Origin: a virus
Lineage: Duplodnaviria > Caudoviricetes
Reading direction: 5' to 3' (one strand)
Length of the DNA: 64,000 bases
Virus record (IMG/VR): IMGVR_UViG_3300037067_021941
Location: 1-64,000 of that record
Shown: in pieces, positions 1-64,000 of the stretch
How positions within the stretch are numbered: the first letter of the stretch is position 1
Layout of the letters: every line of letters starts with the position of its first letter
Position numbers and translations under genes: made by a program
The notes under the pieces: generated by a model
What the model was told of the DNA's origin: nothing
Seen by the model: only the letters and a program-made list of their open reading frames with translations
Database searches by the model: none

Positions 1-242
1 TCTGGTATTTTCTTAGACATGTCTTTTATTTGAGACTGGTCTATCTGTATTGATATCAAGTATCTAGTATCATCCACAGACCCAGTTAGAGATGGCTGTG
101 CATAAATCATAGCAAGTCCTAATTCGCCGACGTAGCCCGGTATATTCGTTCTTTTCAACTTAGCTAGACCTTCATCGTTCACACCACGATAATATGTCTT
201 TGTCTTTAATGCGGCTTCGAGAATTGTTTCAAAATATCTCAT
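1..242 (-). CDS. Partial ORF (runs off window); possible ADP-ribosyltransferase-like virion protein
   Basis: Manual translation from ATG at 242: MRYFETILEAALKTKTYYRGVNDEG...LAMIYAQP, open to position 1. YYRG and AxxYA resemble ART-fold motifs. Confidence 0.35.
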   Translation of the reverse strand, partial: MRYFETILEAALKTKTYYRGVNDEGLAKLKRTNIPGYVGELGLAMIYAQPSLTGSVDDTRYLISIQIDQSQIKDMSKKIP

Positions 243-278
243 GATTATTAAAAAAGCAGTTTAAATCACCCTGCCGGG

Positions 279-1040
279 TTATGCTTTAATTATCGGCATT
301 GGCTCTCCCAGATGGATAGCCTTTTCTATGAGGGACGCTTTCTCTTCTTTACCTTCGGCCATTAGCGCCTCACCATCTAACGCAAGACTTCCACCATCTG
401 GCATCGGCACTCCAGCAATCTTACGACGAGCAGCGCCAACCATTATTTTGGTTTCAGCAAGTAACATTTCACTGGCTAGTAATCTTGCTTGCGGACTGCG
501 AAAATGCGTTATTGTCGGATAATAAAGTACGGTTACTGGAAAAGCACCTTTTGGAGTTGGATATAACCTAATTAATTGATTACCAGGGCCATCGCCGCCC
601 TCGTTCAAAACATCCCAATGACCAATCGTTCCAAGAATCTGCTGCGAAGACCTACGATAAGCTTGAAGCAGATAATAGTCAGTAAGAATGTTCTGGACGC
701 CCGATATATTCCCTATGTTAAAGAGGAAGCTTTCAGCTCCAAATACGTCATCTATTCTTGTCGTCACTGGATCCCATTGTACCTCTTGAATCCAATAAGC
801 ATCATCAGGCATTGGATATGTCGGAACAAGAGGCTCTGTATAAAAAAGAGCTAGCTTTTGTTCCCTAGGAAAATAACCAGCTATAAAATCGCAAGTAACT
901 CGAAGAGCTATTTCAAACTGAGCCTCCTCAATTTCAACAGCGACTGCTGGATGGCCAAGCTGTGCCAAACAATAAGCCTTCATAGGGTTCGGATTCAATT
1001 TCAGAACCACAGGTAAATCATTCGGTCCGATGATGGCCAT
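279..1040 (-). CDS. Neck / head-completion protein, T4 gp13-like
   Basis: N-terminal KAYCLAQLGHPAVAVEIEEAQ and C-terminal GVPMPDGGSLALDGEALMAEGKEE match the two conserved blocks of T4 gp13-type proteins; GAGGAG RBS upstream. Confidence 0.8.
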   Translation of the reverse strand: MAIIGPNDLPVVLKLNPNPMKAYCLAQLGHPAVAVEIEEAQFEIALRVTCDFIAGYFPREQKLALFYTEPLVPTYPMPDDAYWIQEVQWDPVTTRIDDVFGAESFLFNIGNISGVQNILTDYYLLQAYRRSSQQILGTIGHWDVLNEGGDGPGNQLIRLYPTPKGAFPVTVLYYPTITHFRSPQARLLASEMLLAETKIMVGAARRKIAGVPMPDGGSLALDGEALMAEGKEEKASLIEKAIHLGEPMPIIKA

Positions 1041-1059
1041 ATTTAGCTCCTCTGAGATA

Positions 1060-1067
1060 TATTTAAA
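1060..1067 (-). promoter_or_regulatory. Candidate late promoter TTTAAATA (T4 TATAAATA-like)
   Basis: Motif about 20 nt upstream of the neck gene; the same or a similar octamer recurs upstream of other genes. Confidence 0.35.
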
Positions 1068-1622
1068 CTAAGATGCTCGTTCTTCTTGTGCTCTCTTCCA
1101 TAATTCAATTGCCTGTATTCTTGCCATTTTATCTAACGATCCGAAAACATAATCTTCTAAATATTGCATAGAAATGTCGTTTCTCTTCACTAATTCTATA
1201 AAATCTGCTCGATGTCTGAACTGACTGATACCAGCCTCAATTTTCATAATGAGCAATTGTGGCAAGTCTATTACTCTTAATCCTGGTTTAGTATTCGATG
1301 GCTTCTTAAATATAGTATGCCGCACTTTGAGGCCGCTATAACATATCTGAATGGTATGCCCAAACAATGAAAATTTATTGTTCTTACCGAGACTACTACC
1401 GCCATGCTCAATTATCGCATTTGCAACTTTATCGTAGTCAGATTTATCAATTAATATGTCAATACACTCAGTATTCCTGACATAATTATATGAGCCTAGT
1501 GCTACGCCACCTATAATATCTGCCGGAACATCGACTTGTCGCAACATATCATTAAGGGTATCTATGACATTACGGCGGTTCTCGAATAGTGTCATTGATC
1601 TTGATAAGTCGCGTAGACCCAT
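1068..1622 (-). CDS. Nucleotidyltransferase-fold protein (Pol beta superfamily)
   Basis: IIGGVAL...RNTECIDILI matches GGxA...RxTxDxD, with the first Asp replaced by Cys; C-terminal L..MK...R...D. Confidence 0.6.
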   Translation of the reverse strand: MGLRDLSRSMTLFENRRNVIDTLNDMLRQVDVPADIIGGVALGSYNYVRNTECIDILIDKSDYDKVANAIIEHGGSSLGKNNKFSLFGHTIQICYSGLKVRHTIFKKPSNTKPGLRVIDLPQLLIMKIEAGISQFRHRADFIELVKRNDISMQYLEDYVFGSLDKMARIQAIELWKRAQEERAS

Positions 1623-1635
1623 GACTTATCTACAA

Positions 1636-2169
1636 TCAGACTGGGAAAGTCTGTCCAGCATCACCATAGGTAATATTCTTATAAATAAGTCTGAATACCT
1701 CTGGATGATTACCAGAATCATCAGTAATAGTAGATGCTGCTGTATCTAAAGCCAAACGAAGTGCTTTTACTTCAGCGACAACAGCTGTGGTTGGATATCC
1801 GGTTGCACCATCCCAAAGTCGTGGTCCCCTTGGTCCCGTAAGAACCTCATTACAATGGATTAGTGTTAATGCCGGTGCCGGTTGATCGCTCGGATTACTA
1901 CTGATAGTATAAAATCCCTCAATCATAAGCAGCGACGGGTTGTTGCCGATTTGAGGACGAACGCCCATTCCATTGGCAATACTACCAAACTGTTCACTTA
2001 ACTGATTTTGACCACCTTCTGGCTCTGGCATCGTAATTTGAGAAACAAGTTTCAATTCGCCATATAACTGAATGCCGAGGTGTTGTAAGTCTCGGATATA
2101 GTCCCACTTACTATCGCCACGCGCAGGTATAGTTCGAAAATATGCAGTAAACGGCACTAATGCTGACAT
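1636..2169 (-). CDS. Hypothetical protein
   Basis: 177 aa ORF with GGAG RBS, co-oriented with the neck gene. Confidence 0.6.
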   Translation of the reverse strand: MSALVPFTAYFRTIPARGDSKWDYIRDLQHLGIQLYGELKLVSQITMPEPEGGQNQLSEQFGSIANGMGVRPQIGNNPSLLMIEGFYTISSNPSDQPAPALTLIHCNEVLTGPRGPRLWDGATGYPTTAVVAEVKALRLALDTAASTITDDSGNHPEVFRLIYKNITYGDAGQTFPV

Positions 2170-2265
2170 GTCGGATCTCCAATCTGCTGTGTTATAAATT
2201 ATTTTTGGTGAGCAAACTTTTTCTTGGATCTGTATTTCAAATAAGAACTCTTACTAGGAGAACAA

Positions 2266-2550
2266 ATGACCCGCGATGAAATCGGAGCAGAATCATTTAC
2301 TAGAATGGTTTCAGCTCTAAACGAAGTATTCCCAGGAATAAAATCAAGAATGAATGGTAATTTTCTTGATTTTAATGATGACGATATCAGGGTTGAAATG
2401 ACCACTTGCGATAATTTTGATGGGTGTTTTGATGTTATTGGCGACGACGGGAGCCATGGGACACTATGGGGTGTTAAACCTGTAGTGAATGTTCTAGTTA
2501 GAGAAATTTGTAATGTTCGCAAGCAAAAAATATTGAATAAGTTAGTATAA
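2266..2550 (+). CDS. Hypothetical protein
   Basis: 94 aa ORF, AGGAG RBS, followed by a terminator. Confidence 0.6.
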   Translation: MTRDEIGAESFTRMVSALNEVFPGIKSRMNGNFLDFNDDDIRVEMTTCDNFDGCFDVIGDDGSHGTLWGVKPVVNVLVREICNVRKQKILNKLV

Positions 2551-2600
2551 TACCACCGTCGGGTGGTTCCTTTATTTGTGATCCTTTAAATAGTACAAAT

Positions 2601-2636
2601 ACGACAACAGCGGCTTTTGAGGGCCGCTGTTGTCGT
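2601..2636. terminator. Bidirectional intrinsic terminator
   Basis: 14-bp inverted repeat acgacaacagcggc/gccgctgttgtcgt between convergent genes, T-run on the + side. Confidence 0.8.
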
Positions 2637-2668
2637 TTTACGCAGCGTTCATAATGCCATTTCTAGCA

Positions 2669-3082
2669 TTAGGTCGAAGCGATCGGCGGAACGTACGTAT
2701 CGTTCCGAAGGTCTGCCTGCAAGTCGCGGGTGAGACCAGCGGCCACGTTCGTCAGGAACATATCGCTTCCGATTTGGAATGCGAAATCGATGCTCGGCAA
2801 GCCCTCTTGAGCCGCACCAAATGTCTTGACCTGGTACAGGCCGACAACAATTGGGAAGCCACGGCCAGCACCAAAACGGGCTTCGCCGCAGTACGGGCTG
2901 AAATCCTGGAGCGTAGTATCTCTGGTCAAAACACCGACCAGAATCTCTTCACCAGGAACACTCATGATCAACGGACGAAGCCGTTTTGTCAGAGCTGCCA
3001 CAGCCTCGTGACGGAGAGCTTTGCGATAACTTCGGACATTACGATAAACCGAAATCGACGTATTGGCTGGTTGAGCACTCAT
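2669..3082 (-). CDS. Hypothetical protein (GC-rich codon usage)
   Basis: 137 aa, GAGGAG RBS, terminator downstream. Confidence 0.65.
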   Translation of the reverse strand: MSAQPANTSISVYRNVRSYRKALRHEAVAALTKRLRPLIMSVPGEEILVGVLTRDTTLQDFSPYCGEARFGAGRGFPIVVGLYQVKTFGAAQEGLPSIDFAFQIGSDMFLTNVAAGLTRDLQADLRNDTYVPPIAST

Positions 3083-3203
3083 GTGTCGAACTCCTCATAA
3101 ATTTTAGTTCTTTGTGTTTGATTATTGTTTCTCTGCCCACATATTAATTTTGCATGAATAACTAATTTTAATTCAGATAGAAAATAATTCAAACCATAAT
3201 AAT

Positions 3204-3527
3204 CTAGGTATCGACTACCAAATCATCCTTGAACTGCAATTTAAATTTATCTAATATCTCTGTTGCATATTCTGGGCTACTGAAATTGCGTGGAACACAA
3301 ATTACATAAATAGGTTGTATTCTGCCAGATAGATATACTTTCCTAGAAATAGAAACGTAGAAAAATTCTTTCGACTCAACCAAGTCGAATCCTATCTCAT
3401 CGCCAGCGGAAAGTCCGACGATATACTCATCGGGATAGTTAGATATAGTGAATCTACAGATCTTATCCCTTCTATGTGAAGTCCCCGCAACTCTTTCGAC
3501 GCCGAACTCAAGTACTATATTAGCCAT
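3204..3527 (-). CDS. Hypothetical protein
   Basis: 107 aa ORF overlapping the stop of the upstream GT. Confidence 0.55.
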   Translation of the reverse strand: MANIVLEFGVERVAGTSHRRDKICRFTISNYPDEYIVGLSAGDEIGFDLVESKEFFYVSISRKVYLSGRIQPIYVICVPRNFSSPEYATEILDKFKLQFKDDLVVDT

Positions 3528-4476
3528 AATTCGCCCTTTGTAAAATCGTCTTGAATTGTGCTAGTTGCGACCAGTTACTAAGATAGTCTTTAGTCGCTTG
3601 ATCTGCTACCTTTCGCCACAAATCAAGATCAACTCTTTTATCAATATCGCTCCAATTTTCAACCAAAATCGCATTATGGCCATCGACTAGTGGTGGATAA
3701 TATGGCGATGTTTGTCGTTTGGCTATAACAGTACGTCCAAATATGACTGCTTCAATAAAACGCAAGCTCTTGTCACCATTACCACGTAAGTCTACGCACG
3801 CTTTATATGAAAGTAAGTGTTTTAAATATTGTTCTGCTGACGCATTCGCTATGAATGTTAAATCAACAAATTTAGGCATTCCATTAGTATTGACACGTTC
3901 ACCATAGCCACCACGACCCATAAAACCCGCTAATCCAATAGCATCGCACTTAAATGCATTTCTAATCATTTGTATGTCATCATCGAAAAAGGCACAATCA
4001 AGATGATTTTTCGCAAGCAAATCGAAAACTTGTGTAGATGTACGATGTGCTACTGGTATTGTTTTATGTCCATAATTTTTAAGCAATTCTAATGTGCAAT
4101 TGACTGGCATATATAAATCGCATCGTGTCTGTACAGGGCCACCTTGTCGGCCCTTCCATATTTGTTTTCTCTCCCTGAACAATCTATCAGACGAACTAAG
4201 GCAAACCTTGAATGCTGGTAAATGTTCAATATTCTTCCAGTTATCATCAAAAAAGAACGTATCGGACTTTGCAATATAAATTTTTATACCGTTATAATTA
4301 TCGGATAATAGATGCTTTACACGTCGTAGTATTGGATGCTCTTCTAGCTGACCTTTTTTGATTATAACCTTCACAGGCAAATGCATTCGGTCAGATATTT
4401 CAGCTAAATTGGAAAGTTGATATGCACAACGAGGTAGCCTATTTTGGCTAAGCATTGAGAAATCAACAGCAATCAT
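3520..4476 (-). CDS. Glycosyltransferase, GT-B fold (Glyco_trans_1_2-like C-terminus)
   Basis: YLKHLLSYKACVDLRGNGDKSLRFIEAVIFG...PLVDGHNAI pattern; in an operon with other GTs. Confidence 0.6.
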   Translation of the reverse strand: MIAVDFSMLSQNRLPRCAYQLSNLAEISDRMHLPVKVIIKKGQLEEHPILRRVKHLLSDNYNGIKIYIAKSDTFFFDDNWKNIEHLPAFKVCLSSSDRLFRERKQIWKGRQGGPVQTRCDLYMPVNCTLELLKNYGHKTIPVAHRTSTQVFDLLAKNHLDCAFFDDDIQMIRNAFKCDAIGLAGFMGRGGYGERVNTNGMPKFVDLTFIANASAEQYLKHLLSYKACVDLRGNGDKSLRFIEAVIFGRTVIAKRQTSPYYPPLVDGHNAILVENWSDIDKRVDLDLWRKVADQATKDYLSNWSQLAQFKTILQRANYG

Positions 4477-5450
4477 TCGATGCTAAACCTTTCTGATACT
4501 ATCTCTACTAGTAGCTTGTGTGCTATGTCTCCAAATCTTAACGCCGCCATCAATGCTGCCATTCTATGATGATAAGTATTGGCAATCAGCACATCAAGTC
4601 TCTGGTCACACGAAAGCTCTTTTCTAGAATCTGGACTCAACTTCAATAGTTCTTTTATTTTAGAATGATAGTCATTTGGGTCTTTAGCACTAATTATGTG
4701 CGGCAGATATCTACTAATACCAAGAGCGGGGTCATGCACAACAATAGCACCACTTAGGATAGCCTTAAATGCTCTCTCCGGCAAATCAATACCAGATGCT
4801 ATTGTGTGCGGTTCACTAATGCACGGTGCTATTTTACAACTTGCTAATAATATTGGGACCTCGCAATCAGATATCAAACCGCCACATAGATTGTCCGGCC
4901 ATGTCCCCCAACCACGAACCATATGTGATATTGTTTTGTCGCGCAAAACTGGCAATAAATAGGCATCTATATTTTTCGCCTTATATGGCCATCGCCCACC
5001 AACATAACCAATATCGTACTTATCGTGTTCCCCATTAGCCACATTAAATATCGTAGCGTCACCAGCAGTTGCCATAGGAACCCACGGTATGCTGATTTTA
5101 TCCCAAAAAGACCAATAATGACGATCAGTTTCATACCCATAGCCAAACACAGCATCAGGTTTTATTTTTTTAACCCAATTGATAGCGTCTTGGGATTCAT
5201 TAATATTCGGTTCGATTTTTGTCGGTCCATATGGATTAACATGAATGGCGACTTTGCATTTACGGCCATCTGGTATATCTTGCCTGTGCCCAGAACAACC
5301 GACATACAAGTCTGGCTTAAATGAATCCCAAGAATTCCCTTTGCCATCCCATCGTTCAACAACACAACCAACGTCACGCAAGGCATTAATCATACCCTGC
5401 GTGATGAATGTGAAGGCACCGCCAGGCGGATTGCAAAACAAAATTCGCAT
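4473..5450 (-). CDS. CgeB/Glyco_trans_1_2-family glycosyltransferase
   Basis: MRILF start, FKPDL, YDIGYVGG, ERAFKAILSGA, NTYHHRM motifs. Confidence 0.7.
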   Translation of the reverse strand: MRILFCNPPGGAFTFITQGMINALRDVGCVVERWDGKGNSWDSFKPDLYVGCSGHRQDIPDGRKCKVAIHVNPYGPTKIEPNINESQDAINWVKKIKPDAVFGYGYETDRHYWSFWDKISIPWVPMATAGDATIFNVANGEHDKYDIGYVGGRWPYKAKNIDAYLLPVLRDKTISHMVRGWGTWPDNLCGGLISDCEVPILLASCKIAPCISEPHTIASGIDLPERAFKAILSGAIVVHDPALGISRYLPHIISAKDPNDYHSKIKELLKLSPDSRKELSCDQRLDVLIANTYHHRMAALMAALRFGDIAHKLLVEIVSERFSIE

Positions 5451-5457
5451 ATCTTTC

Positions 5458-7287
5458 CTATTCTAGACAATGGCCTCTGCCACTTTGAACCAATAATTGT
5501 CGTTGTCGCGCTATTCTGTCATTTAGAGATAACGAACTCAGCTTAGCACCAAGTTCCTTGTTTTTTTGATGAAACATCGTCCAGTTATCAACTCGATTAT
5601 GATGTAAATGCAATAAATCGATATGACGATTTTCTTTCCAGACTGCAGCTTTTGATAATCTGTGATAAAAGTCGCAGTCTTCAACACCATAACCTACAAA
5701 TTCTTCAACAAAGCCACCAATCTTCCAGTATGTCTTTCTATAACAAGCAATTGAGCCTCCTTCAAAATAATCCACCATATGCTCATATCTAGGATGATCG
5801 ATAGAGCCTGTAGCATTGATCATGTGTGTCTCTGCAGAGCCAATGTAAAAAATCTGCCTACAAAGATGGCATGCTTCAACATCAGCTAACTCTTTAGCAA
5901 TAGATTGAAAATAGCTACTTGGTGCTAAAGTATCAGCATCATGCAATACAAGTATGTCACAAGTACAAGCCTCTACCCCTATATTCCATGCTTTACTTTT
6001 ATTAAACGCAGCACCAGGCAAACCAACGGCAAAAACGTGCTTAGCTGGGACGCACTCATTATCTCCAATCTTAGATGTTGTGTCTTCCTCAGCCATTATG
6101 ATTTCAATATCAGGAAAACGCTGGCCTCTTATATTCCCAAGCACAGTTAATATCGAATCTTTTCGATTGATTTCTCGAAAAGGAATGACACATGAGATAC
6201 GCGGAACAACAGACATATCACTTGCAGCAACATAAATCGGTCTACTGCCAATTACATTTAACACGTCCTTGGCGTGTTTGAGTTTTTCTACTCTATTTTC
6301 TACGGATGAGTGTTCTGCATGCACTAAAAAATATGACTCAGATCCATCTACATCAAAAAATCCTGACGGCTGTAATCTGCTATTCGACAACCTAGTAGAC
6401 CAATCAACGTGTTCTACGCCATATTGTCCAAATTGTTCATCAAAATATCCGATATTAGAGAAAGCGATATGATCAAATGCCATAACGGCACCATGCGGCT
6501 TGTTATCAACAACATGCAATGTTACTCCTTTTACAGTAGTGCTATTACCTTTTACCGCTCCATATACACCTGGTTGTCGATAGCAAAAATGATGATATTC
6601 AGTGCGCTGCATGGCAAGAAAATAAAAATTTTCCCAACCAGCGTTTAATATTTCAACATCATCATTCAACAGTATCTTCTTCGGGAATCTAGAAAGACAG
6701 TGCATTAAACGATTACTATTACCAGCAACCCCTAACTGCTGCTGATTTTTTAGAATTATGATATCGCCGCGTGATTCAAGTTCAGTTAGATATGATAATT
6801 GTTCTGGGTTCGTGCTACCGTCATCACTTATAAATATTGTAGTATGATGTGTATCGGTGTACTTCAAAATCGAATTAATCAATCGACGCAGCGATTCCGG
6901 TCTATTATAAGTCAAAATACCAATACCAATACCATTACTAATAGTGTAAGCATTATTTGTAAAAAATTTAGCATTAGACTGATCAATGTTCCTACGCATC
7001 CGACCAACTATAGGACTTTTAACATCTTTCGGTTTCTGTCTATTTACATGGACTGGTCTTACCAAAGGACGTGATATTTTAATTTCTCGCTTTGGTGTTA
7101 CTGGTAAGTGTTCCAAATTAATTAGATATCCTTTTACACCAGTGCTATCTTTATTGACGTAACGATCAAAAAATTCTGGCAGCCTTACACGACGTCCCTT
7201 ACGTATATGTACAGTATCGCCATTAGGTCCAACCAAATACAAATCATGAGGATGCGGATTTAGATATTCTGGCACAATTTTTTCCAA
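5458..7287 (-). CDS. Tandem GT-A (GT2 + GT2/GT7C) glycosyltransferase
   Basis: GILTYNRP, ISDDGS, LLNDD, GYFDEQFGQYGVEHVD in domain 1; ISCVIPFR, FNKSKAWNIG, LHDAD, GGFVEEFVGYGVEDCDF in domain 2. Confidence 0.85.
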   Translation of the reverse strand: MEKIVPEYLNPHPHDLYLVGPNGDTVHIRKGRRVRLPEFFDRYVNKDSTGVKGYLINLEHLPVTPKREIKISRPLVRPVHVNRQKPKDVKSPIVGRMRRNIDQSNAKFFTNNAYTISNGIGIGILTYNRPESLRRLINSILKYTDTHHTTIFISDDGSTNPEQLSYLTELESRGDIIILKNQQQLGVAGNSNRLMHCLSRFPKKILLNDDVEILNAGWENFYFLAMQRTEYHHFCYRQPGVYGAVKGNSTTVKGVTLHVVDNKPHGAVMAFDHIAFSNIGYFDEQFGQYGVEHVDWSTRLSNSRLQPSGFFDVDGSESYFLVHAEHSSVENRVEKLKHAKDVLNVIGSRPIYVAASDMSVVPRISCVIPFREINRKDSILTVLGNIRGQRFPDIEIIMAEEDTTSKIGDNECVPAKHVFAVGLPGAAFNKSKAWNIGVEACTCDILVLHDADTLAPSSYFQSIAKELADVEACHLCRQIFYIGSAETHMINATGSIDHPRYEHMVDYFEGGSIACYRKTYWKIGGFVEEFVGYGVEDCDFYHRLSKAAVWKENRHIDLLHLHHNRVDNWTMFHQKNKELGAKLSSLSLNDRIARQRQLLVQSGRGHCLE

Positions 7288-7787
7288 GTATCATGTAGTT
7301 CAGTTGTAAGTTGTTCAAATGTTCCATTGTTCCGTACTGACAAAAACAAATCACAAGACCTCTTATATTGTGGCAGCGACGTTTTAAATCTATTGACATA
7401 ATCATAAAGCAACTGCTCTGTTAATTTTGCGTCTCTGGCCAGACATAAATTGATATTGGATTGAACAAATAATAAGATAACGCTGTGTAATGCCGCTTTC
7501 GCGCTAGTAATCAGAGTTAAAAGTGTAGAATATTTTGAATTACAAGTGTCTAATACTATAATTTCCTTCGGCGATATTTCATCAATTGCTTCTCTAGCTT
7601 TTTCTACAGCAAGTGACCAGCATTCAATATTATATGACTGTTGGACTTCTTGACTTAAGGCTGATAAATTATCCGGTATCCAATCAGATGGCCTAATAAT
7701 ATGCCACTTTGGACCAGCCTTTTTAGACAAAACATCTATAACTTTGGATTTGCCCGCGCGGGGCAAACCACATGTAAGTATCAGAAT
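7260..7787 (-). CDS. P-loop kinase (AAA_33 / polynucleotide kinase-like); probable AUU start
   Basis: ILILTCGLPRAGKS Walker A (extended upstream of the called TTG), IVLDTCN, CLAR lid; AGGAGG at 7795-7800. Confidence 0.7.
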   Translation of the reverse strand: MLILTCGLPRAGKSKVIDVLSKKAGPKWHIIRPSDWIPDNLSALSQEVQQSYNIECWSLAVEKAREAIDEISPKEIIVLDTCNSKYSTLLTLITSAKAALHSVILLFVQSNINLCLARDAKLTEQLLYDYVNRFKTSLPQYKRSCDLFLSVRNNGTFEQLTTELHDTWKKLCQNI

Positions 7788-7802
7788 AATACCACCTCCT
7801 AA

Positions 7803-8393
7803 TTAAGATGAATGCGTGATTCCCACATAAAGCGGTATTGGGTTATTATTTGTTTCCATGAATCTAAATCGACTTGGTTTAATTATGACGCCATGACTAT
7901 AGCATCCCACACCATTGCTGATTTGCTCTAATAATTGCTCAGACATTACGTCTATCTTTAATATCTGTTGTGTATCGAACGTTTTACCGAACACGTCTCT
8001 TATCATACCCGGACCCGAAAACTTATTCAGACTTAATCTAATATCAACTAAAACCGGCGTACCAGTATCAAGGGCAAAATAATAAATAGCTTGCTTAACA
8101 CTAGCCGCATTTGAAATTGCTATCAGCCGTTTCGCTTGATTTTGAAGAAAATCAATAGCTATCAACGATAATGAATCATTAGTATTTGCTAAATCGATAG
8201 TTTGACCATTCCAATCACCCATCGATACCGCGACACCATTATTACTATGCGTCACTAAGCAACTAATGCCGATATTTTGGTAATGTTTCACAACATAACA
8301 TAGCATACCAGAAACCAAAGTCGTATCAGACAAAGGTTCAGGATGCGATAACATTGCGGGAATAACTTTAGATATACCAGATTGTGTTCCCAT
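7803..8393 (-). CDS. Hypothetical protein, possibly a degenerate ATP-dependent ligase fold
   Basis: LVDIR and HGVIIKP resemble ligase motifs IIIa/IV; no KxDG. Confidence 0.45.
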   Translation of the reverse strand: MGTQSGISKVIPAMLSHPEPLSDTTLVSGMLCYVVKHYQNIGISCLVTHSNNGVAVSMGDWNGQTIDLANTNDSLSLIAIDFLQNQAKRLIAISNAASVKQAIYYFALDTGTPVLVDIRLSLNKFSGPGMIRDVFGKTFDTQQILKIDVMSEQLLEQISNGVGCYSHGVIIKPSRFRFMETNNNPIPLYVGITHSS

Positions 8394-8676
8394 CTACGCA
8401 TTGCTGGATATACCAGCGACCTCGCTGATTATTACGTATGTAGTCAAGATCAAAAACGTACACATTATTTTGCATTTCGCTTTCAGTCAATGTAAATAAC
8501 AGTCGTGGCGTGCCCTCGAAGATTATCGAAATTTTGTCATTCTTGACGTCGAAGTTATTTACAAGACCAAACCATATACGAAACCAACCAGCCCAGACGA
8601 CAAAATCAGCATATCGCGGTGTCCAAGTTGACAGCGCTCTGTAAGTGGCCAGTGGTGGAAGCTCTACCTCTCTCAT
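8368..8676 (-). CDS. Hypothetical protein (start revised to MREVEL)
   Basis: ATGA overlap with the small upstream ORF. Confidence 0.6.
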   Translation of the reverse strand: MREVELPPLATYRALSTWTPRYADFVVWAGWFRIWFGLVNNFDVKNDKISIIFEGTPRLLFTLTESEMQNNVYVFDLDYIRNNQRGRWYIQQCVDGNTIWYI

Positions 8677-8828
8677 TGATAGCTCACTTTCGTCAGTGCG
8701 ATTGTGAATATTAACATTTCTAATTCTTTGCCCGGTGGAAATACAACCCAACTATCGCCATAAACCATAGTCCTTCTATGGCATTCATTAGACAGTTCGA
8801 CGATTTTTGCTAATTCCTGTCCATTCAT
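8673..8828 (-). CDS. Small hypothetical protein, 51 aa (not in ORF track)
   Basis: MNGQELAKIVELSNECHRR...KVSYQ; ATGA overlaps at both ends. Confidence 0.6.
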   Translation of the reverse strand: MNGQELAKIVELSNECHRRTMVYGDSWVVFPPGKELEMLIFTIALTKVSYQ

Positions 8829-9349
8829 TGCGGTTCTTTCTTAAATCGCGTTAGGCGATGGGCAAATATGTCATATCTATACGTAAAACCATCAGACAAA
8901 TCCCATTGCACAAAATGTCCATTACGATAGCCACCAAGAGTTCTATTAATAACCGGATCGATAGCTAAGAAACTATTTTCAGATATCACAGCTGGTGATA
9001 TCATCTCTGTTCCATTAACAGTGACTGATACTTTTTTATCAGAAATCTTGATAGCTGTATCTTCACGTTGCTTGACAACATTTAAACCGTCAAGTAGCAT
9101 ATTACGAATCGAATTAGTTTTCGTCTTAGCCGATACATGAAATGTCCTGCTATGGTTATCTGTATTTGTACCAATCATATTGACTGCTAGTGTAACATCG
9201 TCAAGATTTACATTAAGACGAGAATTTGGTTCGAGTTGAACCAAAACACGTTTTATATCAGATACAGTTTTTATTATGGGAGATTCAAACCGTTGGCGGT
9301 TCAACTCTGATTGCGTTCTCCTGGCTTGTTCTTTCTCCAAGTTCTCCAT
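8825..9349 (-). CDS. Hypothetical protein
   Basis: 174 aa ORF in operon, GGAGG upstream. Confidence 0.6.
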   Translation of the reverse strand: MENLEKEQARRTQSELNRQRFESPIIKTVSDIKRVLVQLEPNSRLNVNLDDVTLAVNMIGTNTDNHSRTFHVSAKTKTNSIRNMLLDGLNVVKQREDTAIKISDKKVSVTVNGTEMISPAVISENSFLAIDPVINRTLGGYRNGHFVQWDLSDGFTYRYDIFAHRLTRFKKEPQ

Positions 9350-9776
9350 CTATACCTCCAGAATCATCTATCAAACGAAGATTTACATCGATTGCCATAA
9401 CACGACCATTGTGTAATAATCTAAATACAGAATGATAAAGATTCGCGAATCCCCAAAGAGCAATTGCCTTTACAAAAAGATTATCACTTGCATCAAACAA
9501 TAAATATCTCCCAGGCAAAAAGAGAGAAAAAAGCAGAGATGTCCAAAGGCTAGTGCACCACCCACATGATACCAAGTCAGAAAGCCATTTGAATATCGAT
9601 GCAAGTAATTTGTATCTGACTGGCGGCCAAGTAACCCATTTTTGGTCTATTAATGCGGTTCTCGCTATGAATTGCCGCATCGGAGAGAAGAATTCCGATG
9701 CTGTTATGGCTTCGGCGGAACGTTCAGAAGCTATAATACAGATTAACCAAGCACCAATTATCGATATTATTTCCAT
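9285..9776 (-). CDS. DUF1360-like membrane protein
   Basis: Hydrophobic segments and LVSCGWCTSLW (CxWC) motif. Confidence 0.6.
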   Translation of the reverse strand: MEIISIIGAWLICIIASERSAEAITASEFFSPMRQFIARTALIDQKWVTWPPVRYKLLASIFKWLSDLVSCGWCTSLWTSLLFSLFLPGRYLLFDASDNLFVKAIALWGFANLYHSVFRLLHNGRVMAIDVNLRLIDDSGGIDGELGERTSQENAIRVEPPTV

Positions 9777-10063
9777 TATATGAATGTCCGATTACAACGT
9801 GAACATCGTTTGCGATTTCTAGCACCACTACCAGACAATGTTGGAGATAAAGTCGATCCACATAAAGGGCAGACCTTCAAATCCTTCAATTGCTGCTTAA
9901 CCTTGATTGTTGAGGTCGGAACAGTAACAACTATTCTCGTTGTTGGAGTTGGTCGTAATTTTGGTATTACAGTCGGCCTTGCAGCAGGCTTTGGTTTTAA
10001 TTGGCCCGTAGCACTACGTTTCATTGCTTTTGCTGCGGCCCCACCACACACACCACATGCCAT
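9776..10063 (-). CDS. Small basic zinc-ribbon protein
   Basis: CGVCG, CPLCG, CSRC motifs. Confidence 0.6.
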   Translation of the reverse strand: MACGVCGGAAAKAMKRSATGQLKPKPAARPTVIPKLRPTPTTRIVVTVPTSTIKVKQQLKDLKVCPLCGSTLSPTLSGSGARNRKRCSRCNRTFI

Positions 10064-10149
10064 TATGATCTACCCCTTCGTACACCAGCACGCTGAACAT
10101 GTATTGGTTGATACTGCGACCTTGGCATATTTGTTGCCTGTCTTATCAC
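10063..10149 (-). CDS. 28-aa basic peptide (not in ORF track)
   Basis: GTG start overlapping the resolvase TGA, TAA overlapping the next ATG; MIRQATNMPRSQYQPIHVQRAGVRRGRS. Confidence 0.4.
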   Translation of the reverse strand: MIRQATNMPRSQYQPIHVQRAGVRRGRS

Positions 10150-10850
10150 AACAGGTTTGTTTGTTCGCGCAACTCTAACCGGTTTTCGGTTTCCACATCC
10201 GCCGCATGCCATATTTCACCAAAAAAGAAAGAGTCAGGATTGACGTTAGCAGCGAAATCATTCCATGAGCAGATAAAGCATGGTGCCAACTGCAACGGAA
10301 CAATCACCCTATTCTTCCTATTTTTGGTGTGGCTAATATTGAACGAAATTGGTCCACAATTGGCATAGTAATCGAAGAATAAATGTGGAAACCACGGGCT
10401 AGCCTTACCCTTATATATATCGTCCTTAAAACGCAAGTACTCCATAGCTGCCCAGTCAAATGCAACCCAATCTAAGTTCGGGTTTGGCTTGAAAAACACC
10501 ATCGGTTTGATATCAAGTCCTAAAGCCTTAGATGCTAAGTTGGCGTCATAAGTACTCTGGTGGAGCCATTCTGAAAACTTGCAAGTAGAATATCCACTAA
10601 GAATTGACGTAAGGCTAAAACCCTTACCTTTTTTGGCTTCGATATTGAAGCGGCACCGGTTTTTGGTGTCTGCTGGTACTACGTCGCCAGTCAGATCACG
10701 TAAAACAGTATCAGATTCCCTACCCTCAACCCTTCGCCTCCGAAATTCTCTACCAGACCATTCAGTTAATAATTTAGCTACTCGACGCTCGTGACATTTC
10801 GCCGTAGCCACATTAGATTTTCCCACCTGACTTGCTGTTCTGGACATCAT
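10146..10850 (-). CDS. Holliday junction resolvase (PD-(D/E)xK, Hjc-like)
   Basis: HERRVAKLLTEW...FRR...GDVV...FNIEAKK motif order. Confidence 0.7.
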   Translation of the reverse strand: MMSRTASQVGKSNVATAKCHERRVAKLLTEWSGREFRRRRVEGRESDTVLRDLTGDVVPADTKNRCRFNIEAKKGKGFSLTSILSGYSTCKFSEWLHQSTYDANLASKALGLDIKPMVFFKPNPNLDWVAFDWAAMEYLRFKDDIYKGKASPWFPHLFFDYYANCGPISFNISHTKNRKNRVIVPLQLAPCFICSWNDFAANVNPDSFFFGEIWHAADVETENRLELREQTNLL

Positions 10851-11706
10851 TTACCTCTGGCTGAGCAACAAACTGCTTAAATTTAGCAGCTAAATTGTTA
10901 TACTCGGTCACAAATCCATTGACCTTATATTTACGAGCCAGATCAAATAATTCATTCTTGTCAAAAACAGGCGTGGTATCTAAGACACGTTGGACATATA
11001 ATTGATTCTTCAATAGCCCAGGGCACAATGATAAATCTATAAGCAACATATTCCTAACGAATAATTGTATTCCTGTACGCTCTAAGAATGCCGCCCTATC
11101 CTTGCTAGATTTAGCCATAGCAGTGCTCTTAACTGGTCCTATGCCCTCGTATCCGTTAATGCGGTCTGATATATCACCACACAATGCTTTTTGAATAACC
11201 GGATCATAATTCACTTGTTGGATAAATGATTCCTTCATAGGATCAAAACATTGAACGTGCGACATTCTGAATACTATCTGATTGTAATCACTATCCGACG
11301 AGCAAATTATTACCGGTGACGGAGCCAATACTTTGCAAGCGGCATAAATTAAATCGTCGGCCTCCATATTAGCTTTACTAAACTGCCTGCATCCCATCTT
11401 ATTGAACATCGCTTTAGCAGCTAGTTGTGTACTAATCAACTCATCCTTGATATCTATAGTATGTTTCTCTGGCTTATCTTTATACCCAGCGAAAATCTTC
11501 ATCCGCCATAGTGTCGATCTCTTGGCGTCCCAGAATATATTCACACTCTCAGGCTTAAAACGACTGATCCAACCAGACATAAACCTAAGCATTATGGTAA
11601 ATGAGTGCTGATGCTGATATCTAGCTTGTGGTTTCCTACCAGCGAATATAGCACGATACATTAAATTCCTGGCATCAACCAATAATGTGCATCTCTCTTG
11701 ACACAT
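10813..11706 (-). CDS. 5'-3' exonuclease / flap endonuclease (T4 RNase H-like)
   Basis: LLVDARNL, FWD, YK, EADDLI, SSDSDY, GDISDRINGYEGIG motifs; start revised to MCQERC, downstream of the terminator. Confidence 0.9.
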   Translation of the reverse strand: MCQERCTLLVDARNLMYRAIFAGRKPQARYQHQHSFTIMLRFMSGWISRFKPESVNIFWDAKRSTLWRMKIFAGYKDKPEKHTIDIKDELISTQLAAKAMFNKMGCRQFSKANMEADDLIYAACKVLAPSPVIICSSDSDYNQIVFRMSHVQCFDPMKESFIQQVNYDPVIQKALCGDISDRINGYEGIGPVKSTAMAKSSKDRAAFLERTGIQLFVRNMLLIDLSLCPGLLKNQLYVQRVLDTTPVFDKNELFDLARKYKVNGFVTEYNNLAAKFKQFVAQPEVNDVQNSKSGGKI

Positions 11707-11721
11707 AATATCATCCTGGAT

Positions 11722-11763
11722 AAAAAGCGGGGGTGTAAGATTTAGAATCTTACACCCCCTGCG
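11722..11763 (-). terminator. Intrinsic terminator after ssb
   Basis: gggggtgtaagat/atcttacaccccc stem followed by TTTTT on the minus strand. Confidence 0.85.
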
Positions 11764-11782
11764 ATAAATCTTACAATTAAAA

Positions 11783-12982
11783 CTAACCGCCAAGCTCGTC
11801 TAATAAACGATCAACTTCGCTATCGACTTCATCGATAACTTCATCTTCAATGGTTTCCTCGACCTCTTCGGCGGGCATCTCACCAGACAATTCCTCAATC
11901 TCCTGCCCTGGCTCATCAGTCACAGGCTCATCGACAGGACTTTCTTCAATAACCGGTTCTACTTTTGGCTTGGGTGCAGCCTTCGGTGCAGCCTTCGGTG
12001 CAGCCTTCGGTGCAGCCTTCGGTGCAGCCTTCGATTCTGCTGCCTTTGGTGCGGCCTTTGGTGTTGCCTTTGGTGCAGCCTTTGGTGCAGCTTTAGGGGC
12101 AGCCTGCTCTGGCTCTTCACCACCAATGTCACTGTCTTCGTCGTGATCAAATCCACCAGAAGCAGCTGTCTGAGCGATTGCACGACCACTCAAAGCAGCA
12201 GCAACCTTTGCTACTTCTTCAAGATTAACCTCTGGTACTTTCTCCCACAAATTATGCCGCTTGTTGAGAATCTCCTGTATGCGTTTGCTGTCGATTTTCT
12301 TAGTTGCTTTATCTACCGCAATCGGATGTGCACTAATATTTGCATTGACCAAAAACTTCGATTTCTTGTAGCTATTCATCTGGCCGTCTTTGCAGACTTC
12401 AAGCTGGAACAATAAAGCTTTATTCTCATCAAAGAATACGCCAAACGGCAAGGGCTCTGCTGGATCACCACCATCATCATCGCGATAAAGGCACTCCAAC
12501 CAAGTATCAACAACTGTCTTTGGAGCATTGTACCAGAAAACCTTACCTCTAAGCTCTTCTGGATTGGCTTCGATAGGCGGAAAATAAAGGTTCACTAGAT
12601 GGTATTGACTTGACAGAAGTGCTTTGCTGATCTCAGACCGCCTCTTCTTACCCTCAACTGTACTGCCATCGATCTCTTGCAATAGATCGAAACCATACTG
12701 ACAAATCGCACATTCTTCTTCGTTGATGATACGTGGACATCCGATTCGTTTATTGTCGATGTAATGAGCACCAGTTTGAATCGCAAACAAGTCCATAGTG
12801 CGTTCGCATGCCACTTTTCCATCATTGCAAAGATCTCCCTCTTGCAGTGGCGGCAAGATGTAAAATCTAAATTTCGTCGTCTTGCCCTCATCCATTTTCG
12901 GAGCACGAAATTCGGTAGGATCTCTACCTTTTTTCATCTTGGCTCTAACTTGGTTTCTGATGGCTTCAATGTCGTATCCCAT
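11783..12982 (-). CDS. Single-stranded DNA-binding protein, T4 gp32-like, with AAPK linker and acidic tail
   Basis: RFYILPP, H...CPR...CAIC zinc ligands, SYKKSKF, acidic C-terminus; adjacent to uvsY. Confidence 0.8.
   Translation of the reverse strand: MGYDIEAIRNQVRAKMKKGRDPTEFRAPKMDEGKTTKFRFYILPPLQEGDLCNDGKVACERTMDLFAIQTGAHYIDNKRIGCPRIINEEECAICQYGFDLLQEIDGSTVEGKKRRSEISKALLSSQYHLVNLYFPPIEANPEELRGKVFWYNAPKTVVDTWLECLYRDDDGGDPAEPLPFGVFFDENKALLFQLEVCKDGQMNSYKKSKFLVNANISAHPIAVDKATKKIDSKRIQEILNKRHNLWEKVPEVNLEEVAKVAAALSGRAIAQTAASGGFDHDEDSDIGGEEPEQAAPKAAPKAAPKATPKAAPKAAESKAAPKAAPKAAPKAAPKAAPKPKVEPVIEESPVDEPVTDEPGQEIEELSGEMPAEEVEETIEDEVIDEVDSEVDRLLDELGG
11970..12105 (-). repeat. 12-bp tandem repeat encoding (AAPK)n
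   Basis: Repeated ggtgcagccttc units in the SSB linker. Confidence 0.85.
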
Positions 12983-12991
12983 GTGAATCTC

Positions 12992-13507
12992 CTAGGTTTG
13001 TCTACCAGATTGTTCTTTTTCTTGACGTTTAAAACCAGCCAATGATCGGCTATGTTCTGATCGCAATCTTATTGCTTCTACCATGTGATATACTTTACCA
13101 CAATTTCTCTGTAATATGGCAAGCTCTGCCTCTGATTTTACTAATTCCGGATCGCCTTCTATCAGTGCATTCGTTTGCTTGTCTGTTGTTTTATTGTTGT
13201 GAGCACGAAATTCTTCGATAATTCTGCGTAATATAGCGTGTCGCTTCGATCTCATCTTTAGTTCCAATATAGCAATAGCACACCTAAGCTCGCTGTAAAT
13301 AGCAGCCCAATAAATATATTGAGCGGGGATACGTTCGTGCTGCTCTTCTAATATTTCAAAGTTAATATCGATATCTTGAGCCAAATTGACTTCACAAATA
13401 GTACCATTCTGCAGTCTCACGGCGAATTTGAATAAATTACTATTCGCCAAGTCGAGAGGAACATGCTCTTGAAACCACTGTGGCATATCATTTTTTTCAT
13501 CTGTCAT
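12992..13507 (-). CDS. uvsY: Recombination mediator UvsY-like
   Basis: IDIN...LEEQ..RIPAQYIYW..., long helical C-terminus; between SSB and polymerase-like gene. Confidence 0.65.
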   Translation of the reverse strand: MTDEKNDMPQWFQEHVPLDLANSNLFKFAVRLQNGTICEVNLAQDIDINFEILEEQHERIPAQYIYWAAIYSELRCAIAILELKMRSKRHAILRRIIEEFRAHNNKTTDKQTNALIEGDPELVKSEAELAILQRNCGKVYHMVEAIRLRSEHSRSLAGFKRQEKEQSGRQT

Positions 13508-13544
13508 AGTAATTCACCTGTGTAAATAACTATCATCAAATACA

Positions 13545-14735
13545 TCAAGCTTGAAACCTATCTACATCTAAGTACAGCCCACACGGTTTCCATTGACACC
13601 ATTTTTTACCAATATTAACCCGTACTGGGAATATTGGATTATCGCTTAATATTCCGGAAAATGGTCTACACATAATGTTTGCTATTGTGCGAATTGTCGG
13701 CTTCAATGCATTTTTATTACAAGCAATAGTTATAGAATCGTGAGTCTCAACTAACAATCTAAAATGCAATTCCCACACTTTTCTAATCGTCAACTGCATT
13801 GCTTGTGCTATAGAACCTTGCATCGTAGCATTGAAAGCAGATCGTGGTCTTTCTGCGTTAAAAAATTCTCTACCTAAGATACTCATAACAGATTGTCCAT
13901 TATCTAACTTTTGTTTCTGCATAACCATCCATTCACGTAAAATTGGAAATATTTGAAATATTGGATGATCTACATCAATAGCATTAATCGAGCGTAATAG
14001 CATAGTCTTGCAATCTTTTCTGGGTACGTCTAATATTTCAGATAGTTTTTGATATGGATCTAATTCAAGAGACATCCTATTAAGTTCTTCATCGCCACTA
14101 AGAATCGCAGCAATACGTATATCAGCCGCTCGCCAATCGAAGTTTATAAAATAATCTGATTGATTGCCGTATGGGTCTGAAATAATGTCTTTTTCAGTAG
14201 TGCCCTGTAAATTAAAACCGGTATTTTTACTTCTTCCACTAATCGTCCTGTGAGTCCATTTCGGATATTTATGTAAACCGCCAACTAAAATGCCTTGCCG
14301 CTCAAGACTCTCATATACAACGGACGCATTTGCTGCTATATATTGCCATTTTTGTAGTCTTCGTTTTTGTAATTCCGACAGCATATTATGAATGACATAC
14401 GACAGCTCATCAAAAGTGTCTGGTATCTCTTTTGGTAGCGGAAGAAAAACATCAAAAACTTTCAACTTTTCTCTTGGTAAAATAAAGCGGAACCCAGTTA
14501 GAATGGACTTGAAGTCATTAGTTACGATTATTTTATCGCGTAACAATGTCCGTTCAATCAATTTGTTTATCTTCTTAAAAGACGCTTCAATATCATAAAT
14601 TTTTCTATCGGCACTGGTGAGATAAATTGGAACTATGATGTCTTTACCAAGAGTTCGTATACCAACTATTATTGGTCTTGACTTCTTGTCGAATAGCGCA
14701 CAAAAATAACTGATAGAATCATTAACGAGAACCAT
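13545..14735 (-). CDS. Short family A DNA polymerase-like protein (no exonuclease motifs, thumb deleted)
   Basis: TISGR, FDWRAADIRIAAILSGD (motif A), RKDCK (B), AFNATMQGS, THDS (C). Confidence 0.75.
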   Translation of the reverse strand: MVLVNDSISYFCALFDKKSRPIIVGIRTLGKDIIVPIYLTSADRKIYDIEASFKKINKLIERTLLRDKIIVTNDFKSILTGFRFILPREKLKVFDVFLPLPKEIPDTFDELSYVIHNMLSELQKRRLQKWQYIAANASVVYESLERQGILVGGLHKYPKWTHRTISGRSKNTGFNLQGTTEKDIISDPYGNQSDYFINFDWRAADIRIAAILSGDEELNRMSLELDPYQKLSEILDVPRKDCKTMLLRSINAIDVDHPIFQIFPILREWMVMQKQKLDNGQSVMSILGREFFNAERPRSAFNATMQGSIAQAMQLTIRKVWELHFRLLVETHDSITIACNKNALKPTIRTIANIMCRPFSGILSDNPIFPVRVNIGKKWCQWKPCGLYLDVDRFQA

Positions 14736-14742
14736 AACTCGA

Positions 14743-15153
14743 TTATGTCAAGAAGTGCTTCTTATCTGTTTGTCTTCTACCACCAGTGCGAAGCTTATCA
14801 GTGAGTTCTGCCTTATCGTCTGGCGTTCTCATATACCCATACGGGTCATTATTTTGCAATTGGTGTAATGCCATATCGCGCTGCAATGCTTTAGCGTTCT
14901 TTTTCCTAAATTCACGCCAATCACCGCCGCGAATGCGATAGCTTTGGTCTGTCCCTAACAACGTGATGTGTGTATCGTGGCTATCACACAACGGGCACTT
15001 TGTTAACTTTTGCAGTTTTTGCTTTGGCGGAAATTTTATACTATGTGAAACTTCAAAGACAATTTCAGACTGCTCGTCGTCAGTTAGTGGTCTACCCACC
15101 TCCTTCTCACGTGCAGCAATGCAATCGTTGCAGATATAGTTATATCGTGGCAT
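14743..15153 (-). CDS. FmdB-like zinc-ribbon protein
   Basis: MPRYNYICNDC...FEV...CPLCDS. Confidence 0.65.
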   Translation of the reverse strand: MPRYNYICNDCIAAREKEVGRPLTDDEQSEIVFEVSHSIKFPPKQKLQKLTKCPLCDSHDTHITLLGTDQSYRIRGGDWREFRKKNAKALQRDMALHQLQNNDPYGYMRTPDDKAELTDKLRTGGRRQTDKKHFLT

Positions 15154-15161
15154 TATTGCCT

Positions 15162-15569
15162 CTATTCTTTTGCTTTATCGACACCGATTACATACACAGA
15201 TTCACCATCGACTGCCGCCAGCAAATTGTGGTATTTGACTAGTAAAATGCGGGCTTTACCGTAGAATGCATAAAGCCTGTCTAAGTTACAAATTACTGGT
15301 TTAGGCGAAAATCTGACTGTAGTTCCGATAGCGAAAACAGTCTTCATTTCTTCTGGTACGAGAGGCCCCATACCAACAATAATGCCGATGACTGACTCTT
15401 CGTCAGGAACAATAATATTGCTCTCTTTTCGAACAGCAATTGGCGCAATTGCAACGTAGTCATTAGCAACACCGATTTGAGTAATCTGATATGAACCTTT
15501 TTTAGGTTGTATCATCTCAACAGTGTCAACAAATGATCTCGCCAATAAAATTTCTTCTGGGCTCGACAT
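15162..15569 (-). CDS. groES: GroES-like co-chaperonin
   Basis: NDYVAI...ESNIIVPD...GIIVGMGP...IGTTVRF...LLVKYHNLLAAV follows the Cpn10 pattern. Confidence 0.7.
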   Translation of the reverse strand: MSSPEEILLARSFVDTVEMIQPKKGSYQITQIGVANDYVAIAPIAVRKESNIIVPDEESVIGIIVGMGPLVPEEMKTVFAIGTTVRFSPKPVICNLDRLYAFYGKARILLVKYHNLLAAVDGESVYVIGVDKAKE

Positions 15570-15579
15570 ATTATCTCCT

Positions 15580-17001
15580 CTAAATTGGAATTTCTGTGAT
15601 TTCCATCTTATCGTAGAATACGTTTGTAGTTATAGAAACAAACTTCGGACCATTACGATTTTTTGCTATCCAAAGTCTAATAACTGACGGAATATTTTTA
15701 GCAACATCACCTCTTCTATATTCATCTTCCGTCTGATTTAAGCTAACAACATAGTCAACAGGCATAGCCTTACCAAAACTCTCTGCTGCTTTGTCTAAAT
15801 CTATGTGTGCTGGTGCCGCCTGTGCACCGCCGCCTTGGTTATTACCTTGGTTACCACCCTTTACTCCCATGCGATTTGTCTGTGTCGCAGAATAAACTAA
15901 CACATTCTCATTTTTGGCAAGACCTCGCATCTCCGTAGCCACACTCTTTTGTCTTGTATAGTCACCTTCATCATTATTATGAGAATGGCGACTTAGCATA
16001 AGCTCTAAATAGTCAAGGACAACTATTTTAGGAATCCAGCCCTTTGTTTTACGATTGGTTTCAATAATGCCGTATACGTCGTTCACACTACATTCATCTG
16101 GTGGCAATTCATAAATCACCAGATCACCATTCTTATCTCTTCCATCTTGTACAACACCACGCACTTTTGCCTGACTTGCTCGTATTTTCTGCTGTTCATC
16201 ATCAGGAAGTGTGTCAATGTTTGCACGTGAAAAATCTCTTATAGCTGTCTTAGACATTCGGCTAGCTAATCTTATAGCTGTTTTATATGTAGAAAGTTCA
16301 AAGGTAATAAATAAGACGTTATATCCTTGCTCTACAGCAGCGTTCGCCATATTTATGAGCGTTAATGTCTTACCAACGCCAGTTGGTGCCAAAATGATCA
16401 ACACTTCTCCAGGAGACGGGCCACCTTCGTTAAGCTTTTTATCTAAGTCTTTAAAACCAGTACTGATATGCTCTATCGCAGTATCCAAAAATATTTCATC
16501 AATCTGATCAAAAAACCAAAACCCTTGATTTCCGATCATACTGATACTGGAAGCAGAGTCAACTATTTTACGAAGAAACTCATGATCACCACGCTGGTGA
16601 GCGGCTAATGCTTCATCAGAATATAATTGAGCATAAGATTGGTGCTCAACCCATTCACGAAGAGTCTGCCGCAAAATAGGTGCTTCTCTTGGATCGGATG
16701 GTCTGTCAACGATAGCTAATATTTCTTCAAACGGATCCTCCATTGTCAACTGCTTAGCAAGACGATCGTGTAATAAGGCACGCGTTGGTATAATTCCAAA
16801 TTTGTCGTAGTCTTGTTTCAATGCTGCAATGACATATTTTACTTCCGGCCTTACAAACAACTCCGCTTTTATGAATTTAGATGTTGGGATATATAATTCT
16901 GGAAAATCAAGTATCAATGATATGATACCAGCTTCCATATTTGGGCCGAAAGGTGTGTCGACAGAATCTGCCTCCTGTCCTACTTGAAGAGCTTCTATCA
17001 T
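15580..17001 (-). CDS. dnaB: Replicative SF4 DNA helicase (DnaB / T4 gp41-like)
   Basis: STGFKDLD, APTGVGKT, FITFE, VLDYLELM, SATQTNR, IAKNRNGP. Confidence 0.92.
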   Translation of the reverse strand: MIEALQVGQEADSVDTPFGPNMEAGIISLILDFPELYIPTSKFIKAELFVRPEVKYVIAALKQDYDKFGIIPTRALLHDRLAKQLTMEDPFEEILAIVDRPSDPREAPILRQTLREWVEHQSYAQLYSDEALAAHQRGDHEFLRKIVDSASSISMIGNQGFWFFDQIDEIFLDTAIEHISTGFKDLDKKLNEGGPSPGEVLIILAPTGVGKTLTLINMANAAVEQGYNVLFITFELSTYKTAIRLASRMSKTAIRDFSRANIDTLPDDEQQKIRASQAKVRGVVQDGRDKNGDLVIYELPPDECSVNDVYGIIETNRKTKGWIPKIVVLDYLELMLSRHSHNNDEGDYTRQKSVATEMRGLAKNENVLVYSATQTNRMGVKGGNQGNNQGGGAQAAPAHIDLDKAAESFGKAMPVDYVVSLNQTEDEYRRGDVAKNIPSVIRLWIAKNRNGPKFVSITTNVFYDKMEITEIPI

Positions 17002-17319
17002 TTATGTCATCCCTTGATATAAACGTTGCAAAGCTGCGAGTTGCGTTTGCAAGTTTGATATACATAGCTCAAGTGCTTCTTTATATCCGATCAAGTCTTC
17101 TTCATAGAATCTGATTGGCAATGTTCTTTGGCCAGTTACTCTATCACCAATAGTTTGGATAGCGGTTGGAGATTTTAATGATGTTGCCAACGTATAAATT
17201 AATCTACCACTCGGCTGATAGCCCATATCCTTGATAATGTAAGCTTCTAAAAAACCTAGAGAAGCTGATTCTTTTAAATATACTGTCTGTCCAATGTCAT
17301 AAACCGGTGCTTTAGCCAT
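17002..17319 (-). CDS. Hypothetical protein
   Basis: 105 aa, translationally coupled between recA and helicase. Confidence 0.65.
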   Translation of the reverse strand: MAKAPVYDIGQTVYLKESASLGFLEAYIIKDMGYQPSGRLIYTLATSLKSPTAIQTIGDRVTGQRTLPIRFYEEDLIGYKEALELCISNLQTQLAALQRLYQGMT

Positions 17320-18464
17320 TACTCTACCTCGTCAAAGCTTGATTCGTCTATTTCTTCTGTATCTTTGGTAGAGCTATCGGCAGTAACCGGGCCAGTTATC
17401 TGACCAGTCTCCATAATGCGACCCACTTCTTCAGAAACAATCTTAAACAATTCGGTATCATCAGTCAATACAGCAACAAGCTTATCTTTTCCAATAGCTA
17501 TCTTACGCTCGCCAAGATAATAGTTTGCTCCTCTTAGGGTAATTACTTTTGTCTCAATACTGGCATCAATTAATGACTTTGCCTTGTTGAAGCCATAAAT
17601 ACCATCTGCACCAAAATGAATTTCAAGTACAGCAGATCGAAATGGTGGAGCTACTTTATTTTTAGCAATTTTGATTTTGGTATTCATACCAATTGGACGA
17701 TTATTCTCACGAAGTGTTTCAGCCCTACGCACTTCCAATCTAACAGAAGAATAAAATTTCAAGGCCCTTCCACCAGGCGTAGTTTCTTGCTTTATATAAC
17801 TTGGGCCTCCTTGACCAATTTTATCACGTAATTGGTTGATAAATATTACAGTAGTATTGGTCCTAAGACATTTGCCAGCTAATTTGCGTAATCCCTTAGA
17901 CATCAATCTTGCTTGTGCACCAATTGTAACATCGCTTATATCGCAATCCAATTCTTCTTGCGGTACAAGTGCAGCCACAGAATCTACTACAACGAGCCCA
18001 ACTATACCAGAATGGACTAATGCAGTCAAAATATCAAACGCTTGATTACCACTATCAGGTTGAGATAATAACCAATTCTTGACATCAACACCAATATTAG
18101 TCGCCCAGTCATAATCTAATGCGTGCTCTGCGTCAACATAAGCGACTAATTTACCATTTTTCTGAAAGCTGGCAACTATTTGTAAGGCGAGCGTTGTCTT
18201 GCCGCTAGATTCAGCACCATATATTTCTATAATCCTTCCGTCTGGAATGCCGCGACAACCAAGAGCGATATCTAAACTGGGCAGTCCAGTTGATATTGAT
18301 TTTGTCGGCTTGATAGCTGTTTCACCACCCCAATGAATCGAATCACCAAATTTTTTCTCTAACTCGGCGTACATCTCATCAAAACTCATCTTTATAATCG
18401 GCTCGCCGAAATCATCTGTTTCTGCGGATTTATCTAATTTCACAACTGGTTTCTTTTTTGCCAT
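17319..18464 (-). CDS. recA: RecA/UvsX recombinase
   Basis: GRIIEIYGAESSGKTT, DAEHALD, VVDSVAALVP, FINQLR, TTPGGRALKFYSSVR, KNKVAPPF. Confidence 0.97.
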   Translation of the reverse strand: MAKKKPVVKLDKSAETDDFGEPIIKMSFDEMYAELEKKFGDSIHWGGETAIKPTKSISTGLPSLDIALGCRGIPDGRIIEIYGAESSGKTTLALQIVASFQKNGKLVAYVDAEHALDYDWATNIGVDVKNWLLSQPDSGNQAFDILTALVHSGIVGLVVVDSVAALVPQEELDCDISDVTIGAQARLMSKGLRKLAGKCLRTNTTVIFINQLRDKIGQGGPSYIKQETTPGGRALKFYSSVRLEVRRAETLRENNRPIGMNTKIKIAKNKVAPPFRSAVLEIHFGADGIYGFNKAKSLIDASIETKVITLRGANYYLGERKIAIGKDKLVAVLTDDTELFKIVSEEVGRIMETGQITGPVTADSSTKDTEEIDESSFDEVE

Positions 18465-18757
18465 TATTTCCTATTACCTTTATAACAGACTTCTGCCAGA
18501 CAATTTAATACTTGTTGGCGATTATGAGTGCCAGCTTTTCTAACATCTCCTAAAGGAATGCGTATAAGTGTATCATCTTTTGCAAGCAGAGCATCACCAT
18601 CTATTATCCCCACAACACTCCATTTGCCATGCGGGCTGGGTGAATACCCCGGTTTAGTAGATAGATATTTAACTCGTTTGACTGTTAATAATTCAACTTG
18701 ATCAAGTTGTTGAATTATAGGTTTTGGTTCCTCTGGTAAGTAATTGGAACTATTCAT
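18464..18757 (-). CDS. Hypothetical protein
   Basis: 97 aa, TAATG coupling to recA. Confidence 0.6.
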   Translation of the reverse strand: MNSSNYLPEEPKPIIQQLDQVELLTVKRVKYLSTKPGYSPSPHGKWSVVGIIDGDALLAKDDTLIRIPLGDVRKAGTHNRQQVLNCLAEVCYKGNRK

Positions 18758-18792
18758 CTATCATTCAAGCAAAATTTTAATAGGAGAATGCC

Positions 18793-19236
18793 ATGGACAA
18801 CAACGAAAAACTACTGACCGAAGCAGTCCAAACATATTTACAGCACAAGGTCAAGCTTGGAATATCGGACCCACCAAAAGACCTTGCCGATGCCGATGCT
18901 AAATCTCTACAATTTTTACATGAGCAGATCAACGATTTGTTTGAGCTTAAGTCAGTCGATTTAGTATGCCATGAAGGAGTGTGTAGGGCTTTCCGTAAAG
19001 TACACAATTATAAATATATTACTGACCCATTGTTCACAAAAGCCCTAATGCAGGAAATGCAAAGTGCTGGAGTACTTGGGGCCGAGCAGGAAAAAGTAAT
19101 GGGAATTTTGGACACTATCAAAGAAGAGGTTAGTGATGGCGAGGGATGGTGTGAACAAGATGCAGGGTACCATCCAGATCTAAAAGGAATAATTGCCGTT
19201 AGTAAACCGGGACAATCACCAGGTAGTGTAGAATGA
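18793..19236 (+). CDS. Hypothetical protein
   Basis: 147 aa, AGGAG RBS. Confidence 0.65.
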   Translation: MDNNEKLLTEAVQTYLQHKVKLGISDPPKDLADADAKSLQFLHEQINDLFELKSVDLVCHEGVCRAFRKVHNYKYITDPLFTKALMQEMQSAGVLGAEQEKVMGILDTIKEEVSDGEGWCEQDAGYHPDLKGIIAVSKPGQSPGSVE

Positions 19237-19481
19237 AGCTATTATTGTTAAGCGAGGGTGATCTAATAAAAGCCCTAGCACGTGCTTCTGGTGCTCAATA
19301 TGGGCGTAAGCCACTGCTTCAAATGACTACTGTTGATACCAAACCAGAAAATGGCGGAGATTCCGGTTCTAGAGCATCTGGTTTTACATCACAAGCAAGT
19401 GGTGTTCCGATGAAGCCAAGACATCGTAGATTTTTAGGCGTATCTACCAGACAATTTAGTTTGTCACCGCCAGGATTATAA
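19233..19481 (+). CDS. Hypothetical protein
   Basis: 82 aa, ATGA overlap. Confidence 0.55.
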   Translation: MKLLLLSEGDLIKALARASGAQYGRKPLLQMTTVDTKPENGGDSGSRASGFTSQASGVPMKPRHRRFLGVSTRQFSLSPPGL

Positions 19482-19483
19482 TC

Positions 19484-19762
19484 TCACCATCTAGCAAAAG
19501 TTATATTGCCTATCTTAAATAAATATTTAGGCGGATTGTTTGCTGCATATTGAAAATGTACATCGTTGGTTATATTCCACCCAAATAGCGTATAATGATA
19601 TCTCGTTTTCGATACTAATCCGATTAATGTCATTAAAAAACCAATAAAAGAAATGAGAACTACCCAACACGGCACGTTAGATGATTCAAAATAAATATAA
19701 ACAACCAACAATGATATCAGTAATGTAGCAATACAACTAAAAACACGCCATTTATATGTCAT
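19484..19762 (-). CDS. Small membrane protein (2 TM)
   Basis: Two hydrophobic segments; coupled to the upstream ORF. Confidence 0.55.
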   Translation of the reverse strand: MTYKWRVFSCIATLLISLLVVYIYFESSNVPCWVVLISFIGFLMTLIGLVSKTRYHYTLFGWNITNDVHFQYAANNPPKYLFKIGNITFARW

Positions 19763-20568
19763 TATAGCATGCCTGATCCATTACATTTCGGGCATATCAT
19801 GGTTTCCGTCTGACTCTTTTGAATTTGTCCATTGCCTTTACACATAGGACAGCGTTGAATGTCATAGCCATCTTTAAAATAATGTGAAGCCGCGCCAGAT
19901 TCATCATTGACAGAAGTATTAGCTTGCTGTCTGAATCTGCGTTGCAATTCAGTATCGGTCATAGTTTTAGCGATTCTGACTCTCGTTGTACCAAGACCAT
20001 CTTGCCTGAGTGCCGGAATTGCTAATGGCGTACCATGCCTACCTTCAGCCAGTTCCATTCTTACCAATCCATCTCTTGCACCATCCGGCAATTTACTTTC
20101 TAATTCATTGGGATTGTAAGCGTTATGTCTTTCAATACCAGTCCCATCAACAGACCCAGACACACCAGCAACACGCCCTTGCATGACGCTATCAACTTCA
20201 GAAGTTGGTAGTATACCATCCTGTCTGCTGCCGCGTAATTCAGATGAAATTTGCTGATCAACTGGGCTCGTTTGATTTGGTGTCGTACGGCTTGTATTAT
20301 CTTTAGTAGCAACTACTAGGCCGCTACCTTGTGGTACCACAGTCATTCCAAGTTTAGCAGCTTGTGCTAAAAATTCTTGCATCTGAGTATCTCGCTCAGA
20401 TTTCCATTTTAAATATGCCGCCTTTGCTGCTTTTGGAGTTATGTCGTCAGCGTGCTCTGTGCAAACCTTAACGGTAATCTTCTGGCCATCAACGGTTATA
20501 ACTAATTCTGTGTCAAGGCCGCTGTCTGTTCCACATATTATACAACTACGATTTTCTATGGTTGTCAT
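19762..20568 (-). CDS. Protein with N-terminal zinc finger and C-terminal DnaJ-type CxxCxGxG repeats
   Basis: CIICG...CTEH; CPMCKGNG...CPKCNGSG. Confidence 0.65.
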   Translation of the reverse strand: MTTIENRSCIICGTDSGLDTELVITVDGQKITVKVCTEHADDITPKAAKAAYLKWKSERDTQMQEFLAQAAKLGMTVVPQGSGLVVATKDNTSRTTPNQTSPVDQQISSELRGSRQDGILPTSEVDSVMQGRVAGVSGSVDGTGIERHNAYNPNELESKLPDGARDGLVRMELAEGRHGTPLAIPALRQDGLGTTRVRIAKTMTDTELQRRFRQQANTSVNDESGAASHYFKDGYDIQRCPMCKGNGQIQKSQTETMICPKCNGSGML

Positions 20569-20608
20569 TGGCTAAGTCATCTTTCTACGAGTCTGTACAT
20601 TTTATGCT

Positions 20609-20638
20609 CGTATTTAAATCCTGGTAATTTTAAATACG
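20609..20638. promoter_or_regulatory. Inverted TTTAAATACG pair; candidate back-to-back promoters
   Basis: cgtatttaaa-N10-tttaaatacg between divergent genes. Confidence 0.45.
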
Positions 20639-20657
20639 CAACAAAAGGATAATTAAT

Positions 20658-21074
20658 ATGGCAAAAATTAACGTTATATCGGTTGATCTTGGTGATCCTA
20701 TCGAGAAAATTATCTCTGAGGACGTTCGACAACTCAGTGAAGAAACTCTTGCCAATATTAAAATGGCAGCAAACGAGAAATCTAAGGGTCCTATTAGAAC
20801 CGATCCGGAAACTCTCGCCACTCAAGCTGCATATGATTTGTTATTTGCGGCAGTCTCAACAGGAGACACAATTGAAATCAGCAAATTAGTTGAAGCATCT
20901 AGTCCAGCTGTTACCAATCCATCATCGCTTATGATGCGAATGAAGGGGCTACTGCGACAAAAAGGTAACGAATACATACTACGAAAAAGTACTAGTGCGG
21001 GTAAACCAGTATATCGCTTAGTGCCATATAATCTCGAAGAGCCAGAAAATCCAGATTCTATTCAACCACAGTAA
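20658..21074 (+). CDS. Hypothetical protein (possible winged helix)
   Basis: 138 aa, AAGGA RBS; helix-helix-beta-hairpin (GKPVYRL). Confidence 0.6.
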   Translation: MAKINVISVDLGDPIEKIISEDVRQLSEETLANIKMAANEKSKGPIRTDPETLATQAAYDLLFAAVSTGDTIEISKLVEASSPAVTNPSSLMMRMKGLLRQKGNEYILRKSTSAGKPVYRLVPYNLEEPENPDSIQPQ

Positions 21075-21768
21075 GACGTTTCACTATTTTGCATAATATC
21101 TTAATTTGTCGCTCGAATGCTATTTTCCTACTAGATACAGCTAAGTTCAGTGGTGATGGATGATAAACAGCAAAAACTTTCACTCCATACAAATTACTAG
21201 TAGTGATATTCCCCAAAGCCTGATTATAATCACACCCAGGACACAAGCATCCAAATGATACAGCACCAAGAGTAACAATTAACTGTGGGTTCATTAAACC
21301 CATTTCCATCATCAGAAATGGTCTACACTTATCAATACACAATTGTGGCGGCTTTGTATTGTCAATTGTGTAACATCGCACTGCATTGGTTATATAAAAT
21401 TGCGATCGATCGATACCATGCTTAGCTAATTCTTTATCGAAATTCTTTCCAGATTGGCCAACAAAGGGGGTTCCTTGCTTTAACTCTTCGTTTCCAGGGT
21501 TTTGTCCGACTACAAAAAACTGGCTCGGAGTCATGCTGGATAATACATGTGGATCGCGACAGAAACCATCCTTTTCAGCATCCTTTCGACCAAGCTCACA
21601 CATTGTGCATGCACTACAACACAAACTTAATTGTCTGAGCATCCTTAATTTTCGTTCGGTCTGATCCTCTTGCAAACCCATAGCATCTACATCCCAAGAA
21701 GAAATGATTTCTCGCGGTTTATAAGAATAACAAGGCCCGGCTTGCCAATCAAATGTTTTTAAATCCAT
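21058..21768 (-). CDS. Uracil-DNA glycosylase family 4
   Basis: CSACTMC, VVGQNPG..E, PFVGQSG, YITNAVRC, HPS. Confidence 0.9.
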   Translation of the reverse strand: MDLKTFDWQAGPCYSYKPREIISSWDVDAMGLQEDQTERKLRMLRQLSLCCSACTMCELGRKDAEKDGFCRDPHVLSSMTPSQFFVVGQNPGNEELKQGTPFVGQSGKNFDKELAKHGIDRSQFYITNAVRCYTIDNTKPPQLCIDKCRPFLMMEMGLMNPQLIVTLGAVSFGCLCPGCDYNQALGNITTSNLYGVKVFAVYHPSPLNLAVSSRKIAFERQIKILCKIVKRLTVVE

Positions 21769-21797
21769 ATGTAAATAATACAGAATAGGATTACAAT

Positions 21798-22277
21798 ATG
21801 CTAACTAAAAATAGACGCGGCGTTATATGCGACCGTTGTGGTTTGCAATCTGATGAAAAATTCACTTATTATTCGTTTGACGCTAAAGAAGTTATAGTCG
21901 CTAATAATTCTATGTCTTTCACCAGAACTCCCATTCATTCTTTTGATATTTGCTCACGCTGTATCGAAGAATTGAAAACCATAATTATAAAATGCTATAA
22001 ACCAAGTAGGATAATCAATAATACAAGATGCCCCCAAGGTATAACATGCGACCTAAGCGGCGTCCGAATGAACAATAATTTTGTTTGTTACCAGATAATT
22101 GTGGCTATAGTCAACGTCAATGTAAACAGTAATCCATCTAGTAATGTCGTAGATGCTGAGTATTTAGAATTATGGGTTAGTGTCGACATTTTTGCACAAT
22201 TAAAAAATCGAGCGACGGAAATCAAGAATAACAAGGAAAACCAACAATGGTCATCACAGGCGATACAAACAAAATAG
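21798..22277 (+). CDS. Cys-rich hypothetical protein with internal duplication
   Basis: GVICDRCG...DICSRC and GITCDLSG... Confidence 0.6.
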   Translation: MLTKNRRGVICDRCGLQSDEKFTYYSFDAKEVIVANNSMSFTRTPIHSFDICSRCIEELKTIIIKCYKPSRIINNTRCPQGITCDLSGVRMNNNFVCYQIIVAIVNVNVNSNPSSNVVDAEYLELWVSVDIFAQLKNRATEIKNNKENQQWSSQAIQTK

Positions 22278-22687
22278 TGTTACAGCCAAACGAACAGCCA
22301 AATCAATACCAATTGGTTGATTTCGTAGTAGCCATGCCGTCAGAAAAACCCGATCTAGTAGCTTCAACATCTGGTAGACCTTTCGAGTTTGCGCTTGACT
22401 TACCATCCAAATTCATCGCTATGTGTCCATTCTGCTGTGCTGGGTTTTATATTGAAGCATGTAACATAACTGAAAAGTATGGGTATAAATTTGTCATATG
22501 TCCGGAATGTGGTGCTGGTAAACCAAAAAGCCCAGCAATATTACCAGTATTTGTTGATCCATTTATAAACCCATTTAGCAGTAAACAACTAGCCCGTTGT
22601 GAATTAGATGAAACCGTAACACCAATAAGCAGCTTACCGAGTAACGATTCACTTACTGTTGCTCAAAAGATGTCGAGATCAATATGA
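22247..22687 (+). CDS. Zinc-ribbon hypothetical protein
   Basis: CPFCC...CPECG. Confidence 0.6.
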   Translation: MVITGDTNKIVLQPNEQPNQYQLVDFVVAMPSEKPDLVASTSGRPFEFALDLPSKFIAMCPFCCAGFYIEACNITEKYGYKFVICPECGAGKPKSPAILPVFVDPFINPFSSKQLARCELDETVTPISSLPSNDSLTVAQKMSRSI

Positions 22688-23604
22688 CACGAGGAGTAAT
22701 ACTTGGCAGTGGTATTGTTGGGCTACTTGCTAAAGAGATTTTGGGTGACCAGTGGTCGATAGTACCATTCTCTCGCTCTAGATTTTATAGTTTTCGACCA
22801 GCATTAGCAGATAATTTCATCATCAGAGACGAAAGAATAGATGATCTCATTGCACACTTTGGGGGCAAGATATCTTTTATATATAAAACATTTTATTCAC
22901 TTGGAGGTAGCTTATTGCCACCAAATGATATGATAATTAATGCTTGGTTAAATAAAGTGTTCGGTACTGATGTGCCATCACAAGCATTGCCATGCATCAA
23001 GTCTAGAGGCGACCATTTCATTTATAATATTAGAGTCAATCAGCTATACAATCAATTACAACATAAACATAGCCAAAACTTAATCACAGACAGCAAAAAA
23101 GGCAACATATCGGAAATCGGTGAGCATTATCTTATATGGGGTGGTCAAAAAATTGAATTTGATCATATGATTAGTACAATTCAATTATCAAAGTTGTTCG
23201 AATTGACTAAACTACCACACTATAAGCTACCGACAGCCCAGGTGTGGTATTATCATGTTGAAACAAATAATTTAAATTTCGAAGGAGCTAACCAGACTTT
23301 AGTAGTAGATGATAATATTGATTTCTTCAAAGTGAGCAACATAGCTGAAAATCGTTATTTATTTTATTTTTCTCGTGACATACCAATACCCGGTCCATAT
23401 TTTATGCAGTTCATACAACAATTTGATTTGATCGACGGGACAACAATCTCAGAAGCTATACCAAAAGGACAAAAACCAGATTTAACTCTTTTAAATAAAC
23501 TCGGTATTGAATGTATTGGTGCGATGGCAGAGCATGACTACTTTATGGACTTAGGTAGTTGTCTCGTAAAGCTATTACGCCTAAAACACACATTAACGGC
23601 CTAA
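22684..23604 (+). CDS. FAD-dependent oxidoreductase-like protein
   Basis: N-terminal VILGSGIVGL, FDHMISTI, C-terminal IGAMAEH.Y.MD. Confidence 0.65.
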   Translation: MTRGVILGSGIVGLLAKEILGDQWSIVPFSRSRFYSFRPALADNFIIRDERIDDLIAHFGGKISFIYKTFYSLGGSLLPPNDMIINAWLNKVFGTDVPSQALPCIKSRGDHFIYNIRVNQLYNQLQHKHSQNLITDSKKGNISEIGEHYLIWGGQKIEFDHMISTIQLSKLFELTKLPHYKLPTAQVWYYHVETNNLNFEGANQTLVVDDNIDFFKVSNIAENRYLFYFSRDIPIPGPYFMQFIQQFDLIDGTTISEAIPKGQKPDLTLLNKLGIECIGAMAEHDYFMDLGSCLVKLLRLKHTLTA

Positions 23605-24063
23605 TACTACAGCGTGTTGCTGGCATGGTCCCAACACAGTGCGTGTTGGTTTTATAACAGCATGTTCCAATGCACGCCGCAATTCGCATGGGTCTATTGT
23701 TATTTCAAGCTTAGCTATAGCATCTGTTACAGCTTTTATAAGCGTTGACTGACAAGAAGGCGGAACATACCCGTAAAGTGGATCATCAGTAGACGGTGTG
23801 GAGCTAGAATCGTATATAGAAATCCATAACCCATCATTATCATTTATGCTTTCTAAAGCGGTAGGGATACTTGCTTTGTAGTTGCCGCTACCGACACCAT
23901 TGACCATAACTTCTGCCATATCAATGAATGCCGGAATAGCAGAATCCACAGAAACAAGACCGACACCATTCCAAACCTCAGTCAAATCAACACTATATGG
24001 TAAGGCTTTAATATTAGTCAAGCCTGTAATTCCAATATCTATTATGATCAAAGACATCACCAC
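23593..24063 (-). CDS. Hypothetical protein
   Basis: 156 aa, last gene of the fibre cluster. Confidence 0.6.
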   Translation of the reverse strand: MVMSLIIIDIGITGLTNIKALPYSVDLTEVWNGVGLVSVDSAIPAFIDMAEVMVNGVGSGNYKASIPTALESINDNDGLWISIYDSSSTPSTDDPLYGYVPPSCQSTLIKAVTDAIAKLEITIDPCELRRALEHAVIKPTRTVLGPCQQHAVVLGR

Positions 24064-24067
24064 CTCA

Positions 24068-25666
24068 CTACAATTCAGATTCAGCTATAAAATGGTACGC
24101 ACACCACAAATCGGCAGTCGCTGCAGTTGAGCTAGTGTTATCACATCCTAAATAACCAATGCCCGATTCATTCACATAACTAGCAGTAACACCAGATCGA
24201 ACTGCTGCACCACTATTAACTGTTATTTGGTTAGTCCCAGCAGACGTTGGAGAATACAATGTTATAATGGGTGTTGTTCTTTTAGTTGTTGCAAATCTTG
24301 TAGAAGCGTTAAATAGTGAACCAGATGTTGATGCAGCAATCGTAGCCCAAGCAACAAAGAATGTTGCACCATTATAACTAATCGTATCTGGCGCAACATT
24401 TGTTCCATAACTCTTTTCATAATATCGTTGGCACAACTCTAATTCATCTGCTATTGGTCTTGGGCTTCTAACACGCGATCCACCAACATGGCAATCTACA
24501 TCAAATAAACCTATCGATTGGTTTTGAGTCAATGGCGATGCAGTCCAAAAGAAAACAATTAAATTGTTACATGTGCTACTTATGGTAGCTGATAAAGCTA
24601 TAGTATTTGCGGTCGAAGATCCTACAGCTGCAACTGTTATGCCGCTACTCAAAAAGAAATTATTTGCTGTGTATGATGCGTTAGTCCAATCTCTTACTAC
24701 ATCGCTTGTTACAGTATCCGCTACACCGGTCCATTCTAATATAGCACATCGCAAAACAGAGATGCTATCGTTATATGTTGATGCTTGTAGCGTTATAGTT
24801 TGTCCACGCAATGGGAAAGAATTACATCCCTCTACAATTTGCAATAATCCTATTCTTTGCGCTGTGGCGTTGATTTGTGTGACAGATCCACCAAAAGGAC
24901 CAGGTGAAGCTGATGTACCTGTGGTATAATTCCATCGCATAGTCTGTGATGGATTAGATTGGCTTAGTCCTATCCAGCGATCAAAACAATATGTATCATC
25001 GGTAGTGATATACCCTGTTGGGGTGTTATTATTGTTGCGTTGGAAGAAATCAAACCCACCATTAATTATAACATTTTCGCCCATCGTATCGCCACTCGGG
25101 CCTGTAGCTCCGGTAGCTCCCGATAAACCGGTACCAGTTGCACCGGTTGCTCCCAATCCAACAGGACCAGAAGCACCTATCCCAGAAGCACCGATAGGCC
25201 CTGTGGCTCCTGTGGCTCCTGTGGCTCCCGTAGGCCCTCCTGACGGTCCCGTAGCACCAGAAGCACCGATAGGCCCTGTGGCTCCTGTGGCTCCCGTAGG
25301 CCCTCCAGACGGTCCCGTAGCACCAGAAGCACCATTGATTCCCGAAACACCGGTGGAGCCAGTAGAGCCGTCAATTCCTGCGATGCCAGTAGCCCCAGAT
25401 GAACCAATGGGGCCAGTAGAGCCGGTGGCACCAGTGGGACCACCCAACGGACCAGTAGCCCCAGTTAAACCAGTAGCACCACTCGCTCCTGTTGAATCAG
25501 ACCCACTAGAAACTACCTGATCTACACCATCAGACGAACGACAATTTATAATTATAGAATTATTGACACCTTCCGTGAACCATTGATAAACAGTGTTTTC
25601 AGGTGGATTATCACCAAATGCCGGTGGAACTGTAAGCTGAATAGTTCTAAATTCTTTGAATTTCAT
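24068..25666 (-). CDS. Collagen-like tail fibre with C-terminal beta-sandwich (receptor-binding) domain
   Basis: GxT/GxS repeats, then [13 protein letters not shown]...DRW...[18 protein letters not shown] typical of phage fibre modules. Confidence 0.75.
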
Positions 25667-26487
25667 TATTCTTTATTTTCTAGTAACAACAGTCGTTCAG
25701 ACAGTTCTTGAATTGCCTTTATCATTGGCGCGATAAGTTCATCGTAACTGATTGTCAAAACATCACGCTCACCTATTATGTTGTGGTCCTGATAACCACC
25801 AAAATCAACACCAAGGTCGTCAATTGTTTGTTTCAATTCCTGTGCAATAAGTCCATGGTGAAAACGTGTTCGCTTTTTGCTACCATCTTTAGGCACTACA
25901 ACCTTTGTGCCGTCGCTAACAATAAAATAATCATCACGACAATCCCATTTGAAATCGACAGGATGCAAGGCAATAACAAAATCTAATCCTAATATAGTAT
26001 CTCTAATATCTGCTTTATCACGCATATCGGAAAGTGTCGCACCTGTTGCACCCGTTGCCCCTGTCGGTCCCGTCGCACCAGTCAACCCAACACCTGTCGC
26101 CCCTGTCGGTCCCGTCGCACCAGTAGCACCACCTGAACCGTTAGGACCAGTAGGACCAGTAGCACCAGTGGGTCCACCGCTAGGGCCAGTAGAACCAGCT
26201 GCACCGGTGGCACCAATTACACTAAGACCAATAGGACCAGTAGAACCAGTTGCGCCTATCGTGCCGCTACTAACACCAGAAGCACCGGTGATACCAGTAG
26301 CACCAGTGGCACCGTTTGAGACACCACCAGCGACAACCCTTTCGACACCATCAGAGTATCTATAATTAAGTGTTTGTGCACTTGTGCCGACATTAGTAAA
26401 CCATTCATAAACCGTATTTTCTGGCGGATTATCGCCAAATATCGGTGGAACTGTAAGCTGAATAGTTCTAAATTCTTTGAATTTCAT
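25666..26487 (-). CDS. Collagen-like fibre with Peptidase S74 intramolecular chaperone
   Basis: Collagen repeats followed by SDMRDK...GLDFV...HGLIAQE...IKAIQEL coiled coil. Confidence 0.85.
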
Positions 26488-26532
26488 AATAAATCAATCA
26501 TCCTAACGGTGCCTTGTATATATTATGTTTGG

Positions 26533-28800
26533 TTAACGAGAGGATACCATCCAATAAACATCACTTATAGTAACTATATCACCAGCGTTGTTGCTAGAAA
26601 TAAATAGTTCACAATAATCATCTTTCATTATAGTTTCTGAATATAACGTCAGCGAAAATGGATATGGCTGGTTAGATGTAGTGGTCCTTACAGTGAATGG
26701 GGCCAAGGCACTGCCAGTGCCGTTCTTCTTAACAGCGACATTAATATTCCTATTGCTCTGATTGACTGAAAGATTTCCAGTAATCCAGAATAGACCATCT
26801 TTGGCATGGTCGCTTAAATAAGTAATCTTGTTGTTGAGAACAGCTATTCTACATTCGAGATGATTTGGTATTACCATCACAGATGTAACAGTGCCCAGGC
26901 TAGAAACGTCAACAGATATAATCCCCCATCCTTCTCCACTAGTTGCGAATTCTATAGTAAAATCTTGAGAAGCAGTTATCACTACAACACTCACAGTGGT
27001 AACATTGCTTAATGCTTCTACAGCAGCTTTGATAGTCGCATCTGATGCATCATACGCTATACCAGTTGTGGTCTGCCCTGCTACTGTTATTGTGAAAGTA
27101 CCACTCGTCGCTACATCATTGAATGTAATATGCACTTTACTATTCAAACCATTAACTTTATAATAAGTACGTGCGGCTGTGCAAGTAGTGGTTGTAACGT
27201 TATCACTAATATTGATTTTAGAATGTGGTACATTATCTGGACAACCAGCATTTCCAATTATTTCTACATTTGCATCTCTACCAGAAGTCAATGAAAAATC
27301 AAATCCGCTAATAAAAGTTCCGATGTTATTGTAAGTACAGTTAAATATATCGTTGTAAGTACCAATGGCGTAACTTGATCCATCATATAATATAGCTGTA
27401 TCGCCAGAATCCTGTTCGAAAACAATATGTGCCAAATAAAAATTGCTAGTAGCACCAGAACCATTTTGAGCTAGACTAATACCAACAGAACAATTCTCAA
27501 AGTTTCCAACTTCGATATCTTGAACACTGACGATGCTGGCAGTTGTGTTATCAATCAATACACCAGTTCCACAATCTATTATACTGAAATTAAATAGATA
27601 AAGGTCAATACCTTTCAAGTCAGCTATTGCTATTTTAAAAGTATCAATAAATAAGTCAGTTATTTCTGAATAGATACTAGCGGTAGTATCAAATGTGACA
27701 AAATTCTCGTTAGCTGCGGTTCCGTAACTCGCTAGTGTCGATCCAGTAGCAGTGATTCTGTGTATATCGCAGTTGCTTTTAAGATTGAACATCGGCTTAC
27801 CGGTCAATCCAGTAGCCGCTTCAATAAAGCTCACTTCGGAGCCCAAACCAGCGATTTGTAATGAATATGTTGCATTGTTGACTATAACGGTATCAGCAAT
27901 TGGAAAGTGACCGCCATCAATAAGTATCTCTGTATCGCTCGACGCACTAGCGTTAAACCAATCGACAGCAGCCTTTACTGTTGTATAATTTCCGGTCGCA
28001 CCAACATAAATTCTATTAACTAGTCTCGATGGTCCTTCTGCACCAGTAGCACCACTAGCACCATCAATACCAGTTGCACCAGAAGCACCGGAAGCACCAT
28101 CAATTCCGGTAGCACCGATTGAACCGGACGCTCCTTGAACACCTGTTGCACCAGATGCACCAGACGCTCCATCAACACCTGTGGCACCCGTACCAGATGC
28201 TCCCTGAACGCCTGTAGCACCAGAAGCTCCACTAGCACCATCAATTCCGGTTGCACCAATGCCACTAGTACCCTGAACACCTGTTGCACCAGAAGCACCA
28301 GACGCTCCATCGATACCAGTAGCACCGATTGAACCAGACGCACCTTGAACTCCTGTCGCACCAGATGCACCAGATGCTCCGTCAATTCCGGTTGCACCAA
28401 TGCCACTAGCACCCTGAACACCTGTTGCACCAGAAGCACCAGACGCTCCATCGATACCAGTAGCACCGACCAATCCGTCAACGCCACTAGATCCAGCTAC
28501 ACCAGTAGCACCAATTAGGCCGGTAGCTCCATCAACACCACTAGCACCTGTTAATCCGATTTCGCCTGTGGCACCAGCAACACCCGTGGCACCTGTCGAG
28601 CCGATTGAGCCTGTGGCACCAGTAACACCAGTAGCACCAGTAGCACCGCTTATTATTGATTTTTCAGAGCCATCAGACAGACGAAAATGCACTAAAATGT
28701 TAGATCCATCAAAAGTATACCATTCATAGATATATCCTGTAGGCGGATTATCCCCAGGTGCGGTTGTAAGTTTAATTATGATTGCTTTTGTTACGTTCAT
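26533..28800 (-). CDS. Collagen-like fibre with beta-helix-like C-terminal domain
   Basis: About 200 aa Gly-X-Y, then [17 protein letters not shown] (pectin-lyase-like entry motif). Confidence 0.75.
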
Positions 28801-28809
28801 TTTTGATAC

Positions 28810-31800
28810 CTAAGCCACTTGGGTCAAAGTCACTATTAAACCAGGAATTTCTGGCCTGACCGGCCCGGTTCTCGCCGCAACTGACACAATTCGCACATAT
28901 GTATCCGGTGTACACCAATACAATTCTAAATAATCACCAGCAACCAACGGCATCACAAAATTCCAAGCCGGTACCAATGGAGAAGTCACTGCAGTACCAG
29001 TAATTACAATATCTGTGCAAGTCTGTGGTATATCGCTCCCATTTTTTCTAAGCCATATCGAAACTACATCAGTACCGGTCCCAGAAGTTCTGTAATATTG
29101 TGCTGAAAACTGTAAGTTGTATACGCCAGTATTGGCTACTGTTATTTGAGAGCCAGACACAATACTAACACCACTTGAACTATCAGTTGTATTTAACGTC
29201 ATCGCGACTGGGGTATTTATTGCGCCAGCAGTTTGTGTTGTTGTATCATAAAATGAACCATAGTATGGGCCAATGCTAGACGTACCACCAAAAACATATT
29301 TCCATGTCCCAACAATAGTATCATATGCAACCAAGTTAATCCTTATCTGATTGTTACCAAATGTGATATCAGTTGAATCTAACGTTAAATTGTTGCCATC
29401 ATTATCACTAATTGCGAATGGTAATGTTACGTTTCCTTTAGTGTGCGTGATTGTTAAAATCCCAGCAGTCAAGTCGGAATTTGTGAAAGTACCCGAAATA
29501 TAATTTCCGTCTACTCCGGTGGCACCAACTAGCCCGGTGGCACCAACTATTCCGGTTGCACCAACAGGTCCTGAAGCACCACCAGTTTCACCCTGTGGAC
29601 CAGTTGCACCCGTTGGTGCCAATACAGTTAACGTTGTGTCGACATACGAAGCTCTCGAAGTCCCTTGATAAATCATACTAATATTACGTGTCAGGGCTGC
29701 TGTAGTATATCCAAGAGCTCTGACAATTATCCTGTCGGTCGTAAGAATCGCAATATCACTCAAAACAGTGTAATCCATTTCGACAGCTGTAGCAACACCG
29801 GCACTCCTAGCAGCAATCTCTGTTGTTGAATTTGTTATGAATAATTGTGTAGTTGTTCCGTCTAACGCTCGTTTAAGAACTTGATATTTAGCATAACAAA
29901 GAGTGCCACTTGCCCAGAAAGTCCCAACAAATTTCCATAGACCTGCTGTGATTTTCGCTTGACCAGGGATATCTAAATCCGTTATGCAAATTATGAATGG
30001 TATACCATCTGAGTCTTCGTCTGACGCAGCAGTTAGTGTTTGTGTTAATTCGCTACCAGTCGGTGGTGCTGCATTTAACCTACTACCATGTACAGTCAAC
30101 ACAGATGACGATGTTTCATTGGTTAAATTGTTCTCAGTTATACCACATAGAGTTAAAGTGAGTGCTGCTACAGTATGAATTGATACTGTTTTGTTGTTAT
30201 TGACCGTGCCAGTAATATCAGCTATTTGCCATTGTTGCCACCCATCAGAGATAAAACTACCAGATGCACGAGTGATTGTTCTAGTCGCAGCAACATATGT
30301 CAATGTATCGGTTGTAGATGGTGTCGAGAACGATTCGCCACCAGACGCATCAAACCAAAAACGCATCCCTGTAGTCGGGCCTTGAATACCTGTTGCACCA
30401 GTTAAACCCGTAGCACCAGATACGCCGGTGGCACCAGTTAGACCAATACCAGTAGCGCCTGAAGCCCCATCAACACCGGTCGCACCAGAAGCGCCAGACG
30501 CTCCATCAATTCCGGTTGCACCAATTGAACCAGAAGCACCTTGCACACCAGTTGCACCAGAAGCACCAGACGCTCCATCAATTCCGGTTGCACCAGCTAA
30601 ACCAGTCGCACCAGTAGATCCTGTGAAACCTGAGGCTCCTTGCACACCTGTAGCACCCGACGCACCATTAACACCAGATGCACCAATAACAATGGGACCT
30701 GTGGATCCAATTTCACCGGTAGGACCGGTAGATCCGGTCACACCAGTAGCACCAGTAGCTCCTGTCGAACCAGTGGCCCCAGGCAAGCCTACAGGGCCAG
30801 TGGTTCCTGTTGAACCTGTTGAACCTGTTGAACCGGTAATACCTATCGCGCCCGTAGAGCCAGTAAAACCAGTAGCCCCAACAACGCCAGTAGAGCCAGT
30901 AGCGCCAGTCAAGCCAATCAAGCCGGTTGCCCCTTGGCGTCCTCTATATCCAGTTGCACCCGTTGAACCCGTAGCACCAATTAAACCAATAGTGCCTGTT
31001 GCACCAGTTGAACCTGTAGCACCAGATAGACCAATTACACCAGTAGAGCCCATAGGCCCTGTCGCTCCTGTCGCGCCTGTCGAGCCCGTAGAACCAGATA
31101 AGCCGATAGAACCAGTTGAACCAGATAAGCCTGTCGCTCCTGTCGAGCCCGTTGAACCAGTAGCACCAGATAGACCAATTACACCAGTAGAGCCTATAAG
31201 CCCTGTCGCTCCTGTTAAACCTGTTGAACCTGTTGAGCCAGATAAACCAATTAATCCAGTAGCTCCAGCTAATCCTGTAGAACCAGATAAGCCTACTAGC
31301 CCAGTAGCCCCAGTTAAACCTGTGGAGCCAGATAAACCAGTTGCTCCCGTTAAACCAATTGAACCAGATAAACCGGTAGCACCTGTTAAGCCTGTTACCC
31401 CGGATGAACCAGTAGAACCAGTCGCCCCCGTTAAGCCTGTTACACCAGGTAAACCAATAACGCCTGTTGCCCCTGTTGAACCAATATGTCCTGTTGCACC
31501 TGCAGATCCAGTTAAACCAGTCGCTCCTGTAGCACCGGTCGAGCCAGTAGCTCCAACTAATCCCGTTGCACCTGCTAAACCGGTAGAGCCAGATATGCCT
31601 GTTGCACCTGCAGACCCAGTTAAACCAGTCGCTCCTGTAGAACCGGTCGAGCCAGTAGCTCCAACTAATCCTGTTGCACCTGTTAAGCCGACAGAACCAG
31701 ATATACCTGTTGCACCCGTAGCACCGCTTGAACCTGTAGCACCAGTAAATCCAACCACACCAGTAGAGCCAGTCAACCCAGTAGCACCGGTGGCACCAGT

Positions 31801-32685
31801 AGAACCTGTAGCACCAGTTAAACCAATCAAACCAGTAGAACCTTGACGCCCTCTATATCCAGTGGCACCGACTGGTCCTGTTGCACCTGTTGAACCAACA
31901 ATTCCTGTTGCACCTGTCGCACCTTCTATGCCGGTTTGTCCGATAGGACCGGTAGTACCAGTATGGCCAGTAGCACCAGTTACACCCGTTGCACCAGATA
32001 AACCAACTAATCCGGTTGATCCTGTTAAACCAACAATACCAGAAGCGCCGGAAGCACCAGTTGCACCAGAAATGCCAGTGAGGCCAGTTGCACCAGAAAT
32101 GCCTATTACGCCTGTCGCACCAATTTGACCAGTAGCTCCAATATTACCGGTAACACCACTAGCCCCGGTGCTACCAGCATATCCTATAACACCAGTACTA
32201 CCTCCAACACCTGTCGCGCCAATTTGGCCAGTAGCACCATCTATACCAGTAGAGCCTTTAAAACCCGTTGCACCAGTAGAACCAGTAATACCAATTAACC
32301 CAGTCGCACCAGAAGCACCAGTAATGCCAGAAACACCCGAAACCCCAGTACTGCCTGTAGCACCAGTAGCTCCTGCAGCACCAGATAAACCGACAACCCC
32401 TGTAGCACCAGTTGGGCCAATCGAACCGGTCGCTCCATCAGATCCCGTTGCGCCTGATGCGCCCATGATACCAGTTGCACCAGATGCACCATAAATGCCG
32501 GAAGCGCCAACAATAATATTGTTGATCTGCTCTTGTAATGGTGCAGTTGCACCAGCTAAACACGAAAGTTCTTGCGGACTTATTCCATCAATATTATGAT
32601 TGTTTAAATCCAGTGAAGCATTTAACTTTGGGGCAGGATCAAGCGCCAAGCGTGGTACTAAATTGGCGGACAAATTATCTGCCAT
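28810..32685 (-). CDS. Giant collagen-like fibre protein (1291 aa) with C-terminal C1q/BclA-like domain
   Basis: About 700 aa GAT/GST repeats; C-terminal YGSFYD...[16 protein letters not shown]...[11 protein letters not shown]. Confidence 0.8.
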
Positions 32686-32724
32686 GATCGTGTTTCATTA
32701 ATAGGATACAGTTGCACAAAACAA

Positions 32725-32732
32725 TATTTAAA
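32725..32732 (-). promoter_or_regulatory. Candidate late promoter TTTAAATA
   Basis: 40 nt upstream of the first fibre gene. Confidence 0.35.
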
Positions 32733-32814
32733 GTTTGTCTGCGGACCATTATGTCGCGGGGATAATCTATAGATATGAATATCTATAACAACTGGCTAGA
32801 ATAGCCTGAAAGAA

Positions 32815-34452
32815 TTATTCTGCTTCTGATTGCAGCTTTTGCCAATCTTTTTTAGTCCAAAGAGGTTCTATAACAGTCCCCCTCTGTAAAACAAAACTAT
32901 TACGATCTTTATCGTAATCAACTCTTAATCTAACACCCTTGTCGGCCACTAATAATCTCTTATTCTGATTTCTAATGTCTTGCTCCCACATTAACACCAA
33001 ACAGGTCTTACGCCCGTCAGATATTATCATTCGAAGCATTGCAGAACCTCTTTTAGTCCTACCTTCTACTACGCTTACTATTACTCCCTCTAAACAATCA
33101 TTAACCTTAGACTTTTCAACGGTGTGATCGCCAGTGATACGATATAAATCGATAGGAGAATGCCAATGATAACCTAAAAATTGTTTTTCAAATCTAAGAA
33201 CCTGATCGAATGAATAATCTTCTGAGTATAAAGATGCAATATCTGTATGCGTAGCTTTAATGATTGGTCTATAATTCAGTATCTTCGCAGGTATTACTTT
33301 TCTCTTCGGATATGTCTGTTTGAATACCGCGATCTGACGCTCCCTTTCTGCTGCAATTGTTTCTTCTGTCCAATTAGCTTTTGCCATAAGACAACGCATA
33401 TGATAATTCTTCAATATCTTAATTGGGTAGCTGAAACTCTTTAATTTCGACTTCTTGTTAAGCTGTTGTTTTTTTGATTCTGCTATCTCTGCCTTAGCTT
33501 GTTCATCGACGTCTTTAAATTCAAAATCTTCGACAGTACCAGAGCCATGCTCATGGAGGTACCACATCCATGTAGCTCTTTTGTTTGGGTGTAACTTAGA
33601 AAACGCACCCAATTTTATTAGTCGCTCAAAAAGAATCTTACTCTTGCCTTTTTTCTCAATAAAATCGTCAATATCTGTATAAATATTATTACCGACTTTA
33701 TCAACAAATGCTATCGCCGCCTTATCACCAATTTTCTTTAGACTTGTTAAACCAAGTGCTATATGTTTATTTGATACGTTGAGACCAGAGTGTGCAGTTG
33801 GATGCAATGTAAGCTTTGCTATGTCAATTTCACCAAATTTGACGTCTTCACCACGTGCGGCAGACATATATCGTTCAAGAGCCTGTTGGTCACATGTCCC
33901 CATTACGCTCGCCCACCATTCTTCGGCGAAATGTGCTTTAAGCCAAAGACAACGATATGCCCATAAGCAATAGCAGATAGCATGACTTAAATTAAAAGCG
34001 TATCGACCGAATGTCTCCATCTTATCCCAATATTCACGTGCTTTCGACTCGCCAATCTTCTTACTTGCACCAGTCAGCCAATGTTCTCTAACTGGCTTTA
34101 ATTTCTCTTTCCATTTCTTTGCAACTGCTTTTCTTGCATCTTGCGATTCTGGACCAGTAAACCCCGCAATGCATTGCCATATGGATGTAAGTTGCTCTTG
34201 AAACACAATTACACCGCTTGTTATGCTTAAGATTTTGACAATATCTGGGTGTTCACCTTGTGCCCATCTATTGCTGGTGTCATCGCGATTTTTGACATAA
34301 TCTGGGATAGAATTGTGAACCAAAACACTATTGGCAAAGAAATTACCCTCATTCTGCCAACATTGCTCAAAGTTGCCAATATCATAAACATCTTCTTCGT
34401 CGCACTCTTCGATGCTTATGATTTCAGCTAATTCTAAACCATCTGTGCCCAT
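32815..34452 (-). CDS. dnaE: DNA Pol III alpha fragment 4: split-intein IntC (34312-34452) + C-terminal extein
   Basis: VYDIG...NFFANSVLVHN/S; then GVIVFQEQ, FGRYAFNLSHA..Y, LGLTSLKKIG, EKQFLG, OB fold. Confidence 0.93.
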   Translation of the reverse strand: MGTDGLELAEIISIEECDEEDVYDIGNFEQCWQNEGNFFANSVLVHNSIPDYVKNRDDTSNRWAQGEHPDIVKILSITSGVIVFQEQLTSIWQCIAGFTGPESQDARKAVAKKWKEKLKPVREHWLTGASKKIGESKAREYWDKMETFGRYAFNLSHAICYCLWAYRCLWLKAHFAEEWWASVMGTCDQQALERYMSAARGEDVKFGEIDIAKLTLHPTAHSGLNVSNKHIALGLTSLKKIGDKAAIAFVDKVGNNIYTDIDDFIEKKGKSKILFERLIKLGAFSKLHPNKRATWMWYLHEHGSGTVEDFEFKDVDEQAKAEIAESKKQQLNKKSKLKSFSYPIKILKNYHMRCLMAKANWTEETIAAERERQIAVFKQTYPKRKVIPAKILNYRPIIKATHTDIASLYSEDYSFDQVLRFEKQFLGYHWHSPIDLYRITGDHTVEKSKVNDCLEGVIVSVVEGRTKRGSAMLRMIISDGRKTCLVLMWEQDIRNQNKRLLVADKGVRLRVDYDKDRNSFVLQRGTVIEPLWTKKDWQKLQSEAE

Positions 34453-35591
34453 AGTCCACCAATGAAATTATTAGAACTTTCAACTATATTAACAAGCCGC
34501 TGGTCGTTGATGCTTTTATTACAATACAGCTCTTTTTCCGTGATTAGCTTGTATGATGAATTATGGCAAGCGGCATACTCAACACCAGCCTTAATTTTCG
34601 CAATTTCTCGTTTTTCGTCATATATCTGCGGATTGCTGGCCTTAATTTCGACCATCCTACACCCATCAATAAGGAAATCGCAAAAATACCGATGACCTTG
34701 CCATGGTATTATAGGACGATTTCTTAATAATGAAATTGGCTTAAATCGCTCACACCAAACAATAAAATCAAGTTCATATGAAGAATCGTACGGATAACAT
34801 TGGCCAAAATATTCACTGAAATATTTATGTTTAATAGTGAAGTTCGGATGATTCTCTAGCCAACGCCTCCAGCACTCTTTGGAACAGAATTTACGAGACC
34901 ATTTACTGCAAACAGATAAAAATGGTGCTCCACATGACTTGCATTTAGTTTGCTGAACACGCGCAGCCAATGCTGGATCAATTACGTAATTCGGATGAAC
35001 AAGACGTTTGCGATAAGAAAGCCAACATGATGATGAACAAAAAATTAAACCAGATGCATATCTACGACTAGCGGTTTGAATAAATTGTTCGCCGCATTCT
35101 CCACAACATACCAATTCAGGATCTTTAGCGAATGGATATGTGTGTTGAAACCATTGAATGTCGAGAGAATGTTGTTGTCTAATTTCGTTTTGTTTGGCGT
35201 TACCGGCAGCAACGAACACCGCTAACATATTACGTCGATCTTCTACTGAAGCCGATTTAACCTTTTTAACCCAGGATTGACGAGCGTCCGATAGTTGTTT
35301 GCAGTCAGCCTTGAATCGTCCCGCAGACCACATTGATTTATTTTGGTCAGCACGACGTATACGTTCAAAAGTAGTATTCATCCTCTCGCGCGTTTTGTCT
35401 GCATAAGACCGTATCGACTCATTAGTCTGTTCAGTCAATCCTTTATTCCATGGTGGAGGAGTTGCAATATTCAACTGAAATTCACGTGCTATACGATAAA
35501 TATATGCAACATGAACACACAGTTTTTGGCTTATACTCTTCGCGTATTCACCGTTATTGACCAGCCGGATTATTTCCTGTTTTTTCGACAT
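34434..35591 (-). CDS. Free-standing homing endonuclease-like protein (zinc ribbons + TnsA-like PD-(D/E)xK)
   Basis: CGECG/FCSSSC and CKSCG/FCSKEC; YDSSYE...YFCDF...VEIKA...ITE; out of frame between intein halves. Confidence 0.75.
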   Translation of the reverse strand: MSKKQEIIRLVNNGEYAKSISQKLCVHVAYIYRIAREFQLNIATPPPWNKGLTEQTNESIRSYADKTRERMNTTFERIRRADQNKSMWSAGRFKADCKQLSDARQSWVKKVKSASVEDRRNMLAVFVAAGNAKQNEIRQQHSLDIQWFQHTYPFAKDPELVCCGECGEQFIQTASRRYASGLIFCSSSCWLSYRKRLVHPNYVIDPALAARVQQTKCKSCGAPFLSVCSKWSRKFCSKECWRRWLENHPNFTIKHKYFSEYFGQCYPYDSSYELDFIVWCERFKPISLLRNRPIIPWQGHRYFCDFLIDGCRMVEIKASNPQIYDEKREIAKIKAGVEYAACHNSSYKLITEKELYCNKSINDQRLVNIVESSNNFIGGLWAQMV

Positions 35592-37164
35592 ACAATTTAT
35601 CTTTGATTGACAATTGCCCGACTGGTTTAATGCCGAAATCACCAAACATCCAATGGTTGGCGGAAGCTTTAATCGTCGCACCATTACTTAAACGAATACG
35701 ATATACTTTTTTGCGTCCTGTCTTGAAAACCCTATAATTGTCAGTGAGATCCGAATTACCTTTCGAATTAACATATTTTATCTTGTGTACATTATGATCT
35801 ACCTGATCAATCCTAATGTTGCCTATATTAGTGCTAACTAATGTATCGGCAGCTAAACACTGCATCGGACCAGGATGCCCCATAGCATTAAAAATCAATA
35901 AGTCTCGAAAGCTATGCACGCCAGCGGATAATGTTCGTTTAGCAAGCTCAGTATCAAATTGGAAAATACTGTCAGTCTGTGAATCGTTAGCTAATTTTAA
36001 AGCCGCTGGGTCTTCTAGTGGTATTGTCTTCTTCTCACCATTCTCCCAATAATATCCAGCAACGTTATTAATCTGATCAGAATCGTCCCATCCTTGCAGT
36101 TGGTCACCAAATGATATGCCATGATTCTCCCTGATCATCTCACACGCTGTCTTTATATATGATAGGTTCTTCAACCCAAGTATATCCCATTTGACATAGC
36201 CAAATTTCGATAATTGTGTATTGCGGCCCTCCGTCCATATGCTTACCCATTGATCGGTCTTTTTGTCATATTGCATCGGTACATTACCGAATAAATCCCG
36301 ATCCGCAATAATAAGACCACCAGCATGTTTTCCTGCGTGCTTAATGCGACCAACTAGACGTATCGCAGTATCGATTACCTGCTGATGTGCCTCCTTATTC
36401 TCTGCTACAAATTGCCCAATCTCCGGATGGTCTCTCATTATCATAGCGATAGTTGGTGTGTCAGTATCACCGCTATGACATTGTGGACATTCTAGACCTT
36501 TGTGTTTGAAACCACATTCTTTGTCGACACCATCCTCTTTTACACGACCTTTACAAGCACCATATCCACCTTCGCGCATTTCATTAACTTCATCTGGCAA
36601 GATTTTTGTTAATTCAATCGCTCTATTTTTAGTGCCTTGATCTCGATCTATCTTTTCAAGCCCAAGTCCAGAATAGGCATCTGCGATAGCTTGCTTTAAA
36701 AGATAAGCCTGCCAAGTACCAACACTTGCCACATTACGTTTCCCATATCGCTTAGCGACATAATCTTTAATCTGGTTCCTAGCTTCTGGTAAACAATCAA
36801 TGTCTATATCTGGTTTATCGTCGTCTTGACGAATATCAGATGGTAGTTTACCAGTCTTTTTTAAGACAGCTTGAACATCGTCATACCTCGCACTAAGCAT
36901 CAATGGACCATTTCTATGTGCGATTGGATCGATATTTGCATCACCAGTGAAACGATTAAGTAGCCATGGTAGTAGAAGTTGATTTGGATTTTTATCAAAC
37001 TCTTTACCAGATTCTATCAGATCTTCCCAATACCTTTGGGCTCCTTGCATGCGAATCTGATCTAATTCAAAATCTAGTCGCTTGGTATAAATCTCTGGTA
37101 AGCTCAATCGCTGTATCTTTTTATGGGCGATTTGTGCAATTTTCTCAAATTCAAATTTACCCAT
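35554..37164 (-). CDS. dnaE: DNA Pol III alpha fragment 3 (catalytic palm) + split-intein IntN (35554-35859)
   Basis: PDIDID, GKHAGG, KWDILGLKNL, IFQF, HPGPMQ/CLAADTLV...ASANH. Confidence 0.93.
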   Translation of the reverse strand: MGKFEFEKIAQIAHKKIQRLSLPEIYTKRLDFELDQIRMQGAQRYWEDLIESGKEFDKNPNQLLLPWLLNRFTGDANIDPIAHRNGPLMLSARYDDVQAVLKKTGKLPSDIRQDDDKPDIDIDCLPEARNQIKDYVAKRYGKRNVASVGTWQAYLLKQAIADAYSGLGLEKIDRDQGTKNRAIELTKILPDEVNEMREGGYGACKGRVKEDGVDKECGFKHKGLECPQCHSGDTDTPTIAMIMRDHPEIGQFVAENKEAHQQVIDTAIRLVGRIKHAGKHAGGLIIADRDLFGNVPMQYDKKTDQWVSIWTEGRNTQLSKFGYVKWDILGLKNLSYIKTACEMIRENHGISFGDQLQGWDDSDQINNVAGYYWENGEKKTIPLEDPAALKLANDSQTDSIFQFDTELAKRTLSAGVHSFRDLLIFNAMGHPGPMQCLAADTLVSTNIGNIRIDQVDHNVHKIKYVNSKGNSDLTDNYRVFKTGRKKVYRIRLSNGATIKASANHWMFGDFGIKPVGQLSIKDKLYVEKTGNNPAGQ

Positions 37165-37170
37165 GATATC

Positions 37171-37644
37171 TTATAATAATGTAGTAATTGTATTGCTGTC
37201 GCTATTGATACCAGTCTCTACTGTTGTTTTAGCTATATCAAAAGCTTGTTGCAATTGTTCTTTTGTTCCAATTAATACTATCAAATTTTCAAATAAATCA
37301 GCTTTCTCACGAAAACGACGTATCAACTCGATATTTTTCTTAGGCACCAACTTGAATTCGCCGTCTACACGTTCCATAAACTGCGCAACGTACTTAGTTG
37401 TAACTAATTCGACTGGTGCTTTGCGTAGTCGCAATACAGGAGTTGCTTTAATGCTCATCAAACCCAATATAGCAGCTTTCAGATCACATTGAGGTCCTGT
37501 ACTGCTACCAACAAGCTCACTGATAACTCTTATGGCCTTACGATCATGATCGTCAACATAATGCAATCCGGCAGCACAAGCACCGCGTTGTGTCGGTTTA
37601 CCGTTATCAATGCTATAACCGCAAGCATATATTGAAATCTTCAT
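37171..37644 (-). CDS. RNase HI-fold protein, catalytic acids apparently lost
   Basis: IYACG...STGPQCDLKAAILGL...VTTKYV...KNIEL aligns with RNase HI IxTDG...TNNRxEL...TDSQYV...KNxDL. Confidence 0.6.
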   Translation of the reverse strand: MKISIYACGYSIDNGKPTQRGACAAGLHYVDDHDRKAIRVISELVGSSTGPQCDLKAAILGLMSIKATPVLRLRKAPVELVTTKYVAQFMERVDGEFKLVPKKNIELIRRFREKADLFENLIVLIGTKEQLQQAFDIAKTTVETGINSDSNTITTLL

Positions 37645-38099
37645 TGTTCTCCTCTAAGTTTTTTACCGTCAGCATCAGTGAGTTGTGGATATTCAGCGCC
37701 AGTAATCTCTTTGAGTTGAGCAATCGCCATGCCAAGTACATTAAAAAATACAGTGCAACGCTCAGATGTGTTTATTGATTCAGTAACCTTCATACAATCA
37801 ATAATGCTTTTCATACTAGCGTTGGCCTTAATGCGAAGTTCAATTGCATTGTATGTATTTGTTAACTCTTTCAGTCTATCTAATATTCCTAGTATCGCAG
37901 CTTCAAGAGAAATAGCAGCAAGCGTATAGAGCGTTTTAGCTTGATCGGTATCACCAGGCGGAAGACATCCAATGAATTCAATCAATCTCATATTCATCTG
38001 CCCTAACAACGGGCATGGTTCGCCCACTAAGAGTAAATAATCGCTCATAGCGGCATGTAACGATTTTAATGACGATTGAAAAATATCTTTAGCCATCAA
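37641..38099 (-). CDS. Hypothetical helical protein
   Basis: 152 aa, overlaps both neighbours. Confidence 0.6.
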   Translation of the reverse strand: MMAKDIFQSSLKSLHAAMSDYLLLVGEPCPLLGQMNMRLIEFIGCLPPGDTDQAKTLYTLAAISLEAAILGILDRLKELTNTYNAIELRIKANASMKSIIDCMKVTESINTSERCTVFFNVLGMAIAQLKEITGAEYPQLTDADGKKLRGEQ

Positions 38100-38406
38100 T
38101 TTTAGTCCTTAAAAGATAACCACCACGCGAACTAGCTAAGAAACGATCAAAACTCAACTTCCATTTAAGACTATTGATATTATGAATGCCAAGCAAATAA
38201 CACACAAGTGAGCCAGCAGCCGAATTGGAGCTGAAAACGCCATTTAACCTGTAAGTGTTGGTATTACTTACTTGCAAATCAAACACCTTACCTGTGTAAT
38301 GACGCCTCGATATGCTTTTTATTTTTAGCCTCTCTACGGAACCTGCTGATACCAATGCTTGCAATTCGCTGATGTTTCGGATCTGTGAAGGCAATAATTG
38401 TTGCAT
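38089..38406 (-). CDS. dnaE: DNA Pol III alpha fragment 2: split-intein IntC (38224-38406) + 44-aa extein
   Basis: KIKSI...VFDLQV...YRLNGVFSSN/SAAGSLVCYLLGI...SFDRFL..R; start uncertain (38406 or 38442). Confidence 0.88.
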   Translation of the reverse strand: MQQLLPSQIRNISELQALVSAGSVERLKIKSISRRHYTGKVFDLQVSNTNTYRLNGVFSSNSAAGSLVCYLLGIHNINSLKWKLSFDRFLASSRGGYLLRTKIDG

Positions 38407-39304
38407 TGTTAATCTCTCCGATTTGTTTCCACATATGTCCACCGCCCAACCTACGTAGAATACATTCAGTTAGTAGTCTTTCAGTGTCGTATAGTATATA
38501 CGAGTCTGCAATGCCTGTTTCAGCGATATAACTATTTGCCGCTGTTTGTTTTTCAGCAACATTACTCTTATAGAAACCTTTCACTTCGATTATCGTCCGC
38601 TCACCATTTCTATCAACTACGAAGAAGTCTGGATGATAGAAATGATTACCATATGCAATTGCAAAATTACACCTTCTAATTTTGCTATATTTATTTCTTA
38701 CACCCCATAGAAATATCAGTTCGTATGCACTATCAAACCTTATCTTATGCCCGTTAATCAGAACCGTACCTTCGACAGATCGACTTCTTCTACGGTGTTT
38801 ATTAGCATATTCCGGATCGATCTGCATTGTTTTATTATGCAGATCGAACGCTCTCAAGCACTGTATTCTATAATCTTTATTCTGCCATAGTAATCTACTA
38901 TTATTTCTATTTAATTCTAATTTCGCAGGCTCATTTTGTATCAAATTATCGAGACATTTTAAACAGATATTGTCATATTGGTAATGCTTTCTATCTGCGA
39001 GTTTAGACCATCGTATGCGGTACTCACAACCACATTCATGACATTCAAATCTAACTAATATCTTTGAAGATACTCCCATCAGATATTTTATTGCTATTTT
39101 GTAGTCTATACAACCACTGAATATCTGATAATGAAATTCTTCCGGAACAGCCTTAAACACAGCGCTAGATTTTGCTAATTTAAGTAAACATTTTCGGCAT
39201 ATATGCTCGTTTTTATATGTCTCTCTATATCTTAAATTATGGGTTGTCGTTGCACAATTCACACCACATTTTTCACAATTATAAGTAATCCTGACATATT
39301 TCAT
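38288..39304 (-). CDS. Free-standing homing endonuclease-like protein (zinc ribbons + TnsA-like PD-(D/E)xK)
   Basis: CEKCG/CRKC, CHECG/CLKC; FDSAYE...YHPDF...IIEVKG; start uncertain. Confidence 0.75.
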   Translation of the reverse strand: MKYVRITYNCEKCGVNCATTTHNLRYRETYKNEHICRKCLLKLAKSSAVFKAVPEEFHYQIFSGCIDYKIAIKYLMGVSSKILVRFECHECGCEYRIRWSKLADRKHYQYDNICLKCLDNLIQNEPAKLELNRNNSRLLWQNKDYRIQCLRAFDLHNKTMQIDPEYANKHRRRSRSVEGTVLINGHKIRFDSAYELIFLWGVRNKYSKIRRCNFAIAYGNHFYHPDFFVVDRNGERTIIEVKGFYKSNVAEKQTAANSYIAETGIADSYILYDTERLLTECILRRLGGGHMWKQIGEINNATIIAFTDPKHQRIASIGISRFRREAKNKKHIEASLHR

Positions 39305-40877
39305 GGGTACGGGTGGCTTGTTGGTCCTGTAAGCTACCAATGATTTCATCTGTATCTTTGATTTCAGATGCCGGCAAAAGCATAACCAAGCCACCCCTGA
39401 TAACATATAATTTATGATCGGCAGTGATTGTTATCATACAACCATCTAATTCAAAGACAAACAACTCCTCTGAAACATCATAAATAAATTTATTCTCAAC
39501 GGTTTGTTCATTTCCAAAGCCATCTTGTATCTTGTCTCCTATCTGGATATCTTCAATTTTCTTTTGTTGGTAATGATTGATATTTATTAGCGAGTCTGGA
39601 ATAGTGCAGCCGCGAGGCCCAAATATCCAGCCTTGTCGTTTACCCCATTGTATCCAGTCTCTAGTTATCAAGAAATAACTAGAAAAGCCCTTATCAATAA
39701 ATCGGTTTAACTCTATCTCTGCTTGTTCTGCGTACGTGACATCACGCCCATCACATGACCATTTTGTTGTATCTTTGTCCCAGCCACGTAAATGAAGCTG
39801 TTCATTGACTATAGCACGCAACACATCATTGGCATTTGTTCCAGGTTCTATAACCGACCAATTTGGAATTTTGGGTGACGTATCTGGCATAAGTTTATCA
39901 CATCGTTCTGCAATTAACAGCGTATTATCGCACATTTCTTCAAATTTGACGTCGTCTATTCCGTTAGAATAATCACCATTCTTGAATGTCGTCCAAAGCT
40001 CTGCTCGCGATTTGAAAAACTGCTCATCGCCCTGTGATGCGAACATTTTAGTATCATGAATATTGGTTTTCTGATCGACCGCCATCATGATCTTCTGCAG
40101 ATATGCGTCTTCACGTGTCAGATAATGAGCGTCATTTGTAAGCACTAATCTAACACCATACTTATCAGCAAGTTCAATAAGTTGGTGAAAAACAGCGACG
40201 TCATGTAACTCAGCGATGCACGGCATCTGCACTTCGATAAAGAAATCTTCACCAAACACTCCCTTGAATTCTTTTAAATATTCAATTGCCGTCTTGTCGG
40301 CTCTACTACGCGGATATTTCTTTCCATCTTTAATATTATTTTCAATGTCTAGCCGCAGTTCATATGATAACGGACCATTAACACACCCAGATAAAACAAT
40401 TAATCCTTCTTTGAGTTCGCATAATCTTTCAAACCAAATACGAGGTTTGCCAATATATGAGTGTTCCCAAGCCAACGTTGTTAATTTAATCAGGTTAGAA
40501 ACACCGGTAGAGTTCTTTGCTAAAACGGTTAAGTGCCGATTACGCATAATACGCTGTTTAAGACTATCAGGTAATAAATCACGTTTTTTTCCTGATTCTT
40601 CAATTTTCTTACGCAAAGTCTCATAGGCATTGAAATATATCTCAGAACCACTTATATACTTCAAACCTCGTTTCTTGAAAGCAAAATGCATATCTGGAAA
40701 AGATGCCATGTGGCCATGCTCTGTAGCGGCCATGGCTGGAAAGCCAAGCTTCGCACAGGCGTCTGCATATTGTTCTGCTGATGGTACTCCGTCTAAAGAG
40801 CTGAATAAAGAATGCACATGTAAATGCGCAAATTCTTTGGGACCATTATACTGAGATGGTTCAATTTCTTCCAACAT
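39279..40877 (-). CDS. dnaE: DNA Pol III alpha fragment 1 (PHP domain) + split-intein IntN (39279-39608)
   Basis: HLHVHS..S.LDG, TEHG, TNDAHY, GFSSYFLI, GPRG/CTIPDS...TADHK. Confidence 0.94.
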   Translation of the reverse strand: MLEEIEPSQYNGPKEFAHLHVHSLFSSLDGVPSAEQYADACAKLGFPAMAATEHGHMASFPDMHFAFKKRGLKYISGSEIYFNAYETLRKKIEESGKKRDLLPDSLKQRIMRNRHLTVLAKNSTGVSNLIKLTTLAWEHSYIGKPRIWFERLCELKEGLIVLSGCVNGPLSYELRLDIENNIKDGKKYPRSRADKTAIEYLKEFKGVFGEDFFIEVQMPCIAELHDVAVFHQLIELADKYGVRLVLTNDAHYLTREDAYLQKIMMAVDQKTNIHDTKMFASQGDEQFFKSRAELWTTFKNGDYSNGIDDVKFEEMCDNTLLIAERCDKLMPDTSPKIPNWSVIEPGTNANDVLRAIVNEQLHLRGWDKDTTKWSCDGRDVTYAEQAEIELNRFIDKGFSSYFLITRDWIQWGKRQGWIFGPRGCTIPDSLININHYQQKKIEDIQIGDKIQDGFGNEQTVENKFIYDVSEELFVFELDGCMITITADHKLYVIRGGLVMLLPASEIKDTDEIIGSLQDQQATRTHEICQDYL

Positions 40878-40881
40878 ATTC

Positions 40882-41034
40882 TTATTCTTGCGTCCTTAAA
40901 CAGTCTCCTCGGCAGAATGGGCATAACCATTTATCACCAACCAATTGCAAATCGTTCGTGGCCTGATTACATCCTTCACAATCATAAATACGACCTGGAA
41001 AGTCGAAATGGTCATGTTCATCTTCACAAGCCAT
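40882..41034 (-). CDS. Small zinc-finger protein
   Basis: CEGC...WLCPFC; GGAG RBS before MACEDE. Confidence 0.55.
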   Translation of the reverse strand: MACEDEHDHFDFPGRIYDCEGCNQATNDLQLVGDKWLCPFCRGDCLRTQE

Positions 41035-41045
41035 GATATGCTCCG

Positions 41046-42116
41046 TCAAGATGCCGATGCAGCAATAAGACACCCTTCTGCTACAGCAAATAATGGGTCT
41101 TTACATCTCTTCACTTTATTGACTTCAAAAGGCATCTTCTCTTCTTTAAATAGTTGTGATACCATCTCTTCAAAACCGGCTGGACATGATGTTCCACCAG
41201 CCATGAATACGTCAATGGGCTTATCTATACGAGCATTTGTTTCGTTATCAATAAACCCTTGCACAATGCCACGTATTACGTTTTGAATCAAAATGCGATA
41301 ATGTAAAATAATATCAAGTTCAAGTCGTGTTGTGTAAGCCTGCGTCAAATCGATTTTCTCTTTCATCCTGCATACTGTAGTCGGCGTCTCTGCCGATTTC
41401 TTACGCAGTACTTCAGTGTCATATCCATGCCGCTTTGCGACTTCGGTATCAATCCAATCGCCAGCACCAACCCAGCTAAATGAATAAATCTCATTTCCCC
41501 AAAGAACATAACTGACAGTGACAGTGCCAGCACCCCAAGAAATACCGATACCAGTAGCATCAGGTGTCTCTTTAAGCACTAATGCATGCGATTCTTTTAT
41601 GGAAGAAGTTTTAATACTCGATATGGTTTGATACCCAGAAATAATCAAATTTAAAACTTGCTGATGGTAATCAATGTTACTCGGTCGATTCAACGCTTTA
41701 GCTGTAGTACAATAACATAGTTTGATTTCCGGTTCAAACTCACCAGCATCATGTTCAGCCATAGATAGCAAACCCTGCACAATGCTAGATAACACCATAA
41801 GAGCCGCTTCATCAGGGGCTACACCACCCTCAGCCATTGGACGCAGTAATGTGTCATTATGTGCGTAAGCTAATTCTTCCGCGTCCTTGCCCAACACATA
41901 AATGCCGTCCTGGTTATCCAGGCGAATCCATTTTGCTGGCCGCTTAGTCCCATCAGACCGCATTTTATTTGGGTCATCAAGCATATTCTCTATGAATTTG
42001 CTTGGACGAGGAATCAAATAGTAACCATTGATTTCCCTGAGAAACACCGTTTTCTTATTGTGATAGAACGAAACAACTATGTTTTTCGTCCCAATGTCGA
42101 TACCAATCGCATTCAT
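41046..42116 (-). CDS. Actin/Hsp70-superfamily ATPase (ParM/MreB-like)
   Basis: IGIDIGT (phosphate 1), ISWGAGT (phosphate 2), MAGGTS (adenosine), DPLFAVAEG; start revised to MNAIG after AGGAG. Confidence 0.8.
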   Translation of the reverse strand: MNAIGIDIGTKNIVVSFYHNKKTVFLREINGYYLIPRPSKFIENMLDDPNKMRSDGTKRPAKWIRLDNQDGIYVLGKDAEELAYAHNDTLLRPMAEGGVAPDEAALMVLSSIVQGLLSMAEHDAGEFEPEIKLCYCTTAKALNRPSNIDYHQQVLNLIISGYQTISSIKTSSIKESHALVLKETPDATGIGISWGAGTVTVSYVLWGNEIYSFSWVGAGDWIDTEVAKRHGYDTEVLRKKSAETPTTVCRMKEKIDLTQAYTTRLELDIILHYRILIQNVIRGIVQGFIDNETNARIDKPIDVFMAGGTSCPAGFEEMVSQLFKEEKMPFEVNKVKRCKDPLFAVAEGCLIAASAS

Positions 42117-42189
42117 AGTTACTCTCCTGATTGTGCAATCGTCACCCAATCCAAATACTAAAGATGATTGCTCTAATTCTTCGTCAGTA

Positions 42190-42519
42190 TCATCTTTCAC
42201 GTCTTGTGACAACTTTTGTTCCGAATCCACCTTTTGGGATTGGCGGTCGTCCAATGGAGGGGGCGAGAAGTTCTGGGGAAATATCTGGCGCGTTGAAAAA
42301 TGGAGTGGCCATGGGCTGCTGGGGGGCATTAACAACTCGCGTTGTAATTCCTTGCTCTCCGGAATATGATCCGGTGGTAGCTTGCGTAATCGGTTTTTCC
42401 ACGTTGCGATTAACAAGTGTATTCCTTATAAATTCTCTCAACACCACCAACACGAGTCCAAATGACACTAAAGAAATTATTAAGGCTACAATCGCGATTG
42501 CTAACGCTATTATGTCCAT
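42190..42519 (-). CDS. Single-pass membrane protein with Pro-rich tail
   Basis: N-terminal hydrophobic helix. Confidence 0.6.
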   Translation of the reverse strand: MDIIALAIAIVALIISLVSFGLVLVVLREFIRNTLVNRNVEKPITQATTGSYSGEQGITTRVVNAPQQPMATPFFNAPDISPELLAPSIGRPPIPKGGFGTKVVTRRER

Positions 42520-42524
42520 AATAA

Positions 42525-44030
42525 TTACTCTGACAGCTCGGTATTCTTTATGCCGCCCATGTACTCATACCGCAACAAAGAAATATTCCATTTCTTTAAC
42601 GACTCCAATAACATATCATATCCCCTGTTAATGCGATTGATGTAATTTTCAGTATCTTTGTTGTCAGGCCAATATTTTCCCTTATTATATTGTGGAACTA
42701 ATGTGGTGTGGCTACGACCATCTGGAGAAAGCTTCGCATCACAACCAAATAAAGAGATTGATTTTGCACCGAGAAATGCAGCTATGTGTATGGCCGTGTG
42801 GACTGTCGAAGCATGATGAAAGAATGGCTGATCTTTATTATTGAGACAAGAATTGCTATCTTGCGGCCCTAAATCAAAAGTTATACAATCAGAAAATTTT
42901 GCTGATGGTTCTATAGACGTTTTACCAGCACCAATTTTCAGTTTCTTTGGTATAAGTAGTTGACTCGAAAGATAACGCTTAGCATCGATTACAGCTTCTG
43001 CCGGTTTTAAATCATGGAACACAACATAATCACAATTGAATATCAAGGAGTTGTAATTCACACCAATCACAATATCGAAATCATCTAATATACCGTTCGT
43101 AACATGATCTAACGATGGACCAGCACCTAATATAGCAATGCGTGCGTTTGCGTGCTTATTTTTCAATAATTCTATTCCATGTAAATCTGGTAAGAAATTA
43201 TCTAAAAACCATTGAAAAGGTCTTTTTTGAATTCGATCACGTATAGCGATTCGTTCTGAAATATCCCCAAATTTAATATCTCCCGGCTTCTTCCTGATAG
43301 ATTGATAAAATAACTTTTTATAATCATCAAACCAAACTTCCGCTATTCTTGCTTTATTTGCTTCTAGCGTGGTCGTATCGAATTCATAATTAAACTTGTT
43401 TTTGAACCAGTGTGCAACCACAGAATCACGAACTATCTCAACAGTTCCACCAGCTAACCATGTCCGAAGTGAAAATTCGATATTTTCACATCCCCATTTA
43501 TACATCCCAGTATCAAAACCGCCAATCTCGTTCCACCATTGTTTGGTAAATGCAAAACAATGACCGGCTAAAGCTGGTGTCATATCAGATCCATCATCTG
43601 ATATCCAATTAAAATCAAGATTCCAGCGCCAACCAGTTTTGGCATAAGCCGATGTTGTTTCCATCCAAGTAGGTGCATCAAGCCCTCTTGTAAGCGGTAC
43701 AGCGACACAGTTATATCGCTCTCCTAAGCGTTTAACAATAGGTAATAGCCAATCAGATGCCACTTTAATGTGTGGGTCCATTGATACTATCACAGGAGAT
43801 TTCACAGCTTCGGCAGCAATATTCCGTGATCTAATTAGTCCTTCTCGCATATTATTTCGAATAATTCTAACTTTAGGTCTATCTATCACAATAGGAATTT
43901 TACTACAATCGTCAACTATGATAAATTCATCAATGAGGCCCGGCATCGTTTTTTCTATGATTGTATCTATTGTTTTCTCGATATATTCCTCGTTTAGTGC
44001 AGACATAATAATTGTCGCTGTCAGCATCAA
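42525..44030 (-). CDS. Polypeptide GalNAc-transferase-like (GT27-like GT-A) domain fused to DUF115/Maf-like domain
   Basis: VDDCS, REGLIRSR, DPH, TPALAG, FDTGM.KWGCENIEFSLRTWLAGG, NKARIAEVWFDDYK, FGDISER, FQWFLDN..PDL; C-terminal IAILGAGPSL...IGVN...LGAKSISLFGCD. Confidence 0.8.
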   Translation of the reverse strand: MMLTATIIMSALNEEYIEKTIDTIIEKTMPGLIDEFIIVDDCSKIPIVIDRPKVRIIRNNMREGLIRSRNIAAEAVKSPVIVSMDPHIKVASDWLLPIVKRLGERYNCVAVPLTRGLDAPTWMETTSAYAKTGWRWNLDFNWISDDGSDMTPALAGHCFAFTKQWWNEIGGFDTGMYKWGCENIEFSLRTWLAGGTVEIVRDSVVAHWFKNKFNYEFDTTTLEANKARIAEVWFDDYKKLFYQSIRKKPGDIKFGDISERIAIRDRIQKRPFQWFLDNFLPDLHGIELLKNKHANARIAILGAGPSLDHVTNGILDDFDIVIGVNYNSLIFNCDYVVFHDLKPAEAVIDAKRYLSSQLLIPKKLKIGAGKTSIEPSAKFSDCITFDLGPQDSNSCLNNKDQPFFHHASTVHTAIHIAAFLGAKSISLFGCDAKLSPDGRSHTTLVPQYNKGKYWPDNKDTENYINRINRGYDMLLESLKKWNISLLRYEYMGGIKNTELSE

Positions 44031-44036
44031 TATCTC

Positions 44037-44678
44037 CTAAATGCAAAGTGTTGTATGGCCAACATTTTCAAATTGAATACCCCGTTTTTTCAATTCATTA
44101 ATTACCGCACTCATTACTGTGCGTTGGCTATCAGAAATAGTTCCAGGCTTCGATGTATGGTAAAAATAATGCTTACCAATACTATTAAATCCACAGCCGT
44201 ATAATACGATCTTAGTTGCGCCCATAACATAAGCTAGTTGTACAGCACAGCAACTTATTGTGCCACCAAACATCAAATAATTCATGTCCGGTTTAAGTCT
44301 GTCTGATTTATACCATTTATACATAAAAGTTAAATGTGGCTCTATGGGTAATGGTAAGACGATATTATTTTGCTTCGCAGTAACAACCGCTGCCCGCGTT
44401 ATGGTTGGAAACAAAACATCTGGATACAAGATTTTATCTGGTGCAGCAGTTAATTTAGCTATGACTCTAATTTTTGAACAGTCAATACTAAACCAATCAT
44501 ATGTCGATGATCTAACATCACCACATATAAAATAGTCGAACTTCTTACCTAATTTAGCAGCACCATTAACACCTATTGAAATATCACACTTACTCTTGAT
44601 AAATTCGACCGCTGTTGGCCCAGAACCAACTATAGCAATCGTGGCACCCTTGTGAATGTTGTGAAGCGATTTAATCAT
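44037..44678 (-). CDS. DUF115/Maf-like (sialyltransferase-like fold) protein
   Basis: LHNIHKG.TIAIVGSGPT, IGVN, AVQLAYVMGATKIVLYGC.F...HYFY. Confidence 0.7.
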   Translation of the reverse strand: MIKSLHNIHKGATIAIVGSGPTAVEFIKSKCDISIGVNGAAKLGKKFDYFICGDVRSSTYDWFSIDCSKIRVIAKLTAAPDKILYPDVLFPTITRAAVVTAKQNNIVLPLPIEPHLTFMYKWYKSDRLKPDMNYLMFGGTISCCAVQLAYVMGATKIVLYGCGFNSIGKHYFYHTSKPGTISDSQRTVMSAVINELKKRGIQFENVGHTTLCI

Positions 44679-44696
44679 ATCTCTAAGAATACAGCG

Positions 44697-47480
44697 CTAT
44701 GCACACGCAATAATGATATCCGCACCACTACCATCAGGTACTGATCCATTTCGCGAATCTTTAGTTATACTTCCAATCGATATAAAAGTACCAGACGGTA
44801 TAGTCATGCCATTAACAGTTATATTACCTGTACCAATGTTATATATTGTGACATTAGTCGTAGTTGGATCGCCACTGTCGCATCCAGATGCACCTACCGC
44901 GCTAAACCTATTATACCAAAATTGGAAAGTATTGCCAGTACTATATGAACCAGTTATTATCTCTGGTGGAACAACGCCAGCACATCCAACGTGCGCATCA
45001 GTATTCAGTGTAAGACCACCAGTGCTCGAATTGCCATAATAACACACAGCAGTACCACATTTGCCATACAAATCAAAATCAGTATTCGTAGACCAATTTA
45101 GCTCGGCTGTAATGGTATAAGCGCAAGCACCCGTAGCACCCGTAGCACCCGTAGCACCTGTGGCACCTGTGGCACCCGTAGCACCCGTAGCACCCGTAGC
45201 ACCCGTAGCACCTGTGGCACCCGTAGCACCCGTAGCACCCGTAGCACCCGTAGCACCCGTAGCACCCGTAGCACCCGTAGCACCTGGGCGACATCTAGTA
45301 TACGCAATCCAGCCGTTACCATATTGTGATATCGGTGTACTACTATCCGGTTCCGGACAATAACAGCCAGTAGTACATGGATTTATGATTTTAGTCCAAC
45401 TTCCACCACCAGGAGACATATACCATTCACAATTGCCTGGGCATATTAGTACTCCTGTGGCACCCGTAGCTCCCGTAGCACCTGTGGCACCTGTGGCACC
45501 CGTAGCTCCCGTGGCACCTGTGGCACCCGTAGCTCCCGTGGCACCTGTGGCACCTGTGGCACCTGTGGCACCCGTAGCACCCGTAGCTCCTGTGGCACCT
45601 GTGGCTCCTGTGGCACCTGTGGCACCTGTGGCTCCTGTGGCACCCGTAGCTCCTGGTCGAGTAGTTGCACCAATAGCACAAGCCAATACAGAATAGCCTA
45701 AACAACTAATAACACCACCCAAATTGATATCAATACTAAATTGTAATGCAACACCACTCACGCCAGAATATGAGAATGATAGTGATGAACCAATAACGGA
45801 ATATTTCTTACCACCAGTTATTGTACTGTTGTTAGTACATGCTGCAGACCATGATACCGAACATGAATTAGCATCTGGATAGTCTGGACATGACTCGCTG
45901 CTAATTGATTTTGCTTCTTCACAGATCGAATTAAATTGTGTACTAAATGTAATTGTTGCTGTTGTAGAACCACTTTCCGTGTTTGGTACGTTAACAGTTA
46001 CATCGTAATGCTGTAATGTGCCGTCAACTACACAATCGAAACCTTGACATGATGGATTTGCAGACGAATCAGCACCGTATGGTAAATTTATTTCTAGATT
46101 AGTATCAAGATAACTAGGACAATCACATGGGCAACATAATTCCGTAACTGGCGGCATAATTGGCTCAATAACCAACACTGGACAACTACCAGTAATATCA
46201 TTTACGTTCGAACAAAAGAAAAAATCTTCCTGACAACATCGTTGGCCTGGAAATTGAGGCTCAATAATTGGCCATGGGTAACGTGTATCTCTGTTAGTAG
46301 TGGAATTTGCTTGTCTCCAAGCTACTATAGATGCTGGCGTAAAATCTTTCCAACTGAACTGATTAGATTGATGCTGCGTCCAGCACGCCTCTATTGGTGT
46401 CCATTCAACAAACTGCAATTCAGGTATCGTAAATTGTTTTTCTGCAAATTGAAATCGCGCAATGCCTTTACAATTATCAGTAGTAGTCCGCACAGATGCA
46501 AATGACAAGTCATTAACCGTTTTAAGAATAGTCGTGTTTGTCGTAGTGCAAACATGTGAAATTGCCAACTTTGATACACAGTTATTTAGAAATAAAGAAT
46601 CGGAAAAGAAATAAACGCTCGATTTCAAGCTACTAAAACGCAATGAAATGATTGCTTTGGTAGCTTCAACTGCATCATCTATTAAATTACTTTCTATTAC
46701 TTCAAAAAAGCCACTACCGTCTATACCTTGTGGCCCCTTCCGACCAATTTCATTGGCTTTGTAGTACCAATTGTCATCAGACCATTCATTAGATATTAAT
46801 TCACCAGACAGTTTCGATGTAGTACGATCATAATTTAGGAATGAATCAATATTAACATCAAATTCTGAGTAAATTATTATAAAAGGATCACCATTAATCG
46901 GCTGTGAAATAGTCAGCGAGCTTTTAATAGAATTATTCTTAAATAGTCGTAGTGATATCGGCGTATCGATCGTAGAAGTAACGGTCGCATCAATTGTTAG
47001 TCTAGTCCCATTTATTGTTGCAAGATATTTCTGTTCGGCAGCTCCTGCCGTACCATCAGCTCCTTTATTTCCTTGTTCACCAGTCTTACCTCGTTCCCCT
47101 GGACATTTTAACTGCGATAATAGTGATAGTAACCGTGGTCTGCTTACTTCTATTCTTAAATCATTTGCTGATTCTGGTTCGAACGTGATAGTATGGTTAG
47201 AAGATTGAAATAAATAATAATATCCTGCTACATGTGGATATATTTTAAGAAAATCAAAAGTAAGCCCACCCTGAACGGCATCTGATATAGCGTTTATACG
47301 TGTGGTGATACCTGGTGAAACCAATCCATCATTAGTCTCGGTAACAACAGGTATTGATTTATATACACCGATACAAGACCATGTGTTTAATTTACTATCA
47401 TATTGCCACTGATCGCCGTTACCATCTAACACGATAGTGCCATCTGCAATATCAGTACTGTTTAACGCATGACAATTCAA
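44697..47480 (-). CDS. Cys-rich collagen-containing virion/fibre protein
   Basis: 927 aa; short Gly-X-Y blocks, Cys clusters, pure (GAT)22 and (GAT)17 arrays. Confidence 0.7.
45132..45284 (-). repeat. 9-bp tandem repeat encoding (Gly-Ala-Thr)17
   Basis: gcacccgta/gcacctgtg units. Confidence 0.9.
45456..45653 (-). repeat. 9-bp tandem repeat encoding (Gly-Ala-Thr)22
   Basis: gcacctgtg/gctcccgta-type units. Confidence 0.9.
47001..47352. repeat. 352-bp direct repeat, copy 1 (copy 2 at 49120-49471)
   Basis: No mismatch found comparing the two copies by eye. Confidence 0.9.
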
Positions 47481-47490
47481 CGCTTACTCC

Positions 47491-49599
47491 CTATGACGGC
47501 GATGGTGATGGCGATGGTGATGGCGACAATACTGTTGATGGTGGCGACAATGACAACGAAGGCGATGGCGACGGCGATAACACCGATGGTAAAGGTGAAA
47601 GTGAAGGCGATAATGCTGATGCCGATGGTGAAGGCGACAAACTAAGCGAGGGTGACAATGATGGTGATAACGACAATGAAGGCGACAATGACGGTTCTAT
47701 CTCTAAGGGTGCCTCTACAGCCCCTGTTGTTCCTGTATCAGCCGAAGTTGCGCTAGTCGTATTTACAGTAATAGTTAATTTATAACCAAGACAACAATCA
47801 AGCTTTAATGTATTGATTTCTGCACTCGTAATAATCGTACCAGACGAGCCATTAAAATAAAATGATATGGTTCCAATACCCGATAGATGCTGAGAATTGT
47901 CGCCAGATTGCCTAGTCATTGTTGACGTTTGTGCCGACTGGTCTGTAACCATCCAACTAATCGGGCAATTCTGCTTAGAAACTGCTTCTCGTGGATCAAA
48001 CGAAAATCCAGGTATTGTGTCTGTTTGTGAATTGTATAAATCCCTCGACTCATCACAAAGAGAATCATACTCTAGTTTCCAAACGACTGATGTTACTGTT
48101 GATGATTCAGTCGACACATTAATAGCGATATTATAATAATGAGATTCGCCGTTGATGCTGCAAACGGCAGCTTGTACCGATGTGCTGTTAATGTCGATCA
48201 CATTTACATCTTCAAATTTATATCCACCCTCAAGTAAGAATGATATCGGACAATCGCAATCACATCCATAAGATGACGACAATGGCGTCTGCAAGTCATC
48301 AATTATACAAACGGGACAAGAGCCAGTTACGTCATTTACATTCGAACAAAAGAAAAAATCTTCCTGGCAACACAATTGTCCCGGATTGGATTCTTCAATT
48401 ATGGACCACGGATAGTCTGGATTAGCGGCAGTGTTATCATTTGCCTTCTGCCATGGCATCATACTAGAGCCGACTTTTGTAAAATCCATCCACGATAATT
48501 TAGTGGCAGCCATATGCCTCTGCCGCAAACACGTGCTCGTAGGTGTCCATTCACTAAAAATAAGATTTGGTATATCTGCTGTTATCTCTGTAAGACTATA
48601 CCTAACTATATTCTTACAGCTATCAGTAATAGTCTGTAAAGCCGCATATGAGTTAGTGAGAGATGTAGTTGTAGTTGAGCATATATGACCGACAGCAAGC
48701 TTAGATACACAATTTGTTTTAAATAATTCAGTACTGAAATAGTTGATTAGACCAACACCATCACCCTGTCTCAATAATATTATGGCTTTGCTTGATATTA
48801 AATCATCACCAACGGTATCTGATACAATTTCTAAAAAATTGCTACCATCGATTCCGGTAGGACCCTTTCTACCCATTTGCAAAGCTTTATAGTACCAAGA
48901 CGTTGCCCCCCATTGAGAACTTGTAATTTGACCGGCCAATCGACCTGCAGAATAATCAAAAAACGTAGAATCAGAATCTATTACAACATCAGATTGTATT
49001 ATTTCAAATTCAGAGTTGATAATTTCAATCGTAATCGTTGAAGTAATGGAATTGCCAGAAAAAACTCTTAATGATATTGGAGTACCCAATGAATTGTCAA
49101 CAAGAACATTTATCTGTAATCTAGTCCCATTTATTGTTGCAAGATATTTCTGTTCGGCAGCTCCTGCCGTACCATCAGCTCCTTTATTTCCTTGTTCACC
49201 AGTCTTACCTCGTTCCCCTGGACATTTTAACTGCGATAATAGTGATAGTAACCGTGGTCTGCTTACTTCTATTCTTAAATCATTTGCTGATTCTGGTTCG
49301 AACGTGATAGTATGGTTAGAAGATTGAAATAAATAATAATATCCTGCTACATGTGGATATATTTTAAGAAAATCAAAAGTAAGCCCACCCTGAACGGCAT
49401 CTGATATAGCGTTTATACGTGTGGTGATACCTGGTGAAACCAATCCATCATTAGTCTCGGTAACAACAGGTGAACTACCAATAGTCCCAACATTTATCCA
49501 CGAATTTGTTTGTCTGTCATATTGCCATATTGTACCATATGTATCGCACACTTCCATACCATCAGTAGCTGTCTTCGGCAGATGTGCAATATTAGCCAT
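47491..49599 (-). CDS. Paralogous Cys-rich collagen-containing protein with Ser-Pro-rich tail
   Basis: Shares blocks with 44697-47480 (e.g. [14 protein letters not shown]); C-terminal SPSLSPSPS repeats. Confidence 0.7.
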   Translation of the reverse strand: MANIAHLPKTATDGMEVCDTYGTIWQYDRQTNSWINVGTIGSSPVVTETNDGLVSPGITTRINAISDAVQGGLTFDFLKIYPHVAGYYYLFQSSNHTITFEPESANDLRIEVSRPRLLSLLSQLKCPGERGKTGEQGNKGADGTAGAAEQKYLATINGTRLQINVLVDNSLGTPISLRVFSGNSITSTITIEIINSEFEIIQSDVVIDSDSTFFDYSAGRLAGQITSSQWGATSWYYKALQMGRKGPTGIDGSNFLEIVSDTVGDDLISSKAIILLRQGDGVGLINYFSTELFKTNCVSKLAVGHICSTTTTSLTNSYAALQTITDSCKNIVRYSLTEITADIPNLIFSEWTPTSTCLRQRHMAATKLSWMDFTKVGSSMMPWQKANDNTAANPDYPWSIIEESNPGQLCCQEDFFFCSNVNDVTGSCPVCIIDDLQTPLSSSYGCDCDCPISFLLEGGYKFEDVNVIDINSTSVQAAVCSINGESHYYNIAINVSTESSTVTSVVWKLEYDSLCDESRDLYNSQTDTIPGFSFDPREAVSKQNCPISWMVTDQSAQTSTMTRQSGDNSQHLSGIGTISFYFNGSSGTIITSAEINTLKLDCCLGYKLTITVNTTSATSADTGTTGAVEAPLEIEPSLSPSLSLSPSLSPSLSLSPSPSASALSPSLSPLPSVLSPSPSPSLSLSPPSTVLSPSPSPSPSPS
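49120..49471. repeat. 352-bp direct repeat, copy 2
   Basis: Identical to 47001-47352. Confidence 0.9.
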
Positions 49600-49604
49600 A
49601 TATT

Positions 49605-49808
49605 TTAATCATCTGATGATATTGCATCCAGTAATTCACCTGGATCATAATCTACCAACGGAACGGCATGATCCGTACTGTCTTCGTTTTCTGATTCTGT
49701 GGCACAACGCACACACAAAACCGTATCTGGAACAGCCTTTAAACGCTCCTTAGGTATCTTTCGCCCGCACTGTTCACAGATAATAATAATTTGTTCTATT
49801 TTTTCCAT
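49605..49808 (-). CDS. DksA/TraR-type C4 zinc-finger protein
   Basis: CEQCGRKIPKERLKAVP...LCVRCA..E; GGAGG RBS. Confidence 0.8.
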   Translation of the reverse strand: MEKIEQIIIICEQCGRKIPKERLKAVPDTVLCVRCATESENEDSTDHAVPLVDYDPGELLDAISSDD

Positions 49809-49862
49809 TTCGCATTACCTCCTAATACATACTTACATTTACACATAAGAAAATATAAATAC

Positions 49863-50474
49863 ATGGATACCATCAGGTTTGAACGCAAACTATTCGAATC
49901 TCTACTAAACGAGTCTATGACGACCGATGGAATAATCTACTCTATCAATAAACAACGTAAGTCAAGACAATTGAATCAATTAAGCCACAATACTAAGATA
50001 GATATCGCTGCAAAAATTCAAGCAAAACAAATGGCGTCTACAGGCGAGTTTGGACATGTTCTAAGAGGAGCAAAATATCCAACACTGGCAGATAGAATGA
50101 GAGTAACTGAATATGCTTATTCTAATGCTGGCGAGGTATTATATTCAGGAATAGATGATACAGAGACAGTAGTACAGTCTTGGCTGAATTCCAAACCCCA
50201 TCGCGAAGCAATATTGCACCCTGATGTCGAGGAGATTGGTATATCTGTACAATATTCCCAAAAAGGAAGACCATATGTCTGTGCGGTGGTGTGCATTCCA
50301 ATTGGAAAGAAATCAGATACAATTGAAGATATAGGCGACGAAATTTTAGAAGTCGTAAAAAGGTACGGGAAAACTGCTGGTAAGAAATTACTTATCAAAA
50401 TAGCTAAATCTGACTATATGAAAGAGATAATCAAATCTCCAATAATTCAAAAGATTATAGCAATATTAAGATAA
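49863..50474 (+). CDS. CAP (SCP/PR-1) domain protein
   Basis: INKQR, AA..QAKQMA...H, GEVL, VVQSWLNSKPHREAIL, EIGI. Confidence 0.8.
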   Translation: MDTIRFERKLFESLLNESMTTDGIIYSINKQRKSRQLNQLSHNTKIDIAAKIQAKQMASTGEFGHVLRGAKYPTLADRMRVTEYAYSNAGEVLYSGIDDTETVVQSWLNSKPHREAILHPDVEEIGISVQYSQKGRPYVCAVVCIPIGKKSDTIEDIGDEILEVVKRYGKTAGKKLLIKIAKSDYMKEIIKSPIIQKIIAILR

Positions 50475-50484
50475 AACTGCGGTA

Positions 50485-50859
50485 CTAATAAGATGAAATG
50501 GAATCGCCCGCTTTAATAAACTTAGCCATCTCCTCAGGCGTTGCATGTTTAGCGCAGAACATATGGTGATTGAATACATCGGGCTTGTGTTTAATGAATC
50601 CGACAGTCATCGCCTGTTCATTGCAACCTTCGGATTCGCATTTTTCCTTTGGCCATTCTCGCATGATTGGGGTGAATTCGATACCTTGGATCAGATACAA
50701 CCGCCAATGCTCACGAGCCTCTTGTTCCGTCGTATGACCTGGACAATCAGATGCACATAATCCGACAGGCCATATTCGATCACCATTTCTACATGTGTAG
50801 TGAAATAAGCCAGTGGATTTACCATCTTTGATAATCTCACGTGGTTGGTAGTAGTTCAT
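50485..50859 (-). CDS. Hypothetical Cys/His-containing protein
   Basis: ATGA-coupled to the endonuclease gene. Confidence 0.55.
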   Translation of the reverse strand: MNYYQPREIIKDGKSTGLFHYTCRNGDRIWPVGLCASDCPGHTTEQEAREHWRLYLIQGIEFTPIMREWPKEKCESEGCNEQAMTVGFIKHKPDVFNHHMFCAKHATPEEMAKFIKAGDSISSY

Positions 50860-52418
50860 TTTGAACTCCATAACAATTTATAATGACCAGCACCCCATAA
50901 TCTACGATATTTATTGTTGAACATGTTTATTGATTCCGATAGCGTCGGATCAAATGCCTCTAATCTATTTGATAATTTATGTTTTTGAAAATGCTGTCTG
51001 CTAAATAATAGGTCTTTTTTGACATAACAATAATCGGGTTTAGTTTTCAATACGACAGTAAATCCGTTGTGTTGATAAGAACTAGCAGACGAATATCTCC
51101 TATCAGCATAGCTCATGATTTGTTGTATACCTATTTGTTTCACAGCATATTTCAATAATTTTGTAAACCCACCAGCAACACTATGACCACATAGTACAGC
51201 GTATCGTATTAATTCATATTGATATTTAGGGTGTCTTGATAGTGACATGACTGCCAGTAAAGCATCATTGTATTTTAACCCAAAATGCCATGATGCTTTA
51301 CGCCCACCTTGTAGATGATTTTCATCCATAAATTTCACAGCGTCTATATTATCAAGCCCAACGATATGACATTTACGTGCTTGGTCTCGATGACTTAACT
51401 GCAAATTGTGACTTATCATTGAACAAACAATTTTGTTTTTACCGTACCATTCGTAATCCCAAAATTGCAGTAGTCGCACACCGGCAGATTCAGCAGCATT
51501 TGCTTTATACATGTGCTTTAGTTTCTGTTTTATTGTTTCTGGTGCACCGTATGAATGACGATAAATACCATGAAACTCAATAGCTAGTTTATGTGCAGGA
51601 ATATAGATATCTGCCTCGTATGGTTTTAATATATTTCTGTCGTTTATAACTAATTGTATATTCAAAGCAGTTAAGAATTCAACTAACTGTTGGTGGCCCT
51701 TTGAAACAGAATTAGCCGAAGCACACTTCTGACATCCGCACCCATTTAAATGATCTGCTGGTGTTTGCGTAAAAAGACCATGTTTTTCACATCCTATTAA
51801 AATTTTATGTCTGCATCCTGCATATTCAGCCTCATCGTAATGATATTTATCATTGTGAACGTTACGCGCTTTTGCGGTGAATTCTTCCTTAGTACTCATC
51901 AAAGATGTTGATATGGCTCTCCTATACTCATCCGATTGCCGCTGCAAAAGAATGGCTGACTTGCGTTCCTCGTCTTGCCAATAACTAGCTGCTAATTTTG
52001 CGTTTGTTATTTTAATATCTACCGGAACCGTCATCATACCAGCAATAACAGAGGCAGAAAAAGTGGGGTTGTTAACCCTTTGTGCAGCCAGTTTTTGATA
52101 CACCTCTTTGTTTGTGGCTCTATTTAACTTGGCGGCACATCGTTTACATCGGACATATCCATCTCTAATAGCCCTGCGTTGCATTTGTCTTGGTTTGCCA
52201 CAATCAATGCAGTTACATATTACGATATCAGTGTTTTTGGGCTGTGCTGCATATTTCGCTTTCATTACATCAGACTTGAGTTTGTTGGCATTATCAGACG
52301 CACATTTGCCGCATAACACAATACCAGACTTGTGCAAAGTCTTAAAATAATTTGATATGGTCTTACTACTTTTATCGCCACATTGTGGGCATGTAAATAT
52401 TTTACGTTTAGCTGCCAT
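50856..52418 (-). CDS. Hef-like homing endonuclease (zinc ribbons, Vsr-like nuclease, GNAT-like C-terminus)
   Basis: CEKHG.F.QTP..HL.G.GC.KC, EADIYIP..KLAIEFHG, F...NHLQG, SYADRRYS. Confidence 0.75.
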   Translation of the reverse strand: MAAKRKIFTCPQCGDKSSKTISNYFKTLHKSGIVLCGKCASDNANKLKSDVMKAKYAAQPKNTDIVICNCIDCGKPRQMQRRAIRDGYVRCKRCAAKLNRATNKEVYQKLAAQRVNNPTFSASVIAGMMTVPVDIKITNAKLAASYWQDEERKSAILLQRQSDEYRRAISTSLMSTKEEFTAKARNVHNDKYHYDEAEYAGCRHKILIGCEKHGLFTQTPADHLNGCGCQKCASANSVSKGHQQLVEFLTALNIQLVINDRNILKPYEADIYIPAHKLAIEFHGIYRHSYGAPETIKQKLKHMYKANAAESAGVRLLQFWDYEWYGKNKIVCSMISHNLQLSHRDQARKCHIVGLDNIDAVKFMDENHLQGGRKASWHFGLKYNDALLAVMSLSRHPKYQYELIRYAVLCGHSVAGGFTKLLKYAVKQIGIQQIMSYADRRYSSASSYQHNGFTVVLKTKPDYCYVKKDLLFSRQHFQKHKLSNRLEAFDPTLSESINMFNNKYRRLWGAGHYKLLWSSK

Positions 52419-52440
52419 ATACTACATTTGATTGACGGCA

Positions 52441-54216
52441 TTAAAATGGAATGTCGTCGTCCTCTGTTGGTTTTGATCGGATTTCTTGAATTTCCGATTT
52501 AAATGCCTCGCCATAATTAACAGCGTCTTTAAACCACGATGGAATCATACTAGCTGCTTCTAACATAAATCTGTTGAAAACTTCATCAAGCACATAAGTG
52601 TGTGCCCAGTCAGTCTCACTTCGAATACTGCGACCGCATGATTGGATAAGTTTCAAGGCTGTCAACCACTGATAATATCGCCGATCAAGCTCCATTCTTC
52701 GCATAAGTTGTTTATTGTCCATGAAATTAGGCCATGGTACTTTACAAATCAACTGTACCCTACTTAAATCACCACGCAAATCCAAACCTTCATGCAATGC
52801 CGGTGCTACTATGATAGTATTATCGCTATCATTATGCCTCCGTAGCATGTCTTCTTTTGTAGCAAATCGTTTTTGATATAAAAATCTATGGCGATGTCGC
52901 GACTTTTCCATCAGATAATCAGCAATAGCAAAATTGTGCGTATGAATGATACCACGATCATTCTCATATCTATTTAAAATCTGATCTGTCTTTGCAACTA
53001 ACTTTGGAGCCCATTCGTTCATTTTAGCAGGACCGCCAACTATTCTAGCTGCACTATCGACAATTATTGGGCGATTCTCGACTGGGAACCTATTCTTCAT
53101 ACGATATGCAGCTACTTGGTTCCTTGGTATGCCCAAAGAATAGCAAAATATATCAACGTCTAATATTGTCGCACTCATCATCAAAACATTCGAGCCATTA
53201 TTAAACATCAATTTGTGGGATTTCGAATGTACAAAAATTGGCTTCAAAACAACAGAGCGATGCGTATGGCGATTTTTCTCTTTACCTTGCTCGACGATTT
53301 TGAATTCGGCAACCCAATCTTCACCTTCTTCTATGCTAGCGTAAAAAGCATTAATTTTACGAACTAGGCCCTCGTACTCATCAGCTGTTTCAGTGTCCTC
53401 AGCCTCTTCGGCTTCATCTACAATTATCTGTATTTTGGATAATATATTGTTGTCTTTGAATGACATATAGTATTCTTGCGGCATTTCATATTCTTCAAGC
53501 TTATATCCAAGCTTCTGTAGTCGCTTATCATCAATAGTTATTGATATAAAATCAAGAAGTTGGGGCTCTGCCTGGTGACATTCATCAATAATTAATAGAT
53601 CGCGTACCGAGAATCTTTGCGCGATGGCTCTTTGATATAAGAAACTACTATAATTCATAATTGCCACCTTGGCAATCATTGTCTTAGCTATTTGCTTATA
53701 ATAAGGGCACAAACTGTGATGCATAGCATTGAATGTTTTCTCTGCATAAGACTCGTTTTCACCCGGTTTATACGGAAAACACAATTCGCAACGACGAGCT
53801 TTATCCTTTTTGCGACAGTATCCTTTATCACAAGTTGGAGGCGCATCTAACAATCTATCCAAATCCTTTTGGAACATCGCTTTTCTGGCAACAGCATTCT
53901 TACCAAAGTTCCCATAGAAGGCACAGGTATAGGCTGATCGTCCCTTCAGGTCGACGACTTCACCGCTACCGAAATCTTTCATTATCTGTGTCTGCAGAAC
54001 TTTCTGAACGGTAAGGTAATAGCTACTTGTAAAGAATTTCGCAACAGCCATACCAATAGCCGACTTACCTGCACCAGTTGGTGCTTCGAGAACGACATAC
54101 TTCTTACCAGACATGAATGCTTTGAGTATAAATTCGATACATTCAAGCTGGCCTTCTCTGAAAGTATCGAATGGAAAATATTCCGGTATTTTGCTTAGGT
54201 CGAATTCTAATTTCAT
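52441..54216 (-). CDS. DinG/XPD-family SF2 helicase
   Basis: REGQ, EAPTGAGKS, LKGR..Y.C, CPYY, IIDECH, MSAT, EGLDL, QSCGRSIR. Confidence 0.9.
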   Translation of the reverse strand: MKLEFDLSKIPEYFPFDTFREGQLECIEFILKAFMSGKKYVVLEAPTGAGKSAIGMAVAKFFTSSYYLTVQKVLQTQIMKDFGSGEVVDLKGRSAYTCAFYGNFGKNAVARKAMFQKDLDRLLDAPPTCDKGYCRKKDKARRCELCFPYKPGENESYAEKTFNAMHHSLCPYYKQIAKTMIAKVAIMNYSSFLYQRAIAQRFSVRDLLIIDECHQAEPQLLDFISITIDDKRLQKLGYKLEEYEMPQEYYMSFKDNNILSKIQIIVDEAEEAEDTETADEYEGLVRKINAFYASIEEGEDWVAEFKIVEQGKEKNRHTHRSVVLKPIFVHSKSHKLMFNNGSNVLMMSATILDVDIFCYSLGIPRNQVAAYRMKNRFPVENRPIIVDSAARIVGGPAKMNEWAPKLVAKTDQILNRYENDRGIIHTHNFAIADYLMEKSRHRHRFLYQKRFATKEDMLRRHNDSDNTIIVAPALHEGLDLRGDLSRVQLICKVPWPNFMDNKQLMRRMELDRRYYQWLTALKLIQSCGRSIRSETDWAHTYVLDEVFNRFMLEAASMIPSWFKDAVNYGEAFKSEIQEIRSKPTEDDDIPF

Positions 54217-54217
54217 T

Positions 54218-54409
54218 TTAAATAGTTGGTTTTATGCCCAACAACACCTGTGTATTCCGTATAAATTCTCTATCAATTGGTTCCAAAATCTCAGAGGATA
54301 TTTTTGCAAGTTTCGCACAACTTGTGCATAGCATGCGAGAACCATCTAGATACTTCACTTCAACAACACCGTCGTTTTGACAGCTAAAATTTCTCGATTG
54401 GCATCTCAT
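54218..54409 (-). CDS. Small Cys-rich protein
   Basis: C....C...CTSC. Confidence 0.45.
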   Translation of the reverse strand: MRCQSRNFSCQNDGVVEVKYLDGSRMLCTSCAKLAKISSEILEPIDREFIRNTQVLLGIKPTI

Positions 54410-54424
54410 CCAAATTCAAATACT

Positions 54425-54673
54425 TTATGTAGTAGTAGCTATATCAGAAGCTACCGCTTTACTCCATTTTACCCATAAATCTTTTATCGATTCTAAGTAT
54501 TTTAGTGGTAACTCAACTTCGCCGTTTTTCTCTAACGCTGCAAAGCTTCCAAATTTAACTAATTTCCTAGTGTCTATATCGTGAAAAGAGTGAGCCCATT
54601 CACAGAATCGCAACCAAGTCTCTTTGCTTGTGTCAATGTTGTTTAAGGCACTCTGTAGATTTTCATTAAACAT
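54425..54673 (-). CDS. Hypothetical protein
   Basis: GAGGTG RBS. Confidence 0.55.
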   Translation of the reverse strand: MFNENLQSALNNIDTSKETWLRFCEWAHSFHDIDTRKLVKFGSFAALEKNGEVELPLKYLESIKDLWVKWSKAVASDIATTT

Positions 54674-54698
54674 AAATCACCTCTCATAAAAATTTGAC

Positions 54699-55805
54699 AT
54701 GACAAAAATAGCAATTATTGCCGACGTTCATCTTGGATATTCAGGACGTAATAATGACATTTTGTGGGCTTTGAGAACTGTTAGAAATTATTGCCATAAC
54801 CATGATATCGATATTGTCATAGTTCTCGGTGATCTTTTTCACGACAGACAACATCTATCTATAGAAATACTTTGTGGAGCTTATGATTTTTTCAAAGAAG
54901 CGAAAAATGAATATAACCAACAATGGATTGCATTCCCAGGTAATCACGATATGTTCTTAAAACATAGCTGGGACATTAATAGCATCCGTCCACTTGGTGA
55001 GCTTCTGACTATTATCGACACAGTCAAGATTTTAGAAATTGATGGCAGAAGATATTGGATATTGCCATTTGTATACTCCGAATCAGCATATATGCGGATT
55101 CTAGAGCGAATAGAAAAACAAGCGAGTAAAGAAGACGTGTTGCTTACGCATGTCGGAGTTAATAACGCAATCCAGAATGTATGCTTCTTATTACAAAGAT
55201 GGTCAATGGTAACATTTATTCAAAGCAAGTTTGATCGCGTGTATGCCGGACATTTCCATCTTTGTCAACATGTGCATAATAATCTTTGGTATCCTGGTAG
55301 CATCATACCTTTTAAATTCGACGAAGGTGATACTGAACATGGATTCTTTGTTTTCGACCAAGACAAAAACGAACATGTATTCATTGATGTTTTCGCAGAG
55401 AGTAGATTATCAGCACCAAAAATAGCAACACCACCTCAATTTTGTACATTCGCCGAAGAATTTCTCGATAAAAAGACAGAAACTGACGTAACTGGTAATA
55501 TTATCAGAATAGCCACGACTAGAGACTATACACCAAACGAAACACAAGAAATACGTGAACACTTTATGTCAATGGGTGCTAAGAAGGTTACTTTTATTAA
55601 CCTATCTGATGATGAAGCACCGAATGCGAAATTATTGGAATTTGAACCAATAAAAATAGAAGATTTGTTTGCTAGGTGGTTCGATCAAGACTTACGCAAT
55701 GCAAAAGATTTACGACGCAATTTAGCAATCAGATTAAATCGAGAAATAGTTGACGAAGGCAACGAATTATACTCTAAACGAATGGACCCAGATGCCATCA
55801 TTTAA
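54699..55805 (+). CDS. sbcD: Mre11/SbcD (T4 gp47-like) nuclease
   Basis: ADVHLG, LGDLFH, PGNHD, LTH, AGHFH, YPGS. Confidence 0.88.
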   Translation: MTKIAIIADVHLGYSGRNNDILWALRTVRNYCHNHDIDIVIVLGDLFHDRQHLSIEILCGAYDFFKEAKNEYNQQWIAFPGNHDMFLKHSWDINSIRPLGELLTIIDTVKILEIDGRRYWILPFVYSESAYMRILERIEKQASKEDVLLTHVGVNNAIQNVCFLLQRWSMVTFIQSKFDRVYAGHFHLCQHVHNNLWYPGSIIPFKFDEGDTEHGFFVFDQDKNEHVFIDVFAESRLSAPKIATPPQFCTFAEEFLDKKTETDVTGNIIRIATTRDYTPNETQEIREHFMSMGAKKVTFINLSDDEAPNAKLLEFEPIKIEDLFARWFDQDLRNAKDLRRNLAIRLNREIVDEGNELYSKRMDPDAII

Positions 55806-56013
55806 CGAGCCAACGCTTACATTTCGAACGTTATACCTAGGTAAGATTACTATTCCAGCATCAATCATTGTAAAATGGACCGAACGTTTAGATGTGACTG
55901 ACAGGCTAGAGCATTGTGCGGAGATCACGTTAAGAGATGGTACGTTTTTAATCGCTACCGACAGAATGACGCACAATGCGCGAAAAAACAAGAAAAATTG
56001 GCATCACTGTTAG
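55792..56013 (+). CDS. Hypothetical protein
   Basis: Small ORF overlapping the sbcD stop. Confidence 0.4.
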
Positions 56014-57743
56014 TTCTTCTTTTTGCTCGGTTTCTTAATAACATTCTTTTCCGCCACAACTGGCGCGTACTTGCGGAAGCATAATAAATTATTCGTAAAC
56101 CATCTCATAAAATAACCATCGAAGCAATATTCTAGACATTTGTTTTGCAGATCCAACTCATGAATAAGTCCTAAATTCTTAAATTTATCACACCAATATT
56201 GCTTGGGACGACAATTGATATGCCCAACTCCACCTTGCCCAGGTTGTGCTGCAGTCCAAATAAGAATGCCGTTAGGTGAGAGACAATCGTAAATTTGTTT
56301 TGCGATCTGATCAGAATATTGTGGGTCAATGTGCTCCGCAACTTCTAAACAGACGACCAATGGTTTTTGATACTTACCATTTAACCTCAAAAGGTCCTCA
56401 ACAAACAAATTTTCTTCATTATCGATACGTGGATCAATATCAATACCTATGCAATTGACGCCGATATCAGTCATCGCATAGGTATAAGTTCCGGGACCAC
56501 ATCCGATATCAATGACATCATTCGGGTTAATGACCTCTTTAATCCAAGTAGCCAACCGATTTGCGAACGGCCTCTCTTCTAAAGCTACCTGCTCGTAATC
56601 GATCTGCTCTTTTGTGATAACCGGATATATTTTTTTATTGAAGCCTAATTCGGTGCGATTTGGTTTCGGCTCATACCAGCCCTGCTTACCGTGAATGTCG
56701 AGAACAGATTCGAAGAATTCTTCGTACATCCCTGCAACTCGTTCCATTGAGAAGTTGTTTAACGCCCACTCGCGACAGATGTGTGGGTTGATTTTATGAA
56801 TATTTTTGGCAGCCCAAACAAACTGTTCAAACGTATGGCAGCGATAGCCTGTTATGCCGTGTAGATTATTCTCAGTGAAGGCACCCCAGTCTGTTGTGAT
56901 AGTCGGTGTTCCAGAGAACAAGCTTTCAATTTGAACACCGCCAAAAGGTTCATTATATTGACTGGCTAAGATCAAACCCTTTGCGCGTGCCATTAATTTC
57001 TTACGCTTATCGATATCAGCATAGCCGACAAATTCAACATGTCCATCATCAGCAAGCTTATATTCTTCATCTCTCTGCCCCGCTACCACAAGTTTAGCTC
57101 CAATAGCTTTCGTTACTTGTTCCGCGATATGAATCCCCTTACCAACATAAACGCGACCACAGAATAGGAAATAGTCATCTTTTTCAGCTGAAAATTCAAA
57201 TTCATCTGGATTAAAGTAATTCGGAATGACGACGTCATACCAATTCTGCATACAAGTACCGACAGATTGTAATCCGTAAAAAGCGTGATATATAGCATAC
57301 GACTCGAAAATCTTGTACTTTGCCCAATGGCCACCAGCATATCCAATACCTGGCTCAACGCAAATCAGATCAGGATGAGCATCACAAATCGGCCTATGCC
57401 CGGAGCCCCAAAAGGGCAAAATGAAATCGTTTTTCTGTTTTCTGATACCGATTTCTGCTATCGCATTTCTATTGAATGTTGTATAAGCGTGGTCATTTGT
57501 GTCGAATTTAAAGAAATGCTTGCGCCAATCATGATCGCCGTAAGCTTTTTTCCAATCTTCGTTTGTTAAAACCGGCACATGTTCTGAGCACTGTAAGTCT
57601 GAATCTTCATGGCCATAGTGGATGACGGTATGTCCGCGATCGGTCATCATTTTGGCAAATTTGACGACTTTCTGCGTATATGCACAGGCAACAAACTCTT
57701 TGGATGAGACTGTATGTTGGAGTCCCATTATATGAAAACGCAT
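56010..57743 (-). CDS. GT4 glycosyltransferase fused to SAM methyltransferase
   Basis: GR...[25 protein letters not shown]; then [25 protein letters not shown]. Confidence 0.85.
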
Positions 57744-57783
57744 TTTATACTCCTTGAACGGATTTTGTGATTCTTTTAAATAC

Positions 57784-64000: not shown

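Follow-up and report, generated by a model that had tools for sequence, protein, structure and literature searches.

The window analysed here, a stretch of 64,000 nucleotides, carries a dnaE system that is interrupted by two split inteins in a minus-strand region whose outer limits are set exactly by IntC2 and IntN1 (34312-39608). The genome that carries both is 93 kb long, and the host of this dnaE is an uncultured jumbo phage. Four extein pieces can be recognized, all on the minus strand. Piece A (39609-40877, 423 aa) comprises a PHP domain (Pfam, E=1e-32) and the start of the palm (DNA_pol3_alpha profile positions 16-66) and ends in GPRG. Piece B (38092-38223, 44 aa) begins with SAAGSLV, contains FDRFL, matches positions 66-98 of the same profile and runs into a stop codon without an intein; across most relatives its identity is 79-93%, with L015 at 67%. 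Piece C (35860-37164, 435 aa; DNA_pol3_alpha and DNA_pol3_finger in Pfam) has a duplicated, degenerate head, the PDIDID palm motif and the start of the fingers, and ends in HPGPMQ, while piece D (32818-34311, 498 aa) supplies the remaining fingers (DNA_pol3_finger profile positions 82-165), the HhH region (HHH_6) and the C-terminal domain. The head of piece C is called duplicated solely from tblastn mapping onto contiguous DnaE genes; BLASTP between the AB tail and the CD head gave no match.

Comparison with relatives shows that this dnaE is natively two genes, an AB gene and a CD gene separated by two small ORFs (orfX, 152 aa, and orfY, 157 aa; 37171-38099, minus strand). The A and B exteins are contiguous in five relatives that lack both inteins (L001, L003, L005, L007 and L009), and the C and D exteins are contiguous in the same five and in L004, so that the five provide exact A|B and C|D junctions. 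The break between B and C bears no intein and is kept in all relatives long enough to show it. Likewise, orfX and orfY lie between the AB and CD genes in all related loci of sufficient length (46-90% identity); neither has a Pfam or PHROG match. An Rfam scan of the region returned no intron that might connect B with C. The idea that the tail of piece B is a decayed IntN was set aside; P0004 retains this tail as ordinary extein. Because the B|C break is native and intein-free, the correct products would be two proteins, A-B and C-D, and the picture of a single A-B-C-D chain does not hold.

The first intein follows the GPRG of piece A. IntN1 (39282-39608, minus strand, 109 aa) starts with Cys1 directly after the N-extein, at the exact junction of the intein-free alleles, has the block B motif TADH and is followed by a stop codon. 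IntC1 (38224-38406, minus strand, 61 aa when counted from a conserved Met that is preceded by the Shine-Dalgarno sequence GGAGAG) ends in FSSN, followed by Ser+1. L004, L015 and P0004 share both the position of this Met and the FSSN ending. The SSN|S terminus thus has the terminal Asn, and its penultimate residue is Ser rather than His, a Ser that the same three loci retain. A penultimate His is absent from some active inteins. Between the two halves, and overlapping both out of frame, lies the free-standing ORF HEN1 (38288-39406, minus strand, 372 aa), whose matches are weak (sub-threshold Pfam DUF790 and TnsA-like N, and a PHROG annotated 'endonuclease') and which matched nothing among PDB sequences. 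HEN1 is 63% identical to its copy in L004 and absent from the intein-free alleles; IntN1 itself is 70% identical to the L004 copy and has 105 database relatives, 51 of them C-terminal split forms.

The second intein occupies the HPGPMQ|S site. IntN2 (35557-35859, minus strand, 101 aa) again places Cys1 at the exact junction of the intein-free alleles and has block B SANH. IntC2 (34312-34452, minus strand, 47 aa), with an ATG preceded by the Shine-Dalgarno sequence GGTGGA, ends in VLVHN followed by Ser+1, its VHN|S terminus combining penultimate His and terminal Asn. The best match of IntN2 among PDB sequences is the DnaB intein 1mi8 (E=8e-6). L002/L008 and L013 have inteins at this site that share 31-35% identity with IntN2 and are likewise basic, and the counterparts of IntC2, from L002 and L013, show 38-42% identity to it and are acidic. 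A word-based protein search with the IntN2 region of piece C yielded no match, and a profile built from four site-2 IntN sequences reached 21 proteins only. The intervening free-standing ORF, HEN2 (34434-35684, minus strand, 416 aa), overlaps both halves; it matches a PHROG 'HNH endonuclease' family at 2.8e-7 and, weakly and below threshold, Pfam TnsA-like N, and a comparison with PDB sequences gave nothing usable. In the other inteins of site 2 the endonuclease gene is a different one, of ~560 aa.

In both inteins each half is encoded by a separate ORF with its own stop or start codon, the intein-free alleles give precise junctions, and the halves lie in one locus on the same strand on either side of a free-standing ORF, which is the arrangement of a fractured gene. 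HEN1 and HEN2 appear and vanish together with their inteins across relatives. No similarity was found between HEN1 and HEN2, and none was detectable between the sequences of the two inteins.

All four intein halves carry a net charge. IntN1 contains 20 D/E and 8 K/R (net -12) and IntC1, counted from the conserved Met, 3 D/E and 8 K/R (net +5); IntN2 contains 8 D/E and 16 K/R (net +8) and IntC2 12 D/E and no K/R (net -12). These figures reproduce exactly the earlier hand counts, and the accompanying statement that intein 1 has the polarity of the Npu/Ssp DnaE inteins and intein 2 the reverse is borne out (-12/+5 versus +8/-12). Stretches of equal length from long ORFs of the 93-kb genome served for comparison: 1.4% of them reach the charge of IntN1, 9% that of IntC1, 5.3% that of IntN2 and 0.2% that of IntC2. 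By this measure the two acidic halves stand out clearly, the two basic ones to a moderate degree. The charge is concentrated on the strands expected to capture the partner half: the 24 aa upstream of block B carry -5 in IntN1 and +8, the whole net charge, in IntN2, and without its last 22 aa IntC1 has a charge of +4 and IntC2 one of -10. Non-cognate halves are like-charged, with -12 on both IntN1 and IntC2, and +8 and +5 on IntN2 and IntC1.

Of the related loci, only the window contains both inteins; L004 and L015 have intein 1 alone and L002/L008 a site-2 intein alone. The charges of the solitary copies agree in sign and are of comparable size, namely -12/+7 for intein 1 in L004, +6 for its IntC in L015 and +7/-11 for the site-2 intein in L002; the site-2 intein of L013, whose contig does not extend to site 1, agrees in polarity (+5/-9). 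The co-resident copies in the window are not more strongly charged than these. Among the 51 split relatives of IntN1, 47 are net negative (mean -8.4), a proportion that the use of an acidic query may bias towards acidic relatives. Ten of them were checked, and all ten are in DnaE, most at the same point as in the window, after DNA_pol3_alpha profile position 66-74. Inteins that resemble IntN2 in helicase genes of cultured phages give +7/-3 in Pectobacterium phage Amona and +8/-2 in Escherichia phage AN_ECEAS. IntC values in several loci depend on uncertain start codons, and a metagenome scan with back-translated patterns, which are unspecific, added 6 loci only. Since the solitary copies agree in sign and approximate size, and the polarity is family-wide, it is not a product of co-residence, but rather a trait of each lineage that predates co-residence and has not been reinforced by it.

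Split inteins interrupt phage dnaE genes in numbers ranging from two to at least five, and co-residents of the same polarity occur among them. In L036 at least three inteins are N-acidic/C-basic (inteins a, e and f: -9/0, -13/+3 and -13/+4), and one polypeptide combines the basic IntC of intein e with the acidic, non-cognate IntN of intein f. L053 has two N-basic/C-acidic inteins, at site 185 (+4/-9) and site 480 (+4/-12). Accordingly, opposite polarity is not required. It was also found in P0020, L030 and L081, the partner IntN of the acidic IntC in P0020 being deduced only from same-site inteins in L030, L083 and L053. Adjacent split-intein pairs in the resolvable multi-intein dnaE genes comprise about 6 opposite, 3 same and 1 ambiguous, a tally of non-independent pairs that is not distinguishable from chance; the somewhat commoner opposite arrangement is compatible with weak filtering for opposite polarity. 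These genes (L036, L053, L030, L081, L034, L091 and P0020) belong to another DnaE clade than that of the window, and several are interrupted at GPxRG|S, the site of intein 1. In contrast to the window, their middle fragments combine the IntC of one intein with the IntN of another in a single chain, and same-polarity combinations occur among them, whereas the window shows opposite polarity.

We consider it probable, at roughly three chances in four, that two unrelated fractured-gene elements arrived independently and that their opposite polarity simply records which lineages came. Each mobile element, consisting of a split intein and an endonuclease-like ORF, would have entered the two-gene dnaE on its own, the GPRG|S intein from a large phage-DnaE family that is almost always N-acidic/C-basic and the HPGPMQ|S intein from a DnaB/helicase-type lineage that is N-basic/C-acidic. 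Each intein shows the segregation of charge that is usual among natural split inteins, and in each case the acidic and the basic half would be brought together by electrostatic capture, followed by folding and trans-splicing, to yield A-B and C-D. The polarity would then be inherited and not a purpose-built specificity code, and repulsion between like-charged non-cognate halves would be a helpful by-product at most.

The proposal of a built-in orthogonality code, in which reversed polarity blocks mis-splicing, can thus be retained in part. The non-cognate halves are indeed like-charged and, under the published capture-and-collapse scheme, mis-pairing of IntN1 with IntC2 and of IntN2 with IntC1 should be slowed, so that opposite polarity may add kinetic discrimination against such encounters. 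What such discrimination would avoid was also correctly described, an A-D mis-splice product lacking the palm, since the PDIDID motif sits in piece C. On the other hand, the polarity is inherited by lineage, and L036 and L053 each carry several inteins of one polarity. Moreover, the absence of detectable sequence similarity between the two inteins would suffice to explain specificity without recourse to charge, which would be neither the sole nor a needed discriminator; specificity is expected to come mainly from the unrelated interface sequences. This relative weight of charge and interface sequence in splicing fidelity is inferred.

An alternative would hold that opposite polarity is a selected or filtered code, needed or strongly favoured for coexistence within one polymerase. 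Besides the like-charged non-cognate halves of the window and the recurrence of opposite polarity in P0020, L030 and L081, engineering speaks for it, as charge changes can yield orthogonality in NpuDnaB (10.1101/546465). A full charge swap of Npu DnaE is moreover reported, as cited in the same work, to suppress cross-reactivity, so that charge can matter, which counts against the by-product reading. We nevertheless regard this alternative as improbable, because in the window the polarity is older than co-residence and not reinforced, because L036 and L053 harbour same-polarity inteins, a single chain of L036 even joining a basic IntC to the acidic IntN of another intein, and because the pair tally is within chance and its pairs are non-independent. 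The related proposition that polarity acts as a selectable natural fidelity filter, opposite-polarity neighbours being favoured when several split inteins share one polymerase, is likewise improbable. Were it true, phage dnaE genes such as those of the window and L036 would be evolved orthogonal sets whose rules could be read from sequence.

Alternatively, the inteins may splice no longer and their charged halves may serve as non-covalent docking modules, as in the fragmented NrdA of phage Aeh1; PMC3045599 provides a precedent for assembly via domains derived from a mobile element. This would fit with the SSN that replaces HN at the end of intein 1, without the penultimate His, and with a gene that already works as separate AB and CD proteins. 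It is nonetheless quite unlikely, given that Cys1, the block B His, the terminal Asn and Ser+1 are kept in both inteins and in divergent relatives, that the FSSN|S ending is kept in L004, L015 and even the contiguous form P0004, and that the junctions coincide exactly with the sites in intein-free alleles. We infer that both inteins splice actively. Finally, it is hardly credible that the charge bias arose by accident of composition and plays no part in association. In favour of an accident, 5% and 9% of same-length windows match the basic halves, which are thus no more than moderately unusual. Against it, few windows (1.4% and 0.2%) attain the charge of the acidic halves, and the charges are complementary within pairs, lie on the expected strands and are conserved among relatives at 31-77% sequence identity.

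Both polarities, and the use of charge for orthogonality, have already been published (Dassa 2009; Beyer 2019). The fractured genes of Dassa 2009 (PMC2677866), for whose split inteins both polarities were described, resemble the window in that a phage DNA-metabolism gene is divided among neighbouring ORFs that bear the intein halves, with a free-standing ORF between these halves and complementary local charges on them. They include three DnaE loci, one of which shows part of a second intein, whereas the window holds two complete elements of opposite polarity in one dnaE system; furthermore, they carry Vsr-like or GIY-YIG endonucleases, whereas HEN1 and HEN2 match endonuclease families only weakly. 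A search of literature titles and abstracts, which is not proof of absence, found no natural gene with two or more split inteins.

Intein 1 shares its acidic IntN, basic IntC and DnaE host with the cyanobacterial Npu/Ssp DnaE inteins, which sit in the FAEY|CFNK region. It differs in being inserted after GPRG, in having adjacent halves rather than halves at distant loci, in the endonuclease-like ORF between them and in its penultimate Ser instead of His; no Npu/Ssp DnaE intein was among its matches in the PDB sequence search. Intein 2 is reminiscent of gp41-1 and DnaB-type mini-inteins (10.1101/546465; 1mi8), with a basic strand before block B, an acidic IntC and HN|S, and gp41-1 has the polarity opposite to that of Npu DnaE (Beyer 2019, 10.1101/546465). 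Unlike those inteins, it resides in dnaE and not in a helicase gene, and even its same-site relatives are only ~30-35% identical.

The engineered pairs, charge-swapped Npu DnaE and Oth-NpuDnaB (10.1101/546465), embody the same idea that like charges disfavour association, but they differ in charge only, whereas the inteins of the window are unrelated in sequence. Even there, Npu DnaE in which only the beta3/beta6 charges had been swapped still spliced with the wild-type partner (10.1101/546465). In one pot, five split inteins of fractured-gene or other origin proved orthogonal, same-polarity pairs included (Pinto 2020, PMC7090010); read together with Dassa 2009, this shows by experiment that split inteins of one polarity are orthogonal when their sequences are unrelated. 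The charge code in itself adds little to this, the polarity being inherited and not evolved in place. There is demand for mutually orthogonal split inteins with which to assemble proteins from multiple fragments in one pot. The multi-split-intein phage dnaE genes, same-polarity neighbours included, whose inteins have to function alongside one another in the same cell, constitute a natural test set for partner specificity and may yield new orthogonal inteins.

The window covers the first 64 kb of a virus record of 93,134 bp, which is thought to be about 26% complete by estimate and has uncultured phage contigs of 234–388 kb as its nearest relatives. In it, the family-C polymerase gene dnaE is split across four minus-strand ORFs. 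ORF A (39279–40877) encodes the PHP domain and the start of the palm, followed by IntN1, the N-terminal half of split intein 1; ORF B (38089–38442) encodes IntC1 and 44 extein residues; ORF C (35554–37164) encodes the palm with its PDIDID motif and the start of the fingers, followed by IntN2; and ORF D (32815–34452) encodes IntC2, the remaining fingers, the HhH and the C-terminal domain. Between the halves of inteins 1 and 2, and overlapping both out of frame, lie HEN1 (372 aa) and HEN2 (416 aa), respectively, which are unrelated to each other and both match endonuclease families weakly. No additional intein was detected in the available part of the genome. This layout matches the 'fractured genes' of Dassa et al. 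2009 (PMC2677866), who included three DnaE loci; the window is a fresh instance of a known element type and its mechanism is not new. Among the papers searched, none was found to describe several split inteins within a single natural gene.

Counting D, E, K and R alone, IntN1 (109 aa) has 20 acidic and 8 basic residues (net −12, a value as extreme being found in 1.4% of same-length windows), IntC1 (61 aa, counted from the conserved Met) 3 and 8 (+5; 9%), IntN2 (101 aa) 8 and 16 (+8; 5.3%) and IntC2 (47 aa) 12 and none (−12; 0.2%). The hand counts of the preliminary description were exact on recount, as was its interval 34312–39608, which starts at the first codon of IntC2 and ends at the last codon of IntN1. 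The pattern is real and beyond chance. The whole net charge of IntN2 (+8) lies within the 24 residues preceding block B, and −10 of that of IntC2 within its first 25 residues; the equivalent regions carry −5 in IntN1 and +4 in IntC1. In gp41-1 and Npu DnaE, two inteins of opposite polarity, the same regions make up the 'charge zipper' (Beyer et al., 10.1101/546465), and charge segregation is a general property of split inteins, as restated in PMC11923092.

The opposite polarity of inteins 1 and 2 is best accounted for by a chance encounter between two unrelated intein lineages, both with a fixed polarity. No similarity was detectable between the sequences of inteins 1 and 2, and their distribution suggests that they reached dnaE independently. 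Locus L004 has intein 1 and HEN1 without intein 2 (70, 63 and 77% identity to the window's IntN1, HEN1 and IntC1), and L015 also has intein 1, on a contig too short for site 2 to be visible. In L002 and L008 site 1 is empty and site 2 is occupied by a split intein, whose halves share 31% and 42% identity with those of intein 2 and which holds a different homing-endonuclease gene (about 560 aa). A similar site-2 intein (35% and 38%) occurs in L013, whose contig is too short for site 1, and L006 and L011 have a related split intein at a point that precedes the window's site 2 by 26 residues. Among the related loci examined, only the window has both inteins.

Polarity itself is a lineage trait. 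Net charges of IntN and IntC are −12 and +7 for the solitary intein 1 of L004 (IntC +6 in L015), as compared with −12 and +5 in the window; for the site-2 intein they are +7 and −11 in L002/L008, where it is solitary, and +5 and −9 in L013, as compared with +8 and −12 in the window, IntC start codons being uncertain in some loci. The co-resident copies are therefore no more extreme than the solitary ones, and nothing points to reinforcement. With IntN1 as the query, a full HMMER search across 1.84 billion representatives returned 105 matches, 51 of which reach the C-terminus of their protein and were taken as split; 47 of the 51 are net negative (mean −8.4, although an acidic query may favour acidic matches). 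All ten split relatives checked have a DnaE host, and in most of these the intein follows profile position 66–74, the window's insertion point. The best PDB sequence match of intein 2 is the DnaB intein 1mi8, and a profile built from four site-2 IntN sequences matches DnaE pieces and DnaB/NrdA cis-inteins; IntN2-like split inteins also occur in helicase genes of Pectobacterium phage Amona (+7/−3) and Escherichia phage AN_ECEAS (+8/−2). Strong polarity is not universal even in the intein 2 lineage, since charge segregation is unclear in the L006/L011 relative (IntN −5, IntC −6).

Amona (L092, PQ008971.1) and AN_ECEAS (L093, PP944860.1) are cultured phages, the comparison loci otherwise being uncultured contigs. 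In both, the replicative helicase is fractured, its N-terminal piece being annotated merely as 'hypothetical protein'; a LAGLIDADG endonuclease gene lies between the halves in Amona, and none is annotated in AN_ECEAS. Intein 1 has an unsplit counterpart in protein P0004 (residues 154–324; 66% identity to IntN1, FSSN/S ending), a contiguous mini-intein at the same dnaE site and without an endonuclease ORF, suggesting that cis and split forms interconvert.

The IntN1 search also returned P0020, a middle fragment with an acidic N-terminal IntC and an acidic C-terminal IntN (−11). Used as a query, it recovered 62 loci that belong to a different clade of phage DnaE. Mapping of the intein-free reference L033 (1173 aa) onto them revealed recurrent insertion sites, each with its own polarity (L033 numbering and typical net charges; N−/C+, acidic IntN and basic IntC; N+/C−, the reverse): 185 is N+/C− (IntN +3 to +6, IntC −9 to −11); 447, at GPxRG/S, the window's site 1, N−/C+ (−9 to −10, 0 to +3); 480 mostly N+/C− (0 to +6, −8 to −12); 661 N− (−9, −1); ~715 and 782 N−/C+ (−13, +3 and −13, +4); and 866, with Ser1, N− (−4 to −10, −5 to 0). 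Polarity tracks the site with or without other inteins in the gene. Opposite-polarity co-residents occur in the window, P0020, L030 (sites 185 and 866) and L081 (480 and 866), and roughly opposite or ambiguous ones in L034 and L091. Of the adjacent pairs, about six are opposite in polarity, three alike and one ambiguous; being few and non-independent, they are consistent with chance when the two polarities are about equally common among families, and a weak preference for opposite polarity is conceivable.

The preliminary description had proposed a built-in orthogonality code preventing IntN1–IntC2 mis-splicing. Its electrostatic logic is physically reasonable, but polarity is inherited within each lineage, and the survey of multiply split genes revealed same-polarity sets. 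Of the three split inteins of L053, those at sites 185 and 480 share N+/C− polarity; L036, a 309-kb contig, has five or more, of which a, e and f share N−/C+ polarity and g likewise has an acidic IntN, and its ORF 18728–19342 joins the basic IntC_e and the acidic, non-cognate IntN_f on a single polypeptide. Opposite polarity is thus unnecessary for co-residence; catalytic residues are intact in all surveyed multi-split-intein genes. In published experiments, charge changes made NpuDnaB halves orthogonal, and Npu DnaE with a beta3/beta6 charge swap still spliced with its wild-type partner (10.1101/546465); an earlier full swap, as cited there, lowered cross-reactivity. Fifteen of 16 split inteins were mutually orthogonal, same-polarity pairs included (Pinto et al. 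2020, PMC7090010). Judging from their sequences, the unrelated interfaces of inteins 1 and 2 would already secure partner specificity.

The picture of the spliced product also needs amending. An A–D product of IntN1–IntC2 mis-splicing would indeed lack the palm motif, but the correct product is not one A–B–C–D chain. Nine related IMG/VR loci (L001–L009) were recovered with piece C, and later scans added fragments; L001, L003, L005, L007 and L009 are precise intein-free alleles, with A and B contiguous and C and D contiguous. In every locus long enough, the small ORFs orfX and orfY, without an intein, separate the AB and CD genes, and an Rfam search of this break found no intron. The native break implies two proteins, A–B and C–D. 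In distant phage DnaE genes (L014, L025–L029; ~25–30% identity), A, B and C (from residue ~118) form one continuous gene, in which a single stretch is matched both by the end of A plus B and by the ~115 residues that open C. In this phage clade dnaE is therefore bipartite, and its CD gene begins with a degenerate duplicate of that segment. AB is about 467 aa and CD about 933 aa, and the two small ORFs between them are conserved (window 37171–38223 and 35860–37164; L001–L009; L025). The degenerate duplicate (~115 residues) lacks the GPRGSAAGS motif. The AB/CD break falls at about the same place as site 480 of the other clade.

In L036, canonical split inteins interrupt dnaE (9344–20828) at no fewer than five sites (447, 480, ~715, 782 and 866); an additional intein is apparently split very near its C-terminus (17-aa IntC, MVVHSFLASNKSVVVHN), and a further break has no recognisable IntC. 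To our knowledge, this dnaE may be the most fragmented trans-spliced gene. The recurrent site 866 intein (L030, L081, L087, L091, L036) has Ser as first residue and an SN/S C-terminal junction, so that both splice-junction nucleophiles are Ser; such split inteins have been described as rare and sought after (PMC11923092). Finally, in L053 and L079 (site 480) and L036 (site 447) the halves are separated by a short spacer without an endonuclease gene (435–465 nt, measured from the start of IntN to the end of IntC), and these are fractured genes whose homing-endonuclease gene was lost or never present.

Follow-up and report, generated by a model that had tools for sequence, protein, structure and literature searches.

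Does a huge phage attach sugars to its own proteins with an enzyme of the GT27 family, which has so far been characterised only in eukaryotes? The question is raised by four neighbouring genes in the window (the whole stretch of 64,000 nucleotides that was analysed), all on the minus strand and separated by gaps of 6-18 bp. The analysis confirmed that the genome is that of a phage. We computed the family membership, fold, intact active site, architecture, neighbourhood, linker pattern and phylogenetic separation from eukaryotes. The GT27 gene adjoins genes for proteins with variable Ser/Thr-rich linkers across many related phages, suggesting that the GT27-family enzyme probably gives the phage's own proteins a coat of sugars. 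We found no description of a phage GT27-Maf system in the literature. The features are:

42525-44030, minus strand: P0001, 501 aa, predicted GT27 + Maf-like fusion
43167..44030, minus strand: P0001 residues 1-288, predicted GT27 (ppGalNAc-T-like) GT-A catalytic domain (phmmer, Foldseek, VIA, conserved residues)
42555..43166, minus strand: P0001 residues 289-492, predicted Maf/DUF115-like second glycosyltransferase domain (AF2 model, VIA, Pfam)
44037..44678, minus strand: P0002, 213 aa, stand-alone paralog of the Maf-like domain (Pfam, hhalign)
44697..47480, minus strand: P0003, 927 aa, candidate acceptor (translation, Pfam Collagen, ortholog alignment)
45456..45653, minus strand: P0003 linker slot 1, (GAT)22, residues 610-675 (9-nt tandem repeats)
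45132..45284, minus strand: P0003 linker slot 2, (GAT)17, residues 733-783 (9-nt tandem repeats)
47491..49599, minus strand: P0004, 702 aa, P0003 paralog (49% identity, ~620 aa), candidate acceptor
47494..47739, minus strand: Ser/Pro/Leu-rich C-terminal tail of P0004, 82 aa (30 Ser, 20 Pro, 14 Leu)

Domains of P0001 and P0002

The initial annotation had reported GT27 motifs in the N-terminal half of P0001, and a regex check located all of them: REGLIR at residue 62, DPH at 85, TPALAG at 151, WGxENxExSxRxWxxGG at 179, NxxRxAEVWxDxYK at 225, FGDISER at 254 and FQWFLDN at 272. Between GT27 and an ordinary bacterial GT2, phmmer against PDB sequences pointed to GT27: residues 4-290 matched 16 eukaryotic GT27 chains with E-values from 7e-47 (human GalNAc-T2, the best) to 1e-29, while the first glycosyltransferase match outside GT27 reached just E 9e-4. 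On sequence criteria the match is far above chance. The suggested structural comparison with the GalNAc-T family gave the same answer. With Foldseek, the GT27 half aligned at E 1e-27 and rmsd 1.9 Å over 304 columns, and the best 50 matches were GT27 throughout; VIA Z was 34.4 (8v9q) and 32.4 (8uhv) versus 20.1 for the next GT-A fold, and mouse GalNAc-T1 scored Z 34. The structure model of full-length P0001 was confident, with a pTM of 0.89.

All residues of the Mn/UDP/GalNAc motifs and the peptide-groove aromatics are kept in P0001. Invariant in its clade (human T2 numbering) are D176, R201, R208, D224, H226, W331, E334, N335, H359, N380 and R383, together with the groove residues F280, W282, F361 and Y367 (F140, W142, F209 and Y215 in P0001); we take the groove roles of these four residues and of the flexible loop to be those known from T2 structures. 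The Mn2+ ligands, DxH and the C-terminal His (D85, H87, H207), do not vary within the near, short or P0068 groups. The Gal/GalNAc-T motif WGGENxE reads W179-G-C-E-N-I-E, with Cys at the third position, which is Gly in 10 of the 14 near-clade members. The flexible loop has 18 residues, as in 16/45 eukaryotic sequences, which places it with the shorter eukaryotic loops. At the N-acetyl pocket positions, where eukaryotic GT27s have Ile/Val, Gly and Leu/Ile, the residues T2 Ile253, Gly309 and Leu310 correspond to Thr114, His157 and Cys158, invariant across the phage near clade, so that the P0001 donor may not be UDP-GalNAc. The earlier reading as a GalNAc-T-like enzyme is thus retained for the GT27 family and becomes doubtful for the donor; the pocket changes bear on donor specificity and leave family membership unaffected.

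GT27 enzymes typically, though not universally, have type II membrane topology and a C-terminal lectin domain of the ricin type. In P0001 we found neither a signal peptide nor a membrane anchor nor a stem, the catalytic domain beginning at residue 4, and Pfam gave no Ricin_B match, the C-terminal half being Maf-like instead, in agreement with the proposed replacement of the lectin by a DUF115/Maf-like domain. Judged from sequence, fold and residues together, the N-terminal domain is GT27-like, a close relative of the animal enzymes that initiate mucin-type sugar chains on proteins. Stand-alone 280-aa GT27 forms without any Maf domain exist, and their catalytic residues are invariant. Far-clade members have lost the metal ligands (DxH, His359) and Trp331 from their GT27-like half, so the module must work differently there; their Maf-like half is well conserved.

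In the AF2 model (pLDDT 95.9 for this domain), the C-terminal half of P0001 (residues 289-495) folds like the Maf flagellin O-glycosyltransferase (modified GT-A, sialyltransferase-like), with VIA Z 12.8 and rmsd 3.5 Å over 171 residues to Maf 5mu5. MptE scored Z 11.7, sialyltransferases Z 8-9.4 and unrelated folds below Z 5; since MptE, an archaeal kinase, scores nearly as high as Maf, the fold alone leaves the chemistry unfixed. Pfam MptE-like/DUF115 (PF01973) matched the half with 28-29 bits, under the cutoff of 34.6, and matched 20/41 family members at E < 1e-3. The GAGPS motif lies at 302, D431 and H441 are conserved, and the conserved D308, D319, D431 and H441 are candidate counterparts of the acidic catalytic residues of Maf. 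Residues 324 and 415 of M. magneticum Maf are reportedly critical by mutagenesis.

The second Maf-like gene, noticed earlier as adjacent, encodes P0002, which matched Pfam MptE-like at E 9e-6 and the C-terminal domain family of P0001 with an hhalign probability of 98% (E 2.5e-13). A P0002-like gene is kept directly upstream of the fusion gene in loci L002-L010. The proposed capping of glycans with nonulosonic acid was not borne out: NeuB was found in none of five phage genomes, a CMP-sugar synthetase-family gene (CTP_transf_3) in one of the five, and characterised Maf enzymes O-glycosylate protein Ser/Thr directly, with no capping (bioRxiv 10.1101/2020.06.03.131540). Both halves of P0001 therefore have protein-Ser/Thr-directed relatives.

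Candidate acceptors and gene neighbourhood

P0003 combines a Cys-rich core containing short stretches of collagen with two linker slots and, at the C-terminus, a beta-rich domain, and its gene shares with that of P0004 a 300-nt stretch of 100% identity. We found in these two proteins, upstream of the enzyme on the same strand, the (GAT)22, the (GAT)17 and the Ser-Pro tail that had been noted before. According to the ortholog alignment, (GAT)n is replaced by PTS or Pro-rich repeats in slot 1 and by SP-rich, TTTSGP or TTQAPP repeats in slot 2, and P0004 orthologs have longer SPSxS tails at the same position. The slots are Ser/Thr-rich in every ortholog and the repeat type ((GAT)n, PTS, TTTSGP, SPS) is interchangeable, with 24-38 Ser/Thr per 60 aa in the ortholog repeats TTTSGP, poly-Thr/PAPTTT and SPSxS. 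Core homologs in loci L002-L009 reach 20-38 Ser/Thr per 60 aa, by far the highest value, versus at most 18 in other ORFs. By composition, the long, low-complexity, length-variable Pro/Thr/Ser segments of the orthologs are mucin-like (PTS). As the aligned slots read, (GAT)n in P0003 is one variant and collagen, suggested earlier as the glycosylated feature, is not the conserved feature of the linkers. The (GAT)n repeats are without the Pro context favoured by eukaryotic GalNAc-Ts, and no virion-protein domain except collagen repeats was recognisable in P0003 and P0004.

The gene order P0004-like, P0003-like, P0002-like, fusion is kept in L003-L009. The GT27 gene has a core homolog directly upstream in L002 (53%), in L012 (~31%, E 2e-33) and in L014 of the basal P0068 lineage (E 1e-125), and this adjacency holds from 85% to ~31% identity with changing surrounding genes. 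In the reverse test the fusion was located just downstream in 13 of 17 viral loci found via the core protein; the pairing is absent in the other four, and also in L010 (fusion present, no core homolog within 6.5 kb) and L011. The anticipated co-occurrence of the enzyme with Ser/Thr-rich proteins across phages was thus detected, and the tie is stronger than first thought because it persists in phage lineages that have diverged from one another. Relatives carry extra GT2/GT1 genes inserted within the module.

The P0001-P0004 genes sit among replication genes (helicase, DnaE, recombinase), and at least four further GT genes are present in the window. Three collagen-like tail-fibre-type proteins with Gly-x-Thr/Ser repeats and tail-fibre PHROG matches are encoded at 24068-32685. 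P0006, also in the window, has a Ser/Thr density near that of P0004.

Proposed mechanism and alternatives

We suggest that P0001 is a two-headed protein O-glycosyltransferase of a huge phage with P0003 and P0004 as its preferred acceptors, and we consider this explanation, taken as a whole, to be reasonably probable. From the computed features we infer the acceptor, the sugars, the order of action, the virion location and the glycosylation itself. P0001 would be soluble and cytoplasmic. Its GT27 domain, with Mn2+ and a host UDP-sugar, would glycosylate Ser/Thr hydroxyls, in alpha linkage, within disordered Ser/Thr-rich linkers, the first sugar being most likely a HexNAc, though not necessarily GalNAc. 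A sugar of a second kind would be attached by the Maf-like domain and P0002, either to the first sugar or directly to other Ser/Thr, and their donor would be CMP-activated if these domains behave like Maf/sialyltransferases, for instance host Kdo or a nonulosonic acid. Preferred acceptors would be the inter-domain linkers of P0003 and P0004, hypervariable yet always Ser/Thr-rich; glycans would make these linkers stiffer, better hydrated and more resistant to proteases, and exposed phage fibres would gain a glycan coat. Several observations weigh against this explanation: the location of P0003 and P0004 among replication genes and their having collagen repeats as the sole recognisable virion-type domain, the missing Pro context of (GAT)n, the altered donor pocket, the absence of NeuB from five phage genomes, the loci without the pairing, and the lost metal ligands of the far clade.

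It is unlikely that such an O-glycosyltransferase has its main targets elsewhere (the collagen-like proteins at 24068-32685, capsid/tail or host proteins), the adjacency being an inherited gene order. Eukaryotic GT27s are broad-specificity enzymes, which favours other targets, as do several further collagen-like proteins of the phage that have Gly-x-Thr/Ser repeats and match tail-fibre PHROGs, the P0006 Ser/Thr density close to that of P0004 and the unpaired fusion of L010; the persistence of the core/GT27 adjacency down to ~31% identity while neighbours change, and the Ser/Thr-rich slots of all orthologs, argue for P0003 and P0004. That the Maf-like domains are the true Ser/Thr glycosyltransferases, and the GT27 half is a peptide-binding or -presenting part, catalytically minor or silent, would fit the far clade, with its conserved Maf-like half beside a GT27-like half lacking DxH, His359 and Trp331, and the direct Ser/Thr glycosylation by Maf enzymes (bioRxiv 10.1101/2020.06.03.131540). 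We regard it as improbable, since the catalytic residues are all invariant in the P0001 clade, the stand-alone 280-aa forms and the P0068 lineage, and the stand-alone forms have no Maf domain.

A non-protein acceptor, by DNA base hypermodification or by polysaccharide or lipid-linked glycan synthesis, has equally little probability in our view: the residues lining the GalNAc-T2 peptide groove are invariant in the P0001 clade, both fused domains have protein-directed relatives, P0001 is without a membrane anchor for lipid-linked synthesis and the conserved neighbour is a Ser/Thr-rich protein. In favour of such an acceptor are the helicase, DnaE and recombinase genes around P0001, the additional GT genes in the window and the known existence of DNA-hypermodifying phage GTs (Pyle et al. 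2024, cited in PMC12619734). The identity of P0001 to alveolate GT27 catalytic domains, up to 38-42%, could point to a recent, possibly functionless viral capture of a eukaryotic GalNAc-T, or to a mis-assembled eukaryotic or giant-virus contig. This is highly improbable and already contradicted by the tree split, the family span, the phage gene order and the near-complete phage genomes. All 59 phage-type and all 113 eukaryote-type sequences lie on opposite sides of a branch with support 97, and the eukaryote GT27 clade has support 93 in the outgroup tree; the phage clades are separate, which argues against a recent capture. Identity within the family ranges over 28-85%, its members share a single phage gene order with DnaE, HNH endonucleases and PHROG matches, and two of the phage genomes carrying it are 99-100% complete at 364-388 kb.

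Distribution and comparison with known systems

The GT27-Maf family is confined to huge-phage contigs (up to 388 kb), and no relatives were found in GenBank phages or GTDB species genomes. Eukaryotic GT27 enzymes (human GalNAc-T2, mouse T1, Toxoplasma GalNAc-T3) have the same GT-A domain as P0001 (31-42% identity, rmsd ~2 Å), with the DxH and C-terminal His metal site, the WGGENxE motif, the flexible loop and the groove aromatics in common. In contrast to them, P0001 is without type II anchor, stem and lectin, carries a Maf-like enzyme domain in the lectin position, is phage-encoded and presumably cytoplasmic, has pocket Thr/His/Cys instead of Ile/Gly/Leu, and belongs to a separate clade. It is conceivable, if rather doubtful, that an old and diverse phage GT27 lineage, sister or ancestral to the eukaryotic initiators, makes virion mucin-like glycoproteins with HexNAc and an acidic sugar; if true, the mucin-type O-glycosylation machinery would have a viral or prokaryotic history and would not be a eukaryotic invention.

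The GT60 polypeptide alpha-GlcNAc-transferases of Dictyostelium and Trypanosoma cruzi form the sister family of GT27; they share its DxH variant and use Ser/Thr in polypeptides as acceptors (PMC7185993). Some GT60s glycosylate Ser/Thr-rich mucin-like proteins from UDP-GlcNAc, which is one possible P0001 donor. The very strong GT27 scores place GT27 nearer to P0001 than GT60, which was compared by description only.

Maf enzymes (PF01973/DUF115; M. magneticum 5mu5, G. kaustophilus and C. botulinum Maf) gave the best structural match to the C-terminal domain of P0001 and have the GxGPS nucleotide-binding start in common with it; Maf is a cytoplasmic Ser/Thr O-glycosylation enzyme with a surface-filament protein as target. 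Unlike Maf, P0001 has just the ~210-aa central domain, without flanking flagellin-binding domains; its system includes no flagellin, and a search of five phage genomes turned up no nonulosonic-acid pathway. Bacillus anthracis BclA carries collagen repeats of the Gly-x-Thr type on a surface filament, and their Thr residues are O-glycosylated by enzymes unrelated to P0001, whereas collagen repeats in the P0003 family are just one among several linker types that can replace each other.

To our knowledge, the virion glycosyltransferases of mycobacteriophages belong to neither GT27 nor Maf. According to Freeman et al. 2023 (Cell Host Microbe, summarised in PMC12619734), these phage-encoded enzymes act in the host cytoplasm on structural proteins of the phage itself, at terminal segments rich in Ser/Thr, and the glycans act as a shield. 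Virion O-glycosylation is experimentally shown there, whereas for P0001 we infer it, and ~60-kb siphoviruses with capsid and tail-tube C-termini as targets contrast with a 360-kb huge phage and P0003-type inter-domain linkers of a Cys-rich collagen-bearing protein.

The GT27-Maf fusion protein

We detected that P0001, a 501-aa protein of the window, joins a GT27 domain (residues 1-288) to a Maf/DUF115-like domain, and that it belongs to a module of four genes, co-directional as stated in the initial annotation, with intergenic gaps of 6-18 bp:

42525-44030 (-): P0001, GT27-Maf fusion
44037-44678 (-): P0002, 213 aa
44697-47480 (-): P0003, candidate acceptor
47491-49599 (-): P0004, candidate acceptor

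The seven GT27 motifs claimed for P0001 were all found, in the claimed order. The 16 best PDB sequence matches are all eukaryotic GT27 enzymes (E 7e-47 to 1e-29, residues 4-290), from human T2, T12, T4, T10 and T7, mouse T1, fly PGANT9 and Toxoplasma T3 (GalNAc-T3, PDB entry 8UHV; PMC11074326), and the next glycosyltransferase follows at E 9e-4. The AlphaFold model, built with 35 homologs as input, is confident (pLDDT 93, pTM 0.89). The proposed Foldseek comparison with GalNAc-T2 gave E 1e-27 and an rmsd of 1.9 A over 304 columns, with only GT27 structures among the top 50, and an independent all-against-all aligner upheld the assignment to GT27 rather than another glycosyltransferase, with Z 34.4 and 32.4 for GT27, the highest-scoring GT-A fold outside that family reaching 20.1.

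The P0001 residues were placed on human GalNAc-T2 (T2) numbering by HMMER alignment, and conservation was taken from an 80-sequence alignment. D176, R201, R208, D224, H226, W331, E334, N335, E337, H359, N380 and R383 are kept in the window's own (near) phage clade, in the short stand-alone forms and in the basal lineage of the homolog P0068, as are F280, W282, F361 and Y367, the aromatic lining of the peptide groove in T2 structures; by alignment, the near clade carries a complete GT27 active site. The flexible loop of 18 residues falls inside the eukaryotic range. Three substitutions relative to T2 are invariant: I253T, G309H and L310C. Ile253 and Leu310 of T2 contact the GalNAc N-acetyl group by packing, and these donor-pocket changes suggest altered sugar specificity, so that the donor may be other than UDP-GalNAc.

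P0001 has neither an N-terminal anchor or stem nor a ricin domain. Lacking an anchor or stem, the protein must act in the host cytoplasm, and its GT27 domain is predicted to be naturally soluble and cytoplasmic. To our knowledge, GT27 enzymes have been treated as a eukaryotic, Golgi-bound family; a well-populated phage clade fused to a second, putatively Ser/Thr-directed glycosyltransferase contrasts with that view.

Residues 289-495 gave a sub-threshold Pfam match to MptE-like/DUF115 and no match in the PDB by sequence. Since whole-model structure comparisons were swamped by GT-A matches, this domain was modelled separately (pLDDT 95.9). The model matched the Maf flagellin glycosyltransferase 5mu5 (Z 12.8, rmsd 3.5 A, 171 residues), the archaeal MptE kinase (Z 11.7) and bacterial and mammalian sialyltransferases (Z 8.1-9.4), with unrelated folds below Z 5; its top Foldseek match was ST6GALNAC2, at a marginal E of 1.4e-3. 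P0002 is paralogous to this domain (hhalign probability 98%). Characterised Maf enzymes put nonulosonic acids or Kdo directly on flagellin Ser/Thr in the cytoplasm (bioRxiv 10.1101/2020.06.03.131540). The initial annotation had the phage cap its O-glycans; phage-encoded synthesis of nonulosonic acid was not borne out, as a search of five related phage genomes turned up no NeuB and only one of them has a gene of the CMP-sugar synthetase family (CTP_transf_3), and sialic-acid-like capping accordingly remains speculative.

Distribution and phylogeny

A word-indexed search recovered the fusion in about 50 clusters, whose identity extends down to 46% and whose contigs reach 370 kb, together with stand-alone GT27 forms of ~280 aa. 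The exhaustive HMMER search detected 5,139 homologs, among them a broader group of fusions (455-490 aa, 28-36% identity). P0001 had no match among 50,697 GenBank phage records (tblastn), and a pattern-based scan of 185,579 GTDB species genomes, which detects close relatives only, found none. Some homologs are already labelled 'polypeptide N-acetylgalactosaminyltransferase' by JGI's pipeline; in the literature we found no account of phage GT27, only GT27 entries for viromes in bulk CAZy tables.

Two trees were built from the catalytic domain only. In the 172-sequence tree, a branch with support 97 parts all 59 phage-type from all 113 eukaryote-type sequences. The second tree, for which a mixture model and two distant outgroups from GT2 were used, recovered eukaryote (support 93), far phage (99) and near phage (86) clades, their branching order being weakly supported (33) with these distant outgroups. 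Among the eukaryote-clade sequences that carry a name are Chromera, Vitrella, Porospora, Alphamonas, Lapot, Anopheles and Clunio. The separation of phage from eukaryote clades rules out that the gene was captured recently from a particular eukaryote. With this deep non-eukaryotic branch, the origin of mucin-type O-glycosylation becomes a testable question.

Seven IMG/VR loci at 82-85% identity carry P0004-like, P0003-like, P0002-like, fusion and Volactin-type actin genes in that order. Immediately upstream of the GT27 gene, a homolog of the Cys-rich core of P0003/P0004 is also present in L002 (53% identity, E 2e-109), in a marine far-clade locus (~31%, E 2e-33) and in the basal lineage of P0068 (E 1e-125). 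Additional GT2 or GT1 genes are inserted within the module in relatives.

The actin homolog is of the Volactin family (Pfam PF25216, E 2e-42) and lies one to two genes downstream of the fusion in near and far clades alike; the block of glycosyltransferase, actin and DnaE genes is deeply conserved. Translation of the actin probably starts from an internal Met at about residue 101.

Window, 41046-42416 (-): actin homolog
L012, a far-clade locus, 12134-13258: actin homolog
L015, a related viral locus, 2940-4316: actin homolog

Linkers, predicted acceptors and alternatives

The repeats claimed for P0003 are present, (GAT)22 at residues 610-675 and (GAT)17 at 733-783, both underlain by 9-nt tandem repeats, as is the C-terminal tail of P0004 (82 aa with 30 Ser and 20 Pro). 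P0003 orthologs share an alignable ~605-aa Cys-rich core with short collagen segments, a small Cys-rich domain and a C-terminal domain, separated by two unalignable slots. Both slots hold (GAT)n in the window, Thr/Pro-rich or TTTSGP repeats in L003, L004 and L008, and a GAT run followed by Pro-rich sequence, and SPSPSP repeats, in L007 and L009; P0004 orthologs have SPSxS tails or poly-Thr runs at the tail position. In loci L002-L009, the Ser/Thr density of P0003/P0004-type proteins is far above that of every other ORF. Because the fillings are unlike and yet Ser/Thr-rich throughout, the conserved trait is a hypervariable Ser/Thr-rich spacer. The earlier proposal took collagen fibres as the target; the (GAT)n of the window is one variant, and the property conserved among orthologs is the spacer and not collagen itself. 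For the P0004 core, the ESM Atlas returned only weak collagen/tail-fibre look-alikes (scores 0.83-0.86), the Atlas's own model being poor (pLDDT 0.33).

P0003 and P0004, which are paralogs, are 100% identical over 300 nt (46998-47297 and 49117-49416) and otherwise 49% identical as proteins, which points to recent gene conversion.

We favour, as the probable reading, that P0001, aided by P0002, would O-glycosylate the P0003/P0004 linkers in the host cytoplasm, ahead of the proteins' later use, which is probably as exposed fibres; the acceptors, sugars, order of action and virion location in this model are putative. Co-occurrence across phages, proposed as a check, was examined by a core-alignment search of IMG/VR, in which the fusion lies just downstream in 13 of 17 loci; the other four hold the most divergent core homologs, and L010 and the stand-alone-form locus L011 are without the core/GT27 pairing. 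That P0001 glycosylates other protein targets is, beside this synteny, rather unlikely. An acceptor other than protein, for instance DNA, appears still less probable, both halves of P0001 having protein-Ser/Thr-directed kin, as the GT27 and Maf relatives act on Ser/Thr of proteins.

A reaction driven mainly by the Maf-like domain is about equally improbable. In the far clade (P0075 and relatives; L012, L026-L030, L032), DxH, His359 and Trp331 have been lost from the GT27-like half, whereas conservation of the Maf-like half is good; from these sequences, the N-terminal half may bind peptide without being catalytic, as a possible pseudo-glycosyltransferase serving as substrate-binding module. 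That interpretation is inapplicable to the window's clade. A functionless capture has hardly any probability.

Self-glycosylation of structural proteins is already known in mycobacteriophages, according to the account of Freeman et al. 2023 given in PMC12619734. Relative to that account, the huge phage has another enzyme family, with the GT27-Maf fusion, another phage group and another putative target type, so that phage self-glycosylation would be widened to hypervariable mucin-like linkers. A GT27 able to fold in the bacterial cytoplasm, with no need of the disulfide-dependent folding of the Golgi, would offer an appealing way to produce mucin-type glycoproteins in E. coli.

The phage and further genes of the window

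The source record, of which the window is the first 64 kb, is 93 kb (CheckV completeness 26%), and close relatives, at 99-100% completeness, measure 364-388 kb. The window, nearly all of whose genes are on the minus strand, encodes a DnaE-type polymerase that HNH and intein elements interrupt, as well as a DnaB-like helicase, a UvsX-like recombinase and collagen-like proteins with tail-fibre PHROG matches; together with the large relatives, these identify a huge phage of a prokaryote and agree with the original phage assignment.

At least six glycosyltransferase genes, counting the GT27-Maf module, were detected in the 64-kb window, and other genes were observed as follows:

4473-5450 (-): Glyco_trans_1_2 protein
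5458-7287 (-): 609 aa, two GT2-type domains (Glyco_transf_7C among them)
13545-14735 (-): 396-aa protein, borderline family-A DNA polymerase match (34.1 bits, cutoff 34.3); the main replicase is DnaE
24068-32685 (-): three more collagen-like proteins (532, 755 and 1291 aa), Gly-x-Thr/Ser-rich, tail-fibre PHROG matches
49791-50474 (+): CAP/cysteine-rich secretory protein family gene (E 1e-13)
56010-57743 (-): GT1-methyltransferase fusion (phrog_3408, E 8e-173)
57784-59385 (-): GT2

The gene for the 1291-aa collagen-like protein has a local GC of 0.51 versus ~0.40 elsewhere. In L011 (8931-10840), genes for a UDP-galactopyranose mutase (E 1e-75) and a DUF3431 protein directly precede that for a stand-alone 282-aa GT27, suggesting a glycan containing galactofuranose in that phage. 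The CAP gene, which lies shortly upstream of the GT27-Maf module in the opposite orientation, is found at the equivalent relative position in the loci of the homologs P0036 and P0068 too.
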